From positions 1,656 through 65,655 of the forward strand of contig JBHPGO010000001.1 in assembly GCA_042570465.1 (NCBI GenBank): 64,000 bases of DNA, in the 5' to 3' direction. Shown here piece after piece: positions 1 to 64,000 of the stretch. The stretch comes from Patescibacteria group bacterium (GTDB lineage Bacteria; Patescibacteriota; Microgenomatia; PFEM01; JBHPGO01). A program made the translations under genes and the position numbers. How positions within the stretch are numbered: position 1 is the stretch's first letter; each line of letters begins with the position of its first letter. The notes beneath the pieces are model-generated. The model saw nothing but the letters and a program-made list of their open reading frames with translations, was not told where the DNA came from and made no database searches.

Positions 1-67
1 TATCTTTCAACCACTCCTTCTTTTATTCAAATGCCCTTTTTACGAAGTGGCAAATTTAAAATTGAAA

Positions 68-150
68 TTACGCTCAAACTCTAATCTCTCATGAGCTTTT
101 ATGAGGCTAAGATGGGTTCTAACTTCATTGAATCTCTGACACCAATTTTT
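68..150. repeat. R1 intergenic repeat family, copy A (core tatgaggctaa[ag]at[ga]gg[tc]tctaacttc)
   Basis: This sequence matches copies at 928, 2930, 11222, 12630 and 13055, compared by eye. Confidence 0.7.
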
Positions 151-277
151 TAGCCTCAGAAAATAGATCAAAATGCAGTAACCCAAAACGGGATTAGAAC
201 CTCAACGGTCTTCAGAGAAAACCAAGTTTAAATTTCTTCGATTGCTTTTTAGAATCGTTCTTGGCTAAAATAAAGCC

Positions 278-922
278 ATGGTAAAGTCAAAGCCATGGAA
301 TTGGAAGATCAGCTCAGCTCCTTGGTGGAAAGAACCAGCTCCAGAAATTTACCCGTTGCTTAAAAGATGGCAAAAAAAGAAATTTCAAAGACTTCTTGAT
401 TTAGGTTGTGGAATTGGTAGGCATGCCGTGTTATTTGCCCAAGGTGGCTTCAAGGTTGATGCTTGTGATCTTTCACAAGACGGCATCAATAAAGTTAACG
501 AACTAGCTAAACAGAATAAGCTGAATATTAGTACAAAAGTTACCGATATGCTTTCTCTCCCTTATGAAGATAATTTGTTTGACTGCTTGGTAGCTTTTAA
601 TGTTATTTACCATGCTGACGATAAGGGGGTTGTAAAGACAATTAGCGAAATGAAAAGGGTTTTGAAGAAGAAGGGTGAAGCCTTCGTCACTTTTAATTCA
701 AAAAATAGTACTTCTTTTAAAGCAGAAAGCAACAAGCGGTTATCTGAAAACACGGTCATTAAAACCGAAGGGAATGAGGCTGGTATTCCTCACTACTACG
801 CCGATAAGGCTGATGTTGAAAAGCTAGTCAAAGATTTTAAAACTATTGAATTTTCCTATAAGGAAGAATATTATCCTGACTACGTTGGTGCCCACTATCA
901 TGTTCTATTAACAAAAGTGTAG
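278..922 (+). CDS. class I SAM-dependent methyltransferase
   Basis: Motif LDLGCGIGRHAVLFAQGGFKVDACDLS matches Rossmann-fold methyltransferase motif I; the ORF is 214 aa. Confidence 0.6.
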   Translation: MVKSKPWNWKISSAPWWKEPAPEIYPLLKRWQKKKFQRLLDLGCGIGRHAVLFAQGGFKVDACDLSQDGINKVNELAKQNKLNISTKVTDMLSLPYEDNLFDCLVAFNVIYHADDKGVVKTISEMKRVLKKKGEAFVTFNSKNSTSFKAESNKRLSENTVIKTEGNEAGIPHYYADKADVEKLVKDFKTIEFSYKEEYYPDYVGAHYHVLLTKV

Positions 923-927
923 TTATA

Positions 928-1005
928 GTTACGCTCAAGCTCCAGTCTCTCAGCAGCTTTTATGAGGCTAAAATAGGTTCTAACTTCATTGAGTCTAGGA
1001 CCCAG
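928..1005. repeat. R1 repeat copy B
   Basis: ttacgctcaagctccagtctctcagcagcttttatgaggctaaaataggttctaacttcattgagtc aligns to copy A. Confidence 0.7.
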
Positions 1006-1015
1006 AGAAAAAAAA

Positions 1016-1044
1016 GACTACCCCTTGTGGGTAGCCTTTTTTTC
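1016..1044 (+). terminator. rho-independent terminator after the methyltransferase gene
   Basis: Hairpin ctaccc-cttgt-gggtag is followed by cctttttttc. Confidence 0.55.
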
Positions 1045-1221
1045 TGGATGAAGCAGGATTTGAACCCCAATTCCACCCAAGGTTCAATTTACCAAAAACT
1101 TCCTAGTAAACGATTTCAAACTATCGAATTAAATAACGAGGTGTGGACCCTCTCAAATCCCTGCCTGCCGGCAGGCAGGTCCTGGGGTGGAGAAAGGTAT
1201 CTTAAGTGTCAGTTGTAAGCC

Positions 1222-2244
1222 TTGGTAGACTTAAGTATGATAAAAGAGATGAATGGAGTTAAAAACGTCATCAAAACAGTCCTTCTGGTTAGTCTTCTAG
1301 CTACAGTTTTTTCACTTGGGATTTGGATTTTACCAATCCAATCAGTTCAGGCTCAAAGTATTGACGAGGTTTTACTGGTTTTACAAAACTGGGGAACTAA
1401 TGGGCCTGATGGCGATTTCTATCAAGATGGCAAAGTAAATGAAATGGACTTTGGTTTGGTAATGATAGATTGGGGAATGGAACCCTCACCCTCACCCTCA
1501 CCCACCACAGGGCCAACAGTGGTTATCCACGCTCCGCACTACGATTGGTTCAAAAACAAGTTAAAGGCCGGTGACCAGGTGATTTCTGGTGTTAATCGAC
1601 AAAGTGAAGGGTCGCCGCCTAGTAGCAGTCTGTTCAATCAACGCTTGGATCTTCTTAATGCGATTGACGAGAATGAAATTGGTGTGATTAAAAGTTTTAT
1701 GTTTTCCTCTTACCATGATTGTGAAACTTATATTGACCAAATTCCCGATGATGTGACGATTATTTCCTATAATAATGAAGGTTCCATGACACCCTCAGAT
1801 GAACGAGGGGCAGGAGTTTTTAATGCGGTGCATCAATTTGCCAATTGCGTCCATGGGGCTGGTAAAATGTTTACATTTATTCCGGTCAGGAGTGTGTGGA
1901 CTAGTTGGAGCAATGATGAACTAAATCTTATCTTAACCGATGTTGACTCGATTGATTATCAAGGCCAAAACGAAATCAGTCAAGGATCTCAAAACTTCAT
2001 TAATATAGTCACCTCTGTTCATGACAAACTTAAGGCGGTTAATCCCAATTTTGAGATGTATGTCCAAGTTTGGATAAGTCGAGATGATAATCACCAGGAA
2101 GATATTGTTGCAGGCTTTAACGCGGTTCAAGATCTAATTGATTCCGCTTGGATTGTCGGCGCTCAACCAATGTATGATTCCCCTCCAACCTCATCAACTA
2201 TTAGCCAAACTGATTACATCCTCGACCGTCTCAATTGGCGATAA
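1222..2244 (+). CDS. secreted protein with N-terminal dockerin-like repeat
   Basis: A signal/TM segment LLVSLLATVFSLGIWIL is followed by VLLVLQNWG..DGDFYQDGKVNEMDFGLVMIDWG, which resembles the dockerin Ca-binding loop plus helix. The rest of the protein is unassigned. Confidence 0.45.
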   Translation: MVDLSMIKEMNGVKNVIKTVLLVSLLATVFSLGIWILPIQSVQAQSIDEVLLVLQNWGTNGPDGDFYQDGKVNEMDFGLVMIDWGMEPSPSPSPTTGPTVVIHAPHYDWFKNKLKAGDQVISGVNRQSEGSPPSSSLFNQRLDLLNAIDENEIGVIKSFMFSSYHDCETYIDQIPDDVTIISYNNEGSMTPSDERGAGVFNAVHQFANCVHGAGKMFTFIPVRSVWTSWSNDELNLILTDVDSIDYQGQNEISQGSQNFINIVTSVHDKLKAVNPNFEMYVQVWISRDDNHQEDIVAGFNAVQDLIDSAWIVGAQPMYDSPPTSSTISQTDYILDRLNWR

Positions 2245-2341
2245 ACTTTCCATTGATAACAACATGCTTAAAGGAAAGTCTCAAAAAGCCCTGTTAGTCT
2301 CCACTTTACATCAGCCTATAATATTGCTATAATACTTATTC

Positions 2342-2854
2342 ATGTTAACCAAAGAAAAAGAAACAAATCTAAAAAGTTGTTTTCCTGTTTCGGAAAAGGC
2401 TGTGAAATTGGCCAAAGCAGAAATAAGATCTAATCCTAGGCAACAATTAGAGGCTGAATGGGAAAATATAACTCGGCAAAATACGAGACTTGGGGAATTC
2501 TTAAAATTAAGCCATGATGCTATTAAGCAATCTGGCTACGAAAATAAATATACCGAGGGTGCTTTATGGGTCTATAAGACTATTAGAATTCAGGGAGAGC
2601 TAAGTGGAAGTCTGTCTCCAGTAGTTAGCCAGGAAGTAATAGCCGCATATTCTAGGGAAATAATTGATCAATGCGATGGTACTGGAAAAGAACTCGTAGA
2701 TTTATTTACTGAACTTAAATCAGAAATGGAAGAAAATGAACCCGCCCTTGGAAGGTTAATAAAAGAAGTAACCGCATATGAACCCTATCCAGAATATTAC
2801 TTCGGAGGAGCCTCTGATGTATATTGGCTTCTTGAGAGAGCTTCAGTAAATTAG
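2342..2854 (+). CDS. hypothetical protein
   Basis: A 170-aa ORF in an AT-rich background with no recognizable motif. An R1 repeat follows it. Confidence 0.35.
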   Translation: MLTKEKETNLKSCFPVSEKAVKLAKAEIRSNPRQQLEAEWENITRQNTRLGEFLKLSHDAIKQSGYENKYTEGALWVYKTIRIQGELSGSLSPVVSQEVIAAYSREIIDQCDGTGKELVDLFTELKSEMEENEPALGRLIKEVTAYEPYPEYYFGGASDVYWLLERASVN

Positions 2855-2929
2855 TTCGTATAAAATATCGGATTAATCTTCTTAGACTTAAAGTTGGCAA
2901 TATTAAAGTTGAGGATTAACTCAATATTT

Positions 2930-3025
2930 AGTCTTTCTTGAATTTTTATGAGGCTAAAATGGGTTCTAATTTCATTGAGTCCTCGACGAGATTATATTAA
3001 TTTTTCGTGGTTGAGTCCTCGACCC
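2930..3025. repeat. R1 repeat copy C (with ccacga..tcgtgg hairpin module)
   Basis: tatgaggctaaaatgggttctaatttcattgagtcctcgacgagattatattaatttttcgtggttgagtcc. Confidence 0.7.
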
Positions 3026-3039
3026 CCGAAGCAATAAAT

Positions 3040-3160
3040 TTTTGCCAGGTGCCAAGCTAATACACCTTCCAGGTGGACGGTACAGGTGGACGGTACAGGT
3101 GGACGGCACGACTCGGTCGTTCCGAGGCGGACCTAGGGCACCTGGAAGGTGTACGTTGGA
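3040..3160. repeat. GC-rich repeat cluster: 13-bp tandem (ggtggacggtaca x3) plus 16-mer cacctggaaggtgtac in inverted and direct copies
   Basis: The sequence shows tacaccttccaggtg at about 3061, ggtggacggtaca x3 at about 3071–3110, and cacctggaaggtgtacg at 3139. It embeds the GC motif gactcggtcgttccgaggcggacc. Confidence 0.6.
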
Positions 3161-3199
3161 AGGTGTACATTCTGGTAACTTAGGGGTAGGTGTGTCAAT

Positions 3200-3640
3200 C
3201 TAACAGCCGAACCATTCTTTTCTTATCTCTTCTTCCGTTTGATCGGGGGTAAACCCTCTCCTGATTTGATCTCTATGAGATAGAATATCATTCCTATATC
3301 CAACTTTAAGTAACATTAAAGTGTCATCTAGCGACAAGGCGATTTCTGCAGCAGAACCAAGGGGTCCGGACCATTCGTCTGGTTCCTTTGCTGCGTTCAA
3401 TAATCTATTTTGGGTCAATATTTGAGATTCTCTAACTCTTAATGTAGGCCTATGATTTATATCAACTATTTTTTCCATACGATTTAGCATTATATCATTT
3501 ACCATAAATTGAGGTGTTGGCAGGGGGTTTAAGAGATTTCTCAACGTTTTATCTGAACTGACTAGCAACCGTTGTAGACACCTGGAAGGTGTACGCCCTA
3601 AGCCAACAGTCAAAACATGCCAGGTGGACGGCATGTCCAC
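3200..3640 (-). CDS. hypothetical protein (N-terminus probably shorter; the first ~20 codons lie in the repeat)
   Basis: A 146-aa ORF is bounded by direct copies of cacctggaaggtgtacg at 3139 and 3583. Confidence 0.3.
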   Translation of the reverse strand: MDMPSTWHVLTVGLGRTPSRCLQRLLVSSDKTLRNLLNPLPTPQFMVNDIMLNRMEKIVDINHRPTLRVRESQILTQNRLLNAAKEPDEWSGPLGSAAEIALSLDDTLMLLKVGYRNDILSHRDQIRRGFTPDQTEEEIRKEWFGC

Positions 3641-3645
3641 GAAAA
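3583..3645. repeat. second copy of cacctggaaggtgtacg plus the ccaggtggacggca motif
   Basis: Direct repeat of 3139–3155; ccaggtggacgg also occurs at 3069. Confidence 0.55.
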
Positions 3646-3669
3646 TAGCTGTTGACTTCGTCGTAAAAA

Positions 3670-4803
3670 ATGATTACTCTGACAAAAACAGCGTTATTTC
3701 GCAATTCTTCAATAATGAAAAAAGATTTTAAATATCTACTTTTACTTTTGTTAATCTTCTTGTCCTCTTTGGCTGCCTTAGTAATTCCTAAAAAAAATAA
3801 ATTAAAAAAAAATTATTTAAACACCCCCGCAAACACCAAATCTAAAATGACCGACTCTAGCATTAATCAACAAGTTCAGGAAGAAACTGTTCTCGCTGCC
3901 AAAGATGCTCCGGAAAAAAGAACTGAAAATGATCAACAAATTAAAGTGGCCAATATCCGGTTTGGGGTAGTGGTCAAAGACTACTCAAATAACACTGGCC
4001 AGATTAGCGGACTGGAAAACACTTTAGAAAAAATAGTTTCCACAGTTGGCATCTACAAACAATTTGGCTTGCCGACAAACCAGTATCTAGTCGAAACCGA
4101 TCTGGCATATATTAAAAACGCCGGCAAAATCTTACTACTTGCTTGGGAACCATGGAACCCGAATGAGGGCACCAACCAAAGCATTGACTACCTTAAAGAA
4201 ATTGCTGAAGGAAAACACGATGACTACATCACTACTTTTGCCCGTCAAGTAAAAAATTACTCAAGCCCAGTCTTGTTAAGGTTCGCCCACGAGATGAACG
4301 GTAACTGGTATCCTTGGGGAACTAGGCCTTCAGAATATGTTTCAGCATACCGCCGGATTGTTGAAGTTTTTCACAGTCAAGGAACTGACAACGTTAAGTT
4401 TGTCTGGAGCATTAACCATGAATCTGTTCCCTACGAGCCGATCAGTCAATGCCAGAAGTATTTCCCCGGAGAAGCCTATGTTGATATTATTGGTATTGAT
4501 GGCTTTAATTTCGGAACATCAAGAAACAATTCAACTTGGAAAAGTTTTGACAATATTTTTTCACCGGCCTACTCGTTTGTCTCAACTGCTTATCCGGAGA
4601 AACCTATAATAATCACCGAAGTTGGCTCTACGGAGTTTGGCGGCAATAAAAATAAATGGATAGATGAGATGTTTGCTAGTTTAGCCAATATGCCCAAAAT
4701 CCAAGAAATTATCTGGTTCAACTTATTAAAAGAAACTGATTGGAGAATCGATTCTTCGACCACCAGCACCGAAGCCTTCCAACGCAACTTATCAACCCTA
4801 TAG
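3670..4803 (+). CDS. membrane-anchored/secreted glycoside hydrolase, GH26-like (clan GH-A)
   Basis: The ORF has an N-terminal hydrophobic segment. The motif RFAHEMNGNWYPWG matches the GH26 acid/base signature, and IIITEVGSTEFGG is a candidate nucleophile motif. Confidence 0.55.
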   Translation: MITLTKTALFRNSSIMKKDFKYLLLLLLIFLSSLAALVIPKKNKLKKNYLNTPANTKSKMTDSSINQQVQEETVLAAKDAPEKRTENDQQIKVANIRFGVVVKDYSNNTGQISGLENTLEKIVSTVGIYKQFGLPTNQYLVETDLAYIKNAGKILLLAWEPWNPNEGTNQSIDYLKEIAEGKHDDYITTFARQVKNYSSPVLLRFAHEMNGNWYPWGTRPSEYVSAYRRIVEVFHSQGTDNVKFVWSINHESVPYEPISQCQKYFPGEAYVDIIGIDGFNFGTSRNNSTWKSFDNIFSPAYSFVSTAYPEKPIIITEVGSTEFGGNKNKWIDEMFASLANMPKIQEIIWFNLLKETDWRIDSSTTSTEAFQRNLSTL

Positions 4804-4859
4804 TTTGACTTCTCATCGTTAGTCTTGTATAATATCCCATAGTATTACTAAGAACGCGT

Positions 4860-7562
4860 ATGGACTTTTTTCGAGTCCATATTTTTTTATCACCAAATAT
4901 GTTGCAAGACTTTTACCTGAAGGCGTCCAAAATCAAAAAGCTTCTGATCAAGCTGGGGATTGTCTATGGCCTAATCCTGACCACCGGCTATGCCCTGTTT
5001 CGGGCTTATTACATCAATTTTAATCCCTACCTGGTTATTCCCGCCATTCTTTTATATATGGCCGAGCTTCACACCATTATTCTTTTATACGGTTTTTTAT
5101 ATTCTCTTTGGCCAAGAAAATTCAAAACTTATTCTAAAATTAATCGCAACCGGAACCTGCAAGTTAACTTATTTATAACAACAGTCGGTGAACCGATAGA
5201 AATTGTCAGTCAAACCATTGAGCACGCTAAAAAAGCGGCCGATCACTACCGAAAAATTGTCAAACCTAAAAAAGCCCCCCGGGTGATTGTTCTTAACGAC
5301 GGCTTTGGTGCTAAGAAAGAAAACTGGTGGCAGGTCCGTGACTTTTGCCAAAAGGTGGGTGTGCTTCACCTTGCCCGAAAAACTAACGAAGGCTTTAAGG
5401 CCGGCAATATCAACAACGGTTTAAAAAAATTTCCAAGTAAAGATCCCCATAACACTATCGACTGCTATTTTGACGCTGACTTTTGTGCCAAAAAAGAATT
5501 TTTGATCGAGATCTTAAAACCCCTGGTTGACAACAAGGTTGACTTTGTCCAAAGCCCTCAGCGCTATAAAAACCTGACTACTTGGGTAGCCAAAGGGGCC
5601 GGAGCTCATCAAATTTTCTTTTTTGACTATGTTTGTCCGGCCAAAGCCTATGACAACGCTCTCTTTTTATGCGGCACTAATTATGCCATCAGAAGACAGG
5701 CGCTTTTGGATGCTGGCGGAGTTGACAATCGGTTTGTCACCGAGGATTACGCGACCTCGATCAAACTTCACTTGCTGGGCAAAAAAGGAGTTTTTGTTTC
5801 TAAGGTGCTGGCTTTGGGCATGGCCCCGATGAACCTTAAGGAATACTTTAACCAGCAAACCCGATGGTGCAAAGGCTGTCTTGATGCCAACGGAAAATAT
5901 CTCAAAGAATTGCTCTTTGGTCCGTTAAATTTCAGGCAAAAACTTCATTACTTTTTATCAACCGCTTATTACTTTATCGGGGTCAGGGATTTGATCTTGG
6001 TGCTGGCTCCCATCCCATATCTTTTTTTCGGCATTTCTCTGATCAGAGCCAATACCACCATGTACCTGGCTTTTGTCTACCTGCCATTAATGATCTTCAA
6101 TTTCAGCTTGTTTTTCCTGACTTTTCGCAGCCCCGTTAAAAGCTTGGTGCTGGATATTGTCACCTTTCCGGTCTTTGCCTTGGCTTTTGTATCCAGTGTT
6201 ATCAAAAAAAATCTTCCCTTTACCGTCACTATCAAAAAATATGAAAAAGAAAATCCTTTCCGGGTTTACAAAATTCAGCTGGCAGTAGCCACGCTCCTCT
6301 GCGCGGGAATTGCTTACAGCTTCCTGTTTAATAGAAACCACAACCCCTATGGGAAGTTTATTAATCACTTTTGGGCCACTTATAGCGCCACTTTTTTGTT
6401 GCTTGGTTTTTTCCTGGTCATCAGGGAAAACTATGATTTCAGTCGGCTTGAAAATCATTACTCAAACTTACTGGGAACCTTAAAAAATGCTCTCGGTTTC
6501 ACTAAAAGATTTGCCCTAAGGCCAGCGGTTGCTTTCGTCGCCGTCATTATCGCCTTTATCTTCCTTGGCTATAGCGTCAAAACCGGTGTTTTGGCTTACG
6601 ATGACATCCGAACAACTTTTAACAAAATCATCAAAAGAGAAGAGCTTTTAGTTCCCGACAATGGGGCTTACTATGGTTACTTTTTACCGGAGCTGAATTC
6701 GCACCCGGAAAGTCCGGTCATCTCGACCGTTGAGGGTGATCACCCAAGCCTGGTGATGTACTATCAAGATTTTAGCCCTGATTCGCAGTTTAACCTCAAG
6801 TTTATGAACATGCTTTATGAAAAAGGGTCAATCCCGATCGTTACCTGGGAGCCTTGGATCCGTGGCTCAGATCAGGAAAAGATTATTAACCAAGAAGGCC
6901 AAGCAGCCGAGGAAATATTATCGGGGAAATATAATGAGCATATCAGGCAATGGGCCAGAGGTGCTAAAAAATTTGGTAAACCTTTCTTTTTAAGGTTTGC
7001 CCACGAGATGAACGGCAACTGGTATGCCTGGGGTTCTTTTGATGAAAATAGCGCCAGTCAATACAAAAAAATGTGGAAGCATGTTTTTACCATCTTTAAA
7101 GAAGAGAAAGTTGACAACGCGATTTGGGTCTGGTCCCCCAACAACACCAACCAATACGGATTAGCCGACTCGATGCTTGATTTTTACCCTGGTTCTGAGT
7201 ACGTTGACTGGACCGGTTTTTCTGCTTTCAACTGGGGAAATTCTTATTCTGACAATCGTTGGATGGATTTTAAAACCAGTTGCTGGGAGGCTTACTCTAC
7301 CTTGGCCCAGTTGAACAAGCCAATCATGGTGGCCGAAACTTCTTCGGTTAGTATCGGTGGCGACAAAACCGAGTGGTTTAGGCAAACCCTCGAACAAGAC
7401 ATTCCCTCAATGCCTTTGATAAGGGGGGTAGTTTTATTCAATGAAGACTATCAGAATGCCGACTTTATCCTTGATAAAGGGATGGACGCCAACGAAATGG
7501 TCAAACATCATTTGCTCAACAATGGCTACTATCTAACCAATCCAATTCTCCAGTATCGGTAA
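4860..7562 (+). CDS. fusion protein: processive GT2 (cellulose-synthase-like) membrane glycosyltransferase plus C-terminal GH26-like domain
   Basis: DADF, TEDYAT and QQTRWCKG (QxxRW) motifs sit between TM helices. The C-terminal RFAHEMNGNWYAWG and IMVAETSSVSIGG are paralogous to the upstream GH26-like ORF. The true start may be an internal Met. Confidence 0.6.
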   Translation: MDFFRVHIFLSPNMLQDFYLKASKIKKLLIKLGIVYGLILTTGYALFRAYYINFNPYLVIPAILLYMAELHTIILLYGFLYSLWPRKFKTYSKINRNRNLQVNLFITTVGEPIEIVSQTIEHAKKAADHYRKIVKPKKAPRVIVLNDGFGAKKENWWQVRDFCQKVGVLHLARKTNEGFKAGNINNGLKKFPSKDPHNTIDCYFDADFCAKKEFLIEILKPLVDNKVDFVQSPQRYKNLTTWVAKGAGAHQIFFFDYVCPAKAYDNALFLCGTNYAIRRQALLDAGGVDNRFVTEDYATSIKLHLLGKKGVFVSKVLALGMAPMNLKEYFNQQTRWCKGCLDANGKYLKELLFGPLNFRQKLHYFLSTAYYFIGVRDLILVLAPIPYLFFGISLIRANTTMYLAFVYLPLMIFNFSLFFLTFRSPVKSLVLDIVTFPVFALAFVSSVIKKNLPFTVTIKKYEKENPFRVYKIQLAVATLLCAGIAYSFLFNRNHNPYGKFINHFWATYSATFLLLGFFLVIRENYDFSRLENHYSNLLGTLKNALGFTKRFALRPAVAFVAVIIAFIFLGYSVKTGVLAYDDIRTTFNKIIKREELLVPDNGAYYGYFLPELNSHPESPVISTVEGDHPSLVMYYQDFSPDSQFNLKFMNMLYEKGSIPIVTWEPWIRGSDQEKIINQEGQAAEEILSGKYNEHIRQWARGAKKFGKPFFLRFAHEMNGNWYAWGSFDENSASQYKKMWKHVFTIFKEEKVDNAIWVWSPNNTNQYGLADSMLDFYPGSEYVDWTGFSAFNWGNSYSDNRWMDFKTSCWEAYSTLAQLNKPIMVAETSSVSIGGDKTEWFRQTLEQDIPSMPLIRGVVLFNEDYQNADFILDKGMDANEMVKHHLLNNGYYLTNPILQYR

Positions 7563-7952
7563 AATACTCCCAGCCAACGATCCTGCTTCGGTACTATTTT
7601 TTCCTTATGGTTTTAGGGGACTTCTTTACTGAAAGACTTACCCACCTTCGATGGCCCAATTATTACAATAGCATGATATAATAACTTTGTTATCTAGAGG
7701 AGATCTATGACAGAAGTGTATGGGCCAAAAACAGAAACAACAGAAGAATTATCGGGGAAGATTGACATGGGAATTATTCTTTCTAGGATTGGAATTGCCC
7801 AGGTTGCTTTAAGCCTTGGTTTTCCACTTGGTTCTTTGCACTCACCAGAGGATACAGGAAAACCACCTGCTGTAAATGATCCGCCTGAAACACCCAAATA
7901 GCTTTTAACTATTTTCATTTTAAATCCTTTCATGGCCCCTTTTTTTGCAATA

Positions 7953-7967
7953 GGCTGGTATAATATG
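7953..7967 (+). promoter_or_regulatory. extended -10 promoter ggctggtataat, with AGGAGG RBS 5 nt before the ATG at 7993
   Basis: The sequence shows aataggctggtataat; the same 16-mer occurs at 10864. Confidence 0.45.
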
Positions 7968-7992
7968 CATAGTCGTTTGGAAAGGAGGAAAT

Positions 7993-8289
7993 ATGATAGA
8001 AAAAACTGTTGGGAATACAATTGAAGAGCCAGAAAGAGAAGAAACTAAACGTGAGAAAGAATTAAGGGAAGCACTCGGCTCTTTGGTGGCAGTAGTAAGA
8101 TTTAACGAGTTTTGTGGACAAGTGGAAACTAGACTTGAAGGATTGACGATTATGTCAGCCGATGTGAATCCTGCAAAACAAGAAGTTGGTAAGCCGCCTT
8201 CTAATGAAGCAGTCGAAATATTAATTAATGATGAAATCGATGAAATTGTTAGGAAATTCGGTAGACTACCTGCTCCAGACCAAGAATAA
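7993..8289 (+). CDS. small hypothetical protein (98 aa), acidic
   Basis: ORF with a canonical RBS and the conserved promoter; the antisense Ser-rich ORF 7920..8306 is judged spurious. Confidence 0.4.
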   Translation: MIEKTVGNTIEEPEREETKREKELREALGSLVAVVRFNEFCGQVETRLEGLTIMSADVNPAKQEVGKPPSNEAVEILINDEIDEIVRKFGRLPAPDQE

Positions 8290-8395
8290 TTCTTAACTGT
8301 CTTCATTTAAAATCTTCCTCAGTTGATTCATCAAAGTTTTATAAAGGTAACCCTGATACTTTGGGTGTTAACTGAAATTTCCTTGTTCGTCAACC

Positions 8396-8468
8396 CGTCT
8401 CGACTCGGCTCGCCTCGCGCCCGCCTTGTCTTCGACAAGTCGAGACAGGTCGAAGCGGGTCATTCCGA
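8396..8468. repeat. GC-rich palindromic insert (H2 family)
   Basis: The sequence cgtctcgactcggctcgcctcgcgcccgcc...gtcgagacag...ccgaggcggaccc shares cgactcgg..tccgaggcggacc with 3106 and 42362. Confidence 0.5.
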
Positions 8469-8689
8469 GGCGGACCCGTATCAAACCATGTTCGTGAAGT
8501 GCTTTCAATTACTATATTACTCCAGTGTATTTTGTCAACGACTTCTGAGTTATGGTCAAAAGAACAACCCTAAACCCTCCAACCCCTCGGCATAAGTGCC
8601 CCAGTACCAGTTCCGATCTAAAATCGGAACGATACGGGGTGAACTTCCTTATGATTTGGGGTTGCTTAATTTTTACCCCAGTGTCGAGG

Positions 8690-8747
8690 AGAAGTGGGGT
8701 CGTGTAATTCTTATTCTTGGGGTGAAGCACCCCCAATTGAAATTTTC
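8690..8747. repeat. R2 repeat (gaagtggggtcgtgtaattct..ttggggtgaagcacccccaattgaaa) copy 1
   Basis: Near-identical copy at 9093 and a partial copy at 9477. Confidence 0.65.
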
Positions 8748-8756
8748 AAAATATTC

Positions 8757-9005
8757 CTAAACATTATTTACTTGTGCTTGATTAGGATTACGGATAGCTT
8801 CTTTGAATCTAGCTTGAAATTTAGTTAATAGTTCTTGAGCAAGTTCTTTGCCATCGAATACTGGACTTTTTTCTTCAAAAATTGTCGAGGGGTCTCCAGA
8901 ACGTGGCGCTTCCATACCAAAATCTTCAAATATTTTTCTTATTTGTGCACGAACTCTTAAATCTTCTGGTGTAACTGGTTTTATATTTTCTAATTCAACT
9001 AGCAA
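8757..9005 (-). CDS. small hypothetical protein (82 aa)
   Basis: An ORF with a GGAGG RBS; an R2 element lies in its 5' region. Confidence 0.3.
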   Translation of the reverse strand: MLVELENIKPVTPEDLRVRAQIRKIFEDFGMEAPRSGDPSTIFEEKSPVFDGKELAQELLTKFQARFKEAIRNPNQAQVNNV

Positions 9006-9092
9006 TTTATTATCACCTCCTTTCTTTACCCCTCCGTAGTCCCGATTTAATATCGCGGACGAAGGAGGGCTGCCCCTTCCTCGCAGTTCTAT

Positions 9093-9150
9093 GCGAAGTG
9101 GGGTCGTGTAATTCTGTCCTTGGGGTGAAGCACCCCCAATGGAAAATTCG
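9093..9150. repeat. R2 repeat copy 2
   Basis: gcgaagtggggtcgtgtaattctgtccttggggtgaagcacccccaatggaaaattcg. Confidence 0.65.
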
Positions 9151-9166
9151 ATTAGTTTAACGCAAA

Positions 9167-9448
9167 CTATCTTTCAGTTTGATCAAGTTCACCTAGTCCT
9201 TCTTCTTGGCTCCTATCAATTTCTAAATCATAGGTCGCCTCCTCCTCGAGAGTCAGTCGTCTACCCATAACCGTTGTTTTATAAACACCATCTGGTCCAA
9301 CATCAATGCCAACCGAAACAACTTTCCTTCCAGGTTTAACCTCAGGTAGTTGCGGATCCCCTGGAGTTTCTCCTTCTGGTAGTTTTTCGGCTTCTTCCTC
9401 GGGAATATAGGTAATAATCGGTCTTGGCTCATAATGTTCAACAGGCAT
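9167..9448 (-). CDS. small hypothetical protein (93 aa)
   Basis: An ORF with an AGGAGG RBS, and a partial R2 copy upstream at 9477. Confidence 0.3.
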   Translation of the reverse strand: MPVEHYEPRPIITYIPEEEAEKLPEGETPGDPQLPEVKPGRKVVSVGIDVGPDGVYKTTVMGRRLTLEEEATYDLEIDRSQEEGLGELDQTER

Positions 9449-9476
9449 TATTTAATCCTCCTTTCTTGTTAATTAT

Positions 9477-9503
9477 TGGGGCCTACCCCCGATTGAAATT
9501 GTT
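9477..9503. repeat. R2 partial copy 3 (ggggcctacccccgattgaaattg)
   Basis: Shares the acccccaattgaaatt core. Confidence 0.5.
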
Positions 9504-9593
9504 AATCTATCCTCCCAAACTCACCTTTCGGCTTTTGGACGAAAATCTAGTTGGCACATCACCCGCCAATATGAAGAAAAAACAGATGTTTCT

Positions 9594-10199
9594 TCAGAGG
9601 CTCTCGTATGCCTCCACCTGATTTTCATATTCGTATTTAACCATGCCGTAGTCGTTTTCCCACTTTTGCATTGCACTTTTCATAATGTCTAAATGGGTAT
9701 TTTGTTTCGCCAGCCAGTCAAAGGATTCCATTTGTTCATCAATCTCGTATCTGACCATGCTGTAATCATCTTCCCATTTATTTTCGGCATCCGCCTTAAC
9801 AATGTCTTTTGCTTCTTCTCTGGATGGTAAAAGACTAGCTCCTGTTTGCTGTATTTTTATTGTAGGCGTGGGTGCTTCAGTTGTTTTTTCTTCTATCTTC
9901 TCCTCTGGTTTGACGGTGGCGGTTACTTCTACTTCTTTTACGGGTGTCGGTGTTAACTTCGAAGAATCACTTTTCTTGCTATCATCATTGCCGAAGACAC
10001 CAATTATTAAAAACAGCCCGAGAAAAAGACCAACCAGAATCAGGCATCCCTTAGCTTTTTTTGTACCCTCTCTCTTTTTCTCTTCCTTCTTAATGTCTTT
10101 CCTGACCTTGACGCGATGTTTTTCTTCTGCCTCAATTTTATTCTTTTTTTCTTCAGACAAGGTTTCTTTATCTTCTTTAATCATTTTTTCACCCACCAT
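9594..10199 (-). CDS. membrane-anchored Lys/Glu-rich protein with two tandem ~25-aa C-terminal repeats
   Basis: TM segment LILVGLFLGLFLIIGVF; the repeats KWEDDYSMVRYEIDEQ and KWENDYGMVKYEYENQ. Confidence 0.4.
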   Translation of the reverse strand: MVGEKMIKEDKETLSEEKKNKIEAEEKHRVKVRKDIKKEEKKREGTKKAKGCLILVGLFLGLFLIIGVFGNDDSKKSDSSKLTPTPVKEVEVTATVKPEEKIEEKTTEAPTPTIKIQQTGASLLPSREEAKDIVKADAENKWEDDYSMVRYEIDEQMESFDWLAKQNTHLDIMKSAMQKWENDYGMVKYEYENQVEAYESL

Positions 10200-10392
10200 C
10201 CCCTTAAAAACAAATAACCCGCCAACTAGCGGGTTGATAAAAATGAGTTTTTCTCGATATTTGGGAAGATTTTAAGTCTGTCCAACATTATGTACACGGT
10301 AGCAAACGCTAAGAAGACGTGTCAAGTGACGAATCCCATATACAATGTTATGAGATGTTGTTAATTATTAAAGGAGAATTGCCTGCTTTAAT

Positions 10393-10638
10393 CTAAGGCG
10401 TCTCTGTTAAAGGTGGAAAAACTAGCAATTCTCTCACTTCTTTTTCGTACCTATGGGGATCCAAGCCTTCTCCAGAAACAATATATTCCCTCATTTCTTC
10501 ATCAAATAAAGGCTCTCCTGCTCTAGCTCTAGCAATTTGTTCTTCATTAGCCATCCGCATAACTGGCAAAATATATTTTAAATCCATCACAGACCTATGT
10601 GTTCTTGCTTGGGATTCGGCACTAACTTCTACTCTCAC
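10393..10638 (-). CDS. small hypothetical protein (81 aa)
   Basis: An ORF with a GGAGGTGATAAC RBS region. Confidence 0.3.
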   Translation of the reverse strand: MRVEVSAESQARTHRSVMDLKYILPVMRMANEEQIARARAGEPLFDEEMREYIVSGEGLDPHRYEKEVRELLVFPPLTETP

Positions 10639-10742
10639 GTTATCACCTCCTAAAAAATTAACAATTTCATCTTACTGGTGTTTATACGAACTTCTACTTA
10701 TCCTTCAATATATCTTATCATGAGTAGACAAATTGGCTTCCC

Positions 10743-10777
10743 CACACCCGATGTGACACAGGTACCGCACATCGGGA
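10743..10777. repeat. REP-like palindrome (cacacccgatgtg-N13-cacatcggga)
   Basis: The same family occurs at 34193, 34251, 53753 and 54508. Confidence 0.6.
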
Positions 10778-10863
10778 CTTGCCTGCCTAACCTATGACAA
10801 TTTGACAGACCAAATCAAGTACTAAAACAAGCCTATCTTAATTAAGACTCCCCTATTTTTTGA

Positions 10864-10880
10864 AATAGGCTGGTATAATG
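10864..10880 (+). promoter_or_regulatory. extended -10 promoter aataggctggtataat inside inverted repeats (ttaagact..agtcttaa; cctatttttt/gaaatagg)
   Basis: Identical 16-mer to the one at 7952; it lies upstream of the ATG at 10914. Confidence 0.45.
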
Positions 10881-10913
10881 AAAATTAAGTCTTAAAGTTA
10901 GAAAGGGCAAGAG

Positions 10914-11198
10914 ATGTCTGAATTTGAGCCAAGAACACTAGAAGAATATTTGCGAATAAATGATATTCAATTGGGAGATGGAGTTAGAAAAATGCTGGAG
11001 GCAGACACGCTGATAGTAAATGGCCTTGCTGAAGGTTCAAGAAGAACTACAAAAGAAGGAGTGGTAAGTAGGGAAAACCTGCTAGACACTTTAATGCAAA
11101 GAAGAATGGCAAAGCTACCGATCGGAGAGCTTCTTGGTGGAGGGCTGGCTAGCGGATGGAAGTGTCGTTATAGTGGATCAGATAGGGAAATGGAATAA
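10914..11198 (+). CDS. small hypothetical protein (94 aa)
   Basis: An ORF with the shared promoter; an R1 repeat follows it. Confidence 0.4.
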   Translation: MSEFEPRTLEEYLRINDIQLGDGVRKMLEADTLIVNGLAEGSRRTTKEGVVSRENLLDTLMQRRMAKLPIGELLGGGLASGWKCRYSGSDREME

Positions 11199-11221
11199 TA
11201 TCCTTCAAGTTTAGATAATTT

Positions 11222-11335
11222 AAACTACGCTCAAATCCAAAATCTCAGTGGCTTTTTTGAGGCTAAAATAGGCTCTAACTACGCCTGCCACGAGATTATA
11301 TTAATTTTTCGTGGTTGAGTCCTTGACCCCGAGGT
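11222..11335. repeat. R1 repeat copy D
   Basis: acgctcaaatcc...tttgaggctaaaataggctctaactacgcctgccacgagattatattaatttttcgtggttgagtcc. Confidence 0.7.
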
Positions 11336-11347
11336 TCAAAAAAGCCC

Positions 11348-12106
11348 TTAACTAGCTCTCTCGAGTTTTTCCAATAGTTTTCTGTATCTACTTTGGTTTT
11401 CAACAACTTGGGAACAAGAAATCCATACCTCTCTTGTTTTGTCCCATTTATTTTTAAATGTCTTTAGTCCTTTTTTGTCCTCTTTTTTTGAAAGAATAAA
11501 TCCTCCTGTTGCTCCATAAAGGCGTTTGTGCATTGAGGGGTTCTTGGTGGTAAAACCCAAAGATTGGACAATCTTCATTCCGCCAAGGTGTGATAGGTCA
11601 GTCAAGGCGACAACATCACTGGGAAAATCTCCATTCTCAATGTCATCCCCCAATTCAATCAGCCCCCCCAAGAAATCTAGCAACATTGATCTGGAAAATT
11701 GAAATATGTTTCCTTGGTCAAGTTGATCAAGGTTCCTAACTAAGTCTATTTTCCCTATTCTGTCACCAGGTTTAATTCGTACATTGCCATCTAGTGTTTT
11801 TCGACGACCACGGTGACGAATAAAAGTAATTTTTCCATGATTTCCCATTTGATAATTTTCAGAAAGAGCGCCTTCAGCAATTTCAGACCAAATTTTGAAG
11901 TTCCAACCCTTCAATCCAAGTAGCAAGGCATCAGAAAATATTTCCGAACCTGTTTTTCCTTTCGCTATTCCAGCCGAAACTGCCGTAATTGACCCAGTCT
12001 TACTAAGTACCTTAGCTGAAGGCTTATACGCCAATTTTTTAAGGGTATTTCTCTGGCTTTGAGAATTACCTTCAGGGCTCAATGGAATTTCATCAGCTTC
12101 CGCCAT
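11348..12106 (-). CDS. hypothetical protein (252 aa)
   Basis: Long ORF with no recognized motif, bracketed by R1 copies D and E. Confidence 0.4.
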   Translation of the reverse strand: MAEADEIPLSPEGNSQSQRNTLKKLAYKPSAKVLSKTGSITAVSAGIAKGKTGSEIFSDALLLGLKGWNFKIWSEIAEGALSENYQMGNHGKITFIRHRGRRKTLDGNVRIKPGDRIGKIDLVRNLDQLDQGNIFQFSRSMLLDFLGGLIELGDDIENGDFPSDVVALTDLSHLGGMKIVQSLGFTTKNPSMHKRLYGATGGFILSKKEDKKGLKTFKNKWDKTREVWISCSQVVENQSRYRKLLEKLERAS

Positions 12107-12310
12107 ATTTAAACACTATCATGAAATCTCCAGGATTTCCAGGTAATTCAAATAACTCTCCATCTCCGATCTTTCTTTTGCACTGATAACGCCATAATGG
12201 ATTCGAACTTCCACCCTTCTCCGCCAGCTGGCGGATTCGGAATGGCACGGCGTTCTTTAGACCCAAAATTATCATTGACTGAAAATTGATCAATTGATAT
12301 CATTTAATTA

Positions 12311-12604
12311 ATGCTTACCAAAACCGACCTTTCCCAAATCAGAAAAGTTATCAGAGAAGAAATTGAAAACGAAGCCGACAGTTTGAAAAAAGATCTTCAG
12401 GGTGAGATGAAATTGGTTCGGATGGAGATTCAAAGAGATGTTCGGAAGTTGAGTGATGAGGTAAAGGACCTAAATATTAGGATCAGAAAAATTGAAAAAG
12501 ATATCAAAACCGTTGTAAATTTCTTCGACAAGGAATCTTTGAAGACAGGCCAGCGAATCAGCCAGATTGAAGATCATCTCAAAATCTCTTCTCCTGCATT
12601 GTAG
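12311..12604 (+). CDS. small coiled-coil protein (97 aa)
   Basis: Heptad-like charged sequence; R1 copy E follows it. Confidence 0.35.
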   Translation: MLTKTDLSQIRKVIREEIENEADSLKKDLQGEMKLVRMEIQRDVRKLSDEVKDLNIRIRKIEKDIKTVVNFFDKESLKTGQRISQIEDHLKISSPAL

Positions 12605-12629
12605 GGTTAAGTTTGAACTTTGGACTTCC

Positions 12630-12705
12630 ATAAGGATAAAATAGGCTCTAGCTTCGCCTGCCACGAGATTATATTAATTTTTCGTGGTTGAGTCTGGAAC
12701 CCCAA
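12630..12705. repeat. R1 repeat copy E
   Basis: aaaataggctctagcttcgcctgccacgagattatattaatttttcgtggttgagtc. Confidence 0.7.
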
Positions 12706-12775
12706 ATACCGAGGTGTGCTACCTGAGACGCCTCCAGGGTATATTTTATTTGCAAATGCTTGATAAAATATAATC

Positions 12776-13030
12776 ATGGCACGCAGTCCAGAATACCAAC
12801 TTTTTTTAGATATCGTTTCAGAGCGAAAACCAGATACTTTATCCAAAATCATAGAATATCCGGCAACTGAGCAAGAAGTGGGTTGGTGGAAACAACATCA
12901 GGTCAGGAGGGCCATTCGCAAATGTGGAAATGGATCCGCTACACCAGTTGACTATCACCTCGTGCGCAGAAAAACATCAATAATCCCCTCTCTTGCAACA
13001 AGAAAACGATTAAAACAACGATCATTATAA
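12776..13030 (+). CDS. small hypothetical protein (84 aa)
   Basis: An ORF; R1 copy F follows it. Confidence 0.3.
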   Translation: MARSPEYQLFLDIVSERKPDTLSKIIEYPATEQEVGWWKQHQVRRAIRKCGNGSATPVDYHLVRRKTSIIPSLATRKRLKQRSL

Positions 13031-13054
13031 TAGTTGGAGGATTCCACCTCATCT

Positions 13055-13125
13055 CTCGTAGCCGTAAAATAAGTTCTAACTTCGCCTGCCACGTTTATTT
13101 AATTTACGTGGTTGAGTCTAGGTCC
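13055..13125. repeat. R1 repeat copy F (diverged)
   Basis: gtaaaataagttctaacttcgcctgccacgtttatttaatttacgtggttgagtc. Confidence 0.6.
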
Positions 13126-13422
13126 CATATTAGCATCTTAAGATTTAGTTGATTAATTATATTAATGATGGAATAATCATTATTAATACATGATTAAGAA
13201 GTTCGCATTAATAGTTTCAATATTTCTAGTCTTAAATGGCCTTGTAGTTTTATTTGAATCTTTCAAATGTATGTCAACCCCCGTATGTCAACCCCCGAGG
13301 TTGACATAGGTAGCAACCTCGGGAACAAGCTTCAAGTTTTTGGATAAAACACTCCCAAGTAACAATTGCCGCCTGCTTGATTTTAACATCGCCTTTTACA
13401 GTTAAATAGAAAAGAGTTAGGG

Positions 13423-13686
13423 CTAGAGTATTTCCTGGGGTGGAGTCTCGCTATCGGGCGGTGAACCTAATTTTTCTTTCCAAGCTAAGATTCTTAGTCT
13501 TAGATCACGAGCATTTCTCATTCCTAAATATGTTAAAGAAGAGTAACTTGTGATAGTTGATGGAGGTTTTTTGCCTTGAGTTTCTTCGGCAACGACACGA
13601 GACATGGTTGTAATCAATGACATTGGGGAAGGAGGAAGATGAGGTTTCGGAGGGGGGACTTCATAAAACTTTGGTTTTTCTTTCAT
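13423..13686 (-). CDS. small hypothetical protein
   Basis: An 87-aa ORF with no other support. Confidence 0.2.
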   Translation of the reverse strand: MKEKPKFYEVPPPKPHLPPSPMSLITTMSRVVAEETQGKKPPSTITSYSSLTYLGMRNARDLRLRILAWKEKLGSPPDSETPPQEIL

Positions 13687-13788
13687 GAGTTATATTTTAC
13701 CACTTAAATCAAGAAAGTCCATGATTGCTAGATATTTTTGCCAATCCCCTATTATTCCCGATCATTTTTGAAGACAAAAATTATCTTG

Positions 13789-15366
13789 TTAAGGAATCTT
13801 GTCAGGTGTATTAAAGAAGTAGCTTGCCGGTGTCCGGCAAATGGTTGGCAGGCTCTCTTTTCCCTGGACTTCAAAACCATAAGTGTCAGTTCCCAATGAT
13901 TTTCCATTTTCTTTAATTTCTAAAGTTATTGCTTGAGGGCCAATACCTCTGAACAAGCACTCAATCGAGGTAAGCTGGGTGGTTAATTTGTCTTCAAAAT
14001 CTTCAGGATCGTTGATCGAAACATTGCCAAGAATTTCCCGGCCATTTTCATCGATCCCCACTTTTTTAAAAGCTGATTTTAGAAATTTAACTCCCTGGCC
14101 GGTCCAGGTAAGTTCAAAGCATCGCTCCTCTTTCTCACACATCTCTACCAAGCCCCGGTCGACATCATAGCCATAAAATATATGGCTCCACCTAAGAAAG
14201 TCTTCTTCGTTTTGGGTTCTGATCTTTTTCTCTTTTGAGGAGATAGTGATCGGGATATTTTCAGATGAGAGCTCAATACTAATCGGTTCAGAGTAATAAG
14301 TTTTAGTTTTAAAAAAAGTAAAGCCTTTCGCTTGAATGAGATAGGTTCCTGAAGCAGTAAAAGGGTACCCGTTAAGGTCGATACTGACCGTTTCAGTTCC
14401 AATTTTGGGGTCCAGCGATCCTCCGATCATCCCCATCACTGACTGGTCGGTGGCCTTGATTAAGTTAAGGGAATAGGGATAGGCTTTATCAACCGGAAGC
14501 AGTTCGACCCTAAGGTTAAATTTATCGGTTGAGCCAACTTTTTGGGGATAGTCTGAAAGTTTAATCTCGGGTTCCCAGTTTTCCATATAGACTCTGTCCA
14601 AAATTGCCCCGTTTCTGACTCGCAAAACAAGTGAATTTGTCCCGGTTGGCAAAACAATACTTTCATAAAAAAAGCCAGGAGAATCCCATTTGATATCCGG
14701 AAGGTCAGAGCTTCCAAAAGTAGAAACCGAGATTGGGCGCACCAAACCAACCGTATCATTAATGTCTCTGGCTTCAAGAATCATGAGTGAGGCGGCCGCT
14801 TCCAAATTGTTATTAACTGCTTCTTGATTACCCTTAAATTCAATGATTACATCTTCAGTTCCAGGACCCCCTGAAAGAGCCATTCCTCCAGCAAAGCTTC
14901 CGGAATATGAGTCACCTTGAGCTTGGGTCTCGCCGGTAACACTAATGGGAGTTTCTTGGTTTAAGGCATTGGTGGTGGGAATTTTCTCCAGAGTTTGGTT
15001 GACTGGTGAGTTCAATCTTTCAGTTTCTTGAGCAACTTCGATAACTTTTTCAATTTGATCCAGTTCTTCAGGGGAAGTTGCTTTTTCTGTAATTTTTGGT
15101 TTTTCGAGGAGGAAAAAAGCGCCGACTCCCCCGAGGCAAAAGATCAGAAAGAAAAGGACAAAAAAGGCAATCTTTTTTGAGTTTCTGGCCTTTGGCGGTT
15201 CGGCTGGGATGATTGGTGGGGCGATTGGGGTGGTTGGGACAGTGGGGGCAGGGTCGTCAGTTACTGGCAAGGGATTGGTGGGAGCAGGGATCGGATTTGG
15301 CAAAGGCGTTGAGCCAGTTGGAGGAGGGTTATTAGCCTGAGGAGAAAAGTCTTGGCCATGATCCAT
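13789..15366 (-). CDS. membrane-anchored extracellular protein (Pro-rich N-terminus, single TM, large ectodomain)
   Basis: TM segment IAFFVLFFLIFCLGGVGAFFLL; the ORF is 525 aa. Confidence 0.45.
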   Translation of the reverse strand: MDHGQDFSPQANNPPPTGSTPLPNPIPAPTNPLPVTDDPAPTVPTTPIAPPIIPAEPPKARNSKKIAFFVLFFLIFCLGGVGAFFLLEKPKITEKATSPEELDQIEKVIEVAQETERLNSPVNQTLEKIPTTNALNQETPISVTGETQAQGDSYSGSFAGGMALSGGPGTEDVIIEFKGNQEAVNNNLEAAASLMILEARDINDTVGLVRPISVSTFGSSDLPDIKWDSPGFFYESIVLPTGTNSLVLRVRNGAILDRVYMENWEPEIKLSDYPQKVGSTDKFNLRVELLPVDKAYPYSLNLIKATDQSVMGMIGGSLDPKIGTETVSIDLNGYPFTASGTYLIQAKGFTFFKTKTYYSEPISIELSSENIPITISSKEKKIRTQNEEDFLRWSHIFYGYDVDRGLVEMCEKEERCFELTWTGQGVKFLKSAFKKVGIDENGREILGNVSINDPEDFEDKLTTQLTSIECLFRGIGPQAITLEIKENGKSLGTDTYGFEVQGKESLPTICRTPASYFFNTPDKIP

Positions 15367-15853
15367 TAATGATCATTGTAGGTCAAGAGCGTTCACTGGG
15401 TCAAATATTTTTTATTAATTCTTTCAATTTTGTGTTGATTCAGGCGATTTCGAAGATTCTGATCAAGGCTTTAACTCCAGAAGGCTTGATCAGGCGGGCA
15501 AAAATACTATTTTTCAACCCGTTTATGAGTATTATAAAAACCCCGCACTTGCTGCGGTTATTGCCGATAAACTAGTTTATCGGTAGAAAAGTTCTCATGA
15601 TTTGGGTTGAATTAATTGTTTTGCTTCTTGTCGTTATCAGAGAGGAAGTATTAAAGGAAGGGAAATTATTGCTTTAGAGACCTCTTTTGCCTTATGTATT
15701 ACCAAAATTTTTGATCAATCGAAAATATTTGGCAATAATTTGCAGATAATCATCCTTTTAGCCCAATAATTTGAAGTTGAGTGATATTATAACTTCACTT
15801 GCCTGAAGGACAATCTTTTAGCGGCAAGAAGTCTTTTGTTTTCCAAAAATTGG

Positions 15854-16333
15854 TTACAAAATTTCCAGGGAAATGCTTTCTTCGATGGAGCTAATCTTTT
15901 CCTTGAAACGGCGATAAATTTCTTCAAGAACATTTTCATCTTCAATCCCTTTTAAAAATATTTTGCTATTAGTGGGGTCTAAGTATTCATATTCAATTGG
16001 GTAATTGTTGAGATATTCAAAAATATCAGCATTAACTAACTTTTGATCTTCGGCCGCCTTGGTTAGCTTGCTCAAGACACAGTCCCCCTTTTCATTTCGA
16101 TCAGTCATCAAATCACAGGAAGAGTAGTCCGGAATATTTTTTGAACTTAAGACGATGACATATTCATTTTGAATCGGATTTTGGCGCCTTTTAATGAGAG
16201 TCGAAACAGTTTCAGGTTTTTGATTATTCAAAAGTTTAGGCTCTGGACTGTCTTTAAAGAATAATAAAAAAATGACCAGCATCGCCAGAAGAATAATGGA
16301 AATAGTGATGACCTTTTTCCTAAGATGGTCCAT
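15854..16333 (-). CDS. membrane-anchored hypothetical protein
   Basis: N-terminal TM ITISIILLAMLVIFLLF; 159 aa. Confidence 0.4.
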   Translation of the reverse strand: MDHLRKKVITISIILLAMLVIFLLFFKDSPEPKLLNNQKPETVSTLIKRRQNPIQNEYVIVLSSKNIPDYSSCDLMTDRNEKGDCVLSKLTKAAEDQKLVNADIFEYLNNYPIEYEYLDPTNSKIFLKGIEDENVLEEIYRRFKEKISSIEESISLEIL

Positions 16334-16720
16334 AACAATTATTAATATAACACAAAAAAGATTGATTTGTGAATAAGGTATTTTAAGCTTCAGTGGAAAT
16401 TTATAAAATAATTAAGTTGTTATGGTATAATCGGACCGATGAAAATTAAAGTTGAGGGTATACCGATTGTTCCACTTGTTGGATTGAAAGAGGATTTTTC
16501 AGTCTACCGAAAAACACCTGGTCCCCATTGTCCTGGAAAAGGTGGTTATCGGGTGAGGGACGACTTTTATCTGCAAAGAGGGAAAGATGTAAGAATTCGA
16601 CAAAAGTTAAGTGCAAGAAGATAGAGAGCTATTATTCTAGTCCCATGATGCCCAATGACATTTTAAGGAGAACTTGTTTATGATTGACGGTTTAAGAATG
16701 ACAAGTAAGGTGCTTGTTTA

Positions 16721-19570
16721 CTAAAGCGACCAATTAGCAATCACAAGAGCAAGGTCCAAAATGTTAACTATTTGATCGTCATTAAGATCAGTAGCTTGAG
16801 CTTGGCCTAGAGGGTCTGCTCCCCAGTTTTCCAAAACAAGCTTTAAGTCTTGAGTGTTAACTTCGCCGCTACCATCAACATCACCAAGAATCGGAGCTGG
16901 AGATGGGTTGGTAAATAAAACTTCAACCGGTCCGTGGTAGCTTCTTAGACCACTGGTATCAATATCTTCCAATAAATAGTGATAAGTGGTTCCCGAGACC
17001 ACATCCTCATCCAGATATTCATAGAAAGAAGGAGTGGCACAACCTAAACATTGGCTGAGAATTATTTGATTGTTGATTTGAGTAAAAGTTGACTGATAGG
17101 GATCAGCCGGGTCATAGTCCGAGCTGCGGTGGAGGTTAAAACCAAGATTATCTATTTCTTGGGCCGTTTCCCATTCAATCAAAACTTTTTCTGGACTGTC
17201 AGTGGCAGAAAAACTACTTAAGAAAATTGCTACTGGTCCTCCTGGAGCACATTGAGAACAGTCGAAGACACAGTCAGGGTGATCTATGATCGGGCTGCAA
17301 TTCACTATGTTTGAACATTCCCATGTTTCATGATCACAACTGAAGCCGTTCATCATTGGCGGTGGTGGGGTTGGAGTCGTCAGCAAGGAAGAGTCAATGA
17401 AATGGAGATATAATTCATCGAAATATACGGTTGCATTACTCCCTTCGTCGAAGCGGAAAAATATTTTGATGCTTTCCGTACCTGAAGGAACGGTAGTTCC
17501 GGAAAGGGTGAAATCCTGCCAGAAACCGGTGGCTATGTTCATGTCAAACATTTCTTGGCCAAGGAGGCCAGTATCCCAGTATTGAATGCCGACTTTGATT
17601 TTGACAGGACCGTTCATGCTGGCGATAAAATATTTGCCGGAAGCTTTGACAATATCTGAAGGGTTGATGTTAGTGGTAAGATTAGTGTAGAGAGCCCACT
17701 CTTGATTGCCGGCCGCGTAGTCGGCCCTGAGAGCATAGTTGCCCTGAAAGGCTTGTTGGCTTGAAGCAGACTCAACTAAGCTGCCAGATGATGAATCTGA
17801 AGACCAGGCATAAAAATCTTCACCGCATTCAAAGTTGTGTTGAAGGGGAGAAAGCTTTCCAGCCGTGTATGGATCAACCAAGTTCCAGGAAGAGCTGTTT
17901 TTATGGCAGCAATAGTTGTCAATGACTTGAGAGTTTTGAGCTTCTAGAGAAAAACTCCAGCCTGGGTCATAGCTGGCCGCACAAACATACCATTGACTGG
18001 CGTTGGTTTGGGCACTGCATAAAAAACGATTGTCAGGCCAATCTTCTCCGGTTTGATACTTCATAGCCAAGGTTGAACCCTTGCCGCACCAGAAGCCGGC
18101 GCAGGTATTGTAAGGAGAATGTTGGTCGCAAACATTTGGCCGCCCCCATTCAACGATGACCGGATCGTTAGAAACTGAAATTTTGACCTGACCATTGGCT
18201 GAGCCGTCGGTATCACCACTACCGCCATCAGTAATATATGTTTTAACGCCAGCTTTATTGGTTTTAATCACTGAAGAAGCGAAATAATCTCTGTTTTCAG
18301 TTGTGGCTGACCTTGACCATAAGATTTCCTTGAACTTGCCGCTGAGATGGTTATGGATAAAAACATAGCCCTCCAGCAAACTGTTGGCCTCTTTGGCTAA
18401 GTAGGAGTAATTTTTCATTTCATCAACAAGAATTTTGAAAGTACCAAATGAGGGCCTGATGGTATTATCCAGTCTGACAAATCCATAATCGGCTTCAAAG
18501 TAATCTTTGAGGGTAAACCATAGGAGGGGTCCCTCGCCGGTAGAGATGCTTTGAGAAAAGAGTTTAAATACTAGTCTGGCTTGGGTTTCTTCACTGACGG
18601 TTTCGTTGACTGGCTGACCAATTTCAGAAAATAAAATTGGTTTGTCACCGGCGCCATATTGGGCCATTAAGTTTTTAGCCCAATGGATTTTGCCCCTGAC
18701 GCCGCCGCCACTATAGTTGTCATTTTCATGACCGGTCCAATTGTTATAAAAAGCCTCATAATAGTGGAGGTTCATGTAGTCAAAAAATTGTTTTCCCCAA
18801 GTTTGGTAAGAATAAGCTAAAACATTTTCTAAAAAGTTGATGTTAAACACACAACAATCTTCGAGCGCCATGCCGGAAAATAAGATGATGGCGCTAGGAT
18901 TAGCCGCCTTAATTTCATTATAAAAGGTTCTTTGAAGAATAGCGTAATCTTTGTAATCATCAAGGCCGTTGTTATTTAAATCGTCGTCAGAGCCATATTT
19001 ATGGAAGCTATCAATTTCGTTTAGGGGTTCGAAATGATTTAAAATTGGGTTACCGGGAGCGTCGTTAATGCCGTCGCCATCATATCTTTCGGCTAATAAC
19101 CTTAATAATTCCCCATATTCTCCCAGATCTTCATCATCCATTGGTCCCCCGACATTTCTACCCGATTCTTCAACCGCCCAATCCGGAAATTCATATAAGC
19201 TCATCGAAACTAAGATATCATGCTGATTGTAAGCTTTAATATTTGAATCCAGCTCATCCCAAGTGTAAACATTTTTGGTCGCTTCAATGTCTTTCCAGCG
19301 ATAAAGATGGTTTTCAACTTTAGCACCGCTTTCCAGGAAAAGCTGGCCGACCGGGCCATATACAGGGTCAAAAGGAAATTCCCTAACCGTGTTAATGCCA
19401 AAAGCCATTTGGTCAAAATCACGGGTAAAAATGAACGGGCTGGTCGAGGCTTGGGCAATCATGCCTATTTTTTCAACTTCTCTTTTTTTAGTAGAATTCA
19501 GGAAAAGGATGAAGATCAACAACGGTATTGAAAAGACAGCTAGAATTTTAATAAAACCAAATCTTTTCAT
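16721..19570 (-). CDS. secreted glycoside hydrolase (GH5-like, clan GH-A) with Cys-rich region and C-terminal dockerin
   Basis: EPLNE is a candidate acid/base and ILFSEIGQ a candidate nucleophile. The C-terminal DVDGSGEVNTQDLKLVLENWG...DLNDDQIVNILDLALVIANW has two dockerin Ca-loop/helix repeats. There is an N-terminal TM/signal. Confidence 0.55.
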   Translation of the reverse strand: MKRFGFIKILAVFSIPLLIFILFLNSTKKREVEKIGMIAQASTSPFIFTRDFDQMAFGINTVREFPFDPVYGPVGQLFLESGAKVENHLYRWKDIEATKNVYTWDELDSNIKAYNQHDILVSMSLYEFPDWAVEESGRNVGGPMDDEDLGEYGELLRLLAERYDGDGINDAPGNPILNHFEPLNEIDSFHKYGSDDDLNNNGLDDYKDYAILQRTFYNEIKAANPSAIILFSGMALEDCCVFNINFLENVLAYSYQTWGKQFFDYMNLHYYEAFYNNWTGHENDNYSGGGVRGKIHWAKNLMAQYGAGDKPILFSEIGQPVNETVSEETQARLVFKLFSQSISTGEGPLLWFTLKDYFEADYGFVRLDNTIRPSFGTFKILVDEMKNYSYLAKEANSLLEGYVFIHNHLSGKFKEILWSRSATTENRDYFASSVIKTNKAGVKTYITDGGSGDTDGSANGQVKISVSNDPVIVEWGRPNVCDQHSPYNTCAGFWCGKGSTLAMKYQTGEDWPDNRFLCSAQTNASQWYVCAASYDPGWSFSLEAQNSQVIDNYCCHKNSSSWNLVDPYTAGKLSPLQHNFECGEDFYAWSSDSSSGSLVESASSQQAFQGNYALRADYAAGNQEWALYTNLTTNINPSDIVKASGKYFIASMNGPVKIKVGIQYWDTGLLGQEMFDMNIATGFWQDFTLSGTTVPSGTESIKIFFRFDEGSNATVYFDELYLHFIDSSLLTTPTPPPPMMNGFSCDHETWECSNIVNCSPIIDHPDCVFDCSQCAPGGPVAIFLSSFSATDSPEKVLIEWETAQEIDNLGFNLHRSSDYDPADPYQSTFTQINNQIILSQCLGCATPSFYEYLDEDVVSGTTYHYLLEDIDTSGLRSYHGPVEVLFTNPSPAPILGDVDGSGEVNTQDLKLVLENWGADPLGQAQATDLNDDQIVNILDLALVIANWSL

Positions 19571-19614
19571 ACATATAAACTATAGCACAAAACTTTTCCT
19601 ATGTGTTTCCACCC

Positions 19615-19670
19615 CAGTTTTTCCACCCCATTTTCCACCCCAGGGGTGACTTAGGTTGACACCCCTGGTA
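19615..19670. repeat. left inverted repeat (ccaccccaggggtgacttaggttgacacccctgg)
   Basis: Reverse complement of 20391–20450. Confidence 0.6.
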
Positions 19671-19848
19671 TTTCTACAATTTCAAAGGATAAACCAAACA
19701 CTTTAAATTAATCCCACCCCCTGGGCATATCAATTGATTTCCTAGGTCATTTTTCCAATAATGGCAAAATTACTCCATTAGCTACATTTCATTAATAATT
19801 AAAATATTTATGCAATAAGCAAGAATTTGTGATACATTTAAAATAATA

Positions 19849-20298
19849 ATGAAAAGCAAAATCGTAGGGCTACTTTTTATTGCTACCGGTGCCTTAATGC
19901 TGGGTACTTTTATCCTTTCAATGCTAATGTTTTTTGGTGATGGGGAAGACAGGGCATTAATAGGTGGTGTTTTTTCTCTTATTCTTGGAATTTATAGTAT
20001 AGTCCTAGGGTCTGCGATAAGGGGAAGGAAAAAATGGGCTTGGTATGCAGGAATAATTACTTTATCATTGGCACTCGTAGGAAATGTAATAACATTATTT
20101 GTTAACTTTTCTTCCTTTTTGATTTTACCTATTGTGTTGGAAGTTGTTTCAATTTATGCGATGTATGCAGATAAAAGCCAATTCTTAACCGAATCAGAAA
20201 CAACCTCAAGTACTGTGATGCCCGCTACTGAACCACAGACAGAGATTATCAATATCCAACCAAGTCCACCGCAACCAATTAATCAAGATAGTCAATAG
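19849..20298 (+). CDS. small multi-TM membrane protein (149 aa)
   Basis: Three hydrophobic helices; lies between the inverted repeats. Confidence 0.4.
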   Translation: MKSKIVGLLFIATGALMLGTFILSMLMFFGDGEDRALIGGVFSLILGIYSIVLGSAIRGRKKWAWYAGIITLSLALVGNVITLFVNFSSFLILPIVLEVVSIYAMYADKSQFLTESETTSSTVMPATEPQTEIINIQPSPPQPINQDSQ

Positions 20299-20390
20299 CT
20301 TCAAGATCCCCACAAGTCATCCACTCCTGGTGTAACTTAGGTCTTTCTCTCAAAAAGTCAATCAAATTTAACCAGAAAACTGTAGATTCC

Positions 20391-20450
20391 CAGGGGTGTC
20401 AACCTAAGTCACCCCTGGGGTGGATTTCGTGGGGTGGATTTCGCATCGCT
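20391..20450. repeat. right inverted repeat (ccaggggtgtcaacctaagtcacccctgg + ggggtggatttcg x2)
   Basis: Reverse complement of 19615–19670. Confidence 0.6.
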
Positions 20451-20583
20451 TTTGAGCGGGATGCGGGATTCGGAGGGTCCGAAACTTCTTGTTTAGTTTG
20501 AATCTTCCCAGGGAGATCTCCAATTGTCGTCTTTAGTTTGAAAGTTAGGTGGAGTTTGGGTTCGAATCTATGCATCCCTTTTG
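20442..20583 (-). pseudogene. partial copy of tRNA-Gly(TCC) 3' end (T-loop TTCG + GACCCTCC + GAATCCCGCATCCCGCTCA) with a 130-bp unit
   Basis: gcatcgcttttgagcgggatgcgggattcggagggtccgaaac repeats the tRNA 3' terminus at 20572–20600. Confidence 0.6.
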
Positions 20584-20654
20584 AGCGGGATGCGGGATTC
20601 GAACCCGCGTCTTCACCTTGGAAGGGTGATGTTGAGCCTCTCAACTAATCCCGC
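20584..20654 (-). tRNA. tRNA-Gly(TCC)
   Basis: Hand-folded cloverleaf: acceptor GCGGGAT/ATCCCGC, anticodon loop CTTCCAA, T-arm GCGGG-TTCGAAT-CCCGC. Confidence 0.75.
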
Positions 20655-20726
20655 TGATTTTTTAGATAGTTTTCCAGTCTTCTTTTTAAATATCCTCTGC
20701 CAAACCCAGTTTTTAATTGTTTTTCT

Positions 20727-20889
20727 CGTCTTCACCTTGCCCGACAAAAGGTTCGAGACTTCGACCGCATTTAGTCGGGTCCGCCAAATTGCGTTCTGCA
20801 GTACAGAACCTTTTGGCGTGAGAAGGGTGATGTTGAGCCACCCCGCCGAAAAGCTTCGCATTTTTGCGGGCAGGTCAACTAATCCTGCT
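20727..20889 (-). pseudogene. 5'-portion copy of tRNA-Gly(TCC) interrupted by a ~34-nt insert in the D-loop and a ~85-nt insert in the anticodon loop
   Basis: The sequence matches the tRNA 5' half (including the ctgattttt flank) once the insertions are removed. Confidence 0.55.
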
Positions 20890-20956
20890 GATTTTTCAAA
20901 TATTAGAATTTATATTCAAGCCAGATTCGCAGTAATTTAATACTATTTTATCAAAA

Positions 20957-21724
20957 TTGACCTCTTTGATCAATGACTGTATAGTTAGGGAAATGGCTAA
21001 GAAAATCAACGTTATCAAGCACGGTGGCTCTTCTGAACTATACGATCGGCAAAAAGTTTTGCAGTCAATCCTTCGTTCTCAAGTCAACGATCATCAAGCT
21101 CAGGAAATTTTATCCAGAGTTGAAAAAAGGCTTCATGATGGGATCAGCACAAAGAGTCTTTACCAAATCGTTAACCGGGAAATTGTTCGTCAGGATCTTC
21201 CCCACTGCTCTGATCTTTACCGACTCAGAGAAGCAGTGGCGACGATGGATTCAATTGATTTTGAAAAATTTGTCAAAGAAATTTTGACCAAAGAGGGCTT
21301 TGAAGCTCAGTGGAATTTGATATTAAACGGTTTATGCATTGACCATCAGATCGATGTCGTGGCTAAAAATAAGAATGGCCAGGTTTATTACGTGGAGGTT
21401 AAACACCACCGCCATTACCACCGTGATACAGGCTTGGGAACCGTAATTGAGCTTTGGGGTCGCTACAAAGACTTGATGGATGGCTACCATAAAAGTCGTC
21501 AACCTTATGATTTTGCTTCGGCATGGCTGATCACCAACACCAAGTTTTCCCGACACGCAAAGAAGTTTTCGGCATGCAAAAACTTAAGATTAACCGGCTG
21601 GCATTATTTTTTAAAGGAAAAAGGACAGGAAAGTAAGAATGGTTTGGAAAAAGAGTTTGAAAGCTTAGGGGTGGACCAGGTTAGCCTCCTGGTGAAAAAA
21701 GTAATTGAGGGAAGTTTATCGTAA
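20957..21724 (+). CDS. ATP-cone domain fused to Mrr-like (PD-(D/E)xK) restriction endonuclease domain
   Basis: N-terminal INVIKHGGSSELYDRQKVLQSI..STKSLYQIVNREI is ATP-cone-like. The central FEKFVKEILTKEGFEA..IDHQIDVVAKNKNGQVYYVEVKH matches the Mrr_cat D...D/E-x-K core. Confidence 0.5.
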   Translation: MTSLINDCIVREMAKKINVIKHGGSSELYDRQKVLQSILRSQVNDHQAQEILSRVEKRLHDGISTKSLYQIVNREIVRQDLPHCSDLYRLREAVATMDSIDFEKFVKEILTKEGFEAQWNLILNGLCIDHQIDVVAKNKNGQVYYVEVKHHRHYHRDTGLGTVIELWGRYKDLMDGYHKSRQPYDFASAWLITNTKFSRHAKKFSACKNLRLTGWHYFLKEKGQESKNGLEKEFESLGVDQVSLLVKKVIEGSLS

Positions 21725-21759
21725 TTGACTTCTGTGAAAAATTTGATACCATTTGGTTA

Positions 21760-22908
21760 ATGATGAAAAAGGTTATTGGTCTAACTATCTTTCTAATTTT
21801 GTCCTCTCTTTTCTTAGGAACTGCTCAAGCACAGGAAACCCCAAGAGTTGTTTTTGTTAATTCTCGAGAAGAGATCAACCACGATTATTTAAACGCCGGA
21901 GAAAGCGTGACAATTTCTGGTGTTGTTAATGGTGATGTTTATTTGGCGGGGGTCAATGTTATTGTTGATGGCCAGGTCAACGGTGATCTATTAGTGGCGG
22001 CTGGTAATTTAAGCTTGTTGGGTGAGGTTTCTGGTGATGTTCGGGCTGTTGGAAGCCATGTTTTGGTTAATGGCTTAGTTGGAAAAAACATGTCTTTTGC
22101 CGGAGGAACATTGGTCACCACCGAGCAATCAGTCATTACCGGCAGTTTGATGGCGGCTGGCTCTAACCTTGAAATCAATGGTCCAATTGGACTAGACGCT
22201 CAAGTTTATGCCAAGGAACTAACTTTGAATAATCAAATCGGTCGAGATTTAAAAGGGGGTTTTGAAGTTTTAACTCTTACTTCGGGAGCCAGTATTAACG
22301 GAAATTTAGACTACAAAAGCCCTCAAGAAGCAGAAATTGTCGGAGGAGTTGTTGGGGGTTTGACTAATTATGAGAAAGTCGCCACTGGCTCAGTGAAAAA
22401 GAGCCAAGAAAAGAACCGACCTCTTAAAAAACCCAATCTCTTTACCGGACTGCCAAGCCTTATCTTTACTTTTTTTCTCGGCTGGTTTTTTATCCGTCTT
22501 TTTCCTCAGAGAGCCAAGGGAGTGGTTGATGTTTTGGGCTCTCGTCTTTTTTTGTCTTTTGGCTTGGGATTAGTTTTCTTAATCATGCTGGCTCCGTTTT
22601 TTGTTTTCCTGGCGCTGACAATTATCGGCATCCCCTTTATTCCTCTTCTGATTCCGGTCATTGGTTTATTAATTTATTTGGTGAGAGTTTTTCCGGCTCT
22701 TTGGTTGGGCCAAAAAATTCTTTCCCGAAAAGACTTTTCAAAAAATCAAACACTGCCTCTTCTAGTTGGTTTGCTATTATATTTCGCTCTCCGACATGTT
22801 TGGGTCCTGGGTAGCTTGACTCTTTTTGTTTTTGTTTGCCTTGGTTTGGGGGCCTTTATTTTAGACCAAAAGAACCTTCGAAAGGCTAAGAAAAAAGCCA
22901 AAAAGTAG
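21760..22908 (+). CDS. secreted beta-helix repeat protein (bactofilin/DUF4097-like V-x-G repeats) with C-terminal multi-TM domain
   Basis: Signal peptide; repeated GDV..G.V..G.V motifs; four or more C-terminal hydrophobic helices. Confidence 0.4.
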   Translation: MMKKVIGLTIFLILSSLFLGTAQAQETPRVVFVNSREEINHDYLNAGESVTISGVVNGDVYLAGVNVIVDGQVNGDLLVAAGNLSLLGEVSGDVRAVGSHVLVNGLVGKNMSFAGGTLVTTEQSVITGSLMAAGSNLEINGPIGLDAQVYAKELTLNNQIGRDLKGGFEVLTLTSGASINGNLDYKSPQEAEIVGGVVGGLTNYEKVATGSVKKSQEKNRPLKKPNLFTGLPSLIFTFFLGWFFIRLFPQRAKGVVDVLGSRLFLSFGLGLVFLIMLAPFFVFLALTIIGIPFIPLLIPVIGLLIYLVRVFPALWLGQKILSRKDFSKNQTLPLLVGLLLYFALRHVWVLGSLTLFVFVCLGLGAFILDQKNLRKAKKKAKK

Positions 22909-22959
22909 CTCTGTCATTTTCTTCTTGACACTTCGAATAAACAAGATTATATTTAAATT

Positions 22960-23601
22960 ATGCTTCATAAGATTGGGGTTGGTAAATTTCTGCTGGTTTT
23001 GATTGTTCTGGGTCTGTTTTTGAGCTTTTCAAATCTTGCTCAGGCCAATGTGGTTTCTTCTTTAGCTGTTCCTACTCCTAAAGATAAAGTGGCTCCTAAA
23101 GATAAAGTGGCTTCTTCAATGACTGTGCCAGCCACTGGCAGTGGAAAAAACCTAAAGGAAATTCGTGAGAAGGTTGAAGAAAAGCGCGCTTCAATTTCAG
23201 CGAAGTTAACTGCCCGGCGGCAAGAAAGAATCAGGGCTTTTCACCAGAGGATGATGAAGCGGTTTGAGGCGGCCTTAAATCGCTTAGAATTATTAATTGA
23301 GCGAATGAAATCTCGCTTGGAAAAAATTGAATTGGCCGATGAGGAAATTGAGACAACTGAAATCAAGGAAAAGCTCGATGAGCTTGAGTCTGAATTAGTC
23401 GAGATTTCTGAGGCTTTAAGTGAGGCCGAGGCGGCTTTAGAAGGAGTGCTGGTTTCTGATGACCCTAAGGGGGCTTATCAAGAAGTTCGTGACTTAGTCA
23501 AGGAAATTAAGGGCCAGATGGTCGAGGTCCACCGCTCGCTAGTCGAGTTAATTGGAGACATGAAAGGTTTAAGGGTTGGGCAAATTGAAGAAGAAAGTTA
23601 A
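22960..23601 (+). CDS. secreted coiled-coil protein
   Basis: Signal peptide; internal duplication VPTPKDKVAPKDKVAS; long charged heptads. Confidence 0.4.
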   Translation: MLHKIGVGKFLLVLIVLGLFLSFSNLAQANVVSSLAVPTPKDKVAPKDKVASSMTVPATGSGKNLKEIREKVEEKRASISAKLTARRQERIRAFHQRMMKRFEAALNRLELLIERMKSRLEKIELADEEIETTEIKEKLDELESELVEISEALSEAEAALEGVLVSDDPKGAYQEVRDLVKEIKGQMVEVHRSLVELIGDMKGLRVGQIEEES

Positions 23602-23603
23602 AG

Positions 23604-24137
23604 ATGAAAAAAACTAAAGCAGCTAAACCGGAAATATTTCTTGAATCAGTTGAGGTTGAGGATAAAGCCGAAGACAAGCTTGATGACCAGGAATCTAAAG
23701 AAATTAAGGTGGAAGACAGGACTGAAGATCTAAAAGTTAAAGAAAGTGAGCTTGAAGATAAAGTTGAGGACATGGAAGTCAGGAAAGACAAAGATGGCAC
23801 TCCTAAAAAATCTTTAAATAAATTGTGGATATTGTGGCTCTTTTTGGCTTTTGTCTTGGCCTTTGCCGTTGGAGGTTTCTCTTGGTTTTTACAGAACAAA
23901 TTTTTTGGAAATCAGTCGACCCCAATTGGAAAAGAGTCTAGTTCTATCTCAGTTGATTATAATTCTGAACTTCCTGTTGGGGAAGAGCCAGTCAGCCACG
24001 CCGTAGAAATGGTTAAGCTGGAAACACAAAGTAGCTCTGACGAGATTGACTCAATCGAAAAAGATCTTCAAGCAACTGACTTTTCAAGTCTTGATAGTGA
24101 GCTGATTGAGATTGAAGCAGAAATTTCTTCTGAATAA
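23604..24137 (+). CDS. acidic single-TM membrane protein
   Basis: Charged N-terminus; TM WILWLFLAFVLAFAVGGFSWFL. Confidence 0.4.
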   Translation: MKKTKAAKPEIFLESVEVEDKAEDKLDDQESKEIKVEDRTEDLKVKESELEDKVEDMEVRKDKDGTPKKSLNKLWILWLFLAFVLAFAVGGFSWFLQNKFFGNQSTPIGKESSSISVDYNSELPVGEEPVSHAVEMVKLETQSSSDEIDSIEKDLQATDFSSLDSELIEIEAEISSE

Positions 24138-24184
24138 TCCTGAATTGTTTATCTTGTTTCCTTTTTTTGCTATAATTTCCTTAC

Positions 24185-24336
24185 TAAGGTTATTGTTTTT
24201 ACACTAAAAGATATTTTCCATGGGAAATAGTTTATTCAGAGACATTTAATACACTAAATAAGGCGAGAGGGCGAGAAAGATATTTAAAATCATTTGCTGG
24301 CAGGAAGTGGATGAAGAAATTTGTTTTTAAAAACTA
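24185..24336 (+). pseudogene. degenerate 3' remnant of a GIY-YIG gene copy
   Basis: The sequence acactaaaagata..ccatgggaaatagtttattcag...gtttttaaaaactag aligns to the 3' ends of the two intact copies. Confidence 0.5.
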
Positions 24337-24417
24337 GCCGAGGTGGCGAAATTGGCCCGCCTCGACTCGCGGAGATAAATATTCGAGTCGACGCGAGGCG
24401 GGCAGACGCGAAACAAA
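24337..24417 (+). repeat. tRNA-Leu(TAA) 5' fragment (gccgaggtggcgaaattggc) + 46-nt GC-rich palindrome + cagacgcgaa, copy 1
   Basis: Identical to tRNA positions 1–20 and 21–30 at 24989, with the insertion ccgcctcgactcgcggagataaatattcgagtcgacgcgaggcggg between them. Confidence 0.65.
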
Positions 24418-24663
24418 ATGTATTTTGTTTATCTGCTTAAAAGCAAGAAACATAATAAAAGCTATGTAGGAATGACTAAAGATTTGGAAATAAGACTTAG
24501 GCGACATAATCAAGGGTATTATAATTACACTAAAAGATACTTGCCATGGGAAATAGTTTATTCAGAAAAAATTGATACATTGGAGAATGCGACCAAGCGT
24601 GAGAAGTATCTTAAATCAGCAGCTGGTCGGAAATGGTTGAAAAGAGTTGTTTTTAAAAACTAG
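24418..24663 (+). CDS. GIY-YIG nuclease family protein (short YhbQ/Slx1-N-like, 81 aa)
   Basis: YFVYLLKS..YVGMT.DLE.RL..HN motif; the stop codon abuts the tRNA 5'-fragment repeat. Confidence 0.65.
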   Translation: MYFVYLLKSKKHNKSYVGMTKDLEIRLRRHNQGYYNYTKRYLPWEIVYSEKIDTLENATKREKYLKSAAGRKWLKRVVFKN

Positions 24664-24743
24664 CCGAGGTGGCGAAATTGGCCCGCCTCGACTCGCGGAG
24701 ATAAATATTCGAGTCGACGCGAGGCGGGCAGACGCGAAACAAA
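24663..24743 (+). repeat. tRNA-Leu(TAA) 5' fragment + GC palindrome, copy 2 (326-bp tandem unit)
   Basis: Exact repeat of 24337–24417. Confidence 0.65.
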
Positions 24744-24989
24744 ATGTATTTTGTTTATCTGCTTAAAAGCAAGAAACATAATAAAAGCTATGTAGGAATG
24801 ACTAAAGATTTGGAAATAAGACTTAGGCGACATAATCAAGGGTATTATAATTACACTAAAAGATACTTGCCATGGGAAATAGTTTATTCAGAAAAAATTG
24901 ATACATTGGAGAATGCGACCAAGCGTGAGAAGTATCTTAAATCAGCAGCTGGTCGGAAATGGTTGAAAAGAGTTGTTTTTAAAAACTAG
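24744..24989 (+). CDS. GIY-YIG nuclease family protein, identical second copy
   Basis: Identical 81-aa translation to 24418..24663. Confidence 0.65.
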   Translation: MYFVYLLKSKKHNKSYVGMTKDLEIRLRRHNQGYYNYTKRYLPWEIVYSEKIDTLENATKREKYLKSAAGRKWLKRVVFKN

Positions 24990-25072
24990 CCGAGGTGGCG
25001 AAATTGGCAGACGCGAAGGACTTAAAATCCTTTGGTGGCAACACCGTGTGGGTTCGACTCCCTCCCTCGGCA
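24989..25072 (+). tRNA. tRNA-Leu(TAA), long variable arm
   Basis: Acceptor GCCGAGG/CCTCGGC, D-arm GCGAAATTGGCAGACGC, anticodon stem AAGGA/TCCTT with loop CTTAAAA, T-loop TTCGACT, discriminator A. Confidence 0.75.
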
Positions 25073-25236
25073 CTTCTGCTAAGCAGAATATCTCATGGGA
25101 GGTAGAGTCGAACCCATTGAGAACCAAGCTACGAATAAGTAAGGTGCTTTGGAAATAAATTTAACAAGGTTGATTGAAATAAAACGGAATGGACACTCCG
25201 ACTCCCTGCCTGCCGGCAGGCAGGCCTCCCTCGGCA
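25073..25236 (+). repeat. 164-bp tandem unit 1 ending in a copy of the tRNA-Leu 3' end split by a 20-nt perfect palindrome (gcctgccggcaggcaggcct)
   Basis: The unit ends ...cgactccct[gcctgccggcaggcaggcct]ccctcggca. The same palindrome occurs at 1160–1179. Confidence 0.65.
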
Positions 25237-25400
25237 CTTCTGCTAAGCAGAATATCTCATGGGAGGTAGAGTCGAACCCATTGAGAACCAAGCTACGAAT
25301 AAGTAAGGTGCTTTGGAAATAAATTTAACAAGGTTGATTGAAATAAAACGGAATGGACACTCCGACTCCCTGCCTGCCGGCAGGCAGGCCTCCCTCGGCA
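25237..25400 (+). repeat. 164-bp tandem unit 2
   Basis: Near-exact repeat of 25073–25236. Confidence 0.65.
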
Positions 25401-25495
25401 CCCTTCGACTACGCTCAGGGTAAACTTCCTGCAAAGCAGGTTGCCTGCATTGACACCATAGGTGTGCAGAAGGTATACTTTGGATAAATATAAAA

Positions 25496-25696
25496 ATGGA
25501 AATCGTCAAAGTCAAAGATCAAGAGCAACTAACCCCTGACCTGGAAGAGTCTATGCCAGGCATTAGTGGTATTATTGACAGTGCCGGCAGAGGTGATATT
25601 AATTCGATAAGTGCGCTTAGAATTATAATGGGTTTAAGAATGGAAAATCTTGAGACAAGGGAAAGACTGATTAATCATCTTCATGACTCTCTTTAA
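25496..25696 (+). CDS. small hypothetical protein (66 aa)
   Basis: A short ORF with no other support. Confidence 0.2.
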   Translation: MEIVKVKDQEQLTPDLEESMPGISGIIDSAGRGDINSISALRIIMGLRMENLETRERLINHLHDSL

Positions 25697-25823
25697 TAAT
25701 ATTAATAACCTCTTCACTTACTAGTTTCTCACACCTCCGGTGTGTACTAGCTAGACACCTAAGGTAAATCGTTATTTATTGTTGAACATCTGCCTCTTTT
25801 GAGTTAAAATATAACCAACTAAG

Positions 25824-26027
25824 ATGCCTGAAGGATTACCTATTCTTTCTGATATTTCCAGGACTGAGGAAAAAGGACTAGTCAAAGTTCTACAGGCCAT
25901 GGGTACATATCGCCCAACTGGGCAAGAATATCGAGTTGATGGGCTAGCAGGTTTTAAGAACTTGCTAGCTAGGTCACAAGCAATAGTTATTCACTTGCCT
26001 GAATCAAACCAACTAGATAAAAGATAA
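25824..26027 (+). CDS. small hypothetical protein (67 aa)
   Basis: A short ORF with no other support. Confidence 0.2.
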   Translation: MPEGLPILSDISRTEEKGLVKVLQAMGTYRPTGQEYRVDGLAGFKNLLARSQAIVIHLPESNQLDKR

Positions 26028-26042
26028 ATAATTTTTTTACTT

Positions 26043-26240
26043 ATGAAAGAGCTTGCTAAAAAACATGAGGGTGAGCCTGAAAAGCCGATAGCTTATCCTA
26101 AGGCCGTTGGAATAATCGGAAGAGAGTGCTTGACTTATGTCTTCCCTGGCCAAGAGCCTGAGGGCTACCTAGAAGCTTTAGAGACTCTCAATCGTGAGAG
26201 CCCTTTCAAAATAGTCATTACTCGCCTTGGGTCTATTTAA
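26043..26240 (+). CDS. small hypothetical protein (65 aa)
   Basis: A short ORF with no other support. Confidence 0.2.
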   Translation: MKELAKKHEGEPEKPIAYPKAVGIIGRECLTYVFPGQEPEGYLEALETLNRESPFKIVITRLGSI

Positions 26241-26261
26241 GAAGTTAGTTAAAAAACCATA

Positions 26262-26334
26262 CGGAGAGTGGCGCAGCTGGTAGCGCGCGCGCTTTGGGAG
26301 CGCGAGGTCCCGGGTTCGAATCCCGGCTCTCCGA
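26262..26334 (+). tRNA. tRNA-Pro(TGG)
   Basis: Acceptor CGGAGAG/CTCTCCG, D-arm GCGC-AGCTGGTA-GCGC, anticodon stem CGCGC/GCGCG with loop TTTGGGA, T-arm CCGGG-TTCGAAT-CCCGG; 73 nt. Confidence 0.8.
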
Positions 26335-26391
26335 CTTGTTCTTTCTTTCAGGCTAAATTGGGGCTTTTCAAGGCACTGAAAGATTGCTACA

Positions 26392-27054
26392 ATGCTTTTT
26401 AGTCAAATGAAAGCTGTCAAAAAAATTAATAAAGATTTGAAGAAAAAAATTCCTGTTAAGTTTAAACTTAATAAATCTGTCAGGAATGTATTGATTGTTT
26501 TTCTTCTGGCTTTAGTCGTTGGTGGCATTTTTTGGCGTTTTAAGCACTATTTAATTGCTGCTTCGGTCAACAATCAGCCAATATACCGACTCTCGATTAT
26601 TAGTGAGCTCGAAAAACAAGCCGGCCAGCAAGCCTTGGAAAGCCTAGTTGCCAAAGAACTGGTTTTTCAGCAAGCCAAAAAATTAAATGTCAGTGTAGCT
26701 GAGGTTGAGCTTAAAGGTGAGATCGCTAAGATTGAAGAGCAGTTCAGTACTCAAGATTCTGACCTTGATAGTCTTTTAGAGGTTCAAGGCAGAAGCAGAG
26801 AAGATCTTCTTGAAGAGATTAAAATCCAACTTTTGATCGAAAAAATATTGGGCAAAGAAGTTGAGGTGACTGATCAGGAAGTGGCCGATTATTATGAAGA
26901 AAATCAAGATCTTTTTCCCGAAGAAAGCACTTTTGAAGAATTAGAGCAAAATCTTCAAGATCAACTCAGGCAGCAAAAACTAGGTGAAAAAGTTCCCGCT
27001 TGGCTGGAGGAAATAAAAGCTCAGGCAAATATTAAATACTTTCTCAAGTACTAA
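26392..27054 (+). CDS. membrane-anchored SurA-N/PpiD-like chaperone domain protein
   Basis: N-terminal TM; LESLVAKELVFQQAKKLNVSVAEVE resembles the SurA N-terminal domain. Weak. Confidence 0.35.
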   Translation: MLFSQMKAVKKINKDLKKKIPVKFKLNKSVRNVLIVFLLALVVGGIFWRFKHYLIAASVNNQPIYRLSIISELEKQAGQQALESLVAKELVFQQAKKLNVSVAEVELKGEIAKIEEQFSTQDSDLDSLLEVQGRSREDLLEEIKIQLLIEKILGKEVEVTDQEVADYYEENQDLFPEESTFEELEQNLQDQLRQQKLGEKVPAWLEEIKAQANIKYFLKY

Positions 27055-27124
27055 GTTAACTTCTTTTTAAAACGATTCATTCCTTAAACAGTTGTTTTGC
27101 TTTTTTGTGTAGTTGGTCAATTTC

Positions 27125-30100
27125 CTATCTTTTTCTATACCAGGCGTCGTAGACCAAGGGAATAAAAAAAAGCATGATAATTCCTGAAAGAGTCAGGCCT
27201 GAAATAATCGCTCCTCCTAGTCCTCGCCACATGGGGTCAGATAAGGTAATCGGGGTCAAGCCGATGATGTTAGTGACCGAGCTAAAAATAATTGGTTCCA
27301 ACCGACTTGAGGCTCCATCGGCAATCGCTTCATCAAAAGAAAGGCCAATCTTTAAGTTGCGGTTAATTTTGTCGACAATCATAATCGAATTCTTGACGAC
27401 AATACCGAAAAGAGCCAAAATTCCGATCAGGGCCGGAAATGAAAGAGGGGTTCCGGTCAAACCAAAGACAATGAAAACTCCTGAAATAGCCAAAGGAATC
27501 ACCAGCATGACGATGACCGCCTGCCGGAAAGATTTCAGCTCAACAACCATCGTGGCCAAAATTAAGATTATCGCCAAGATCATGGCTTGGATGATTGAGT
27601 TAACTGAGCTTTCGTTTTCCTGATTAGCCCCACCAGTTTGCCAACTATAGTTGGCCGGTAACTCCATTTCCTGATCAACAAATTTTTCTAATTCTTGGCC
27701 GATTTGGACTTTATTGAAATCCGGAAGAACCGAAGCGCTGATGGTAATTGATCTTTGGCCATCGACCCGAGTGATTTTTGTCGGGCTTTCATTTAGCTTT
27801 AGTTCGCCTAAAGAAAGAAGATTGAACGACTCGCCCCAGTTGTTTGAAAGAGTAATTTTTGAAAGCTCTTGGGGAGCAAGATTCCCGTGGCTCAGCCTCA
27901 GTTGAATTGGACATTCGTTTTGACAACCATTTTCTTGCAGTGTAAACGTGTCTAACCTCATTCCGGATAAATAGGTTCTTAGCGTTAGGGCCATTTGCTC
28001 AATTGAAACGTCGGCTTGATAAAGTTGGTGAGGGGTGGGAACAAAGACAAGTTTACTTAAGCCAGGGACAATCGAAAGGTTTACATTGGTTGTTCCCGGA
28101 TGAGATTCCAGCTTAGCCTGAACAATTTGGGCTAGCTCCTGAAGCTTGATGGTTTCTTCGCCCAAAAGGGTCATTTCAATATCCGCCCCAGTTGGTGGTC
28201 CACCAGAAATTTCAACAATTTGAAGCTTGCCAAGGGTATAGTCACTAAACTTTTCTCTTAAATCTTGGGCAATTTCAATTGAACTGGATTTTCGATCTTC
28301 TCTGAGTTTTAGAGAAAACCTTACTTTGTGGGATTGATTAATCTGGTTTGCCAGGCCCATTTCAATATCTGCTCCAATATCAGCCAAAACATATTCCGTG
28401 TCGTCAGTAGACCTGATAATTTCCAGTAGCTTGAGGCCTTCTTTTTCTGCTTGTTCTAGGCTTGTCCCAACTGGGAGCTCAAGACTAAGGTAAAGATTAT
28501 CTTCGTCTGTTTTGGGAAAAAATTCGTTTTGGACCAGCCCCAGTGGGACCAAGAGGTAAGAAAAGATCGAAAAAGCTAAAATACCGAAGATAATTTTTCT
28601 TTTGGCTCCTCTTGAGCGAAGAATTTTTTTAAGAATTTTTTTATAAGCATAGATTGGGCCTTTGATAGTTAAAAAGCCGTCTTGAAACCTTTTCTTGAAA
28701 GCAAAGTTTCTCAATTTATTCTTGAAGTAAAGCCGATAAATTTTCTGATAATTATTTTTGAGCTCTTTTTTAATTATCAGAAACATTCCACCCAGGGCCA
28801 GATAGGCCAAAATTATTAACCATGCAAAGGGATTGCCCGAAGTTGTGGCCATAATTATTATTAAAGGCAGTAATCCAGCCAGTAGGGAAACCAAAATTAA
28901 AACCCGAGTTGGGATCTTAGGTTTTAAAACAACGACCATAAAAGGAATGGCAACCAACAAGGCTATCGCAGTTGAGGCCACCAGAGCAATTGTCACCACA
29001 AAGGAAATCACTTTCGTAAACTCTCCAATAATGCCGGTGGCAATCAAAAGAGGTAAAAACGACCAGACATTTGTTAAGTTACTGGACAAAGTCGGCGACC
29101 AAAAGTCGTTCCAGACTAAAACCGCCGTTTGCTTGGGGGTGAATTTTCCGTTTTGGTAATAGTCGGTCATGGCGGAAATCATGACAATTGCGTCATCGAC
29201 GATCATTCCCAGGCCCAAAAGCAAGGAAAAGATTGAAAGAAATGAAAGTTGAATGTCGACAACGTACATCGCCGCAAAAGTAGCCAAAAAACTCAAAGGA
29301 ATCACAAAAGAGGCAATCGCTGCCTGCCTCAGGCCAAGAAAGATTAATAAAGTTAAAAAGACCAAGAAAAGACTGGTTGAAAAGTCTTTAATTAGACCTT
29401 GAAATTGGTCTGATATTTGTTTGGAAAAGTCAGTTAATATTTTCATTTGGTAATGAGAGTTTGCCAAGCTAATTGTTTTTTCAGCTGTCTGGCGGGACAA
29501 CCGGGCTGATTCTTCTAAGTCAGCCGAAACTGTTTTAAAGACAGAAAAAGTAACCGTTCTCAGGGGTTTTACTTCATGATCTGCAAAAAAACTATTGGCC
29601 TGCAAAGGTGAAGAACGAAGAGAAATATCAGCGATTTGGGAAAGAACAATTTTGTTTTCATTAAGCTTGATGGGCAGGTTTCGAAGGGTCTCAGTTGTTT
29701 TGCCAGGAAGGTCAAGGCTGAAAGATAAGTTTGAGCGATCAGTCTGAACAATTCCGAGCGGATAATCAGTCAAAGAATTGCGAACAGCCTGAGAAACGAT
29801 TAAAGGAGAAACCCGGTAAGTAAGGTAAGTTTCAGGTTTGATAAATATTTCCAGCTCGGTTTCTTCCAAGCCAGAGACAGTCACTTTCTGAATTTCCGGC
29901 AGACTCTCGAGTTTTTTTTGTAAGGAACGGGAAAAGTTCATCAATGAAACCGGGTCGATTTGAGAAGTCAAGGCAAAAGTAACCACCGGAACATCCTCAA
30001 AGTCAAGAGGCATGACAATTGGTTTTTGGCTTTCGTTTGGCAAGTCAGTCACTGAGCCGATTGAAGTTTGAATATCGGCGGTGGCTTGATCATTGGCAAT

Positions 30101-30451
30101 GGTTGATTCAAATTCAACGACAATCGAAGAGTGGTTCTCTTGGGAGGCTGAAGAAACAGTTTTAATACCCGGGACACTTTCAATCGCTTCTTCAAGAGGA
30201 ATAGTTACTTGCTGCTCGACATCCTTTGGGCTGGCCCCGGGAAAAATTGTTGAAACAAAAATATAAGGAATTTCGACGTCAGGGTTGATTCGTCGTGGTA
30301 GTTTGACATAACTAAAGGATCCGGCGATCAAGATAGTGATCACCAGCAAGATAATTAGTCGTAAATTGCTTAAAAATGAATAAGCCCAGGTTTTTTTTAG
30401 TTCGGGCGAAAACTTAAGCTTTTTTAAATAAGAGGACTTGGGGTTACTCAT
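27125..30451 (-). CDS. RND family efflux transporter permease (AcrB-like)
   Basis: A 1108-aa ORF with 12 predicted TM helices in two blocks and large periplasmic loops, overlapping a membrane-fusion-protein (MFP) gene. Confidence 0.85.
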   Translation of the reverse strand: MSNPKSSYLKKLKFSPELKKTWAYSFLSNLRLIILLVITILIAGSFSYVKLPRRINPDVEIPYIFVSTIFPGASPKDVEQQVTIPLEEAIESVPGIKTVSSASQENHSSIVVEFESTIANDQATADIQTSIGSVTDLPNESQKPIVMPLDFEDVPVVTFALTSQIDPVSLMNFSRSLQKKLESLPEIQKVTVSGLEETELEIFIKPETYLTYRVSPLIVSQAVRNSLTDYPLGIVQTDRSNLSFSLDLPGKTTETLRNLPIKLNENKIVLSQIADISLRSSPLQANSFFADHEVKPLRTVTFSVFKTVSADLEESARLSRQTAEKTISLANSHYQMKILTDFSKQISDQFQGLIKDFSTSLFLVFLTLLIFLGLRQAAIASFVIPLSFLATFAAMYVVDIQLSFLSIFSLLLGLGMIVDDAIVMISAMTDYYQNGKFTPKQTAVLVWNDFWSPTLSSNLTNVWSFLPLLIATGIIGEFTKVISFVVTIALVASTAIALLVAIPFMVVVLKPKIPTRVLILVSLLAGLLPLIIIMATTSGNPFAWLIILAYLALGGMFLIIKKELKNNYQKIYRLYFKNKLRNFAFKKRFQDGFLTIKGPIYAYKKILKKILRSRGAKRKIIFGILAFSIFSYLLVPLGLVQNEFFPKTDEDNLYLSLELPVGTSLEQAEKEGLKLLEIIRSTDDTEYVLADIGADIEMGLANQINQSHKVRFSLKLREDRKSSSIEIAQDLREKFSDYTLGKLQIVEISGGPPTGADIEMTLLGEETIKLQELAQIVQAKLESHPGTTNVNLSIVPGLSKLVFVPTPHQLYQADVSIEQMALTLRTYLSGMRLDTFTLQENGCQNECPIQLRLSHGNLAPQELSKITLSNNWGESFNLLSLGELKLNESPTKITRVDGQRSITISASVLPDFNKVQIGQELEKFVDQEMELPANYSWQTGGANQENESSVNSIIQAMILAIILILATMVVELKSFRQAVIVMLVIPLAISGVFIVFGLTGTPLSFPALIGILALFGIVVKNSIMIVDKINRNLKIGLSFDEAIADGASSRLEPIIFSSVTNIIGLTPITLSDPMWRGLGGAIISGLTLSGIIMLFFIPLVYDAWYRKR

Positions 30452-31955
30452 CAGAATTAAAAACTACTGGCTCGTCTTGATTAACATTTCGGGAAGTAAT
30501 TAATAGGTCACCATTTTTGAGTCCTTCCAGGACCTCGACATAGCCCCCCAAGACTTGACCAAGAACAATTTTTTGAGAAATGGCCTTGTTTTCTTTGGCC
30601 AGGTAAACATAGGCCTCATCCTTGAGCTGGTAAACAGCGTCGATGGGGATCGAAGGAATCGTGCTGACTGAATCAGGGTAACCGATGGGCAGTCTAAGAG
30701 AAAGAAATTGTCCATCAAAAACTTGGCTTGAGATTTCCAGGGGGAGATTAAAGATGACGCGGTGCTGGCCATCTAAAATTGGCTCTAAGGTGATGTGTTC
30801 GGGCATTAATTCAATCGAACCGGAGGGTAAGTCAATAGTTGAAGTTTCGGTTTTTGAGATTTTTTGTGCGACCTTGGGTGAGACCCGGACAACCAACTTC
30901 ATTTGATCACTAGTCCCACTGAGAGTTACCAGGGGTTGGCCAGGAGAAACCATTTGCCCCAAGCGAACATGAACCCTTTCAATTGTCCCCTTAAATGGAG
31001 CCCCAGGCGACATTAAAGCCGCTGCAACTCGGGCGATTTGGTAATTAAGCCTTGAGACTTCGAGGTTTAATTCAAGCGATTTTTCTTGAACATAAAGCTG
31101 CTTAAGGGCAATTTCTTTTTGCAGACTAGCTAGTTGAGCCGGAGACTCATCATCACTGCTTTGGTATTCAGTCGACCTGATCAATTGCTTTAATTGGTTG
31201 ACAGCCGAAAGAAATTGAGATTTTAATTGCTGAGTACTTAAGATTAGGCTGTCATTTTCAGCGCTTTGAGTCGCTGACTGAAGAGTACTCAAGTTAACTT
31301 CAATTGAACTTAATATTGTTTCGTTTAACTGAAGCTGGCCTTGAGACTCTTCTTTAGCTTGACGGCCAATTTCTCGCAGCTGATTTGAGTTTTCTTGAGA
31401 CTTTTCGGCTAATTCTTTTTGGTTATCAACAATTTCTTTTTGATGATCAAAATTGTCAAAATTAAATTGATATTGGCTATAAGCTAAGTTTCGTTGAAGA
31501 AGGGGGATGTTTCCACCCTGATAATTTGAGCTAAATTGGACAAGTGCTTGACCCTGGCTAACTAACTGGCCGTGATAAATATTAATTTTTTTAACAACGC
31601 CGCTTACTTGAGCCAAAACAGTGATTGTGCCGGCTTTTTCAATTTGCCCCTCAAGGATGATTTTAGGAGTTTGGCCGATAGCAAAAGATGTCGCTTGTTT
31701 AGCGGGAATTTCTTTGGATATTTCAGTTTTTTGGCGATCCCGAAGAAAATTACCAAAAATAATTAAAAAAAGAATCAGAGCGATAAGGCTGAAAAATGAG
31801 GTCGTTGGTCTTTTCCTGAGCCAAAGGGTTAATTTTTGCGAAATCAGCCTTGTCTTTTTTTTAGCTTCTTTCTGGGCTTCTTCCGTAAAAATAAGCCATT
31901 TTTTAAAAGCAATCTTTAATTGTTTCAAAAAGTATATTTGGTTGGTTTTGGCCAT
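30444..31955 (-). CDS. RND efflux periplasmic adaptor (HlyD/MFP family)
   Basis: N-terminal TM, long coiled-coil, and biotinyl-lipoyl-like segments TVLAQVSGVVKKINIYHGQLVSQGQALVQF; 8-nt overlap with the RND gene. Confidence 0.7.
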   Translation of the reverse strand: MAKTNQIYFLKQLKIAFKKWLIFTEEAQKEAKKKTRLISQKLTLWLRKRPTTSFFSLIALILFLIIFGNFLRDRQKTEISKEIPAKQATSFAIGQTPKIILEGQIEKAGTITVLAQVSGVVKKINIYHGQLVSQGQALVQFSSNYQGGNIPLLQRNLAYSQYQFNFDNFDHQKEIVDNQKELAEKSQENSNQLREIGRQAKEESQGQLQLNETILSSIEVNLSTLQSATQSAENDSLILSTQQLKSQFLSAVNQLKQLIRSTEYQSSDDESPAQLASLQKEIALKQLYVQEKSLELNLEVSRLNYQIARVAAALMSPGAPFKGTIERVHVRLGQMVSPGQPLVTLSGTSDQMKLVVRVSPKVAQKISKTETSTIDLPSGSIELMPEHITLEPILDGQHRVIFNLPLEISSQVFDGQFLSLRLPIGYPDSVSTIPSIPIDAVYQLKDEAYVYLAKENKAISQKIVLGQVLGGYVEVLEGLKNGDLLITSRNVNQDEPVVFNSDE

Positions 31956-32049
31956 AGTAATTAAATATATTTGAATTAAAAGGGGGCTATCTTTCGGAAT
32001 AAATAATTACCGAGAGATTATAGCAGAATTTCTCATCAAATGAAAAAGC

Positions 32050-32070
32050 AATTTTAGGCAAGAGTGCTAT
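32050..32070 (+). promoter_or_regulatory. extended -10 promoter tgctataat 11 nt upstream of the glyA ATG (leaderless or near-leaderless)
   Basis: agagtgctataatacaagcATG, with no Shine-Dalgarno sequence. Confidence 0.4.
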
Positions 32071-32079
32071 AATACAAGC

Positions 32080-33372
32080 ATGAGTGATCAACAGATCATT
32101 TCCTTGATCAAAAAAGAAATAAGACGACAGCAAGACACCCTGATGCTGATTCCTTCAGAAAACTATGTTTCTTTAGAAGTGAGAAAAACTTTGGGGAGTG
32201 TTTTAACCAATAAATATTCAGAAGGCTATCCGGGAAAAAGGTATTACCAGGGGAACGCCTTGATTGATCAAGTTGAAGCTTTGGCCCAAGAAAGAGCCCA
32301 AAAAATATTTAGTGTCCCCCACGCCAATGTTCAGGCTTATTCCGGCTCGATTGCTAATTTGGCGATTTTGAATTTATTTCTGGAGCCACAAGATGTTCTT
32401 TTATCTCAATCGTTGGAAATGGGCGGCCATTTGTCGATGGGCCAGTCAGCTTCAGCCACTTCACGCTATTACCAGGCTCAGCATTATCGATTGACTGAAA
32501 AAGGCGAAATCGACTGGTCAGACCTTGAAGAAAAAGTAAAAAAATATTCCCCCAAATTAATATTTTGTGGGGGAACAGCCTATACAAAGGTTTTAGATTT
32601 TGCTCGTTTTGCTCAAATTGCAGACCAGGCCAAGGCCTTTTTGGTGGCTGATATTTCTCATGTGGCGGGCTTAGTTGTCGGTGGCGTTCACCCCTCCCCT
32701 GTTAAGCACGTTCACCTAGTGATGACGACAACTCATAAAACCTTGCGAGGGCCAAGAGGGGCGATTATTATGGCCACCCAAAAGGGATTGCAGAAAGATC
32801 CAAAAATAGCTGAAAAAATTGACCGTTCGGTTTTCCCGGGCCTTCAGGGAGGTCCACACAACAATAATATAGCCGCCATCGCTGTTTCTCTTTTTGAGGC
32901 CCAAGCACCGTTATTTAAAGAATACGCCCACCAAGTGGTGATTAATGCTAAATTTTTAGCACAAAGCTTGGTCAAACATGGCTATGATTTAGTTGGCCAA
33001 GGAACGCAAAATCACATGATCTGGCTGGATTTGAGCGAGAGCAAGGTCGAGGCTTGGGTTGCCGCCCTGGCCCTTGAGGTGGCCGGGATGATCGTTAACC
33101 GCCAGATGGTTCCCTTTGATCGTCAGACGGCTTATTACCCCTCTGGAATACGTTTGGGAACGCCGGCGGTGACTACCCGAGGAATGAGGGAAAAAGAAAT
33201 GAAGCTGGTGGCCGACTTGTTTCACCAAACAATTTCTGTTGCTAGTGAAAGTTTTTCCTCTGATGACTTAAAATCAAAAAAAGAGATCAAAGGAAAAATT
33301 ATGCTGAACAAAAAATTATTAAATCTTAAAGATCAGGTGGCTAAGCTTTGTCACTCATTTCCGATTGAATAA
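32080..33372 (+). CDS. glyA: serine hydroxymethyltransferase
   Basis: PLP-lysine motif TTTHKTLRGPRGA; 430 aa. Confidence 0.9.
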   Translation: MSDQQIISLIKKEIRRQQDTLMLIPSENYVSLEVRKTLGSVLTNKYSEGYPGKRYYQGNALIDQVEALAQERAQKIFSVPHANVQAYSGSIANLAILNLFLEPQDVLLSQSLEMGGHLSMGQSASATSRYYQAQHYRLTEKGEIDWSDLEEKVKKYSPKLIFCGGTAYTKVLDFARFAQIADQAKAFLVADISHVAGLVVGGVHPSPVKHVHLVMTTTHKTLRGPRGAIIMATQKGLQKDPKIAEKIDRSVFPGLQGGPHNNNIAAIAVSLFEAQAPLFKEYAHQVVINAKFLAQSLVKHGYDLVGQGTQNHMIWLDLSESKVEAWVAALALEVAGMIVNRQMVPFDRQTAYYPSGIRLGTPAVTTRGMREKEMKLVADLFHQTISVASESFSSDDLKSKKEIKGKIMLNKKLLNLKDQVAKLCHSFPIE

Positions 33373-33374
33373 AA

Positions 33375-34211
33375 ATGTTTGTTTTTGACAGCCGAGATAT
33401 TGCCCTAGAAAGGAATAAAGAGCTCGCCAAAAAAATCGAGACTTTGAAAAAAAATTCCTCGTTTAAACCGGTGCTGGAAACAATTCTGATTGGTGAGAAG
33501 ACTTCTTCCAGGCAATTCTTTGAGGCTCTTAAGGCAGTGGCTCTCGAAGTTGGTGTTTTGTATCACCAAAATAATCTTTCGGCCAATATTAGTCTTGCCA
33601 AAATATCTTCTCTGGTTGAGGGTCTTAATGAAAACCCACAAGTCAATGGCATTGTTTTAGCTCTCCCGGTCCCCTCCCGAATTGCCATCAATAACAATCA
33701 GCCTCTTCAAGACAAGATTTTACCCTCTAAAGATATTGATTGCTTGACGACCGAGAATCTAAGTAAGCTTGAAGAGGGTCAAGAAGTTTTTGTGCCTCCA
33801 GTGGTCAAGGCAGTTTTGGGTGTTTTGCCAATGCTGGGCAACTATCGCCAGAAAAAAATTGTTGTTGTCGGAGCCACTGGCCGGGTTGGTCGGTCTTTAG
33901 TAATTCAGTTGAAGAAACTTGGCTTAAGTCCAGGGTTGGTCGATGAACACACCAAAAATTTGGTTCAGAAAACAAAAGCGGCCGAAATATTAATTTCCGC
34001 CACCGGACAAGCCGGACTGATTAAGGAAGAAATGGTTAAAAAAGGGGCGGCAATCATTGATTTAGGCTCTCCTCAAGGAGATATTGACTTTAATAGTGTC
34101 AGTAAAAAAGCAGCTTGGCTTTCCCCTGTTCCCGGAGGCATTGGCCCTCTCACTCTTATCTGCCTGCTCGAAAACCTTTTTAAAGTCACTTTCACACCCG
34201 ATGTGAAATAG
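33375..34211 (+). CDS. folD: bifunctional methylenetetrahydrofolate dehydrogenase/cyclohydrolase
   Basis: VVVGATGRVGRSL and the C-terminal PVPGGIGPLT motif; adjacent to glyA. Confidence 0.75.
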   Translation: MFVFDSRDIALERNKELAKKIETLKKNSSFKPVLETILIGEKTSSRQFFEALKAVALEVGVLYHQNNLSANISLAKISSLVEGLNENPQVNGIVLALPVPSRIAINNNQPLQDKILPSKDIDCLTTENLSKLEEGQEVFVPPVVKAVLGVLPMLGNYRQKKIVVVGATGRVGRSLVIQLKKLGLSPGLVDEHTKNLVQKTKAAEILISATGQAGLIKEEMVKKGAAIIDLGSPQGDIDFNSVSKKAAWLSPVPGGIGPLTLICLLENLFKVTFTPDVK

Positions 34212-34228
34212 GTTCCCTACATCGGGAG
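34193..34228. repeat. REP-like palindrome
   Basis: cacacccgatgtgaaataggttccctacatcgggag. Confidence 0.6.
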
Positions 34229-34250
34229 ATTGATTCGGATGGCGAGTATT

Positions 34251-34291
34251 TATCCCGATGTGCAAGGGGTAAGGCACATCAGGTGTATCGG
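34251..34291. repeat. REP-like palindrome (inverted orientation)
   Basis: atcccgatgtgcaaggggtaaggcacatcaggtgtatcgg. Confidence 0.55.
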
Positions 34292-34586
34292 AATAATTGA
34301 GATTCAGAGAGTTAAATCAAAAATCGTTCTTAGAGCCTTTTGTGGAAGACTTAGTCTTGAGGCAGGTGTGTTTCTGACTAGAGTTTGGTAGGAAATTGTT
34401 CCATTTACCCATTGGGTAACTAATGGTCTAAATTGGTTTTCGCCAGGATCTTCTTCAACAACTGTTCCGATTGGATATATATTCTTAGCAATCTCTTTCA
34501 TAGGATAATATTATCATGAAAATTATCATTTTTCAAAATGAATTAATTTCGAAGAACCTCTTTTTTGATTAATTAAAGTGATGTTA

Positions 34587-35231
34587 TTAATTGAAGCCTG
34601 AGGCCAGCTCTAAAAGTTTCTTTTCAGGACTTAGGGCCTTGATGACGGCTGAAGCAAGAATGACTCCTTTTCCTCCGGCGGCTAAAGTTTTTGAAACATG
34701 TTCTTTGGAAGTGATTCCGGCTCCAACGATCAAAGGTTGAGGCAAGGTTTTGGCTAGTTTTTTAATATTGGACTCCTCGACATCGATCATCGAGATCGGG
34801 CCGGCAATCAGCTTAGCTTTTTCATAGGCAATATACTTGGGTTTCCACAAGGAAACTTTTTTAGCTTGCTGAGTTGTTTCACAGATGACCAGGGTTTTCA
34901 GCCCATGTTGGTGGGCTTTTTCAAGACTGACCTTTATCGTACTGAGTTTTATGGGGTGCTCACCATGATTAAGAACCGTCCCGGTAGCTCCGGCCTGCTT
35001 AAGGCTGTGGGGAGATATCCAACCGGAATTTCGGCCCGGGTCAATCGGGTCGCAGTGCTGGGCCCAAACTTCAATACCTAGCTCTTTTTTGATTCTGAAA
35101 ATATCTGTTGCTTGAGCACAAGGAATAATCGGAACGTTATTTTTTGCAGAAACTTTTTTGACAATCTTAAGAAGCTTGATGACCTTATCGGCCGTAGATT
35201 CAGGGTATGTTTTTAAAGAAAGCCAAATCAT
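34587..35231 (-). CDS. tpiA: triosephosphate isomerase, archaeal-type short form
   Basis: VWAQHCDPIDPGRNSGWISPHSLKQAGATGTVLNHGEH and IVGAGITSKEHV..GVILASAVIK align to archaeal TIMs of about 220 aa. Confidence 0.75.
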   Translation of the reverse strand: MIWLSLKTYPESTADKVIKLLKIVKKVSAKNNVPIIPCAQATDIFRIKKELGIEVWAQHCDPIDPGRNSGWISPHSLKQAGATGTVLNHGEHPIKLSTIKVSLEKAHQHGLKTLVICETTQQAKKVSLWKPKYIAYEKAKLIAGPISMIDVEESNIKKLAKTLPQPLIVGAGITSKEHVSKTLAAGGKGVILASAVIKALSPEKKLLELASGFN

Positions 35232-35261
35232 AAATAATATTTTAGCACAGTCTACCCCAAC

Positions 35262-36473
35262 TCAATCAACAAAAGTTAAGGCAACGCCCTTTTTGCCAAT
35301 TCTTCCAGTTCGACCAATCCGGTGCACATAATCATCATATGTTCCTGGAACATCGTAGTTAATCACATGAGTCACATTATCTATGTCTAGTCCTCTTGAA
35401 GCCACATCAGTGGCCAGTAAAACCTGAACTTCGTTATTTTTTAACTGCCTTAAAGCTCTTAGCCTTTGTCCTTGGCTTTTATTGCCATGAATTGCTGCGG
35501 CCCTAAAGCCTCTTCTAGTAAGACTTTGTTCAAGTTTGTTTACTCCCCACTTGGTTCGGCCAAAAACTAAAACCTTTCTAAATTCCTCTTTGATCAGTAA
35601 ATCATGAAGAATCTCAAGTTTGTTTTTGCCTTGTGTTCGGATGATGTCTTGATCGACATTTTGAGGAGTTGCGTCTTTTACCACTGAGACCGTCACCGGA
35701 TTTACAGAAAACTGCTGCATGAGCACTTTAGTTTCCTTTGGAATTGTTGCCGAGAAGAACAGTGATTGACGACTTTTTGGTAAAAATGAAACAATCTGCC
35801 TTACATCATGAATAAAACCCATGTCTAGCATGCGGTCCACCTCATCAAGAACGACATTATTATACTGACCTAATTTTAAAATCCGTCGATCCTCTAGATC
35901 TTTAATTCTTCCGGGAGTTCCGATCACAAAATTTGGTTGCCGTGACAATTCACTTGCCTGCCTGTTTAACGAGGCTCCCCCAATGCAGAGTGTGGAGAAA
36001 ATTCCCATTTTGAAACTAAATAATTTAAGCTCGTCTTGGATCTGAACCGCCAGTTCACGGGTTGGGGTGACAATCAACACCTTTTGGCTTCGATCTTTCG
36101 ACACCTTTGTAATCAGAGGCAATAAAAAGGCGGCCGTTTTTCCGGTTCCAGTATTAGCAATGCCAACCAGGTCCCTTCCTTCCAATATCGGAAAGATTGA
36201 CTGATCTTGGATTGCGGTTGGCTTGTCATAGCCATGGTTCAAAATATTATTTAAAATTGATTCGTCCAAAGGAAAGTCAGAAAACTTGTTCACCGGAACG
36301 TAAGGAGTCTCGATAACCTCAATAGCTTTCCTAACAAACATCAGTGGATTTAAAGAAGCACCTTTATTTCGGTATCGACCCCGACCACCCGATCTCCTTG
36401 GTCGATTACGACCATACGACCGATTATTTTGGCCACGAAAACTACGTGAGCGACCATGCCGCATATTTCTCAT
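35262..36473 (-). CDS. DEAD-box ATP-dependent RNA helicase
   Basis: Motifs GTGKTAAF, PTRELA, DEVD, SAT and HRIGRTGR; R/G-rich N-terminus. Confidence 0.85.
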   Translation of the reverse strand: MRNMRHGRSRSFRGQNNRSYGRNRPRRSGGRGRYRNKGASLNPLMFVRKAIEVIETPYVPVNKFSDFPLDESILNNILNHGYDKPTAIQDQSIFPILEGRDLVGIANTGTGKTAAFLLPLITKVSKDRSQKVLIVTPTRELAVQIQDELKLFSFKMGIFSTLCIGGASLNRQASELSRQPNFVIGTPGRIKDLEDRRILKLGQYNNVVLDEVDRMLDMGFIHDVRQIVSFLPKSRQSLFFSATIPKETKVLMQQFSVNPVTVSVVKDATPQNVDQDIIRTQGKNKLEILHDLLIKEEFRKVLVFGRTKWGVNKLEQSLTRRGFRAAAIHGNKSQGQRLRALRQLKNNEVQVLLATDVASRGLDIDNVTHVINYDVPGTYDDYVHRIGRTGRIGKKGVALTFVD

Positions 36474-36667
36474 AATTTGTTGAATAAACGCTTTTAAAAT
36501 GGAGACGATTCAAAAGAGGGGAAGATACGAATACCTAAACCAAGTAAACCGACTCAAATCAGTATTTACCACTGATCAATCTTTAAAGCTAACAAAAAGA
36601 ATTTTAACACGTTTGATTATCTTTGTCAAACTATAGGTTGTTTACTTCGGGGCGTTTTGGTCTAGCT

Positions 36668-36735
36668 GGGGAGCGTGGACACCTGCCCGCCAGTTGCTGC
36701 GCCGCCAGGCGCTGGCAGGCGGGGAGTTCGAACCT
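36668..36735 (-). pseudogene. tRNA 3'-end-like fragment (GGTTCGAACTCCCC...CGCTCCCCA) split by a ~45-nt GC-rich insert
   Basis: Followed by the same 22-mer (gctagaccaaaacgccccgaa) that follows tRNA-Gln at 39746. Confidence 0.4.
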
Positions 36736-36786
36736 TTTTTATGACAAATTTTATTGAAATTCCCATTTTTAATTATAGTTTCTAAT

Positions 36787-37569
36787 TTAAGATATTTCCT
36801 TTGTTAAAAACTCATAAAAATTATCCTTTGCGTATTTTTCATACCATGGGTGATGTCCACATCTTTTTATCAAAATTAATCGGAAGTTCTTTATTGTCTC
36901 TGCTAGAGGTTTTTTTATTCCCTCGGCTGGATGTGGGTCATAGTCTCCATGAATCGCAACAACAGGGCATCTAATTTGTTTTCCTAAAGCAAGAAGCTTC
37001 CCTTCTTCCCTGAGTTTACTAGCCTCATCCCAAACAGGCTCATATATTTCTGGCTGTGTTTTTGTTACTTCACTTTTGTGCGGAATTGAACTATAAGAAT
37101 CAGCCTTATCTATAAGTTTGCCAATTTTGCTAAATGCCTTTTCTTGCTTTTTACCTTTCAAATTATTCAGACTAGTAAATAATGAGTCCAATTCGTCTCT
37201 TTCTTCTTTAGATAACCTACTCATTCTGGTTTTCATTATTCGTTTTGCATATCTGGCTTCAAATGGTCCACTGCTCACAAGAATAAGTTTCTTAACTAAC
37301 TTAGGATATTTAGCGGTTAAGATGTAACTTAACCAAGCACCCCATGACCAACCAATAAGTACGACTGGGTGTTTTGCATTATTTTCAATTACTAGTTTTA
37401 GTTCTTGAACTTGCCCATCAACAGAGTTTTCAGTTTGAATCGGTTCTAACACTCCGCACTCTTTAGATAAGTGTCTAGCAACTGGGGCCATTTCTCCAGG
37501 CGCACCAGGGCCACCGTGGATTGCAACTATATTAAAAGGAGGCTTCCCGTATGTTCTTAAATTTTTCAT
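36787..37569 (-). CDS. alpha/beta-fold hydrolase
   Basis: GWSWG nucleophile elbow and HGGPG oxyanion region; 260 aa. Confidence 0.6.
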   Translation of the reverse strand: MKNLRTYGKPPFNIVAIHGGPGAPGEMAPVARHLSKECGVLEPIQTENSVDGQVQELKLVIENNAKHPVVLIGWSWGAWLSYILTAKYPKLVKKLILVSSGPFEARYAKRIMKTRMSRLSKEERDELDSLFTSLNNLKGKKQEKAFSKIGKLIDKADSYSSIPHKSEVTKTQPEIYEPVWDEASKLREEGKLLALGKQIRCPVVAIHGDYDPHPAEGIKKPLAETIKNFRLILIKRCGHHPWYEKYAKDNFYEFLTKEIS

Positions 37570-37624
37570 AGTATTAGTTATTTGAAGTATAACAAAAGTT
37601 TTGAAATCCGGAGAAATCCGAAGA

Positions 37625-37735
37625 TGTGCTGCGGGGCCAGGACTCCCCGAAAAACTCTTACTTCGCGCCGGAGGCTTCCAGCCTCGCGCTCGCGAAGAGC
37701 GAGTATCGGGGCAGGCGAAGAGGTCCGAAGTTTAT
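37625..37735 (-). pseudogene. tRNA-Gln-like 3'-end fragment with ~85-nt GC-rich insert after T-loop TTCG
   Basis: gctgcggggccaggactc matches the tRNA-Gln 3' end (39767–39785); about 90% identical to 39527–39640. Confidence 0.5.
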
Positions 37736-37962
37736 GCTTAGCTCATTCCTCTCCAAATTAATTCCCAAATATTTGTTCTTGAAACTTGTTGGTTTGTGGG
37801 TACTAGGGGTTTTCACCCGTCCACACCTGCAAAATTTTGGGGCCTTGAGCCCCAGAATTTTGCTGAGCAGGCCGGTCTAGGACCTTTCGGGCCCATAACC
37901 AATTACTCCGAGTGTACCACTTTGAGGCTAAATAAGACAAATGAGACACTATAAAAAAGAGG

Positions 37963-38865
37963 TCAATCTAGTTGTATATTTTCGTCACGAAGATTTGAGT
38001 AGTAAGCTTTTCTTATAAACATGGGGTCATAATGAATCGAAGATTTGCCGGTGGTGGCGTAATTATATAGCGCAGTAACATAAATACTCTGTAGGTTGTG
38101 AAAAAACACTGCCACTCCAACAAAATAAAATATTATCAAAGAAAATATCAAGGAATCTGTAAGCATATTAGTTGTATTCGAACCAATAATTCCTCCAATA
38201 AACACAAAAGGGAAAGCGGCAAACCATAAAATGACAAAAATTAACCTCATTGAAAATTGACCAGTCAAAGATTTTCCCCAAGTTTTATTAAATAATTCGC
38301 CTGATTTTTTTATTGACTCCTTTATAGTCAAATCATTAAAAATCATCACGGGTATGATAAAAAAATTTATCAAACTCCAGCTAACAAGACTTACGGATCC
38401 AAATATTTTGAATATCACCCTTTCGTTTTTAAAGATCGTTCTAAAAATGAAAACAACCGTTCCGGAAAGTAAAGACCATATAAATATTTCCCCAATGTGT
38501 TTTTGGGCCTTACTAAAACCATCCCTAAAGGTGGGATTTCCGCCGTCAAGTCTGATATTAACGCAAGTCATTAGCCCTGCCTTAAAAAAAGTCGTAATAA
38601 AAGAACTTAAAATATAGAATAACAAGGTAGAAATTAAAAAAAGAGGGATAAAGCCATACATATAAGGCTGAAAACTTGCCTGGTTTTCCACACCCCCTGC
38701 TTTTAAATTAACAATAAACAGATAAAATGGACCCAGGAAACAAACAACCAATGCCAATATATTCAAAAACAAAGAAAATAGTGAGAACCAGATTAATTCC
38801 TTATCTTTCTTAAGTATTGCAAAACTTTGCGATAATAATTGAAAACTAGACCTTACCGGTGACAT
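37963..38865 (-). CDS. polytopic membrane protein
   Basis: Six or more hydrophobic helices; 300 aa. Confidence 0.4.
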   Translation of the reverse strand: MSPVRSSFQLLSQSFAILKKDKELIWFSLFSLFLNILALVVCFLGPFYLFIVNLKAGGVENQASFQPYMYGFIPLFLISTLLFYILSSFITTFFKAGLMTCVNIRLDGGNPTFRDGFSKAQKHIGEIFIWSLLSGTVVFIFRTIFKNERVIFKIFGSVSLVSWSLINFFIIPVMIFNDLTIKESIKKSGELFNKTWGKSLTGQFSMRLIFVILWFAAFPFVFIGGIIGSNTTNMLTDSLIFSLIIFYFVGVAVFFHNLQSIYVTALYNYATTGKSSIHYDPMFIRKAYYSNLRDENIQLD

Positions 38866-38945
38866 TAAATCAACTTCTTGTAAAACTTTATAATGATCTA
38901 ACAGTTAAAGCATTATAACTGTATACAATATTTCAAGATCATAAA

Positions 38946-39440
38946 CTAATCAGTACCTAAATGGTTTTTAAAATATTCTAAAATCTTCCCTTTATTGTAC
39001 CAATCATCAATAATTGGTTTTTCAATTGGCAAAAGAAAAAGTAATCGCTTATCCCAAAGCTTAATCGCCTTGCCGCTATCAAAAAGAACGATTTCAGGAA
39101 TTCCGGGACAATTTTTCCCAAGATATTTATTATCCTTTTCTGAATTAATAATTTTTTTATAAAAACTAAGTTTATAGTGGTTTTCCTTGGCGATATCTTC
39201 AAAGATTGCAGTTATGTTGCAACAAAAATCATATGCCCCTCCGCAGAAAACCACCATGGCTAAACTATCAGCGTTGAGAACCTCATTTTTAAAACTATCG
39301 TCATCAATCTTTTTAACCCATTGACTGTCTTTAGCCCACCACTTATTGCAATTACCCTTTCTAATTTTACTAATTACCAATAGGCCCGAAAGGGCTACCA
39401 GTAAAATAATGATTACGACTAGCCCCTTCTTATTAGTCAT
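38946..39440 (-). CDS. membrane-anchored hypothetical protein (possible thioredoxin-like fold)
   Basis: N-terminal TM; Cys cluster VVFCGGAYDFCC. Weak. Confidence 0.3.
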   Translation of the reverse strand: MTNKKGLVVIIILLVALSGLLVISKIRKGNCNKWWAKDSQWVKKIDDDSFKNEVLNADSLAMVVFCGGAYDFCCNITAIFEDIAKENHYKLSFYKKIINSEKDNKYLGKNCPGIPEIVLFDSGKAIKLWDKRLLFLLPIEKPIIDDWYNKGKILEYFKNHLGTD

Positions 39441-39526
39441 GCCAATCTGCTTCTTATTCTAACATAAATAAGTCTGCTATAGATTTATTAAAAAGTTGCG
39501 TCTCGGTCGGTTGAGGTGCCCGTTCT

Positions 39527-39640
39527 GGCTGCGGGGCAGGGATTCCCCGAAAAACTCTTACTTCGCGCCGGAGGCTTCCAGCCTCGCGCTCACGAAGGGC
39601 GAATATCGGGGCAAGCGATGAGGGTCCAGGCCTCCATATT
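39527..39640 (-). pseudogene. tRNA-Gln 3'-end fragment with GC-rich insert (second copy)
   Basis: Minus-strand reading GACCCTCATCGC...TTTTTCGGGGAATCCCTGCCCCGCAGCC. Confidence 0.5.
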
Positions 39641-39766
39641 TTGTTCGTAGCTTTCTATTCGTTTCTTAATACGGATTCATCTTGTTTGAAAGTCAAGTGG
39701 AGTTGCAGGTTCAAGTCCCCACAAGCTAGACACAAAAACACCCCTTTCGGGGCGTTTTGGTCTAGC

Positions 39767-39835
39767 TGCGGGGCCAGGACTCGAACCTGGATTAATGCCT
39801 TCAAAGGGCACGGTCCTACCATTAGACGACCCCGC
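39767..39835 (-). tRNA. tRNA-Gln(TTG)
   Basis: Acceptor GCGGGGT/GCCCCGC, anticodon stem GTGCC/GGCAT with loop CTTTGAA, T-arm CCAGG-TTCGAGT-CCTGG; the D-arm is short. Confidence 0.65.
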
Positions 39836-39892
39836 AATAAATAATTCACAATTTACAATTACCAATTTTCATATAGGCACGCTAACGCGTGC

Positions 39893-40035
39893 CTCATTTG
39901 GAGCGAGGGACGGGGGTCGGAGGGTCCGAAACAATTTATTTCCTCGAAACCCCTGAACTTAATCCCCCTATCTCTAACTTAATTTGAAAGGTACTCTCAA
40001 CGCGGGTTCTCGCCCAGTCCCACGCAAAATCTTAC
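39893..40035 (-). repeat. ~143-bp tandem unit containing a tRNA-Gly(GCC) 3'-end copy preceded by GGACCCTCC
   Basis: ggagcgagggacgggggtcggagggtccgaaac... is identical to 40036–40182. Confidence 0.65.
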
Positions 40036-40182
40036 AAATATGGAGCGAGGGACGGGGGTCGGAGGGTCCGAAACAATTTATTTCCTCGAAACCCCTGAAC
40101 TTAATCCCCCTATCTCTAACTTAATTTGAAAGGTACTCTCAACGCGGGTTCTCGCCCAGTCCCACGCAAAATCTTACAAATA
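40036..40182 (-). repeat. second tandem unit (tRNA-Gly(GCC) 3'-end copy)
   Basis: Exact repeat; it abuts the genuine tRNA. Confidence 0.65.
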
Positions 40183-40258
40183 TGGAGCGAGGGACGGGGG
40201 TCGAACCCGCGACCTTCTCGTTGGCAACGAGATGTTCTGCCAGCTGAACTACCCTCGC
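40183..40258 (-). tRNA. tRNA-Gly(GCC), CCA encoded
   Basis: Acceptor GCGAGGG/CCCTCGC, D-arm GTTC-AGCTGGCA-GAAC, anticodon stem TCTCG/CGAGA with loop TTGCCAA, T-arm GCGGG-TTCGACC-CCCGT. Confidence 0.8.
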
Positions 40259-40500
40259 GTATTAGTAATGTTTTGGCTTATTTGTCTAACGTAGGTTCTC
40301 CTCTTAGAACAGATTGATTGATTTTTTCATGTAATTCTCTCGAATCCCGGACAGTTAAGGTTGCTTGCCTTCTTGCCATTTCAGGAGACATTCCTGAGGT
40401 CGTAAATTGATTTGTCAAGTGGTCTCTGAATTTTCGATCTACTCCACAAATAATAATAGATGTTTCCATTTTTAATCCTCCCTTCTTTCAATATTCACTG

Positions 40501-40573
40501 TGCCAGGGAGCAGAATCGAACTGCTATCTCATGTTTTTCAGACACGCGCCGTGACCACCTTGGCTACCCTGGC
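40501..40573 (-). tRNA. tRNA-Phe(GAA)
   Basis: Acceptor GCCAGGG/CCCTGGC, anticodon stem CGTGT/ACATG with loop CTGAAAA, T-arm AGCAG-TTCGATT-CTGCT. Confidence 0.75.
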
Positions 40574-40820
40574 AAACATTTATTAATCTCCTCATTTCGA
40601 CATTACCTTTGCCCGTGTTTTTAAAATACCACTCTCTCTTAAATGCCTCACTTTTATTAGTATACTCTTCGAAATATATTAGTTTTAAGGGTTTTCGATA
40701 CTTTGTTGATTTGTTTTTGCCTTGGTTATGTTCTTCTAGTCTGTTTTCTAAATTATTGGTTGCTCCGATATATAGATTACTGTCTTTTTTACTTTTCAAA
40801 ACATAGACATAAAATTTCAT
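40524..40820 (-). CDS. GIY-YIG nuclease family protein (YhbQ-like); the nominal reading frame runs into the tRNA-Phe gene
   Basis: MKFYVYVLKSKKDSNLYIGATNNLENRLEEHNQGK; the upstream in-frame extension to 40910 is a tRNA-Phe 5' fragment and not coding. Confidence 0.55.
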   Translation of the reverse strand: MKFYVYVLKSKKDSNLYIGATNNLENRLEEHNQGKNKSTKYRKPLKLIYFEEYTNKSEAFKREWYFKNTGKGNVEMRRLINVCQGSQGGHGACLKNMR

Positions 40821-40827
40821 AAAATTT

Positions 40828-40895
40828 GTGACCACCCCCGAGGGGGCCCTTTCAGGGTCCTGATAGGACGCCTTCGGCGCTTGGCTACCCTGGCA
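40828..40895 (-). repeat. tRNA-Phe 5' fragment (GCCAGGGTAGCCAAG...GTGGTCAC) split by a ~45-nt GC-rich hairpin insert in the D-loop
   Basis: Compared with 40546–40573; the insert is cgccgaaggcgtcctatcaggaccctgaaagggccccctcgggg. Confidence 0.55.
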
Positions 40896-41019
40896 GTTAG
40901 TCTTGGGCAATAAGATTTTAACAAAAAATGACTAAGATAACAATAATCTTGACCTAAGTATAGAATTATTCACTTGACAGAAGATAGTCGGGCTGATAAA
41001 TTTAATTAAGGAAAAAACT

Positions 41020-41829
41020 ATGGCTGATGATGAAAAAAAACTGAGCGAGGAAGAAGAAAAAAAAGAGGAAGAAAGCAAGGAAGAAAAGCCTGAAGAAGTG
41101 GAGTCTATGGAAGAAACTAAGGAAAAAGAAAAGCCCGTTGAAGAAGTTACTGAAAAAAAGTCAGAGGAATCTGATTCTGAATCTAAAACAGGGCAAAGCT
41201 TGACTGAAGAAGGAGAGGCAAAAGAAAGCTCTTCTGATGAGACTGAAGAGACGGCTGAATATTCAAGCGAATTAATTGTCGACGAAGCTTCATCTGGGAA
41301 AAAGAGCTTCTTTAGTAAAAAACTTCTTTTAATTGTTTTACTCGTGGCAGCCACTGTTTCTTTGATCACCGGAGGTATATTAGTCTACCGAAAAGCAATC
41401 AATAAGCAAGAAAACAAGGCCTCTGTGACAGAGATTGAAAGTAGTCCGACCCCACTTCCAGCCACGGCTGACGCGGCCTCACCTTCGGCCAAATTAAAGA
41501 GAGACGAGTTAAAAGTTCAAGTGCTTAATGGCTCCGGAGTTCCAGGTGCCGCCGGGGTTGGTCAGGAATTTCTTGAAAGCCTTGGTTACCAAGAAGTAGA
41601 AACAGGTAATGCTGATAATTATGACTTTGAAGATTCAGTTGTTTCGCTAAACGAAGAAAACAAGGAATTATTTGCTGAAATTAAAAAAGATTTATCTGAA
41701 AAGTATTCGGTGGGTGAAAAAGCAGAAGTTCTGGAAGAATCCAGTGAATATGATCTTGTCATCACCCTAGGTCAAGAGCTGGAAGAGGCTGAGACTGAAG
41801 AGGAAGAAGCAGAGGCAGAAGAAGAATAA
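41020..41829 (+). CDS. acidic membrane-anchored LytR_C (LytR C-terminal) domain protein
   Basis: TM LLLIVLLVAATVSLITGGILV; LKVQVLNGSGVPGAAGVGQEFLESLGY matches LytR_C. Confidence 0.5.
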   Translation: MADDEKKLSEEEEKKEEESKEEKPEEVESMEETKEKEKPVEEVTEKKSEESDSESKTGQSLTEEGEAKESSSDETEETAEYSSELIVDEASSGKKSFFSKKLLLIVLLVAATVSLITGGILVYRKAINKQENKASVTEIESSPTPLPATADAASPSAKLKRDELKVQVLNGSGVPGAAGVGQEFLESLGYQEVETGNADNYDFEDSVVSLNEENKELFAEIKKDLSEKYSVGEKAEVLEESSEYDLVITLGQELEEAETEEEEAEAEEE

Positions 41830-41848
41830 ACATTCCTAAAAATTACTC

Positions 41849-42121
41849 CTATTTTCTTGGATTATCGTCTTTGGTTGTGCCGTACCAGGTATACAGGTCA
41901 GCAGCATGCTCATCAATTTTCCTCAATTCTTCGACAATCTTCATTCGAACAATGAATGAGGAAACAACGGGTTGATCTCTTTCTTCAATCCAAGAAGCAA
42001 CAGTTTCTGCCAATGAATCCGCTTGCTCTGGAGCCAAACCAGCTGATTGTGCGACTTTAGAGACTTTCTTGGGATCAAAGTCTTCGACTACCCCATCTCT
42101 TCTAATGACTTTAATATTCAT
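41849..42121 (-). CDS. stand-alone ATP-cone domain protein (~90 aa)
   Basis: MNIKVIRRDGVVEDFDPKKVSKVAQSAG. The ORF-track extension to 42259 overlaps tRNA-Val and is rejected. Confidence 0.5.
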   Translation of the reverse strand: MNIKVIRRDGVVEDFDPKKVSKVAQSAGLAPEQADSLAETVASWIEERDQPVVSSFIVRMKIVEELRKIDEHAADLYTWYGTTKDDNPRK

Positions 42122-42146
42122 ATTTATTGTTTTAATAAGCCTCCAG

Positions 42147-42220
42147 TGGGTCCACCAGGAGTCGAACCTGGAACCTTTGCGATGTAAACGCAACGCTCTA
42201 GCCAGTTGAGCTATGGACCC
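42147..42220 (-). tRNA. tRNA-Val(TAC)
   Basis: Acceptor GGGTCCA/TGGACCC, anticodon stem TTGCG/CGCAA with loop TTTACAT, T-arm CCAGG-TTCGACT-CCTGG. Confidence 0.8.
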
Positions 42221-42346
42221 AGACCACTTGATTTTATCTAAGAACCAGTGTTTTTGCAACTATTGCCATTATTCATCGTTGCTCATGATTGGCACCTGGC
42301 TTTAGTTTTTTAATGATTGGAATTTAGCGTATTTTTGGAAAATTCC

Positions 42347-42412
42347 AGGGGTGTCAACCCGTCTCGACTCGGGTCGATCCGAGGCGGACCTAAGTCACCC
42401 CGGGGGTGGACG
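42347..42412. repeat. palindromic 23-mer (ggggtgtcaacc..taagtcacccc) interrupted by an H2 GC-rich insert
   Basis: The same 23-mer occurs at 19641 and 20398; the insert cgtctcgactcgggtcgatccgaggcggacc matches 3106 and 8396. Confidence 0.55.
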
Positions 42413-42438
42413 TGGTGCAAGAGAAATATATATAATAG

Positions 42439-42521
42439 TGCGCTCGGTGGGACTCGAACCCACACGCCCCGAAGAGCATAGGTCCTCAACCTATTGCGTA
42501 TGCCAATTCCGCCACGAGCGC
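42439..42521 (-). tRNA. tRNA-Leu(GAG)
   Basis: Acceptor GCGCTCG/CGAGCGC, anticodon stem ATAGG/CCTAT with loop TTGAGGA, long variable arm, T-loop TTCGAGT. Confidence 0.75.
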
Positions 42522-42607
42522 AAATATCAGCTAATTTTCAGTTAAATCTTACCAAATTTTAAGGCTCTTGGCTAGACATGTAAAAGAATTTCAAATAAAA
42601 TATCATT

Positions 42608-43390
42608 GTGAATATCAATCAAAAACCAACTGTTTCAGTCGTAATTTGTGCTTATAATGAGGAAAAATATCTTGGCCAAACCATTTCTTCAGCCCTGAAA
42701 TGCCCCACGGCCGAAGAAATTATCGTCGTCAATGACGGTTCGACTGACAAGACAAAAAATGTGCTTAAATCCTTCAAGGATAAGATAATCAGCGTTTCCT
42801 ATAAAAAGAATAAAGGTAAAGGATATGCTTTTTCAAAAGGAATAAAAGCCGCCAATGGGCAGATCATAGTCATGCTTGACGCTGATTTAAAAAATCTTCA
42901 AGAAAAGCACCTTAAGAAAATGGTCAAGCCGATTTTAAAAAGAGAAACAAACTTTGTTCTTGTTCAGTTACACAAAAAAAACTTGCTTTTATCCTTAACT
43001 GGTCAAAGAGCCTACTTAAAAGAACTTCTAGTTCCCTACCTTTCTATAATTAAAAATTCTCGTTACGGGCTGGAAACATATTTAAATGATATTTACAAAA
43101 TAAGATGGGGGAAAACTGTTAAACTCAGTGACCTAGGACACTACTTAACAACTGAAAAAACATCGGGCAATGAAGTTATCAATAAATACATTCAAGAAAT
43201 TATTGAAATTTCAAAATCCAGAGCCGAAATTCAGCTTAGGAAATATAAAACTCTCAAAAAATTACTTAATCGTAAAGAAATTAAATCTCTCCGTTCTTTG
43301 CACAAGACGCTTAATGAAATCAAAGATAAGGAAATCTCCGAACTTGCAGATACCTACTTTATTCCCTATCTTAAAAAGAACCTCAGGTAA
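42608..43390 (+). CDS. family 2 glycosyltransferase (Dpm1/DPG-synthase-like)
   Basis: VSVVICAYNEEKYL...VVNDGSTDKT...LDAD. Confidence 0.7.
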   Translation: MNINQKPTVSVVICAYNEEKYLGQTISSALKCPTAEEIIVVNDGSTDKTKNVLKSFKDKIISVSYKKNKGKGYAFSKGIKAANGQIIVMLDADLKNLQEKHLKKMVKPILKRETNFVLVQLHKKNLLLSLTGQRAYLKELLVPYLSIIKNSRYGLETYLNDIYKIRWGKTVKLSDLGHYLTTEKTSGNEVINKYIQEIIEISKSRAEIQLRKYKTLKKLLNRKEIKSLRSLHKTLNEIKDKEISELADTYFIPYLKKNLR

Positions 43391-43525
43391 ATTTTGTGAA
43401 AGTCAGTTTCTTAAGACCATTATTTGAAAACAGCTAGTATATTTTCTATACTGAAGACAATAACAACTTCATATTTTATACAATCAACTGGTCATTGATT
43501 TGAAGGTTGGGGGGAAAAACAGGAT

Positions 43526-44797
43526 ATGATTAGAAGATTATTGATTCTCTTTTCTCTTTTTGGAATAATCTTTTTATTAGCTTTAAGTTCAAGTTTTCCA
43601 AAAACAAACCTCTTTGTTAAAGAAATTGAAGCCTCCTCGGTATTAAGTTTTCCTGAAGATCACTCAGAGCACCCCACCTTTAATGCTGAATGGTGGTACC
43701 TCAACCTGCTTACCCGAACATTAAAAACTGACGGAACTGACCAAAGAGATTTGGCATATGTATTGTCATTTTCACGAATTCTGGGTTCCAATAATTTGCT
43801 TAGTAGTAGGTATGATGATGTCTCAAAATCCTTCGGAGAAAATACCGAACAAAATGGCAGCTTAGTAGTTCAACTATTGGACGGTAATCGGTTATTTGTT
43901 CAATTTAGTAAAAACCTTGAGATCTCCACTTTAGAGGAATTACCCACAGGAATTGACAGGAAAAGAGTTTATCATCTAGCAGGGAGGACGGCTGATATGG
44001 GAGTTTTTGACCTCACGCTCAAAGAAAGATCAGTTGTTTCTTCAGGCTTTAACTCTCCGCTTCTTTGGGGAGGAACAACTGGTAATTGCCAGGGAAGAAT
44101 TTCAGTTTTTTCCCAAGACGATACATATTATTACAGCGTTCCTGATCTTGATATCTCGGGAACAATTACAGAAAATGACGGAACTGAAAGAAATGTATTA
44201 ATCGGTAAGGCTTGGATTGACCATCAATGGTTTAATAGTGGACCGCCAACAGATTGGCTGGGACACTATTGGACCAATCTTCATTTTACTCACTCAACCA
44301 GCTTGTATAGCCCCGGACCACATCAGGCCTTTGGGTATGTAACCCAAATATATAATGATGGTCCTCGATACTCTTATTGGGTAAAAAGAAATACTGATGG
44401 AACAAATGAGTGCGGAAGCGATGGAACGATGATTATCAACAGCTTTGGTTCCACCGACTATCCAAATTTTTGGACCGTTAACAACGGAATTCTTAGGGCA
44501 AATGGATATTCCTTTTCAGATAATCAAATTTACCAACCCCCGACTGGACCAAGCTTTATTGAAGCAGCTTCGTTTTATTCAGGGACACTGAGTGGAACGC
44601 CTTTTACTGGCTTAGGCTTCTTTGAAACCCATCTTATGTTAGGAGACTTTAATGGTGACGGCGAGATCAATAGTTTTGAGGTAAAGTTACTTTTGTCTCA
44701 CTGGACTCAGTTAGATTTACCAAGTTACGATTTAGTAGAAGATAACAAAATTAATGTCCTTGACCTTTCGACAATAATTAATCTATGGAAACCTTGA
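43526..44797 (+). CDS. secreted AttH/CrtC-like (lipocalin-like) domain protein with C-terminal dockerin
   Basis: Signal peptide; FPEDHSEHPTFNAEWWYLNLL matches the AttH family N-terminus. The C-terminal DFNGDGEINSFEVKLLLSHW...DLVEDNKINVLDLSTIINLW is a dockerin pair. Confidence 0.5.
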   Translation: MIRRLLILFSLFGIIFLLALSSSFPKTNLFVKEIEASSVLSFPEDHSEHPTFNAEWWYLNLLTRTLKTDGTDQRDLAYVLSFSRILGSNNLLSSRYDDVSKSFGENTEQNGSLVVQLLDGNRLFVQFSKNLEISTLEELPTGIDRKRVYHLAGRTADMGVFDLTLKERSVVSSGFNSPLLWGGTTGNCQGRISVFSQDDTYYYSVPDLDISGTITENDGTERNVLIGKAWIDHQWFNSGPPTDWLGHYWTNLHFTHSTSLYSPGPHQAFGYVTQIYNDGPRYSYWVKRNTDGTNECGSDGTMIINSFGSTDYPNFWTVNNGILRANGYSFSDNQIYQPPTGPSFIEAASFYSGTLSGTPFTGLGFFETHLMLGDFNGDGEINSFEVKLLLSHWTQLDLPSYDLVEDNKINVLDLSTIINLWKP

Positions 44798-44870
44798 CTT
44801 ATGATTGTCTGCCTTGGGAACTCATTGAAGTCTGTTAAAACCCACCTAAAACTAAGCTGTTTCGAGAATT

Positions 44871-45188
44871 TTAGTAGGTCCTTTTTATCCTAGAAGGAGT
44901 CATTTCTCTTTTGACAGGTTCACCATTGAGTGTGCAGCCCTCAAGGTCCTTTCTCCCATTTAATGTTCCTGCAGCTTGCAAAATATTCTTACCCAGACCT
45001 AGGGCAATTTCATCTCTTTCTGCAAGTAAGGCACGATTATCTTCAAGGGTAATCGTACCCCCACCCTTTTTTTCGAACCTTATCCTTGTTCTCACAAGCG
45101 CCGCAGTAGAATTGTCTACCAACCAATTCGCATATGTATTAAAGTCAACTTTTTTGACCCTTGCTTCATTATTCTTTACTCTTTCCAT
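44871..45188 (-). CDS. hypothetical protein (105 aa)
   Basis: An ORF with no other support; the antisense ORF 44911..45228 was judged less likely. Confidence 0.3.
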   Translation of the reverse strand: MERVKNNEARVKKVDFNTYANWLVDNSTAALVRTRIRFEKKGGGTITLEDNRALLAERDEIALGLGKNILQAAGTLNGRKDLEGCTLNGEPVKREMTPSRIKRTY

Positions 45189-45454
45189 CTCAGCATCTTC
45201 TCCTTTTTATAATTTAATTTATTTATAAATAAAATTAAAATAGCCTGTTTGTTCAGTATTATAGCAATTTTCTACAAAATCTACAAGTTTTTGGTCTTTA
45301 GTTGATTAACAAATAAGCAATGAAAAAGTTGTATTTATTCAAGTCTTTTGTTCACTTCTGAGGGTTTCTCGTTTCTCCACAAGTAAATTCTGTTTTGCAG
45401 AAGTGCCCTAGGGGAGAGTCGTCACGCACCAGAGTCCGGCGAAGCCGGACACGA

Positions 45455-45560
45455 AGCATGACACCCTATACCGTGTTTGCTGAAGGCGAATTCTGGTATA
45501 CGGGCGAACCCACATGGATTTGCATCCACACAGTCCTGAACTCCGCCAAAGGCGGACAGG
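45455..45560 (-). pseudogene. internal copy of tRNA-Leu(CAG) (anticodon arm to T-loop TTCG) with a 20-nt hairpin insert in the anticodon stem
   Basis: Minus-strand reading CACG[cctgtccgcctttggcggag]TTCAGGACTGTGTGGATGCAAATCCATGTGGGTTCG, then diverges. Confidence 0.55.
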
Positions 45561-45584
45561 CGTGCGCTTGTACCTCCAAATAAG

Positions 45585-45668
45585 TGCCGATGGTGGGAGT
45601 CGAACCCACATGGATTTGCATCCACACAGTCCTGAACCGTGCGCGTCTGCCAATTCCGCCACATCGGC
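45585..45668 (-). tRNA. tRNA-Leu(CAG)
   Basis: Acceptor GCCGATG/CATCGGC, D-arm GCGG-AATTGGCAGA-CGC, anticodon stem CACGG/CTGTG with loop TTCAGGA, long variable arm, T-loop TTCGACT. Confidence 0.75.
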
Positions 45669-45790
45669 ATATTTTGGTCTGTCTGCCCGCCTCGCGTCGA
45701 TGAGCGACACGAGTCGAGGCGGGCCCGCCTCGCGTCGACTCGAATATTTATTTCCGCGAGTCGAGGCGGGCCAATTCCAGCACCAGGGGC
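45669..45790 (-). repeat. tRNA-Leu D-arm fragment (ggaattggc) followed by two tandem ~46-nt GC-rich palindromes (H1 family), then cagac, immediately 5' of tRNA-Leu(CAG)
   Basis: cccgcctcgactcgcggaaataaatattcgagtcgacgcgaggcggg is near-identical to the insert at 24356 and 24682. Confidence 0.6.
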
Positions 45791-45814
45791 CTGCTTTTTA
45801 ATTATAACACTGGC

Positions 45815-47152
45815 TTACTGCCGCTCAATGGTATAAACGATCGGGTGAAAAAGAAAAATTGCCGGTGTTTCTTCAACAATAAAGCGCTGAAAATCATCAT
45901 AAAATTTTTCTCTTTCCTTTTGGTTAAGGGTTTTTCTTCCATCTTCAAGAAGTTTGTCAATTTTTGGGTTCTTGTAGCCAGTGATATTATTTACCTGAGT
46001 TGAATGCCAAAAAGAATATTGGTCCGGATCAATCGGAATAGTTTGGGTGAGTAGTAAAACCTCAAAATCTTCCTCCAAAGTGCTGGCAAGCCTGACCTTG
46101 GTTTCTATTCCTAGTTGCAGCCAGTCTGAGGCAATTTTTTCAGCTTCTTTCAGCAGTGAGGGAGTGGTCGTCAATACTATTTCAATTTTTTCTTGACCTT
46201 CTTCATCTTCTTCAAAAGATTTTTTGAACAAAGTTTTGGCGTTTTCAAGGTCATAATCATAGTCCTTCACAGAAGGGTTGTAGGCCCAGGAGAGGGGCGA
46301 GATGGGGCTAATCGCTCTCGAGGACCAATCTTTTTTAATCGAATAGGCTAATGCTTGTCGAAAAGACTTGTCTGACAACCTGTTTGATTGGGTATTAAAA
46401 AAGAGAGCCACATATTGGTTTTTCTCAACTTTTTCGGTGATCTTAATCTCTGGCCAAAGCTCAAATTTTTCAGAGGAATTGATATTTTTAAGAGTGTCAA
46501 TCTCGCCAAGCTTAAAGGCAGTGATCGCCGCTGTCTCATTGGGGTATAGGCGGTAGTTAAGAATGGGTTTTGAACTATCATTTGGAACTAGGATAATTTC
46601 TTCAACGATTTCTCCTTGCCGAGAAAGCGACTTGACCCTGTACTCCCCAACCCCCACTAAGCCTTTTTTAAAGACCGGCCGAGAAACAATCGTTGGAAAT
46701 GGAGAAAATGGTTCCAATAGTTGAAAAACTAGTGTTTTTTCATTGATGACGGTCGTCGTCACGTCTGAAAAATTATAGTTAATCTCTTTGGCTGTCAGTG
46801 GCGATCCGTCTTGCCAGTATAAATTTTCCTTAAGGGTAAAATGATACTCTTTACCTGATTTTTTGGCTGACCATGAACCAGCCAATGATGGCTCGACTTC
46901 TTTACTGGCATTTATCTTGGTTAAGCCAAGGCTAATCTTCTCTTGGATCTCCAAGGGAAGATTGCTGGCCTGAAAACGACCAACCAGACCAATTCTTTCA
47001 ATTTTTTTTTGAAAAACTTGAAAATAGAGTTTTGGGGCCAAATAAAAAATTAATCCGCCAACTATAAAACCAAGTAAGATGGTTCGACGTTGTTTTTTGA
47101 TAAAGACAGGAAAAAGACGAAAGTAATATCGGATTTTTTTGATCAGCTTCAT
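45815..47152 (-). CDS. membrane-anchored solute-binding protein (ABC transporter SBP family 5-like)
   Basis: N-terminal TM; 445 aa; weak similarity to oligopeptide/nickel-type SBPs. Confidence 0.45.
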   Translation of the reverse strand: MKLIKKIRYYFRLFPVFIKKQRRTILLGFIVGGLIFYLAPKLYFQVFQKKIERIGLVGRFQASNLPLEIQEKISLGLTKINASKEVEPSLAGSWSAKKSGKEYHFTLKENLYWQDGSPLTAKEINYNFSDVTTTVINEKTLVFQLLEPFSPFPTIVSRPVFKKGLVGVGEYRVKSLSRQGEIVEEIILVPNDSSKPILNYRLYPNETAAITAFKLGEIDTLKNINSSEKFELWPEIKITEKVEKNQYVALFFNTQSNRLSDKSFRQALAYSIKKDWSSRAISPISPLSWAYNPSVKDYDYDLENAKTLFKKSFEEDEEGQEKIEIVLTTTPSLLKEAEKIASDWLQLGIETKVRLASTLEEDFEVLLLTQTIPIDPDQYSFWHSTQVNNITGYKNPKIDKLLEDGRKTLNQKEREKFYDDFQRFIVEETPAIFLFHPIVYTIERQ

Positions 47153-47376
47153 ACCAAAAGACTAGCCACCGAAGAAAGAAAAAACAAAACTCCAAGAACA
47201 ATGGTGGCCAGAAAAAGAATTCTTTCGACCCCTCTTTTAGAACGATAAGATTCCCCTCCCCCACCAAAGGCACTTCCTAAGCCAGTTCCCCGAGACTGAA
47301 GAACAACAGCCACAATCAGCGAAACCGAAATTATTATTTGAAAAATGACAATGATATTTTTCATTTTCTTAACCAA
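47149..47376 (-). CDS. secG: preprotein translocase subunit SecG
   Basis: A 75-aa ORF with two TM helices flanking the Gly-rich loop LQSRGTGLGSAFGGGGESYRSKRG. Confidence 0.65.
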   Translation of the reverse strand: MVKKMKNIIVIFQIIISVSLIVAVVLQSRGTGLGSAFGGGGESYRSKRGVERILFLATIVLGVLFFLSSVASLLV

Positions 47377-47789
47377 AAAAGAAAGCTAATAATCAGACTA
47401 ATGACAAAAGACGTTAAAATAAAGACTCCAAAAATACCGAGATTAAGGGAGGGTATCACAAATCCTTGATAAGTATAGCCCTTAAAAAGATAGGCTTTGA
47501 TTTCAAACTGGGGAACAATCAGAGTCACCAGGTAAAGAGTGACGACGTTGATCAGCCAACGAAAAGCTCCCAGAGTTAGTAAATTAACCGGTAAAAATAA
47601 GAGCTTAATCAAAGGCCTGACAAAAAGATTGACCAAGGTTAGGACCAGGCCGGCTAGAAAAAGAGTTTTGTAACCTCCCAGAAGGGTAACGCCTTCAAGC
47701 ATGTAGGAAGTAATTTTCAAAGCCGCCAAATTATAGACATATGAGCGAAAATGTTTTTTAATCTTCATCTTTAATTGAAACAGGCACAA
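47361..47789 (-). CDS. membrane protein (4 TM)
   Basis: Hydrophobic helices; 142 aa. Confidence 0.35.
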   Translation of the reverse strand: MCLFQLKMKIKKHFRSYVYNLAALKITSYMLEGVTLLGGYKTLFLAGLVLTLVNLFVRPLIKLLFLPVNLLTLGAFRWLINVVTLYLVTLIVPQFEIKAYLFKGYTYQGFVIPSLNLGIFGVFILTSFVISLIISFLFWLRK

Positions 47790-47792
47790 AGA

Positions 47793-49655
47793 TTATTTTC
47801 TTTGCCTTTTATTTTTAACACGCAAGGCTAGAAAAGTCAAAGAAATGATCAATAAAATTCCGGGCAAAACTCTTTCAATTATCAATGAACCCAGTCTTAA
47901 AGAATAGGAAAAACTTTGATCATTGATCAAGGCTTTAATCTCTCTTTTCTGAATTTTTACTGATCGGGAGGTAATTTCGATTGGAATTTGAGCTTGTCCA
48001 AATGGCAAAAGGGTCTTGATTTGTTTTGTAATTGGCTGAGAACCATCACTCAAATGTATTTCGATCGGTAGTTGGTAAACTGCGCTCGGACCAAAATTTT
48101 TGACAATAATTTGACCTTGACCACCAAGCTCTGAAAATATTGTTTTACTAAAATCAAAGACAATATTGAGCTTATTTGGATTTTCTTCATGAAATCGCCC
48201 AAAATTGACCTGAACATCCTTGGAATCAAGACCACCTGATTTATAAGAACCTGCCGGAAGAGGTTTTTGACTGTCTTGCCCATGAATTACAAAAGCAAAA
48301 TGATTCATGTCAAACTTATGAAAATAATCAGTTCCGCCGGTCGTTTTTGCCCAGGTTGGATCGACCGGTACCCAAAGGTTCTTTTCATCATCATAGTACT
48401 CTGGCCATGAGTGAAGAATGTCGGTTACCAAACCAAGGGGTTTAAGTTTTGAATTAGTTGTGTAGGCAAAGCCATTAATTTCCCTGGCCGGAATTCCGAT
48501 CGACCTGGCTAAGGTGATAAACAAGTCAGTAAACTCAGTGCAAATGGCGTCTTGGGGCTTTCCTAAGGCTCCAAGAGCTCCCAAGCGCTTTGAAGGCTTA
48601 TCGACCAGCTCATAATTATATTCCAAATAATTTACCACAAAATCAAAAACTTCTTCAATAGACTCCAAACGCTGGCTGATCTCAACAATCATTGGGTCTT
48701 TAACCGGCCAATATTCACTTTCCGCTAAATTTGATTCAAGCCCCTTCAAGCTTGGGGAAAAATTTTCTGAAAGAGGAGCGATTGGATCAGAAAAAACTTT
48801 GACATACCCAGTTAAGACAACGTTGATATTTTCCTCTCCTTTTAGCTGATAGGAGGCCAACCAATTACCATCAGAATCTTTTTCAATAATTTCTGGCTGG
48901 GGCTCAAGCTGCTCGAAATATACTTTTTGGTAGCTGGTGTCCGGGGGCAGGGCAATTTTAGTCTGGGCCGAAATTAATCCCGTGTTTTGGAGATGATAGG
49001 TTAAGGAAAAGTCAAATATTTGAAAATTCCCAAAAGCAGCCCTGACTCCTGAATGAAGCTGGTTCTTTTTAAATTCAAATCGGTGCCACTGGTCATTGCT
49101 TTCAAAATCAAGCGGTTGAGGAGAAGCATAGGCTAATTTTCCGAATTCAACAGGAACCCTTAATGAAAGCTGGTAATCGTTAATGTTTTCAGGGTTGAGC
49201 AATCTCGGCAGATTGATTTCCCAGATCTGTCCGATTTTTGTCACAACCGAAGCTTGTTCGTAACTGAGAAGAACAGTTTGCTCATTACCTTTGCCGACTA
49301 TTTTTTGGTTAAAAATTAATTTAATGGTCGTTAAGCTATTTCCTTTCTTGACTTCTGTTTTTATTGGACCCAAATTGTCTGAGGCACTAATATTTTCCAG
49401 CTGATCAGTTTTCAAGTTAAGAGTTAGACTATTGGCATAAGTCGAAGAATTTAAGTTTTTCAAAGAAATTTCCTGCACAACTTGAGCTTTTCCAGAGGGA
49501 TCAATTTCATAACTAACCAGGTAAGATGATTCAAATTCAGTAGAGGCCAAGACTGTCGATGGCCAAGCAGCTGAGATAAAACCAAAAACTAGTGCCAGCA
49601 AGACTAACTTAAATTGCTTGAACCGATTAATAAGACTAGACATTTTTCTTCTCAT
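47793..49655 (-). CDS. membrane-anchored transglutaminase-like (Cys-protease fold) domain protein
   Basis: DAICTEFTDLFITLARSIGIPAREINGFAY matches the transglutaminase-like core; TM segments at the N- and C-termini. Confidence 0.55.
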   Translation of the reverse strand: MRRKMSSLINRFKQFKLVLLALVFGFISAAWPSTVLASTEFESSYLVSYEIDPSGKAQVVQEISLKNLNSSTYANSLTLNLKTDQLENISASDNLGPIKTEVKKGNSLTTIKLIFNQKIVGKGNEQTVLLSYEQASVVTKIGQIWEINLPRLLNPENINDYQLSLRVPVEFGKLAYASPQPLDFESNDQWHRFEFKKNQLHSGVRAAFGNFQIFDFSLTYHLQNTGLISAQTKIALPPDTSYQKVYFEQLEPQPEIIEKDSDGNWLASYQLKGEENINVVLTGYVKVFSDPIAPLSENFSPSLKGLESNLAESEYWPVKDPMIVEISQRLESIEEVFDFVVNYLEYNYELVDKPSKRLGALGALGKPQDAICTEFTDLFITLARSIGIPAREINGFAYTTNSKLKPLGLVTDILHSWPEYYDDEKNLWVPVDPTWAKTTGGTDYFHKFDMNHFAFVIHGQDSQKPLPAGSYKSGGLDSKDVQVNFGRFHEENPNKLNIVFDFSKTIFSELGGQGQIIVKNFGPSAVYQLPIEIHLSDGSQPITKQIKTLLPFGQAQIPIEITSRSVKIQKREIKALINDQSFSYSLRLGSLIIERVLPGILLIISLTFLALRVKNKRQRK

Positions 49656-49756
49656 TCCTAGAAAAATTTTAACTCAACCTCTTGGCGACATCCAGGGGCA
49701 AAAATTGTCAAAAACTAGTCCTTGACAGCCGTTAAAACTTCGGGTAATCTTAGGGT

Positions 49757-50371
49757 ATGCCAGTAACAATTTATCGCCGCCAAAAGCAAATTCTCGACTT
49801 TCTCGTTCAATATATCCAAAAATACGGATTTTCCCCAACCCTTTCTGAAATTGCAAAAGCGATCGGTGTCTCTTCTTTGGCCACAGTTCATGAACATCTT
49901 TCAAGTTTGGTAAAAAAGGGCCTTGTCAAGCGCTATGAAGGCGCAGTCAGAGGAATTGAGGTTATCAACCAAAAAATTGCTCAAATTACTGAAGGGATTG
50001 AATTGCCGGTCTTGGGCTTTATCGCCGCCGGAAAGCCGATTGAACCCTTCACTGACCCTAATGCGACTCTCTCGGTTTCTCCGAGCATGATTTCCGGAAA
50101 AAAAAGAGCTTTTGTTCTTAAAGTTAAGGGGGAGTCAATGATTGATGATGGGATTTTGGATGGTGACTATGTGGTTGTTGAACAACAAGATGAAGTTAAC
50201 AATGGTGAGATAGCGGTTGCCTTACTGGAAAATGGCTTTGCGACCCTCAAGCGATTTTTTAAGGAGGCCACTCGGATCAGATTAGAGCCGGCCAATTCTC
50301 AAATGTCACCTATTTTTGCCAAGAGTGTCAAAATTCAGGGCAAAGTCGTCGGAGTAATTCGCCGTTTCTAG
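49757..50371 (+). CDS. lexA: LexA repressor (S24 peptidase)
   Basis: Winged-HTH LSEIAKAIGVSSLATVHEHLSSLVKKGLVKR, AAG cleavage site, GESM Ser and the LKRF Lys of the catalytic dyad. Confidence 0.8.
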   Translation: MPVTIYRRQKQILDFLVQYIQKYGFSPTLSEIAKAIGVSSLATVHEHLSSLVKKGLVKRYEGAVRGIEVINQKIAQITEGIELPVLGFIAAGKPIEPFTDPNATLSVSPSMISGKKRAFVLKVKGESMIDDGILDGDYVVVEQQDEVNNGEIAVALLENGFATLKRFFKEATRIRLEPANSQMSPIFAKSVKIQGKVVGVIRRF

Positions 50372-50380
50372 GGGACGAGA

Positions 50381-51013
50381 TCAATTTATCTTCAACTTCT
50401 TTTTAGCCATCGCCCATAAAGGTTGGCGGTACTCTTTCCAGAAGTGGTAAAGACCCGGTGAGGCTGAAACTAAAATGACAACCAGGATGATCAAGTGAAA
50501 GTATTTCTCTATTCCAGGAATTGTGCTGCCCAATAAGTAGCCACCCAAGGTAGTTGAGCCAACCCAAATAATTCCCCCGATAACATTGAAAAATAAAAAT
50601 CGACGGTACTCCATTTTGCCAATTCCAGCCACAATCGGGGCAAAAGTCCTGATAAACGGCATAAATCGGGCAATAATTATTGTTTTGCCGCCGTGCTTTT
50701 CGTAGAACTGGTTGGCCCGGATAATATTTTTCTTATGAAAAAGGAGAGAGTCTTCTTTTTTAAAAATTTTTGGGCCGGTTTTTTTACCAAACCAATAACC
50801 AACGCTATCACCACTAATAGCAGCGATTATCCCCCCAATCAATAAGACGGTAATGTCGAGAAAATTTTGTGAAGCCAGCAAACCGGCGGTAATCAAAAGA
50901 CTGTCACCAGGAAAGAAGAAACCAAATAATAAACCTGACTCAGCAAAAACCATGCCAAAAATACCAAAATAGCCAGTCGTCATAATGATTTCTTTAAGAT
51001 CGAAATGTGGCAT
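50381..51013 (-). CDS. DedA/TVP38 family membrane protein
   Basis: FFPGDSLLITAG motif; 210 aa. Confidence 0.7.
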   Translation of the reverse strand: MPHFDLKEIIMTTGYFGIFGMVFAESGLLFGFFFPGDSLLITAGLLASQNFLDITVLLIGGIIAAISGDSVGYWFGKKTGPKIFKKEDSLLFHKKNIIRANQFYEKHGGKTIIIARFMPFIRTFAPIVAGIGKMEYRRFLFFNVIGGIIWVGSTTLGGYLLGSTIPGIEKYFHLIILVVILVSASPGLYHFWKEYRQPLWAMAKKKLKIN

Positions 51014-51164
51014 GGGTATGATTGAAAGTAATTATTTTGATAATTAAAATTTTGAATTTGGATATTGTTTTGGTTTTAGAAATTAGAGCTTAGTATTTGC
51101 TGTCACAAAACTCAGACTTTCAAATATTAACAGAGATTGGGCATTTAATTCAAGAGGTTTTACT

Positions 51165-51404
51165 TTATTTATCTACCCTTAAAGCCAAATCAGGACAAGT
51201 TGTTTCACAAATTCCGCAAAAGGTGCACTTTTTAATGTCTATTTCAACTGAAGGAGTGCCATAAACTCCAACCTTATCTTTGGAAAAAGAGATGGCTCCA
51301 AAAGGGCATTTTTCAAGGCAAAGTCCACAGCCCTTGCAAAGACCAAGAAATAAGGTGACTTTTTTCTTTTGGTTGGCGACGGTTATTGGCTTGAAATTTT
51401 TCAT
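51165..51404 (-). CDS. 2-oxoacid:ferredoxin oxidoreductase, delta subunit (2x[4Fe-4S] ferredoxin)
   Basis: CKGCGLCLEKCP and CTFCGICETTCP. Confidence 0.75.
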   Translation of the reverse strand: MKNFKPITVANQKKKVTLFLGLCKGCGLCLEKCPFGAISFSKDKVGVYGTPSVEIDIKKCTFCGICETTCPDLALRVDK

Positions 51405-51886
51405 CCTTCAAGTGCCTCCAGATCAATTTTTTTCAGTTGAGGGTCTTTTTCAAAGTACTTAGCAAAACGAGTCGTCAGCGCCTTAAGTAAATTCGCTGGC
51501 TGGACAAACTTACCCTGGCGATTAACTTCACCTAAAACAACCACGTTATAAGCCTTAGGAGGGCTTTTTGTTTGAAGCCCCTTTTTAACCGCCGGCCCTA
51601 AAATAACCTTGGTTTGAGGACCGATAAACGGTTGGGCTCTTTCGACCGAGCGATCGGAAAGAATGGCCAAGCAATCGGCCTTTTCAAACTTTGGGTAAAC
51701 AATTTCAGCTGAGCTGATAATCACAAAAGCCAATGAGACTCCACCTCTTTGTTCAACTCCAAAATTAGGGATATAACTGGCGTCTTTGCCCTCGGCAATG
51801 GCGGCTTTAGCCAATATTTCAGCAATGACCTGAACACCTTGGCCCCCTTCTCCGGCAAATAGTATTTTCTTTCGTGTTTGACTCAT
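51401..51886 (-). CDS. 2-oxoacid:ferredoxin oxidoreductase, gamma subunit
   Basis: GEGGQGVQVIAEILAKAA is the POR gamma N-terminal motif; 4-nt overlaps with the neighbouring genes. Confidence 0.75.
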   Translation of the reverse strand: MSQTRKKILFAGEGGQGVQVIAEILAKAAIAEGKDASYIPNFGVEQRGGVSLAFVIISSAEIVYPKFEKADCLAILSDRSVERAQPFIGPQTKVILGPAVKKGLQTKSPPKAYNVVVLGEVNRQGKFVQPANLLKALTTRFAKYFEKDPQLKKIDLEALEG

Positions 51887-51887
51887 C

Positions 51888-52622
51888 TTATTTTTTGATT
51901 TCTCCGAGTTGGAATATATTTTCTAATTCATTGACTCTTTTAATCGTCTCTTTGGCATTAGTTTTCCAATTAAGCGGGCAAGCAGACAAAGATTCAACTA
52001 AAGAAAAGTTGCCCTCAAGTTGAGCTTGAATCGCTTTTTTTAGGTATTGCTTTAAAACAATTGATTTTTCAGTTGATCCCCTGGCTAAATAGGCGTCCTT
52101 ATGGTTTAGCCATGAAAGAGTTTCCGGCCCATGCAAGACCTTGCCTCTTTTTTTGGGGTCTCGACCTTTGGGAGTGGTGGTGGTCACTTCTTGAGCGGTC
52201 GTTGTCGGGGCCATCTGACCACCAGTCATTGCGTATAAGGTGTTGTTGACCACAATCGTCGTGATTGGGTCATTGCGAAGACAAGCGCTCATCACATGTT
52301 GTAGGCCAATCGCGTATCCCCCACCATCACCAACATAAGCAAAAACTATTTTTTTCGGATTGGCTTTTTTGAAACCAACGGCGGTGGGAACGGTTCTTCC
52401 ATGATGAGTTTGGGAAGTGGGTAGATCAAAAAAGTCCCAGGCCAGTAAAGAGCAACCAATATCGATCAAAAAGATGGCCTTGTCAGCGATATTGAGCTCA
52501 TCGATCACTTGACCCAAGGTTTTCAAGACTATCGGGTGCCCACAGCCCGGGCAAAATTTATGCGGCTTAGAATCTGCCTGAACACATTTAGGAAATCTGG
52601 GTTCTAAAGTTTGCTTGTTCAT
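51888..52622 (-). CDS. 2-oxoacid:ferredoxin oxidoreductase, beta subunit (TPP-binding)
   Basis: CPGCGH..GDGGGYAIG TPP motif. Confidence 0.8.
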   Translation of the reverse strand: MNKQTLEPRFPKCVQADSKPHKFCPGCGHPIVLKTLGQVIDELNIADKAIFLIDIGCSLLAWDFFDLPTSQTHHGRTVPTAVGFKKANPKKIVFAYVGDGGGYAIGLQHVMSACLRNDPITTIVVNNTLYAMTGGQMAPTTTAQEVTTTTPKGRDPKKRGKVLHGPETLSWLNHKDAYLARGSTEKSIVLKQYLKKAIQAQLEGNFSLVESLSACPLNWKTNAKETIKRVNELENIFQLGEIKK

Positions 52623-52647
52623 TTGACGATCAAGATAGTTTAAATAA

Positions 52648-53694
52648 TTAAGATAATGCTTTTTGTGTTAATTTAACAATTTCTTCAGGGGTAAACCCCA
52701 CCGCTGGTTTATTGACTTCAAGAAGCAGCGGACCACTGTGATAGAATTCATTTTTGAAAAGTTCAGCTAACTGCCCCAAAGCAGATTCAAAAACAATGAT
52801 TTTTTTAACTTTTTTAAGATATTTTTTCGCTTGAGAGCTGGGAAATGGCCGGAGGGTGATTGGCCTGAAAAGACCAACTTTTAGACCCTTTTTCCTTAAA
52901 ATTCTAACTGCCTCTTTGACAGCCGCCCCGACAATCCCGTGAGCCAAAAGCATGACTTGAGCATCGGCCATTTCGTAGGCTTCACTTTCCTCTATTTCGG
53001 GTCGGATTTTTTCAAAATCTTGATAATAGTCCAGGATAACTCGGCCAATTTCCTCTTCAAGATTATAACAATTTCTAAGATTAACTCCTTTTTTAAGAAT
53101 TGGCTTAAATAATGACTTTTTTACTTTGGGCTTGTTTAAGCTTACTAAACCCTTGGTTTTTCCTTGATAGCCGTCAGCCAAAATAAAGGTAGGGTAACGG
53201 TATTTCCAGGCAACCTCAAAGGCCTTAATAGTCAAGTCATAAAGATCTTGAAGACCAGCGGTGGAGTAAACAATCCGAAAGCCTTCTCCATTGCCCCCAA
53301 AACATGTTAGGCGAACCTCTTCTTGGGAATAGATGACAGTCGAAGTTGAAAGTCCGCCCCGTTGGACGATCATGGCCACTGTCGGAATCCTTAAGGCTTC
53401 GGCCATAGAAAAGGCGTCTTGCATCAAAACATTTCCCGGACCAGCGGTGGCCGTAAAAGTAGGGGTCCCAGCCAGACAAGCCCCAATCGTGGAAAATCCG
53501 GCCGACATTTCATCTTCAGTCTGCATAAAATCGATTTTTTTGTCTTCTTGGCAAAGCTTAACCCAAGTTTCAAGGATTTCTGAAGCTGGAGTGATCGGGT
53601 AACCAAACATTAACTTGGCCCCTGCGTCTTTAGCGGCCATCGCCAAAACCTTATTGCCCATCATGAATTTTTTATCCATCGTTTTATCCATCAT
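52648..53694 (-). CDS. 2-oxoacid:ferredoxin oxidoreductase, alpha subunit
   Basis: N-terminal POR domain; 348 aa; operon with the beta/gamma/delta subunit genes. Confidence 0.8.
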   Translation of the reverse strand: MMDKTMDKKFMMGNKVLAMAAKDAGAKLMFGYPITPASEILETWVKLCQEDKKIDFMQTEDEMSAGFSTIGACLAGTPTFTATAGPGNVLMQDAFSMAEALRIPTVAMIVQRGGLSTSTVIYSQEEVRLTCFGGNGEGFRIVYSTAGLQDLYDLTIKAFEVAWKYRYPTFILADGYQGKTKGLVSLNKPKVKKSLFKPILKKGVNLRNCYNLEEEIGRVILDYYQDFEKIRPEIEESEAYEMADAQVMLLAHGIVGAAVKEAVRILRKKGLKVGLFRPITLRPFPSSQAKKYLKKVKKIIVFESALGQLAELFKNEFYHSGPLLLEVNKPAVGFTPEEIVKLTQKALS

Positions 53695-53752
53695 TGTATC
53701 TATCGTTGTATAATGATTATGAACAATGTATTAAAAAACATCAAGAAGCATT

Positions 53753-53789
53753 TCACACCCGATGTGATTCTCTATTTGCACATCGGGAG
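53753..53789. repeat. REP-like palindrome upstream of the Y1 transposase
   Basis: tcacacccgatgtgattctctatttgcacatcgggag. Confidence 0.6.
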
Positions 53790-53829
53790 CTTACGCGAGA
53801 AATATTAACATTAAATTATTTTAAATCTG

Positions 53830-54507
53830 ATGCCAATAAGAGAAACTCCCTTGATAAATAACGAAATCTATCATTTATTCAATCGAGGTGTTGACAGTTG
53901 TCCGACCTTTTTGACCTCTGTAGATTACCGGCGTTTTCTAAAAACAATCAATTTTTATCGATACTTTCCTCTTCCTGTCAGGTTAAGCCAATTTCTGGAT
54001 TACTCTATTAAAGAAAAAGAAAATATTTTGAATGACTTAGCCAGTAGCATGAAGGATCAGGTCTCAATATTATCTTTTTGCCTTATGCCCAATCACTACC
54101 ATATTCTTGCAAGACAGATAAAAGATAACGGCATTTCAAACTTTTTAAGGCTGGTTCAAAACAGCTACACAAAATACTTTAATATTAAAAAAGAAAGAAT
54201 CGGACCGTTGTTCCAGGGTCCTTTTAAAGTTGTCAGGGTAGAAACTGACGAACAACTAATCCATCTCTCCAGATACATCCACCTTAATCCCTATTCTTCA
54301 TATGTGGTCAAATCAATTGAGGATCTGGTAAAATATCCCTGGTCTTCTTTCACAAATTATCTTGGGAAAAATAGCCATCAATTTGTAAATAAACGATTTG
54401 TATTAGGAATGTTTAAAAGCAAAAGAGAATATCAAAATTTTGTGTTTAACCAAGCAGATTACCAAAGACAATTTGAGATTATTAAACATCTAGCCTGGGA
54501 ACATTAG
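53830..54507 (+). mobile_element. IS200/IS605-like HuH Y1 transposase (RAYT-like), 225 aa
   Basis: LMPNHYHILAR HuH motif and downstream Tyr-containing helix; flanked by inverted REP copies. Confidence 0.6.
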
Positions 54508-54543
54508 TCCCGATGTAGGGAACCTGTTTCACATCGGGTGTGG
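54508..54543. repeat. REP-like palindrome downstream of the transposase (inverted relative to 53753)
   Basis: The reverse complement cacacccgatgtgaaacaggttccctacatcggga matches 34193. Confidence 0.6.
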
Positions 54544-54550
54544 AAAAACT

Positions 54551-55252
54551 ATGGGGTTATTGTACGTGGTGTCGACACCAATTGGAAATCTAAAAGATAT
54601 TACCTTAAGGGCGATTGAGGTTTTAAAGTCAGTGGATTACATTGCCTGCGAAGACACCAGAAAAACCGGTCAACTCTTAAAAACTATCCGTGGCGATCAA
54701 AAAGTTGAGATATCAAAAAAACCGCGACTAATTTCATATTTTGAGAATAATGAGGCCAGAAGAATCCCTCAAATCATTTCTTTACTAGAAGACGATTATT
54801 CCGTTGCCCTTGTTTCCAACGCCGGTACCCCAACCATAGCTGACCCTGGTTTTAAGCTTGTTAAAGAGTGCCTAGGGCTTGGCATCAGGGCTATTCCTAT
54901 CCCTGGACCTTCGGCGATATTAGCGGCTTTGGTGGCCTCAGGACTACCAACCGACAAGTTTTACTTTTGGGGTTTTTTACCGAAAAAAAGGGGAAAGAGG
55001 CAGAAATATCTGGAAAAGATTTTCAAAACAAACAAGACTTCTTCGGCAACTAACATTATCTTTCTAAGTCCCCATCGGCTTTTAAAAGAGTTAGAGGAAT
55101 TTAAAGGAGTTTTTGGCAACTCCTATGTTGTTATTTGCCAAGAACTAACTAAAATCCACGAGAAAGTTGAAAAAAATAAGGTGGACAAAATAATCGAAAA
55201 TTTCCAAAAACTAAAACTAAAAGGAGAGTTTGTCTTAGTTTTTAAAACATGA
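54551..55252 (+). CDS. rsmI: 16S rRNA (cytidine1402-2'-O)-methyltransferase RsmI-like (tetrapyrrole methylase fold)
   Basis: LYVVSTPIGNLKDITLRAIEVLKSVDYIACEDTR. Confidence 0.75.
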   Translation: MGLLYVVSTPIGNLKDITLRAIEVLKSVDYIACEDTRKTGQLLKTIRGDQKVEISKKPRLISYFENNEARRIPQIISLLEDDYSVALVSNAGTPTIADPGFKLVKECLGLGIRAIPIPGPSAILAALVASGLPTDKFYFWGFLPKKRGKRQKYLEKIFKTNKTSSATNIIFLSPHRLLKELEEFKGVFGNSYVVICQELTKIHEKVEKNKVDKIIENFQKLKLKGEFVLVFKT

Positions 55253-55291
55253 GTAAATGATAAGAAGAAATTGGGCAAGAGTTTTAAGGCT

Positions 55292-55555
55292 CTAGAACAT
55301 CTCTTTGCCGAATCTAGGACAATCAAATACTGTAGCTTGGTCTGGCCAATATTTACCGCTCTGAGTCGGACCAGAATAATCACGAAGAAGAGCTTTCTCT
55401 TCGTGATAATTCATAGGTTTTGCCTCGGATTTCCGCTTCAATAATCGAGCCTCGCCCATTTTCTCCCAGTCTTCATCATCTATTTCCCGCCAAAGCCTCT
55501 CCATTCTAATAATAGTCCATTTTAACTGATCAGTCTGTCCTTGCGGTGATTTCAT
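55292..55555 (-). CDS. small hypothetical protein
   Basis: An 87-aa ORF with no other support. Confidence 0.25.
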   Translation of the reverse strand: MKSPQGQTDQLKWTIIRMERLWREIDDEDWEKMGEARLLKRKSEAKPMNYHEEKALLRDYSGPTQSGKYWPDQATVFDCPRFGKEMF

Positions 55556-55582
55556 TTTTATAGACCTTTAAACCTTTAGTAG

Positions 55583-55852
55583 TTATTCACCAAATTCCAT
55601 AGGTTCTTGAGGGGTAATCGCTTGTTTAATTTCTTTTTCAAGACGATTTGAAAGAGCCAGTGCCTCTGCTCCAATATTAACGTAAACGATGGACAATCTT
55701 CGGTGTGGGGCTGTTTGAGCATTATCTTCACCAGCTTCTTCCTGAAGAAAACTTACTCTTCGAGACGAATCTTCTGCATGCAGGATTAAATTTTCGCCAA
55801 CTAATCTTAATGCTTCAGCTTCTGGATGAAGTATCTTTTCAGGACTACCCAT
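55583..55852 (-). CDS. small hypothetical protein
   Basis: An 89-aa ORF with no other support. Confidence 0.25.
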   Translation of the reverse strand: MGSPEKILHPEAEALRLVGENLILHAEDSSRRVSFLQEEAGEDNAQTAPHRRLSIVYVNIGAEALALSNRLEKEIKQAITPQEPMEFGE

Positions 55853-55914
55853 ATGGGAATTATATCAAAAAAAAATTTGGAGTCAAGGCATTGGGCCTAT
55901 GAATCGGTGATTTT

Positions 55915-57618
55915 CTAATAAACCACTGTTGAAGTATCCCCAGTTGGCAAACCAAGCTCCTGAGCTTTAAGTAATCGTCTCATAATCTTTCCTGACCGAG
56001 TCTTAGGTAATTTCTCGACAAACTCAATCTCTCTTGGGTAAGCGTGGCCGGCTAATTCTTTTTTAACATACTTTTTAATTGTCTCCTCAAATTTAGCTGA
56101 GGCTTTTTTTCCGGGTCTTAAAGCCACAAAAGCCTTGATGATTTCTCCTCTCATTTGGTCTGGCTTCCCAATAACTCCGGCTTCAATAATATCAGGATGA
56201 GAAACCAAAGCCGATTCAACCTCAAAAGGCCCCACTCTTTCACCGGCCGTTTTGATGACATCATCAGCCCGACCGACAAACCAAAAATAGCCACGACCAT
56301 CTTTATAGGCTAGGTCACCACTAATGTACCAGCCTTTTTTAAAATAACTTTGGTATTTTTTTGGTCGGCGCCAAATTTTATTCATCATTGATGGCCAACC
56401 AGGCTTGACGGCCAAGTTGCCAATCTTATTGGCCGGAAACTCTTTCCCTTGATCATCGACAATGCCAGCCACCACCCCCGGAACCGGTTTCCCCATTGAG
56501 CCCGGTTTAATATCGAGGCAGGGAAGGTTAGCAATGAGTATTCCTCCGGTCTCAGTTTGCCACCAATTGTCATGAAAAGGCAGCCCAAAGGTTTTCAAAC
56601 CCCAATAAATTGCTTCCGGATTTAAGGGTTCACCGACACTGGCCAAGTGCCTCAAAGAACTAAAATCATATTTCTTGGCTAAGGCTGGGCTGGCAGCAGA
56701 AAGCATTCTGATGGCTGTCGGAGCCGTGTACCAAACATTAACCCGATGTTCCTGAATTAACTGATACCATTTCTCAGGTGAGAATCGACCCTCATAAACT
56801 AAAGAAGCGGCTCCATTACTCCAAGAACCTAAAATCTCATAAGCAATCCCGGTTACCCAGCCCGGATCAGCCGTACACCAATAGACATCGTCTTCCTGAA
56901 GATCCAAAACCCAATGAGCCGTCATGTGTTCGTGCAAGATAGCTCGATGAACATGAATCACCCCTTTTGGTTTACCAGTCGTTCCGGAAGTATAGAGCAT
57001 AAATGCCGGCTCGTCAGGCTTCATTTTGGCGCATTTAAATTTGTCCGGCATTTTGTTCAAAAGGTTTTCTAAATTTTCAACTAAAATTACTTTTTTTAGA
57101 TTCGGTAATTTTGAAGCAATCTTCTCAACTCGAGGATAAAGCTTTTTATTGGTCACAAGGAATTTTGCGTCAGAATTTTCCAGTCGGTCAAAGAGAGCTT
57201 TGGGCCCAAAAGCAGAAAACATTGTTCCAGCGATTGCTCCGGTTTTTAAAGTTCCCAAAAAACCAAAGTACAACTCAGGTACACGAGGTAAGAAAAAGAA
57301 AACCCGTTCCCCTTTCTTGATCCCCTGTTTTTTTAAAAGATTGGCAAATTGATTAGAAAGCTTGTAAAGCTCAAAAAAAGTGAACTTTTTTTTCTGACCG
57401 TCTTGGCCTTCCCAATATAGAGCCACCTTGTTCTTTCTTGGTCCTTCAATGTGACGATCAATGGCGTTGTGAGCAGCGTTTAGCCTAGATTGGGGAAACC
57501 AATCGAGATTTTTTTCCGCCTTTTTCCAGCTAAAAGAACGATAAGTTTTTTGATAATCAACCAAATTTGGTTTTCTCAAAAGATATTTTTTTGTTTTTTT
57601 AATCAGGTCTTTTTTCAT
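55915..57618 (-). CDS. acs: AMP-forming acetyl-CoA synthetase / acyl-CoA ligase
   Basis: YTSGTTGKPKG AMP-binding motif; 567 aa. Confidence 0.75.
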   Translation of the reverse strand: MKKDLIKKTKKYLLRKPNLVDYQKTYRSFSWKKAEKNLDWFPQSRLNAAHNAIDRHIEGPRKNKVALYWEGQDGQKKKFTFFELYKLSNQFANLLKKQGIKKGERVFFFLPRVPELYFGFLGTLKTGAIAGTMFSAFGPKALFDRLENSDAKFLVTNKKLYPRVEKIASKLPNLKKVILVENLENLLNKMPDKFKCAKMKPDEPAFMLYTSGTTGKPKGVIHVHRAILHEHMTAHWVLDLQEDDVYWCTADPGWVTGIAYEILGSWSNGAASLVYEGRFSPEKWYQLIQEHRVNVWYTAPTAIRMLSAASPALAKKYDFSSLRHLASVGEPLNPEAIYWGLKTFGLPFHDNWWQTETGGILIANLPCLDIKPGSMGKPVPGVVAGIVDDQGKEFPANKIGNLAVKPGWPSMMNKIWRRPKKYQSYFKKGWYISGDLAYKDGRGYFWFVGRADDVIKTAGERVGPFEVESALVSHPDIIEAGVIGKPDQMRGEIIKAFVALRPGKKASAKFEETIKKYVKKELAGHAYPREIEFVEKLPKTRSGKIMRRLLKAQELGLPTGDTSTVVY

Positions 57619-57629
57619 CGTCGTTTTGT

Positions 57630-59252
57630 TTATTCAAGTAAGTTGCGTCCGGTCATTAAGGTTGGTTTTTCAATTCCCAGTAAACCTAATATCGTTGGGG
57701 CGACATCGGCTAAAATTCCTCGCGATAAAACCCTGTTTCCGACTATTGCCTTGCCAACAATAATCAGGGGAACTGCGTTGGTTGAATGTTTGGTGTCAAT
57801 TTCACCGGTTTCAAGGTCGATCATTTCCTCAGCATTACCATGATCAGCCGTAACCACCGCCGCCCCATCAATACTTAATACTATTTTTATCAGTTTCTCT
57901 AGACAATTGTCAACTACCTCACAAGCCTTGCTTCCAGCCTCTAAAACTCCGGTGTGACCGACCATGTCAGGGTTGGCAAAATTAATAACAAAAAAATCAA
58001 AGATATTTAGCCTTAACTGCTTAATGACTGTTTCGGTTACTCCGTGGGCCGACATTTCTGGCTTTAAGTCATAGGTAGCAACACTTGGAGAAGGAATTTC
58101 CATCCTAACTTCGCCCGGAAAAACATCCTCCCTTTGACCATTGAAATAATAGGTCACGAATCTTTCTTTTTCTGTCTCGGCGATACGAAATTGCCTAATC
58201 CCCCTTTCTGACAAAGCCCTTGCCAAAGGGTATTTGACCTTTTCCGGTGGAAAAGCAGACTGAGCCGGTAAGCCTGGCTCATACTCTGTCATTGTCACAA
58301 AGATCAAGTCTTCGACAATTTTTTCCCGTTTAAAAGTAGCTCTCCCTGCTGGGGCTTCATAAACTTTCAAGCCGTACCTTTCAGCGTAGGGGTCAAAGGC
58401 AGCCTTGCTGATTTTGACATTTTCAAAATCAGGCAAAACAAAGGCCTTAGTTATCTGACGAGGGCGGTCGATCCGGTAGTTAAAAAAGATGACAGCGTCA
58501 TGGTCTTCAATCAAGCCCTCAGGATCAATTAAAGTTGGCTCAATAAATTCATCCGTTTGCTTGGCTTGATAAGCCAAATTAATTCCGTCGGAAGCTGAAT
58601 TAGCCCGGTTGCCCTTCCCCTGGACCAATAACTCATAAGCTTTTTTGGTTCTTTCCCAACGATAATCTCTGTCCATCGCAAAGTAGCGACCACAAATAGT
58701 CGAGATTTTGCCCAAGCCAAGTTTTCTTGAAACTTGCTCTACTTGAGTCACAAATGCTCGTGCTGAGGTTGGAGAAGAATCTCTTCCGTCAGTAAAAAGA
58801 TGTAAATAGACTTTTTTTAAACCAGCCGCACTGGCGAGTTTCATTAAGGCAAAAAGATGGTCCATGCTGGAGTGAACCCCACCTCCACCAACCAAGCCCA
58901 TTAGGTGAAGCTTAGACTGGTTTCGAGTGGCGTGATCAGTGGCCATCTTAAAAGCTGGAATTTGAAAAAAACTCTCATCGGCGATAGCCATATCAATTCT
59001 GGGCAAATCTTGAAAAACAATCTGGCCCGCTCCAAGATTCAAATGGCCTGTTTCTGAATTTCCGTCTTCACCACGAGGCAGACCAACGGCTTCACCAGAA
59101 GCCACCAGTTGAGTGTGAGGAAAGTTTGACCAAAGCCGATTAAAATAAGGCGTTTTTGCTTTAGTCACCGCATTGCCAGGACCATCAGGAGCAATTCCCC
59201 ATCCGTCAAGAACGATGAGAACAACAGGTTTAAAATTTTGGCCTTTAATCAT
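57630..59252 (-). CDS. gpmI: 2,3-bisphosphoglycerate-independent phosphoglycerate mutase
   Basis: N-terminal VLIVLDGWG; 540 aa; 4-nt overlap with eno. Confidence 0.85.
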   Translation of the reverse strand: MIKGQNFKPVVLIVLDGWGIAPDGPGNAVTKAKTPYFNRLWSNFPHTQLVASGEAVGLPRGEDGNSETGHLNLGAGQIVFQDLPRIDMAIADESFFQIPAFKMATDHATRNQSKLHLMGLVGGGGVHSSMDHLFALMKLASAAGLKKVYLHLFTDGRDSSPTSARAFVTQVEQVSRKLGLGKISTICGRYFAMDRDYRWERTKKAYELLVQGKGNRANSASDGINLAYQAKQTDEFIEPTLIDPEGLIEDHDAVIFFNYRIDRPRQITKAFVLPDFENVKISKAAFDPYAERYGLKVYEAPAGRATFKREKIVEDLIFVTMTEYEPGLPAQSAFPPEKVKYPLARALSERGIRQFRIAETEKERFVTYYFNGQREDVFPGEVRMEIPSPSVATYDLKPEMSAHGVTETVIKQLRLNIFDFFVINFANPDMVGHTGVLEAGSKACEVVDNCLEKLIKIVLSIDGAAVVTADHGNAEEMIDLETGEIDTKHSTNAVPLIIVGKAIVGNRVLSRGILADVAPTILGLLGIEKPTLMTGRNLLE

Positions 59253-60526
59253 GTCGCCGGAACTCCTTTTTCTGCCAGCTCGAGCTCGCTTTCAATTTTT
59301 AACAGTCGGTTATATTTGCTGACCCTTTCTCCTCGAGCCGGAGCGCCAAACTTAACAAACCCGGCCCCAGTCCCAACTGCAAAATCAGCGATAAAATCGT
59401 CATTTGTTTCTCCACTGCGATGGGAAACTACGGTTTGAAACCTGTTTTCATGAGAAACTCTGATCACTTCAGCCGCCTCAGAAATTGTTCCAATTTGATT
59501 TGGCTTCACTAAAACACCGCTGCAAGCCTTTTCTTTAATCGCCTTTAAAATCCTTGTTTTATTGGTGGCCAGCAAATCATCACCAACAACAATCGTCTTT
59601 GGCAAGTCCTTAGTAATTCCCTTCCAACCTTTCCAGTCATCTTCATGAAAAGGATCCTCAAGAAGCATCAGGTGATATTGGCTGTTAATGTCCCGATAGT
59701 ATTCCACCAGCTCACCGGTATCCATCGGCATTGTTTTGTCTCGAATTTTGTATTTTCCGCCTTCATAAAACTGTGAAGCAGCCACATCTAAACCCAAGAA
59801 AACATCTTCCTCAAGATTGTAACCAGACTCTCCGATTGCCTCTTTTAAGACTTCCAAGGCATCAACATTAGTAAAAAGATGCGGGGCAAAGCCACCTTCG
59901 TCACCAACGCTCTGATCAGCTCCATGACGCATTAAGACTTTTTTAAGCGTTTGGTAGATTTCTTCCGCCACCCTTAAAGAAACTGGAAACTCCATTTCAC
60001 TTTTGGGAATAACATGAAACTCTTGAAAATTTAAATTCCCAGCTCCGTGCTTGCCGCCATTAATCAGATTAAAAGTGGCCGTCGGGATTTTAAGATTTTT
60101 TTTACCGGGAAAAAAAGTATCCCTCACATGAAGATAAATTGGAATTTTTTTAGCGGCCGCTCCGGCCTTACAAACCGCTTGAGAAACTGAAAGAATGGCG
60201 TTTGCCCCTAGTTTTGATTTATTCTCAGTTCCATCAAGAGTCACCAAAATCTCATCAATTCTCATTTGCTGAATCGGGTCAAGACCAATCACTTTTTTGG
60301 CCAAAACCTGATTAACGTTGGCGACTGCTCCTAAAACTCCCATTCCACCGTAGCGTTTTGGATCATTGTCTCTGAGCTCAACAGCTTCATAATTGCCTAA
60401 AGAAGCTCCGGCGGGAACAGAGGCCTTAACCACCAATTCATTATCAAGAATTATCTGAGTTTCGATGGTTGGGTTGCCTCTGGAGTCTAGAATTTCCCTG
60501 GCTTTAAGGAGTTTAATTTTTGCCAC
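59249..60526 (-). CDS. eno: enolase
   Basis: SHRSGETNDDFIADFAVG; 425 aa. Confidence 0.9.
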   Translation of the reverse strand: MAKIKLLKAREILDSRGNPTIETQIILDNELVVKASVPAGASLGNYEAVELRDNDPKRYGGMGVLGAVANVNQVLAKKVIGLDPIQQMRIDEILVTLDGTENKSKLGANAILSVSQAVCKAGAAAKKIPIYLHVRDTFFPGKKNLKIPTATFNLINGGKHGAGNLNFQEFHVIPKSEMEFPVSLRVAEEIYQTLKKVLMRHGADQSVGDEGGFAPHLFTNVDALEVLKEAIGESGYNLEEDVFLGLDVAASQFYEGGKYKIRDKTMPMDTGELVEYYRDINSQYHLMLLEDPFHEDDWKGWKGITKDLPKTIVVGDDLLATNKTRILKAIKEKACSGVLVKPNQIGTISEAAEVIRVSHENRFQTVVSHRSGETNDDFIADFAVGTGAGFVKFGAPARGERVSKYNRLLKIESELELAEKGVPAT

Positions 60527-62882
60527 GTTTAGTCACCAATCTTTTTTCTACTTGATAAACTAGTCCTCTGGTCCGGTCAATAGCGTCCGGGTTAACTGAC
60601 AGACTAGTCACCCCCCACTTAACTAGATTCTCAACCAGGTCGGGATATGTCGAAGCAGCTTGACCACAGATAGAGGCGGTAACTTTAGCCCGATGACAAA
60701 CTTCAATCGTCCTTTTTATGGCCCACAAAACAGCCGGGTTTTGCTCATCAAATCCCTTGGCTAGCTCTTCATTGTCACGATCAATTCCCAAAGTAAGCAT
60801 CGTCAAATCATTTGAGCCGATAGAAACCCCATCAAGGCCAACTTTAATAAAGTCTTCTAGTAAAATAACGTTAGCTGGAATTTCAACCATTAACCAAAGT
60901 TTAAAACTTGGACTTCTGAACAAGCCTCGAGAACCAATAATTTTTTTAACCTCTTTTAGTTCTAAAGGGGTTCGGCAAAAGGGAACCATCATCCAAAGAT
61001 TTTTTAATCCCATTTTATTTCTGACAACCTTAATCGCCTCTAATTCAAGCTCAAAAGTTTTCGGATCAGAAAGATAACGAAAAGCACCCCGAAAACCAAT
61101 AAATGGGTTAGACTCAACTGGTTCAAAAGCCTTACCTCCAACTAAATTCCGATACTCGTTAGTCTTAAAGTCGCTGCTGCGATAGATGACTGGCCGGGGA
61201 GAAAAATGTTGACAAAAGGTCGCCATCCCTTCGGCTAATTTATTGATATACTCTTTGCTTTTTTTGTCTTTGATGGCTTTTTTAGGGTGAACTCCAATTT
61301 CTGCCATCATAAACTCGGCTCTTAGCAAGCCAACTCCCTCAACATTCATTTTACTGACTTCTAAAGCTCTTTCAGGTTCTCCCAAATTAACGTAAATTTT
61401 TGTGGCTGTTTTAATTGAAGACAAAACAGAGTGCGGTTTATTTTTTTCAGATAAACCTCTGATTTCTTTGCTTGGCCTGGCCTTTATTCCTCCTTTTAGA
61501 ATTTCTCCTGAGCTTCCATTAACAGTCACAATCTGCCCTTTATCGAGGGCCTTGGTGGCACTCTCAGTTCCAACAACACAAGGAATCCCCAGCTCGCGAC
61601 TGACAATCGCCGCGTGGGAAGTTTGGCCGCCCTTGTCTGTAATAATCGCCATTGCTTTTTTCATTGCCGGAACAAAGTCAGGGGTTGTCATCGAAGTTAC
61701 CAAAATATCACCTTTATTAATTTTGTAAATCTCTTTAGCTGACTTGATGATTTTAACCGGACCACTGACAATTCCCGGACTGGCGGCGGCGCCGGTTAGT
61801 AAAGTTGGTTTTCCCCTCAGCTGTTTTTCAAGACCGGTTTCTTTTGCTTTTTTAGTTTCCTTAATCGTTGTCACCGGCCTGGTTTGTAAAATCCAAAGCT
61901 TACCATCTGCCAGGGCCCATTCAATGTCTTGGGGGAAGAAATAATGGCGATGGATTTTTTTGCCCAATGTTGCCAGCTCCTTGATTTGATGATTAGTTAA
62001 TTTTCTTTTAACTTGGAATTTGTGAGAAACCTTTGTTTCTTTGTTCAAAGTTTCAGCTTTGACTAATTGAATTAATTGTTTGGCGACATAAATATCAAGA
62101 ATTTTCAAATCGCTTTTTCTGACCAGGTAGCGATCAGGAGTAACCTTTCCCTGAACAATATACTCGCCCAAACCATAAATTGCCTCGATAATCAGCGATT
62201 TTTTGTCGTTGGTTATCGGGTCAATCGTAAACATCACCCCTGAAACATCAGAAGAAACCATCTTTTGAATCGGGACTGCCATGCCAACCTTCATGTGCTT
62301 AAAGCCTTTTTCTTCACGATAAAATATCGCTCTGGCCTCAAAAAGAGAAGCCCAGCAGTCTCTAACCGTCTGAACGACATTGGCTTCTCCTTTGACATTC
62401 AAGTAAGTTTCTTGCTGACCGGCAAATGAGGCTCCAGGCAAATCTTCGGCCGTGGCTGAAGAACGAACCGCAACCAATACCTGTTTAAAATGAGAGCCAA
62501 GCTGAAGATAGTTCTTAATAATATCTTGAGAAATATCTTTTGGAATCGGACTTTTCCTGATGATTTTTTTAATTTTCTCTGAGGCATGAGCAAAAGTCTC
62601 GGGTCGGTCCTTGTCAAGGTGTTTTAAATGATCTTTAATGACCCCCTTCAAATTATTGCTTTTAATAAACTGATAATATGCATGACTGGTGACGACAAAA
62701 CCGTCCGGTACAGGGATTTTAAAAGAAAACATTTCTCCCAAATTGGCTCCTTTGCCCCCAACTTGACCGCCATCATCTTTATCAATTTCTTTAAACCAAA
62801 GAATGTTCTTGCTTTTCTTTTGTTGCTTCATTTTAAAAACCTTTTTTAACCTTTGAGCGCCTTTTTTAAATAAATAATCCAA
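60513..62882 (-). CDS. ppsA: phosphoenolpyruvate synthase (PEP-utilising enzyme; PPDK is a less likely alternative)
   Basis: Phosphohistidine domain GGQTSHAAIVSRELGIPCVVG; 789 aa, typical of PpsA. Confidence 0.75.
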   Translation of the reverse strand: MDYLFKKGAQRLKKVFKMKQQKKSKNILWFKEIDKDDGGQVGGKGANLGEMFSFKIPVPDGFVVTSHAYYQFIKSNNLKGVIKDHLKHLDKDRPETFAHASEKIKKIIRKSPIPKDISQDIIKNYLQLGSHFKQVLVAVRSSATAEDLPGASFAGQQETYLNVKGEANVVQTVRDCWASLFEARAIFYREEKGFKHMKVGMAVPIQKMVSSDVSGVMFTIDPITNDKKSLIIEAIYGLGEYIVQGKVTPDRYLVRKSDLKILDIYVAKQLIQLVKAETLNKETKVSHKFQVKRKLTNHQIKELATLGKKIHRHYFFPQDIEWALADGKLWILQTRPVTTIKETKKAKETGLEKQLRGKPTLLTGAAASPGIVSGPVKIIKSAKEIYKINKGDILVTSMTTPDFVPAMKKAMAIITDKGGQTSHAAIVSRELGIPCVVGTESATKALDKGQIVTVNGSSGEILKGGIKARPSKEIRGLSEKNKPHSVLSSIKTATKIYVNLGEPERALEVSKMNVEGVGLLRAEFMMAEIGVHPKKAIKDKKSKEYINKLAEGMATFCQHFSPRPVIYRSSDFKTNEYRNLVGGKAFEPVESNPFIGFRGAFRYLSDPKTFELELEAIKVVRNKMGLKNLWMMVPFCRTPLELKEVKKIIGSRGLFRSPSFKLWLMVEIPANVILLEDFIKVGLDGVSIGSNDLTMLTLGIDRDNEELAKGFDEQNPAVLWAIKRTIEVCHRAKVTASICGQAASTYPDLVENLVKWGVTSLSVNPDAIDRTRGLVYQVEKRLVTKRGKN

Positions 62883-63916
62883 TCTTCAGGACCAGGGTCT
62901 TCGTGGTTGGCAATTGAAAGATAGGCGCTGGTAAAACCACCAAGGTTGACTAACTCAAGGACTTGAGCTAGCTTTGATTCAGAGCGCATTTCATAAGCGA
63001 GGTTTTTAATCTTAAATTGATTAAGAACTTTTTGAGTTGCCTGGTACCTTTTTTGATTTCTTGGGTGGTAGTCAGAAGAAACGATCATCAAGTAAACCAT
63101 GTGCTTAATGAACATTTCAGGCTTTCCAAAGGCCTCCACTAGGTGGTGGTTCATCTCAGGCAGATCATAAAAATGAGCGTTGGTATGGGCAATCTCATTT
63201 AATTGAGTTCTGAAAGTAAAAGTGGCGCCGTTAAGGTGTTGGCTGGAGATTAAAAATGGCACCAAGCCTTTGAATTCAAGGGCAAGTTTTTTGGCTGGAT
63301 TTTCAACTGTTGGTGCCTGAGGAAAAAATTTCATTTGGACCGCCTCAAATTCAGCCAGGGCCTTATTTAATAAGTCAGTAGACAAGTTAATCAAGTTCAA
63401 GTGAGAAAAAACTGCTAGCAGCGACCCAAGAGAATAGCCAACAGCGGTTTTGGGGTAACCCAAAGGGTTGTACCTAGGGTGATAGATAAAACCATCTTGT
63501 TTGTGACTTTCAATCATTTGACCGATTTTACCGTCAGTCGTGATCGCAAACGATTTGGCTTTTTTTTGTTTGGCTTGCTCCAGGCAGCTTAAAGTTTCTT
63601 CGGTGTTGCCTGAGTAGCTCGAAATGATCAGGAAAGTATCATGATCAATGTGGTTTGGCAAGTCGTATTCGGTGATTATTTGAAAAGGAAACTTTAATTC
63701 ATCTTGATAAAGAAATCTAACAATTCTCCCGGCTAAAGCCGAACCACCCATACCTGCCAAAGCAATTTTTTTAAACCCGGTCATTCTTTGAAGCACGGCC
63801 GCCTTATTAAAGTCATTAAAAACATTTCTAATTTGCTTAGGAAGGGCTTCGATCGAGCCAAGAGCGTCAGATTTGTCGATCTTTTTGAGGTTATTGATAT
63901 CGTCGAGCAGATTCAT
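62846..63916 (-). CDS. bifunctional phosphoglucose/phosphomannose isomerase (SIS domain, archaeal-type)
   Basis: GMGGSALAGRI SIS motif; 356 aa. Confidence 0.65.
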   Translation of the reverse strand: MNLLDDINNLKKIDKSDALGSIEALPKQIRNVFNDFNKAAVLQRMTGFKKIALAGMGGSALAGRIVRFLYQDELKFPFQIITEYDLPNHIDHDTFLIISSYSGNTEETLSCLEQAKQKKAKSFAITTDGKIGQMIESHKQDGFIYHPRYNPLGYPKTAVGYSLGSLLAVFSHLNLINLSTDLLNKALAEFEAVQMKFFPQAPTVENPAKKLALEFKGLVPFLISSQHLNGATFTFRTQLNEIAHTNAHFYDLPEMNHHLVEAFGKPEMFIKHMVYLMIVSSDYHPRNQKRYQATQKVLNQFKIKNLAYEMRSESKLAQVLELVNLGGFTSAYLSIANHEDPGPEDWIIYLKKALKG

Positions 63917-64000
63917 ACGACTAATTTTTGCAGATTAGGCAAAAGATAGCAAGAGGAGATTAATCCTTTGATTTAATTCCTCCAAGAGATTCTATTTGTT

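What the first reader, a model, noticed from the sequence alone, without database searches (positions are those of the whole stretch)
36668..45790. Systematic pattern: six of nine tRNA genes are flanked by partial self-copies carrying GC-rich insertions at fixed positions (D-loop; T-loop after TTCG)
Six loci show partial self-copies. tRNA-Gly(TCC) has a 3' fragment at 20442–20583 and a 5' fragment with D-loop and anticodon-loop inserts at 20727–20889. tRNA-Leu(TAA) is described in the previous finding. tRNA-Gln(TTG) has 3' fragments at 39527–39640 and 37625–37735, with a related fragment at 36668–36735. tRNA-Gly(GCC) has two 143-bp units at 39893–40182. tRNA-Phe(GAA) has a 5' fragment plus a GIY-YIG gene at 40524–40895. 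tRNA-Leu(CAG) has a double H1 palindrome at 45669–45790 and an internal copy at 45455–45560. In every 3' fragment the break lies right after the T-loop TTCG and is followed by GACC(C/T)TC. That insert is only 8 nt in the two Gly copies and about 85 nt in the Gln copies, and the tRNA's own 3' portion then resumes. The 5' fragments break after the D-loop AATTGGC or GCCAAG. The same junction in different tRNAs argues for a site-specific process rather than random duplication. Candidates are integrase-like recombination at the T-loop, or a miniature palindromic element with tRNA-structure target preference. In the AT-rich background the inserts are strikingly GC-rich.
Basis: seen in the sequence. 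Interest (0 to 1): 0.8.

Follow-up and report, generated by a model that had tools for sequence, protein, structure and literature searches.

The report
tRNA-targeting GIY-YIG cassettes leave hairpin-split tRNA copies
The broken tRNA copies beside six tRNA genes are real, and they look like footprints of a widespread, apparently undescribed selfish element: a tiny nuclease gene that sits next to a tRNA gene, keeps one working copy, and leaves a second copy split by conserved GC-rich DNA hairpins.

Summary
Six of the nine tRNA genes in this Patescibacteria (CPR) window are flanked by partial self-copies, and those copies are interrupted by GC-rich hairpins in the D-loop and T-loop.

It is present three times near tRNA-Leu(TAA) (two intact copies, one truncated), once upstream of tRNA-Phe, and as a remnant upstream of tRNA-Gly(TCC).

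The same module recurs across CPR, Bacteroidota and other phyla: [hairpin-split 5' tRNA copy]-[GIY-YIG]-[intact tRNA].
- 51 of 80 homologous loci have a same-strand tRNA starting at the ORF end.
- 48 of those 51 carry the pseudo-copy, and 45 of the 48 have CCCGCC...GGCGGG-type inserts.
- A mirror form places a T-loop hairpin (C56|G57) in a 3' copy. The window's 3' fragments break at the same site.

The nuclease is closest to UPF0213 and SLX1 structure-specific nucleases. Pfam scans of about 40 of the window's 63 ORFs of 100 aa or more found no integrase.

My best explanation is a mobile, homing-type cassette that duplicates or replaces part of its tRNA target, with the hairpins as its own cis-elements. 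How the cassette moves and what the hairpins do are inferred, not shown. I found no published description.

The parts
24200..24337 (+). Truncated, diverged GIY-YIG gene copy (residues 33-81, 69% identical to the intact copies); leftmost unit of the Leu(TAA) array
   Evidence: tblastn; repeat D1/D2; sequence; coordinates
24337..24420 (+). tRNA-Leu(TAA) 5' pseudo-copy 1: positions 1-20, 46-nt palindrome H1 (24357-24402) in the D-loop, then positions 21-29 and the ORF leader
24418..24663 (+). GIY-YIG nuclease gene, 81 aa (copy 1); its stop codon TAG overlaps position 1 of the next tRNA copy
   Evidence: ORF; Pfam PF01541 E=6.7e-16; identical to NCBI protein P0001 'GIY-YIG nuclease family protein [Patescibacteria group bacterium]'
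24663..24746 (+). tRNA-Leu(TAA) 5' pseudo-copy 2 with H1 (24683-24728); identical to pseudo-copy 1
24744..24989 (+). GIY-YIG nuclease gene, 81 aa (copy 2, identical to copy 1), abutting the intact tRNA
24989..25073 (+). Intact tRNA-Leu(TAA)
25074..25401 (+). Two identical 164-nt 3' units. Each has a degenerate inverted T-arm copy, a ~110-nt body, GGACACTC, and a tRNA 3' fragment (T-loop to 3' end) split by the palindrome GCCTGCCGGCAGGCAGGC (25208-25225, 25372-25389)
   Evidence: (D3)
20727..20893 (-). tRNA-Gly(TCC) 5' pseudo-copy (positions -8 to 47) with a 35-nt GC insert in the D-loop (20840-20874) and an 83-nt double hairpin in the anticodon loop (20739-20821)
20655..20726 (-). Remnant of the C-terminal end of a GIY-YIG ORF (RGYLKRRLENYLKNQ) between the pseudo-copy and the intact tRNA-Gly(TCC)
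   Evidence: tblastn: 92 weak hits from family members, best E=0.096, residues 60-80. Inferred, weak on its own
20583..20654 (-). Intact tRNA-Gly(TCC)
20449..20581 (-). Gly(TCC) 3' unit: 109-nt body ending ...TTTCGGACCCTC, then a tRNA 3' fragment (positions 54-72 plus a 5-nt trailer)
   Evidence: (D8)
39765..39836 (-). Intact tRNA-Gln(TTG), followed by a terminator-like trailer (39746-39764 and beyond)
39528..39764 (-). Gln 3' unit 1: trailer, body homologous to the other 3' units, GGACCCTC, ~80-nt GC hairpin (39546-39627), and a tRNA-Gln 3' fragment (39528-39545)
   Evidence: (D9)
37628..37800 (-). Gln 3' unit 2 (partial body, GGACCTC, hairpin 37646-37726, exact 18-nt tRNA-Gln 3' fragment 37628-37645). 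It is separated from unit 1 by two cargo ORFs (thioredoxin-like, DUF6159)
   Evidence: (D9, 92% identical over 96 nt)
36645..36734 (-). Distal Gln-type 3' fragment: GGTTCGAACTCCCC, a GC-rich insert, an acceptor strand of a different tRNA-Gln allele, and the same 19-nt trailer as the intact gene
   Evidence: The insert fold is not significant
40183..40258 (-). Intact tRNA-Gly(GCC), CCA encoded
39899..40182 (-). Two 142-nt 3' units of tRNA-Gly(GCC). Each has an inverted degenerate copy of the tRNA 3' end, a body, ...TTTCGGACCCTC, and a 21-nt exact tRNA 3' fragment
   Evidence: D6, D15; I2
40828..40894 (-). tRNA-Phe 5' pseudo-copy: positions 1-15/16, a 44-nt insert of four GC mini-hairpins (40836-40879), then positions 17-23
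40575..40820 (-). GIY-YIG nuclease gene (divergent type, 82 aa core); the ORF runs on into the tRNA-Phe gene
   Evidence: (PF01541 E=1.1e-19)
40500..40573 (-). Intact tRNA-Phe(GAA)
45669..45790 (-). 5' part (positions 1-25) of an older tRNA-Leu(CAG) gene with two H1-type palindromes in the D-loop (45724-45769, 45686-45723), then a 12-nt linker ending in ..AAAATAT(G)
45584..45668 (-). Intact tRNA-Leu(CAG), inserted inside the older gene. Its acceptor and T-arm are Leu(TAA)-like, and positions 32-68 are identical to the outer pseudo-gene
45403..45583 (-). 16-nt linker plus the 3' part (positions 26-85) of the older tRNA-Leu(CAG) gene, with a 19-nt hairpin (45542-45560) and an 84-nt double hairpin after the T-loop TTCG (45421-45504). 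Its 3' end matches the orthologous gene of a related genome at 17 of 18 positions

Best explanation
The partial tRNA copies are footprints of a family of selfish cassettes built around an ~80-aa GIY-YIG nuclease gene that lives next to tRNA genes.

Structure. A cassette always lies between two copies of the same tRNA. One copy stays intact and functional. The other is truncated on the side facing the ORF and is split by one or more conserved, bulged GC-rich palindromes (CCCGCC...GGCGGG). These sit at a few preferred positions: the end of the D-loop, positions 7-12, and T-loop C56|G57.
- Form 1: [5' pseudo-copy::hairpin]-[ORF]-[intact tRNA]. In the window this is Leu(TAA) x2.5, Phe, Gly(TCC) with a decayed ORF, and Leu(CAG) with the ORF lost.
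- Form 2: [intact tRNA]-[ORF]-[3' pseudo-copy::hairpin]. The window's ORF-less 3' units at Gly(TCC), Gly(GCC), Leu(TAA), Gln and Leu(CAG) break at the same T-loop site. I read them as non-autonomous or decayed relatives.

Inferred mechanism. The nuclease breaks a tRNA gene. Repair then copies the cassette from a donor, using the conserved tRNA sequence itself as the homology arms. The element therefore has to carry a replacement for the part of the tRNA it displaces, and this leaves a redundant partial copy. Repeated cutting of the element's own tRNA, or unequal crossover, produces tandem arrays. Co-conversion produces mosaic or replaced tRNA genes. The hairpins are cis-elements of the cassette. 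They are probably recognised by the structure-specific-type nuclease, and they block cleavage or recombination in the redundant copy, so that loss of the ORF tends to leave a dead tRNA.

Shown: the architecture, its recurrence, the nuclease family, presence/absence differences between related genomes, and the replaced Leu(CAG) gene.
Inferred: cleavage of tRNA genes, homing by break repair, and the role of the hairpins.
For: 1. The GIY-YIG genes are real and multiple in the window.

2. In all four loci first retrieved through protein homologues (CPR and Flavobacteriaceae), the ORF abuts an intact tRNA and is preceded by a hairpin-split 5' copy of that tRNA.

3. Of 80 genome loci encoding relatives:
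- 51 have a same-strand tRNA starting -40 to +60 nt from the ORF end.
- 11 have the mirror form.
- 8 have a tRNA 84-950 nt downstream.

4. Of the 51 loci, 48 carry the 5' pseudo-copy, and 45 of those 48 have internal GC inserts. The inserts have a median length of 32 nt and 35 of 50 start CCCGCC. Insert sites cluster at raw positions 7, 9, 11, 18-19 and 22.

5. GC hairpins are 14-fold enriched in the ORF flanks compared with the rest of the loci.

6. The hairpin ends and an asymmetric bulge are conserved while the loops vary, and both orientations occur about equally. This points to a DNA-level element with TIR-like ends. The Bacteroidota-type hairpin is also found in loci assigned to Scalindua and Peribacteria MAGs.

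7. Form-2 hairpins sit at GGTTC|GA. That is the same break as in the window's 3' fragments.

8. Presence/absence. L015, a related CPR genome, has the same tRNA order: Leu(CAG), Leu(GAG), Val, Phe, Gly, Gln. It carries the module at Leu(GAG) and not at Phe. The window has the reverse.

9. Replacement or mosaic signatures.
- The window's outer Leu(CAG) pseudo-gene matches the L015 orthologue's 3' end at 17 of 18 positions, while the intact inner gene has a Leu(TAA)-like acceptor.
- In L005 the pseudo-copy acceptor differs from the intact tRNA.
- In L014 the tRNA has a mismatched chimeric acceptor.

10. The outer flank of the hairpins is 97% identical to the intact tRNA, against 78% for the inner flank.

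11. The protein tree shows switches of tRNA target and of form within clades.

12. The closest solved structures are UPF0213 proteins and SLX1 structure-specific endonuclease. The catalytic residues are conserved.

13. The family is large: 7,206 clusters at 50% identity with E<=1e-10.
Against: - No cleavage activity or target site is known for this protein. At ~80 aa it has no separate DNA-binding domain, unlike characterised GIY-YIG homing endonucleases.
- The intact tRNA next to the ORF keeps any tRNA-internal target, so self-immunity is unexplained.
- No true empty-versus-filled pair of closely related strains was obtained. The metagenome scan for relatives failed.
- The window's 3' units contain no detectable ORF remnant. 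Their GGACCCTC junction motif was not found in any other fetched locus, so their link to the GIY-YIG family rests only on the shared T-loop break position.
- GC palindromes also occur at non-tRNA sites in the window.
- The window encodes an IS200-like Y1 transposase that could move palindromes.
- The 80 loci were chosen as the closest relatives of the window protein, so the tRNA linkage of the wider family is untested.
Confidence: 0.62

Rival explanations
1. Classical integrase-mediated integration at tRNA 3' ends. On this reading the 3' fragments are attR-type repeats left by small integrative or cis-mobilisable elements that accreted in tandem downstream of tRNA genes. The GIY-YIG modules on the 5' side would be an unrelated phenomenon.
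For: - The 3' fragments run from the T-loop to the exact tRNA 3' end, as att cores typically do.
- The units are tandem.
- At tRNA-Gln the repeats bracket cargo genes: thioredoxin-like, DUF6159 and a hydrolase.
- One body sequence is shared among the units at four different tRNAs.
- Unrelated metagenome loci show ordinary tRNA-Leu fragments kilobases from the gene (L099).
Against: - Pfam scans of about 40 of the window's 63 ORFs of 100 aa or more found no tyrosine or serine recombinase.
- Units of 129-164 nt are far smaller than integrative elements.
- The break C56|G57 coincides with the hairpin site of the GIY-YIG mirror form in other phyla.
- Integrases do not explain the 5' fragments, the hairpin inserts inside the repeats, or the inverted tRNA-end copy at the start of each unit.
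Confidence: 0.15
2. The hairpins are generic REP- or MITE-like palindromes. They would be mobilised by another enzyme, for example the IS200-like Y1 transposase, or arise by replication slippage. They would accumulate in tRNA pseudo-copies only because those are neutral DNA created by ordinary tandem duplication. On this reading the GIY-YIG gene is a passenger that uses the tRNA promoter.
For: - A Y1_Tnp ORF lies at 53830-54507, with a GC palindrome family next to it (D10, 65, 66).
- CCGCCTCG-type arms also occur at 3123, 8466, 23427 and 42380, outside tRNA copies.
- The hairpins occur in both orientations, as DNA palindromes would.
Against: - 45 of 48 pseudo-copies carry a hairpin. Hairpins are 14-fold enriched at the ORF flanks, and insert positions are non-random.
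- The palindromes next to the Y1 gene belong to a different sequence family, CCCGATGTG...CACATCGGG.
- The hairpin type tracks the GIY-YIG clade across hosts. This includes the Bacteroidota type in loci assigned to Scalindua and Peribacteria.
- The same association holds in phyla as distant as CPR and Bacteroidota.
Confidence: 0.12
3. RNA-level function. The hairpin-split tRNA fragment would be a structured leader or trailer of the nuclease mRNA, acting in stabilisation or regulation. Alternatively it would be a guide-like RNA whose tRNA-derived arms direct the small nuclease to tRNA genes.
For: - The fragment lies in the presumed 5' UTR (form 1) or 3' UTR (form 2), and the hairpin is flanked on both sides by tRNA-identical sequence.
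- tRNA target type switches within protein clades, as though the protein does not encode specificity.
- The protein lacks a DNA-binding domain.
Against: - The asymmetric hairpins occur about equally in flip and flop orientation relative to the transcript. This argues against a strand-specific RNA structure.
- No Rfam family matches.
- Multiple and nested hairpins, and ORF-less copies, are not expected for a leader.
- No GIY-YIG nuclease is known to be RNA-guided (my own knowledge; the literature search found none).
Confidence: 0.05
4. Assembly artefact. The tandem, 100% identical repeats in a metagenome-assembled genome would be mis-assemblies.
For: - The contig comes from a MAG.
- The two 326-bp and the two 164-bp units are identical.
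Against: The same architecture is present in many independent assemblies, including cultured isolates such as Leeuwenhoekiella blandensis MED217, L. palythoae DSM 19859 and Arenibacter troitsensis DSM 19835.
Confidence: 0.02

Closest known systems
Free-standing GIY-YIG homing endonucleases of phage T4, especially SegB in the T4 tRNA gene cluster (PMC2330249)
   Same: A GIY-YIG nuclease gene sits among tRNA genes. SegB is a site-specific endonuclease that promotes inheritance of its own gene and the flanking tRNA region (abstract of PMC2330249). Co-conversion of flanking sequence is the kind of process that would give the mosaic tRNAs seen here.
   Different: From my own knowledge, Seg proteins are larger and carry DNA-binding domains, and they act between co-infecting phages. 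They make no partial duplication of the tRNA and have no companion palindromes. The present family is ~80 aa, cellular (only 4 relatives in 2.9 million viral contigs) and closer to UPF0213/SLX1 than to I-TevI-type enzymes.
UPF0213 proteins (PDB 1ywl EF2693, 1zg2 BH0048; YazA/YhbQ type) and SLX1 structure-specific endonuclease
   Same: These are the best sequence matches among solved structures, E=8e-10 to 2e-3. They share the single-domain GIY-YIG core with conserved Tyr, Tyr-x-Gly, Arg, His and Glu.
   Different: The literature searched does not report tRNA linkage, pseudo-tRNA copies or companion hairpins for UPF0213 proteins. The tRNA-linked clade has its own invariant C-terminal motif, REKYLKSAAGRRW.
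Integrase-borne genomic islands and cis-mobilisable elements at tRNA 3' ends
   Same: The element restores the tRNA by carrying a copy of the part it displaces. Direct repeats of the tRNA 3' end flank the insert, and tandem accretion occurs. tRNA fragments from integrated elements are a known annotation problem (bioRxiv 10.1101/2022.07.05.498093).
   Different: There is no recombinase. 5' duplications are as frequent as 3' ones. The repeats are split by conserved hairpins, and the units are as small as 129 nt.
REP/RAYT elements, IS200/IS605 subterminal hairpins, and mobile GC clusters of yeast mitochondria
   Same: These are short GC-rich imperfect palindromes with conserved ends and a bulge, a variable loop and both orientations, and they are linked to a dedicated small nuclease or transposase gene (REP families: PMC3733652).
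   Different: The partner enzyme here is a GIY-YIG hydrolase, not an HUH/Y1 transposase. The palindromes are concentrated inside redundant tRNA copies and are not spread through intergenic regions.
Disrupted tRNA genes of Archaea (split, permuted or multi-intron tRNAs linked to element integration; PMC3293823)
   Same: tRNA genes are broken at defined positions, including loops, and this is associated with mobile DNA.
   Different: In those archaea the pieces are reassembled into functional tRNAs. Here an intact copy is always present and the split copy appears dead.

Membership tests
GIY-YIG nuclease superfamily (Pfam PF01541) | Significant match to the GIY-YIG catalytic domain profile | tested here: met
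   E=6.7e-16 for the Leu-type ORF and 1.1e-19 for the Phe-type ORF. Both are above the gathering score.
GIY-YIG nuclease superfamily (Pfam PF01541) | Conserved catalytic residues (Tyr of GIY, Tyr-x-Gly, Arg, His, Glu) | tested here: met
   Y16, G18, R26, H30, N31 and E62 are invariant in 26 family members, and Y5 is nearly invariant.
Homing endonuclease gene (free-standing, GIY-YIG type) | Site-specific cleavage of the element-free allele | not testable with these tools
   This needs biochemistry or genetics.
Homing endonuclease gene (free-standing, GIY-YIG type) | Catalytic domain joined to a separate DNA-binding domain, as in I-TevI or the Seg proteins | tested here: not met
   The proteins are 79-90 aa, and the GIY-YIG domain covers residues 1-70. 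The NCBIfam group I intron endonuclease model matches only the first ~36 residues, far below its cut-off.
Homing endonuclease gene (free-standing, GIY-YIG type) | Patchy presence or absence at a conserved target among related genomes | tested here: inconclusive
   The window and L015 share the tRNA order but carry modules at different tRNAs. tRNA target and form switch within protein clades. No strain-level filled-versus-empty pair was obtained.
Homing endonuclease gene (free-standing, GIY-YIG type) | Co-conversion of sequence flanking the insertion | tested here: inconclusive
   There is a mosaic or replaced tRNA-Leu(CAG) in the window, a chimeric acceptor in L014 and a divergent pseudo-copy acceptor in L005. 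These are compatible with co-conversion but are not proof.
Integrase-mediated tRNA-targeting integrative element | Direct repeats consisting of the tRNA 3' end (att core) | tested here: met
   Exact 3' fragments of 13-21 nt lie downstream of Gly(TCC), Gly(GCC), Leu(TAA) and Gln.
Integrase-mediated tRNA-targeting integrative element | A tyrosine or serine recombinase gene within or beside the repeats | tested here: not met
   Pfam scans of about 40 of the window's 63 ORFs of 100 aa or more found none. The rest of the genome was not available.
REP/RAYT system | Palindromes flanking or associated with a Y1 (HUH) transposase gene | tested here: not met
   The CCCGCC hairpins are associated with GIY-YIG genes, with 14-fold enrichment. 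The only Y1_Tnp ORF in the window (53830-54507) is preceded by a different palindrome family.
REP/RAYT system | Short imperfect GC-rich palindromes with conserved ends, dispersed in many intergenic copies | tested here: inconclusive
   The conserved ends and bulge are present. However, the copies are concentrated in tRNA pseudo-copies, and genome-wide counts were not possible.
Known structured RNA families (Rfam 15) | A match to a curated covariance model other than tRNA | tested here: not met
   Only the 9 tRNAs reach the gathering score. The permissive scan of 20000-46000 gives only chance-level hits.

The most novel reading that the evidence does not exclude
A very large, cross-phylum class of selfish elements has gone unnoticed. 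A minimal SLX1/UPF0213-like GIY-YIG nuclease works together with a conserved bulged DNA hairpin, which serves as its own cis-site. The element invades tRNA genes at their D- and T-loops and replaces the resident gene with a copy it carries or rebuilds. It leaves the old copy disabled by the hairpin, so the host depends on the element's tRNA. This would be a structure-guided homing and 'gene replacement addiction' mechanism, distinct from protein-guided homing endonucleases, integrases and HUH transposases.
Probability: 0.25. Interest if true: 0.85.

Novelty: new variant of a known kind. Interest (0 to 1): 0.72.

Why it matters
tRNA genes are classic landing sites for mobile DNA. The known players are integrases, group I introns and a few phage homing endonucleases.

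This work finds a compact three-part module: a tiny GIY-YIG nuclease gene, a partial duplicate of the target tRNA, and a conserved bulged palindrome. It recurs from CPR bacteria to Flavobacteriaceae, in a protein family with thousands of sequence clusters. I found no description of it in the literature I could search.

If the module is mobile in the way I infer, it has several consequences:
- It would explain many 'pseudo-tRNA' fragments and many of the small 'GIY-YIG nuclease family protein' annotations.
- It would show a route by which tRNA genes are horizontally replaced and made mosaic.
- It would give a function to part of the uncharacterised UPF0213 branch of GIY-YIG nucleases.
- It would provide a small nuclease plus a DNA-hairpin partner whose specificity rules can be tested directly.
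- In practice, it tells annotators what these hairpin-split tRNA fragments are.

Tried and rejected
1. Close relatives in metagenomes. I scanned metagenome contigs with a 26-mer from the tRNA-Leu(TAA) variable and T arms. The 33 loci returned were all from unrelated organisms and none had a GIY-YIG gene, so there was no empty-site comparison.

2. Exact look-up of the window protein's contig. Nothing was on record.

3. Viral contigs. Only 4 relatives were found, all near contig ends, so phages are not the main home of the family.

4. Rfam. The gathering and permissive thresholds found nothing beyond tRNAs.

5. ORF remnants in the 3' units. tblastn found none that were convincing. The weak plus-strand hits in the Gly(GCC) units were judged spurious.

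6. The GGACCCTC / TTCGGACCYTC junction motif in the 125 fetched loci. There were no matches, so that variant is lineage-specific.

7. Eight literature searches (GIY-YIG with tRNA, Patescibacteria, Bacteroidetes, Flavobacteria, RNA-guided, COG2827/YhbQ/UPF0213, tRNA pseudogene palindromes). No paper described the module.

8. PADLOC and PHROGs. Only weak generic nuclease hits.

9. Ideas considered and dropped:
- Archaeal-type split or intron-containing functional tRNAs. Rejected because an intact copy is always present.
- tmRNA or a tRNA-like 3' domain for the Gln fragments. ARAGORN and Rfam were both negative.
- Target-site duplication by staggered cuts. Rejected because the hairpin boundaries show no consistent duplication.

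Full report
**What the window is.** The window has about 40% G+C and encodes ordinary bacterial housekeeping genes. Pfam identifies enolase, phosphoglycerate mutase, PPDK, pyruvate:ferredoxin oxidoreductase subunits and triosephosphate isomerase. I read glyA, folD, lexA, secG, an RND pump and a DEAD-box helicase from the translations; no profile search was run on those. The 81-aa ORF at 24418-24663 is identical to an NCBI protein named 'GIY-YIG nuclease family protein [Patescibacteria group bacterium]' from a 68.7-kb contig. The source is therefore a CPR/Patescibacteria metagenome-assembled genome.

**Checking the observation.**
- ARAGORN and Rfam agree on nine tRNA genes.
- A short-word BLAST of each tRNA against the window finds partial self-copies for six of them: Gly(TCC), Leu(TAA), Gln(TTG), Gly(GCC), Phe(GAA) and Leu(CAG). 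It finds none for Pro, Val or Leu(GAG).
- The copies are made of exact 13-37-nt segments, colinear with the parent tRNA and separated by inserts.
- Six of the ten inserts tested fold into DNA hairpins better than shuffled controls (z -2.3 to -5.5). The Phe, Gly(TCC) D-loop and two Gln inserts do not.
- The arm motif CCGCCTCG occurs 12 times against 0.47 expected.

Each 5' fragment is part of a larger unit.
- At Leu(TAA) there is a 326-bp tandem unit consisting of an 81-aa ORF followed by tRNA positions 1-29, with the 46-nt palindrome H1 in the D-loop. From left to right the array holds a diverged truncated ORF, a pseudo-copy, an ORF, a pseudo-copy, an ORF and the intact tRNA. The stop codon of each ORF overlaps tRNA position 1.
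- Both this ORF and the one between the Phe 5' fragment and tRNA-Phe are GIY-YIG nucleases (PF01541, E=7e-16 and 1e-19).
- A weak but repeated tblastn signal (92 hits to the conserved C-terminus) marks an ORF remnant in the 72-nt spacer between the Gly(TCC) pseudo-copy and its tRNA.
- At Leu(CAG) the ORF is gone. The linker still ends in ...AAAATAT(G) directly before the tRNA.

**The module is general.**
- Protein homologues are found in CPR, Bacteroidota and a few other groups.
- In the first four distinct loci I fetched, the ORF ends within about 10 nt of an intact same-strand tRNA, or overlaps it. These were Pacebacteria, two other CPR genomes and a Leeuwenhoekiella-like flavobacterium. In each, the ORF is preceded by a 5' copy of that tRNA split by hairpins of the form CCCGCC...GGCGGG.
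- A scan of one genome per species returned 247 relatives, of which I kept the best 80 loci. Of these, 51 have a same-strand tRNA starting between -40 and +60 nt of the end of the protein match (Gln, Leu, Ala, Arg, Met, Asn, Thr, Ile, Val, Cys). A further 11 have an intact same-strand tRNA just upstream, 8 have a tRNA 84-950 nt downstream, and most of the rest are cut by contig ends. By my own rough estimate, chance adjacency would be of the order of 0.1%.
- Of the 51, 48 show the 5' pseudo-copy, and 45 of those 48 have at least one internal GC-rich insert. The median insert is 32 nt and 70% G+C, and 35 of 50 begin CCCGCC. Insert sites cluster after raw positions 7, 9, 11, 18-19 and 22.
- Perfect GC-rich hairpins are 14 times denser in the ORF flanks than elsewhere in the same loci.

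**The mirror form and the window's 3' fragments.**
- In the loci with the tRNA upstream, the ORF is followed by a 3' copy of the same tRNA. In Glu and Leu loci that copy is split by a hairpin exactly at GGTTC|GA in the T-loop (C56|G57). In two Ala loci the hairpin is in the D-loop. The terminator is often duplicated as well.
- 3' fragments without an ORF, 82-168 nt downstream of the tRNA, are also frequent in the fetched loci. Overall, 17 of 86 tRNAs have a 3' fragment downstream.
- The window's 3' fragments break at the same T-loop position.
- The ~110-nt bodies of the units at Gly(TCC), Gly(GCC), Leu(TAA) and Gln are homologous to one another: TCGAACCC..ACTTTCAAAcTAA...GGACCCTC|CGA. One non-coding element family therefore sits in the T-loop of four different tRNAs, each time with a tRNA-specific direct 3' copy and a degenerate inverted copy (I2).
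- I read these units as ORF-less relatives of the mirror form. This is an inference. No ORF remnant was detected in them, and their GGACCCTC junction is not seen in other loci.

**Nature of the hairpins.**
- The CPR hairpins share the ends CCCGCCTCGACTCG ... CGACGCGAGGCGGG.
- The Bacteroidota hairpins share CCCGCCCG[AACG]TACC ... GGTACGGGCGGG.
- In both, the ends and an asymmetric bulge are conserved while the loop varies. Both orientations occur at the same tRNA site in roughly equal numbers.
- This is what a DNA-level element with terminal inverted repeats and a protein-recognition feature looks like. It argues against a strand-specific RNA structure.
- The Bacteroidota-type hairpin also appears in loci assigned to a Scalindua MAG and a Peribacteria MAG. 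This suggests the hairpin type travels with the module, although MAG contamination cannot be excluded.
- Similar arms occur at a few non-tRNA sites in the window, nested in other palindromes.

**Evidence for mobility and gene replacement.**
- L015, from another Patescibacteria MAG, has the same tRNA order as the window (Leu(CAG), Leu(GAG), Val, Phe, Gly(GCC), Gln) packed into 1.1 kb. It carries the module at Leu(GAG), while its Val and Phe genes are 15 nt apart. The window has no module at Leu(GAG) and one at Phe, and its array is stretched to 6 kb by other genes.
- At the window's Leu(CAG) locus, the two flanking fragments join without overlap or gap (…CAGAC|GCGCACG…) into a complete older gene. 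The 3' end of that older gene matches the L015 orthologue at 17 of 18 positions.
- The intact gene inserted at 25|26 has an acceptor stem and T-arm like the window's Leu(TAA). Its middle (positions 32-68) is identical to the old gene. The working tRNA-Leu(CAG) is thus a mosaic replacement inside the wreck of the resident gene.
- Similar signatures occur elsewhere:
  - The distal Gln fragment has a different acceptor but the same trailer.
  - In L005 the pseudo-copy acceptor differs from the intact tRNA.
  - In L014 the tRNA after the ORF has a mismatched, chimeric acceptor stem.
- Sequence on the outer side of the hairpins is 97% identical to the intact tRNA, against 78% on the inner side.
- The protein tree shows changes of tRNA target and of form within clades.

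**The enzyme.**
- The family is single-domain (79-90 aa), with conserved GIY-YIG catalytic residues and an invariant REKYLKSAAGRRW tail.
- Its closest solved relatives are two UPF0213 proteins and SLX1, a structure-specific endonuclease.
- It matches group I intron endonuclease and UvrC models only over the N-terminal motif. It has no meaningful hits in the defence or phage libraries.
- A profile search of 1.84 billion representatives gives 7,206 clusters at E<=1e-10.

**Most likely mechanism (inferred).**
1. The nuclease breaks a tRNA gene.
2. The break is repaired from a module-bearing copy. The only sequence shared between unrelated genomes is the tRNA itself, so the module must be flanked by tRNA sequence on both sides. 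It must also rebuild an intact tRNA. This automatically leaves a redundant partial copy.
3. Cutting of the element's own tRNA, with repair from the neighbouring pseudo-copy, or unequal crossover, would produce the tandem arrays seen at Leu(TAA), Gly(GCC) and in other loci.
4. Co-conversion would produce mosaic tRNAs.
5. The hairpin sits where homology to the target ends. It may be the nuclease's recognition site, a block to cleavage or recombination in the redundant copy, or both. With the hairpin in place, most deletions that remove the ORF would leave a hairpin-split, dead tRNA.

None of these steps has been shown. The absence of a DNA-binding domain and the unexplained immunity of the adjacent intact tRNA are real weaknesses.

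**Rivals.**
- Integrase att duplication could account for the 3' fragments, especially the Gln array that brackets cargo genes. Against it: no recombinase was found in the Pfam-scanned ORFs, the units are tiny, and it cannot explain the 5' copies or the hairpins.
- An independent REP-like origin of the palindromes is suggested by a Y1 transposase ORF at 53830-54507. However, that gene is preceded by a different palindrome family, and the tight, cross-phylum coupling of CCCGCC hairpins to GIY-YIG modules argues against it.
- An RNA-level role is disfavoured by the flip/flop orientation.
- Assembly artefact is excluded for the architecture by its presence in cultured isolates.

**Novelty.** Eight full-text searches found no paper describing small GIY-YIG genes linked to tRNA genes together with hairpin-split tRNA copies. 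The nearest published analogue is T4 SegB in the phage tRNA cluster (PMC2330249). tRNA fragments left by integrating elements are known (bioRxiv 10.1101/2022.07.05.498093; PMC3293823). I rate this as a new variant of a known kind, meaning homing-type selfish elements that target tRNA genes. The library does not cover subscription journals, so a prior description cannot be ruled out.

Noticed in passing
window 53830-54507 (+), with 53754-53788, 34193-34284 and 10743-10777: A 225-aa ORF has an IS200-like Y1 transposase domain (PF01797). It is preceded by a copy of a separate GC palindrome family, CACACCCGATGTG...CACATCGGGA, which recurs at four sites. This may be a REP/RAYT-like pair in a CPR genome.
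   Followed up: partly
window 1140-1185: An orphan sequence, GGACCCTC-TCAAATCCCT-[GCCTGCCGGCAGGCAGG]-TCC, carries the same junction motif and the same palindrome as the Leu(TAA) 3' fragments, with no tRNA nearby. It may be a relic of a lost tRNA locus or a transposed unit end.
   Followed up: no
window 51-140, 912-1001, 2898-3026, 11236-11330, 12633-12703, 13065-13126: A further repeat family of 45-130 nt (…GCTTTTATGAGGCTAAAATAGGTTCTAACT…CACGAGATTATATTAATTTTTCGTGGTTGAGTC…) has six copies in the first 13 kb. It is unrelated to the tRNA loci.
   Followed up: partly
window 42340-42420 and 20400-20450 (- strand), also 3100-3160: A terminator-like palindrome, CCACCCC.GGGGTGACTTAGGT...TGACACCCCTGG, lies downstream of tRNA-Leu(GAG) and tRNA-Gly(TCC). 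The Leu(GAG) copy carries a CCGCCTCG-type palindrome nested in its loop, which shows that these palindromes also insert into hairpin loops outside tRNA copies.
   Followed up: partly
L046:1740-2010: The tRNA-Asn(GTT) downstream of a GIY-YIG module in a Minisyncoccia MAG is interrupted in its anticodon loop. The interrupting sequence contains GGTTCAGAGACTATC, which from memory resembles a conserved group I intron core. That was not tested, and neither Rfam nor any intron model was run on this locus.
   Followed up: no
L014:1730-1900: The tRNA-Gln following the GIY-YIG gene has a non-pairing acceptor stem (5' TGGGAGG, 3' ...CCGGCAG), and ARAGORN does not call it. A second 5' pseudo-copy lies between the ORF and the tRNA. 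It looks like a failed or chimeric conversion product.
   Followed up: partly
window 39765-45668 compared with L015:1308-2415: The tRNA array Leu(CAG)-Leu(GAG)-Val-Phe-Gly(GCC)-Gln spans 1.1 kb in a related CPR genome and 5.9 kb in the window. In the window, protein genes lie between the tRNAs: glycosyltransferase, CrtC/dockerin-like, ATP-cone, LytR_C and a ~65-aa ORF. The array acts as an insertion hotspot.
   Followed up: partly
window 20957-21724 (+) and 41849-42145 (-): Two ATP-cone domain ORFs, one of them fused to an Mrr-like restriction endonuclease domain, each lie directly beside a tRNA locus (Gly(TCC) and Val respectively).
   Followed up: no
L081:1370-1500 and L050:1300-2000: These loci show extreme cases. 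L081 has four tandem CCTGCCCGAC-type hairpins between positions 7 and 10 of a tRNA-Arg(CCT) pseudo-copy. L050 has repeated T-loop-split Leu(CAA) 3' copies with long hairpins on both sides of the ORF.
   Followed up: no

Follow-up and report, generated by a model that had tools for sequence, protein, structure and literature searches.

An intact tRNA-Phe(GAA) gene lies on the minus strand of the 64-kb window, which is the whole stretch of DNA that was analysed. Upstream of it are a small open reading frame (ORF) of the GIY-YIG nuclease family and a displaced partial copy of the same tRNA (Table 1). The whole module spans 40894 to 40500 on the minus strand. The displaced copy, referred to below as the relic, is split in its D-loop by a GC-rich insert made up of four tandem mini-hairpins, which are dyad-symmetric 11-12-mers (CGCC-GAA-GGCG, TCCT-ATC-AGGA, CCCT-GAA-AGGG and CCCCC-TC-GGGGG). 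With up to two mismatches allowed, the 15-mer that forms the first relic segment had two matches in the window against 0.09 expected, and two matches were reached in none of 100 shuffles. Seven nucleotides (AAATTTT) separate the end of the relic from the ATG at 40820. The first stop codon of the ORF, TAG at 40526-40524, is found 50 nt inside tRNA-Phe; the last 47 nt of sense codons are intragenic, and the 17 extra residues of the protein are translated tRNA sequence. The 128-aa ORF that starts with TTG in the ORF track is an in-frame read-through of relic and insert into the GIY-YIG ORF. The original prediction had taken it for a tRNA-Phe 5' fragment joined to a GIY-YIG gene that reads about 50 nt into tRNA-Phe, and this layout was seen directly, with a protein of 98 aa ending at that TAG.

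Table 1. Features of the tRNA-Phe module and of its sister modules in the window
Feature	Positions	Strand	Basis or remarks
Intact tRNA-Phe(GAA)	40500..40573	minus	ARAGORN and Rfam tRNA (62.2 bits); 5' end abuts the GIY-YIG ORF
Phe GIY-YIG ORF, 98 codons + stop (MKFYVYVLKS...)	40524..40820	minus	Nuclease domain ~40578-40820
Relic continuation, tRNA-Phe nt 16-23, GTGGTCAC	40828..40835	minus	Colinear with the tRNA; next nucleotide resumes right after the insert
GC-rich insert splitting the relic in the D-loop	40836..40879	minus	44 nt, or 45 counting G40835
Relic (displaced tRNA-Phe copy), nt 1-15, GCCAGGGTAGCCAAG	40880..40894	minus	Exact 15-mer repeat
Promoter-like site, TTGTTA, 17 nt, TG-n-TAAAAT	40915..40943	minus	Consensus scan 9/12, extended -10; ~20 nt upstream of the relic
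Decayed module at tRNA-Gly(TCC)	20655..20888	minus	Sequence, relic matches, weak tblastn match at 20681-20731
Degraded third GIY-YIG copy, 5'-truncated	24186..24334	plus	C-terminal 49 aa kept, with 69% identity (tblastn; repeat family D1); lies distally in the tRNA-Leu(TAA) array, at its end
Two identical 326-bp Leu units	24337..24988	plus	Sequence and repeat analysis
Intact tRNA-Leu(TAA) closing the array	24989..25073	plus	ARAGORN and Rfam
ORF-less module at tRNA-Leu(CAG)	45669..45790	minus	Sequence and palindrome scan; tRNA at 45668-45584

The Phe GIY-YIG gene lacks any promoter-like or terminator-like site, as well as any stop codon, of its own. The promoter-like site upstream of the relic is probably, to judge by its sequence, the original tRNA-Phe promoter, which would now drive relic, ORF and tRNA together. 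The RNA fold energy of relic plus insert is unremarkable for its composition (z = -0.86) and therefore uninformative, so that the claim of hairpins rests on dyad symmetry and comparative conservation rather than on folding energy.

Four of the nine tRNA genes in the window carry 5' modules of this kind, which are intact, tandem, truncated or ORF-less. The Phe and Leu(TAA) loci had been proposed to share one architecture with different sequences, and a reading of both layouts agrees: the sequences are unrelated, and the two GIY-YIG proteins are 40% identical. The accompanying description of them as two independent loci was too narrow, and they instead belong to a set of at least four modules among the nine tRNAs. 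Each Leu(TAA) unit consists of tRNA-Leu nt 1-20, a 47-nt nested GC palindrome, nt 21-29, ACAAA and an 81-aa GIY-YIG ORF, whose TAG stop overlaps by its G with nt 1 of whatever follows, be it another copy or the tRNA. The Gly(TCC) relic comprises nt 1-47, with GC hairpins splitting both the D-loop and the anticodon loop; the module keeps just the last ~25 GIY-YIG codons (…EKQLKTGFGRGYLKRRLENYLKNQ), followed by the intact tRNA at 20654-20583. The Leu(CAG) module contains, in order, a diverged 21-nt relic, two tandem palindromes, relic nt 21-29 and AAAATAT before the tRNA. Its first palindrome is identical at 46 of 47 positions to the Leu(TAA) palindrome, and its relic has about 7 mismatches in 29 positions by a hand count from the sequence. 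Rfam models applied to the whole window at the gathering threshold returned nothing beyond the nine uninterrupted tRNAs. A separate, non-coding repeat family of ~120 nt is also present in the window at tRNA 3' ends, where tRNA nt 56-76 are duplicated.

The Phe ORF matches the Pfam GIY-YIG domain (PF01541) at E=1.1e-19 over residues 2-71. In an alignment with 22 relatives, the catalytic-type residues Y6, Y17, G19, R27, H31, N32 and E63 are invariant. Among PDB sequences, phmmer returned the UPF0213 structures 1zg2 (4e-7) and 1ywl (9e-7). An AlphaFold2 (AF2) model with a pLDDT of 96.7 contains three strands and three helices. Foldseek placed this model closest to BH0048 and the Slx1 nuclease domain: 1zg2 was matched at E=5e-5 and Slx1 chains with TM 0.70-0.72, rmsd 1.5-2.3 A and 27-29% identity, and I-TevI superposed poorly (TM 0.5, E=0.26). 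The GIY-YIG domain fills the whole protein, and a DNA-binding region such as that of Seg or I-TevI-type enzymes was not found. A C-terminal Asn marks the UvrC/I-TevI lineage of GIY-YIG domains (PMC1564403); the family alignment, read column by column, has no invariant Asn after E63. By sequence and model, the Phe protein is a minimal, stand-alone GIY-YIG domain of ~80 aa from the Slx1/UPF0213 (YhbQ-like) branch, with predicted nuclease activity. The YhbQ-like identity first suggested for it is thus upheld by the matches to 1zg2 and 1ywl and by the BH0048 and Slx1 folds. Of the subfamilies then proposed for comparison, the Slx1/UPF0213 branch fits and the Seg/I-TevI type of homing enzyme does not, given the missing DNA-binding domain and the poor I-TevI superposition. 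The family profile matches ~32,000 cluster representatives. Between related ORFs, non-synonymous differences per site amount to 0.19-0.33 against 0.66-0.94 for synonymous ones (saturated), and dN/dS is ~0.2 in the four pairs where it is computable. On these sequence differences, the GIY-YIG ORF is under purifying selection.

Relatives, numbered here with the prefix L, were chosen solely by the peptide motif HNxGKNK(S) in two scans, which covered genomes and metagenomes rather than this genome itself. Their hosts include Patescibacteria, Bacteroidota, Gammaproteobacteria, Syntrophaceae, Dehalococcoidia and viral contigs, with one cultured isolate, Psychroflexus longus (CAK8W), whose copy, L016, is at tRNA-Arg(TCG). 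A tRNA gene lies within ~250 nt in ~30 of ~45 distinct relatives (mostly no more than 100 nt away, in a few cases 150-250 nt), and it is always on the strand of the ORF. Beyond the far side of the ORF, at least 24 relatives carry a partial copy of the adjoining tRNA. A colinear, split 5' fragment is found in at least 20 loci (the 5' class); four others (L014, L038, L052 and L054) form a mirror class, in which the intact tRNA lies upstream of the ORF and a 3' fragment, itself interrupted by a hairpin, lies downstream. Hairpins split the tRNA copy in nearly all of these relatives, usually in the D-loop, and the recurrent order is fragment, hairpin, rest of the fragment, 0-16 nt, ORF from ATG to end, 0-14 nt and tRNA. 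The ORFs often have no stop codon. A TATAAT box was read from the sequence ~9-18 nt upstream of fragment nt 1 in L017, L022 and L027. The original prediction that GIY-YIG genes are enriched next to tRNAs thus held across genomes and metagenomes, ~30 of the ~45 motif-found relatives adjoining a same-strand tRNA, and the upstream fragment similarity recurs in at least 20 loci.

A functional tie to tRNA genes had also been proposed; the adjacency is real, but the association is broader. Other relatives occupy hairpin tips in 16S and 23S rRNA genes, lie just 5' of RNase P RNA, or are found inside terminator-like hairpins. L043 is a 271-nt insert in helix 6 of a 16S rRNA gene, closed by a 16-bp stem, and L051 and L011 are located in 23S rRNA genes; all three subfamily members are at hairpin tips. 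These rRNA-borne and hairpin-borne relatives have no relic. At the Phe locus, the ORF borders the acceptor stem at its base, and the hairpins interrupt the relic in its D-loop. Relatives in phages (Ralstonia RP13 and Rhizobium phages) sit between protein genes and not by tRNAs.

The edges of the duplications are regular. Nearly all modules have their left edge precisely at tRNA nt 1, L019 alone sharing 7 nt of leader, and the right edge, X, clusters at the end of the D-arm (~20-29), in the anticodon region (32-43) and in the T-loop (55). In L027, inverted arms of 13 nt enclose the ORF, and tRNA nt 1-11 stand on both sides as an 11-nt direct duplication. Related tRNA-Phe modules vary in insert position and fragment length, and the module proteins of the window, L001 and L022 are 62-68% identical. 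Fragments beside intact ORFs are mostly 100% identical to their own tRNA, including sites that differ between the tRNA-Phe of the window and that of L001; mismatched relics occur despite an intact ORF in L016, L017 and L026, and L022 has very short arms (7+7 nt). By this comparison of sequences, the relics are young or homogenised, being near-identical to the tRNA although the synonymous sites of the ORFs are saturated. Module arrays were also found in L018, L037, L027 and L048. No rule emerged for the polarity of array ageing: the decayed copy is distal in the Leu array of the window and in L018, and proximal to the tRNA in L037.

The hairpin is located at nt 6-23 in nearly all modules, even where the relic reaches nt 36-55, and its type tracks protein clade and host tRNA. 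Relics of the tRNA-Phe/Asn modules L001, L022, L024, L025 and L026 contain homologous pairs of 11-nt units (2 x CCCYNNNRGGG), inserted at nt 15/16 in three of the five. Pairing within these units is preserved via double changes, in a test that is partly circular because the units were preselected as palindromes. The 20-nt palindrome CCTGCCTGCCGGCAGGCAGG was found in 35 IMG/VR stretches, with some copies between direct repeats of 7-14 nt; most of the viral-contig copies have no GIY-YIG gene in the flanks retrieved. ORF-less hairpins with arms CCCCGTTAGAARYC gave a single IMG/VR match, a terminator-like hairpin. One palindrome is nested at the centre of another both in L050 and in the Leu locus of the window, and older or decayed modules bear more hairpins.

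Several familiar explanations for this arrangement were considered and set aside. An assembly artefact was excluded by the recurrence of the architecture in NCBI, ENA and JGI assemblies as well as in an isolate genome. A tRNA group I intron or another known RNA was excluded by the uninterrupted tRNAs that Rfam recognizes and by the position of the ORF upstream of an intact tRNA. Duplication of an integrase-type att site was excluded as well: there is no recombinase gene, the 5' part is the one duplicated, and the unit of ~320 bp has the GIY-YIG gene as its sole ORF.

We hold it somewhat better than an even chance that the Phe locus is one copy of a widespread group of homing-type, selfish mini-elements, lodged in tRNA transcription units and rebuilding the tRNA with a replacement 5' part. 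The nuclease would break a tRNA gene that carries no element, either at its 5' boundary or within or close to the D-loop. Repair by recombination would then copy in the hairpins, tRNA nt p+1 to X, the ORF and replacement tRNA nt 1 to p. The replacement 5' part would rebuild a working tRNA, so that the host would tolerate the insertion; such a tRNA-restoring insertion would parallel the mobile endonuclease ORFs of fungal mitochondria, which bring along a replacement for the end of the gene. The native 5' part would remain upstream as the relic, within which the hairpins would destroy both the target and the long direct repeat, and the 3' end of the ORF would replace the leader in front of the intact tRNA copy. 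Hairpins and leader replacement together would protect occupied alleles. The gene would be transcribed from the tRNA promoter, and the RNase P cut at tRNA +1 would set the 3' end of the mRNA, often yielding a non-stop message and hence low protein levels.

Mobility and turnover are suggested by the tandem identical units, by the truncated and ORF-less copies, by the occupation of four of the nine tRNAs in the window and, among the relatives, by the arrays and by the variable insert position and fragment length of the tRNA-Phe modules. Traits of homing-type genes are present in the sporadic distribution, the multiple and decaying copies and the location in or beside conserved genes; the functional gene on one side of the ORF, with a displaced duplicate of the gene end on the other, is a trait of the fungal mitochondrial mORFs discussed below. 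Some points count against homing. A domain of 80 aa that has no DNA-binding module is unlikely to read a long site. Since the intact tRNA copy is identical to the naive target, immunity of occupied alleles would need the leader to lie within the recognition site. The tRNA stretch between hairpin and ORF (nt p+1 to X) has no role in the model, nor does the model account for how the correct 5' part is obtained at a new tRNA species. In addition, the tRNA-Phe module seems, from the sequences compared, to have persisted through long divergence, which also fits a retained host function.

Unlikely, in our estimate, is a transposon-like insertion by a structure-specific nuclease of Slx1 type, nicking the tops and bases of extruded or single-stranded stem-loops. 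Cuts would fall at the base of the acceptor stem (nt 0/1) on one strand and at a loop or stem junction (nt X) on the other; the ORF would be joined in, and gap filling would turn nt 1 to X into a target-site duplication that is long and of variable length. The GC palindromes would be small non-autonomous partners, put into hairpin loops by the same enzyme and surviving only in the dispensable relic. Such a mechanism would suit a fold closest to that of Slx1, a branched-DNA nuclease, and the insertions at the tops or bases of stem-loops in CPR rRNA genes (PMC11270868). It is also consistent with the positions of both duplication edges (tRNA nt 1 on the left; D-arm end, anticodon region or T-loop on the right), with the inverted arms and direct duplication of L027, which resembles a classical element, and with the relatives at rRNA hairpin tips and in terminator-like hairpins. 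The palindrome copies between direct repeats, the nesting of palindromes within palindromes and the greater number of hairpins in older or decayed modules point the same way. Strand-transfer catalysis is not known for GIY-YIG enzymes, so a ligase or a repair pathway would have to be invoked. Moreover, a single-stranded state would be required, since stems as short as the 3-4 bp of the D-stem cannot be extruded from duplex DNA; most viral-contig palindromes have no nearby GIY-YIG gene in the retrieved flanks, and the sharp boundary at nt 1 could come from selection alone. A wider proposal, which we regard as quite doubtful, is that the nuclease, together with the palindromes specific to its clade, represents a mobile element of a new class, reading nucleic-acid structure or a nucleic-acid guide instead of a long DNA sequence and inserting at stem-loop tops and bases of stable-RNA genes. 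In tRNA genes, duplications bounded by the tRNA would then result, and the palindromes would be non-autonomous partners of the nuclease, much like REPs in relation to RAYTs. Taken furthest, this proposal would make the hairpin-split tRNA fragment a guide that determines the tRNA gene to be cut.

A guided nuclease may also be considered independently of that class, with relic transcript or DNA as the guide, arms pairing with the tRNA gene and the hairpin recruiting the enzyme, which would make targeting programmable. Wherever the ORF is complete, the relic does match its own tRNA exactly, and it decays once the ORF has gone; the hairpin sits in the middle of tRNA-derived sequence and its type co-varies with protein clade, and closely related proteins serve different tRNAs without any DNA-binding domain. 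The duplication is nevertheless explained more simply as a by-product of insertion, and its identity as gene conversion with a tRNA 300 bp away; intact-ORF modules with mismatched relics (L016, L017, L026) or 7+7-nt arms (L022) and the relatives without a relic also speak against guiding. No precedent is known for a guided nuclease of 80 aa, and this explanation appears highly improbable. Very unlikely, too, is a retained housekeeping or repair factor that would be co-transcribed with tRNAs, for example to resolve R-loops or branched DNA at stable-RNA genes with high transcription, and for which fragment and hairpin would form a 5' UTR with a regulatory or stabilising effect. Such a role would suit the purifying selection on the ORF, the survival of the Phe module in diverged Patescibacteria and the kinship to the genome-maintenance nuclease Slx1, and stable 5' or 3' hairpins do stabilise mRNAs. 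However, paralogues at several tRNAs of one small genome, in tandem and in truncated or ORF-less form, follow the pattern of proliferating and decaying selfish DNA; the frequent lack of stop codons and the patchy distribution across phyla, in phage contigs and inside rRNA genes are equally at odds with a host function. Mere coincidence, in which fragments and hairpins were left behind by other elements that target tRNAs or by hairpin repeats common in this genome and the GIY-YIG gene shares a permissive spot, could draw on the ~120-nt repeats at tRNA 3' ends in the window and on the GC palindromes away from GIY-YIG genes. It is scarcely credible against an ordered, tightly abutting arrangement in at least 20 independent assemblies from several phyla, including the isolate Psychroflexus longus, with all adjoining tRNAs on the strand of the ORF.

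If the homing-type reading is true, tRNA genes of many bacteria, and especially the small genomes of Patescibacteria, host an unrecognised family of selfish nuclease genes that borrow the tRNA promoter and probably RNase P processing. The host would be kept alive by rebuilding of the tRNA, leaving split tRNA fragments and GC palindromes as diagnostic scars. Part of the UPF0213/YhbQ family, with its ~32,000 cluster representatives and no assigned biology, would gain a function in context. N-terminally extended or tandem-fused 'GIY-YIG family proteins' from gene callers would be accounted for, as would GIY-YIG ORFs that run into tRNAs, and the tRNA-borne copies would be tied to the GIY-YIG insertions in rRNA genes of CPR bacteria, which lack an explanation so far. 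For enzyme engineering, too, a nuclease of 80 aa would be of interest if it located stem-loops or palindromes or followed a copied fragment as its guide. In the searchable literature, with most subscription journals outside its coverage, no description of the tRNA-nested architecture was found, and this putative family of selfish DNA inside stable-RNA genes is apparently undescribed.

Among known systems, the mORFs of fungal mitochondria, which make gene hybrids (Allomyces atp6; Glomus atp6, atp9, cox2 and nad3), offer a close parallel (PMC3630166). In these, a free-standing LAGLIDADG or GIY-YIG endonuclease ORF enters an essential gene together with a replacement gene end, and the native end is displaced beyond the ORF as a duplicate; the ORF may lack a stop codon or be in phase, and is co-transcribed (PMC3630166). 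The modules described here likewise combine a free-standing endonuclease-type ORF with a displaced duplicate of the gene end beyond it, and a stop codon of the ORF's own may be absent. In contrast to mORFs, the host gene is a tRNA gene (rRNA or RNase P RNA in relatives), it is usually the 5' end that is duplicated, and the nuclease is a bare 80-aa domain of Slx1 type on bacterial chromosomes across phyla. The mORF duplicate is synonymously diverged, whereas the present one is, in most modules, identical to the functional copy except for the hairpins.

SegB of phage T4 belongs to the Seg proteins and has their full length, including a region for DNA binding; its gene is located between tRNA genes, where no duplicated, hairpin-split tRNA fragment is known. 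The product of this free-standing GIY-YIG gene of the T4 tRNA cluster cuts a related genome in its tRNA gene region and favours inheritance of its own gene (PMC2330249). The likeness lies in a GIY-YIG gene among tRNA genes. SegB is a phage gene, whereas the gene studied here is chromosomal and the model of its product poorly fits I-TevI-type domains. The best sequence and fold matches are instead to Slx1 and bacterial UPF0213 proteins (YhbQ, BH0048, EF2693), which similarly consist of a single domain of ~80-100 aa with no auxiliary domain (PMC1564403). Eukaryotic Slx1 needs Slx4 and acts in genome maintenance. In E. coli, yhbQ is an ordinary single-copy chromosomal gene. For the UPF0213/Slx1 branch, no link to tRNA genes, duplicated fragments or palindromes was found in the searchable literature.

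RAYT transposases are HUH/Y1 enzymes whose genes are flanked by, and apparently co-evolve with, short GC-rich palindromes (REPs) that are also present as many solo copies; REPs are not known to be located in tRNA fragments or to involve tRNA duplication. The resemblance, a nuclease-type gene with GC-rich palindromes, is an analogy only, the enzyme being GIY-YIG here and HUH/Y1 in RAYTs. In CPR rRNA genes, according to Tsurumaki et al. (2024; PMC11270868), stem-loops carry at their tops or bases insertions that are not introns and that encode GIY-YIG ORFs. The same bacterial radiation, a nature other than group I or II intron and the placement at stem-loop tops or bases are shared with the modules described here, and L043, L051 and L011, members of the subfamily of the Phe protein, lie in rRNA genes as well. 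The CPR rRNA insertions need no duplicated part of the gene, whereas the tRNA version adds the relic and the hairpins and abuts the mature 5' or 3' end.

The original prediction placed a tRNA-Phe 5' fragment, a GC insert, a GIY-YIG ORF and tRNA-Phe in that order, and all four are present on the minus strand at 40894-40500. The ORF encodes a GIY-YIG domain (Pfam, E=1e-19) and, as had been proposed, runs into the tRNA gene with no earlier stop, its TAG lying 50 nt within tRNA-Phe. The 128-aa ORF of the ORF track starts at TTG and reads through the tRNA fragment and the insert. The 15-mer repeat of the tRNA-Phe 5' end is far beyond chance: a search tolerating two mismatches would be expected to give only 0.09 matches. 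A candidate promoter lies 20 nt 5' of the fragment, and no terminator-like site was found in the 650 nt scanned at the locus. The interval between tRNA-Phe and tRNA-Gly(GCC) contains a 63-aa ORF (40278-40469, minus strand), and a divergent 269-aa Glu/Lys-rich low-complexity ORF (41020-41829, plus strand) lies upstream of the module; neither matched an NCBIfam model.

Features of the tRNA-Phe module and repeats at tRNA 3' ends (window positions)
Feature	Position	Strand	Basis
Copy of tRNA-Phe nt 1-15, GCCAGGGTAGCCAAG	40894-40880	-	exact 15-mer repeat
GC-rich insert, 44-45 nt, four mini-hairpins	40879-40836	-	
Copy of tRNA-Phe nt 16-23, GTGGTCAC	40835-40828	-	
Spacer AAATTTT between tRNA-Phe copy and ORF ATG		-	
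GIY-YIG ORF, 98 codons	ATG at 40820; first stop TAG 40526-40524	-	
Intact tRNA-Phe(GAA)	40573-40500	-	
3'-end repeats	25074-25388 (2 x 164 nt); 39896-40179 (2 x 142 nt); 39524-39764; 20454-20582; 1040-1180; 45420-45583		

The same plan, with unrelated sequences, was confirmed at tRNA-Leu(TAA), where two identical 326-bp units are accompanied by a truncated third copy (69% identical). The TAG of these ORFs shares its G with nt 1 of the tRNA or of its displaced partial copy, hereafter relic (24989 / 24663). Upstream of tRNA-Gly(TCC) is a relic of its own nt 1-47, with GC hairpins splitting the D-loop and the anticodon loop, and then a GIY-YIG ORF reduced to its final ~25 codons. The relic upstream of tRNA-Leu(CAG) is diverged and carries a tandem pair of palindromes, the first matching that of Leu(TAA) at 46 of 47 positions; this module lacks an ORF. 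With this remnant and this ORF-less module beside those at Phe and Leu(TAA), 5' modules therefore occur at four of the nine tRNAs of the window, which belongs to a Patescibacteria MAG, in differing states of decay, and some partial self-copy lies within 700 nt of six of the nine.

Non-coding repeats of ~115-215 nt are also found directly 3' of tRNA ends (Leu-TAA, Gly-GCC, Gln, Gly-TCC and Leu-CAG, plus one orphan), two of them as tandem pairs. Most units contain a segment antisense to a tRNA T-arm (GGATTCGAACCC...CTCCAC...TTTCAAAC), and most end in GGACCCTC, followed by a copy of nt 56-76 of the tRNA (T-loop through 3' end). Some of these relics are split by the 20-nt palindrome CCTGCCTGCCGGCAGGCAGG.

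GTDB species-representative genomes and JGI metagenomes were scanned by the peptide motif HNxGKNK(S) alone, which yielded 49 loci, and the context of the closest homologue was added (retrieved loci carry L-numbers). The predicted tie to tRNA genes was borne out: a tRNA gene adjoins about 30 of the ~45 distinct motif-picked ORFs, mostly at <100 nt and in a few cases at 150-250 nt, and is co-oriented with the ORF every time. At least 20 loci carry, upstream of the ATG, a colinear copy of the tRNA 5' part from nt 1 to nt X (X = 14 to 55), broken after nt 6-23 (after nt 36 in L019) by GC or rarely AT hairpins and resuming at the very next nucleotide. The ATG follows 0-16 nt past the copy, and 0-14 nt separate the ORF end from tRNA nt 1 unless the ORF overlaps the tRNA; 13 ORFs of these loci have no stop before it. 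Host tRNAs include Phe, Leu (four isoacceptors), Ser, Tyr, Arg (four), Gln, Asn, Ala, Pro and probably Lys, and host organisms include Patescibacteria/Saccharibacteria, Flavobacteriia (the isolate Psychroflexus longus), Flavipsychrobacter, Gammaproteobacteria and Syntrophaceae. In a mirror class (L014/L048, L038, L052, L054), the intact tRNA precedes the ORF by 2-54 nt, and downstream of the ORF comes a 3' fragment broken by hairpins. Arrays were seen in L018, L027, L037 and L048.

Some Saccharibacteria-type modules show five or more GGAGACTTTAGTCGCC-like units between relic and ORF (L012, 1335-1497) or AT-rich AACGT...ACGTT hairpins in the spacers (L029, L036). In L029, L036 and L049 a tRNA stands on either side of the ORF, and a relic is not detectable. 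The ORF stop is absent, or completed only by tRNA nucleotides, in L001, L008, L016, L019, L022-L026, L028, L034, L039 and L040. RNase P cleavage at tRNA +1 would thus leave non-stop messages from ORFs lacking their own stop, and these may throttle nuclease expression via tmRNA.

Where the ORF is intact, the relic in most cases shows full identity to its own tRNA though the ORF lineages diverged anciently; the tRNA-Phe genes of the window and L001 differ at three positions, and at all three each relic agrees with the tRNA of its own locus. The relic of the ORF-less Leu(CAG) module has ~7 mismatches in 29 (manual count). Thus, relics are recreated or homogenized as long as the ORF remains alive. 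On its left the duplication begins precisely at tRNA nt 1, except in L019, which shares seven leader nucleotides. Hairpins lie in the D-arm region even where the relic extends to the anticodon or T arm; they are more numerous in older modules, and some are nested in others. Their type follows protein clade and host tRNA. The Phe/Asn clade has pairs of 11-nt units (CCCYNNNRGGG) whose Y and R positions change jointly; every cell is paired, double changes are seen in 10 of them and none of 500 shuffles reached this, a test that is partly circular as the units were picked as palindromes. The Gln clade has CCCGTCTCG... hairpins, and the Leu clade (GKNKTTKPY) has CCTGCCTGCCGGCAGGCAGG as a perfect palindrome. 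CCTGCCTGCCGGCAGGCAGG also occurs in window 3' relics (25205-25224, 25369-25388), at 1160-1179, in L039, L040, L042, L050, L018, L054 and L086, and in Bacteroidota and other metagenomic tRNA modules. It was found in 35 IMG/VR stretches (L055-L089) of widely differing GC, mostly with no tRNA or GIY-YIG gene nearby; several viral copies are flanked by 7-14-nt direct repeats, and in L079 (and L056) it occupies the variable-loop position of tRNA-Met.

The association covers stable-RNA genes and hairpins, not tRNA alone. Several loci with no tRNA neighbour proved to lie in other structured settings. In L043 a 271-nt insertion (1182-1452) sits at the helix 6 tip of a 16S rRNA gene, where a perfect stem of 16 bp closes it; L051 (~935-1210) and L011 (~1400-1790) are insertions in 23S rRNA genes, and L021 (1429-1690) directly adjoins RNase P RNA on its 5' side. 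Non-intron insertions in CPR rRNA genes, sited at the tops or bases of stem-loops, have been noted to carry GIY-YIG ORFs (Tsurumaki et al., 2024, PMC11270868), in a report that does not mention tRNA. The rRNA inserts of this subfamily lie at hairpin tips. These are closed by perfect 15-16-bp stems with similar inner ends (CACTAAATCA / CACTCAAATC), and the ORF stop falls within the 3' arm. In a further clade, away from RNA genes, the ORF occupies the loop of long terminator-like hairpins with conserved arms, either CCCCGTTAGAAAYC/GRTTTCTAACGGGG (L031, L041, L044-L047) or CCCGGTAGTGAAAATTCGAG (L009, L032, L035). Here too the 3' arm includes the stop codon. A viral contig has a hairpin with CCCCGTTAGAAAYC/GRTTTCTAACGGGG arms but no ORF (L090, 2106-2143); followed by a T-run, it looks like an ordinary terminator. 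L027 bridges the tRNA-type and hairpin-type loci: its ORF sits in a hairpin whose arms are 13 nt long, and tRNA-Ala nt 1-11 flank that hairpin as a direct duplication of 11 nt.

Y6, Y17, G19, R27, H31, N32 and E63 are invariant in the family alignment. The AF2 model is confident (pLDDT 96.7) and closest in fold to the UPF0213 protein BH0048 and the Slx1 nuclease domain (TM 0.70-0.72, rmsd 1.5-2.3 A), with the I-TevI catalytic domain a much poorer match; a PDB sequence search agrees. The protein has no room for a DNA-binding domain. Between related modules pS is 0.66-0.94 (saturated) and pN 0.19-0.33, with dN/dS ~0.2 in the four pairs with computable dS; therefore, the protein is maintained by selection. 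A profile search returned ~32,000 cluster representatives. Many, including P0148-P0153 and numerous representatives of 100-130 aa, have an N-terminus extended by 20-55 aa or contain two GIY-YIG domains in tandem, features that are probably gene-calling read-through of relic and hairpin or of arrays, as in the 128-aa ORF.

The overall pattern is one of selfish DNA. A small genome carries several paralogous copies, identical units stand in tandem, some remnants are truncated or lack the ORF, and the phylogenetic distribution is patchy; the ORF has no expression signals of its own, lies tightly against stable-RNA genes and is strictly co-oriented with them. A host function is quite improbable, and coincidence very improbable. 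The nearest documented parallel is provided by fungal mitochondrial mobile endonuclease ORFs, which enter an essential gene and bring a replacement gene end, the native end being left as a displaced duplicate (PMC3630166). A homing-type model is modestly favoured, in which we infer every step from cleavage onward. A break would occur in or near the D-loop of a tRNA gene, and the unit copied in would be [hairpins][nt p+1..X][ORF][replacement nt 1..p], p being the last relic nucleotide before the hairpins. The hairpin would abolish the site in the relic and disrupt a long direct repeat, the ORF 3' end would take the leader's place before the functional tRNA copy, the tRNA promoter would drive transcription and RNase P would set the 3' end.

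This homing-type model has weak points: the functional tRNA copy is identical to the naive target, the segment nt p+1..X is given no role, and the exchange of tRNA-derived parts on colonizing a new tRNA is unexplained. Its main rival, itself unlikely, is a structure-specific Slx1-type enzyme; the relic would then be a target duplication, long and variable, with stem bases and loops as its limits, and the palindromes would be non-autonomous partners. That the relic acts as a guide is very improbable.

The full-text literature searched, the coverage of which was incomplete, contained no description of short GIY-YIG genes of Slx1 type that are nested at tRNA genes together with hairpin-split tRNA fragments. 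The ingredients are known: T4 SegB among tRNA genes (PMC2330249), GIY-YIG ORFs in CPR rRNA insertions (PMC11270868), mORF gene hybrids (PMC3630166) and the Slx1-like branch of the GIY-YIG superfamily (PMC1564403). That the mechanism itself is new, whether structure- or guide-directed, is rather doubtful. The tRNA-nested form is regarded here as belonging to a kind already known, the free-standing, homing-type endonuclease gene.
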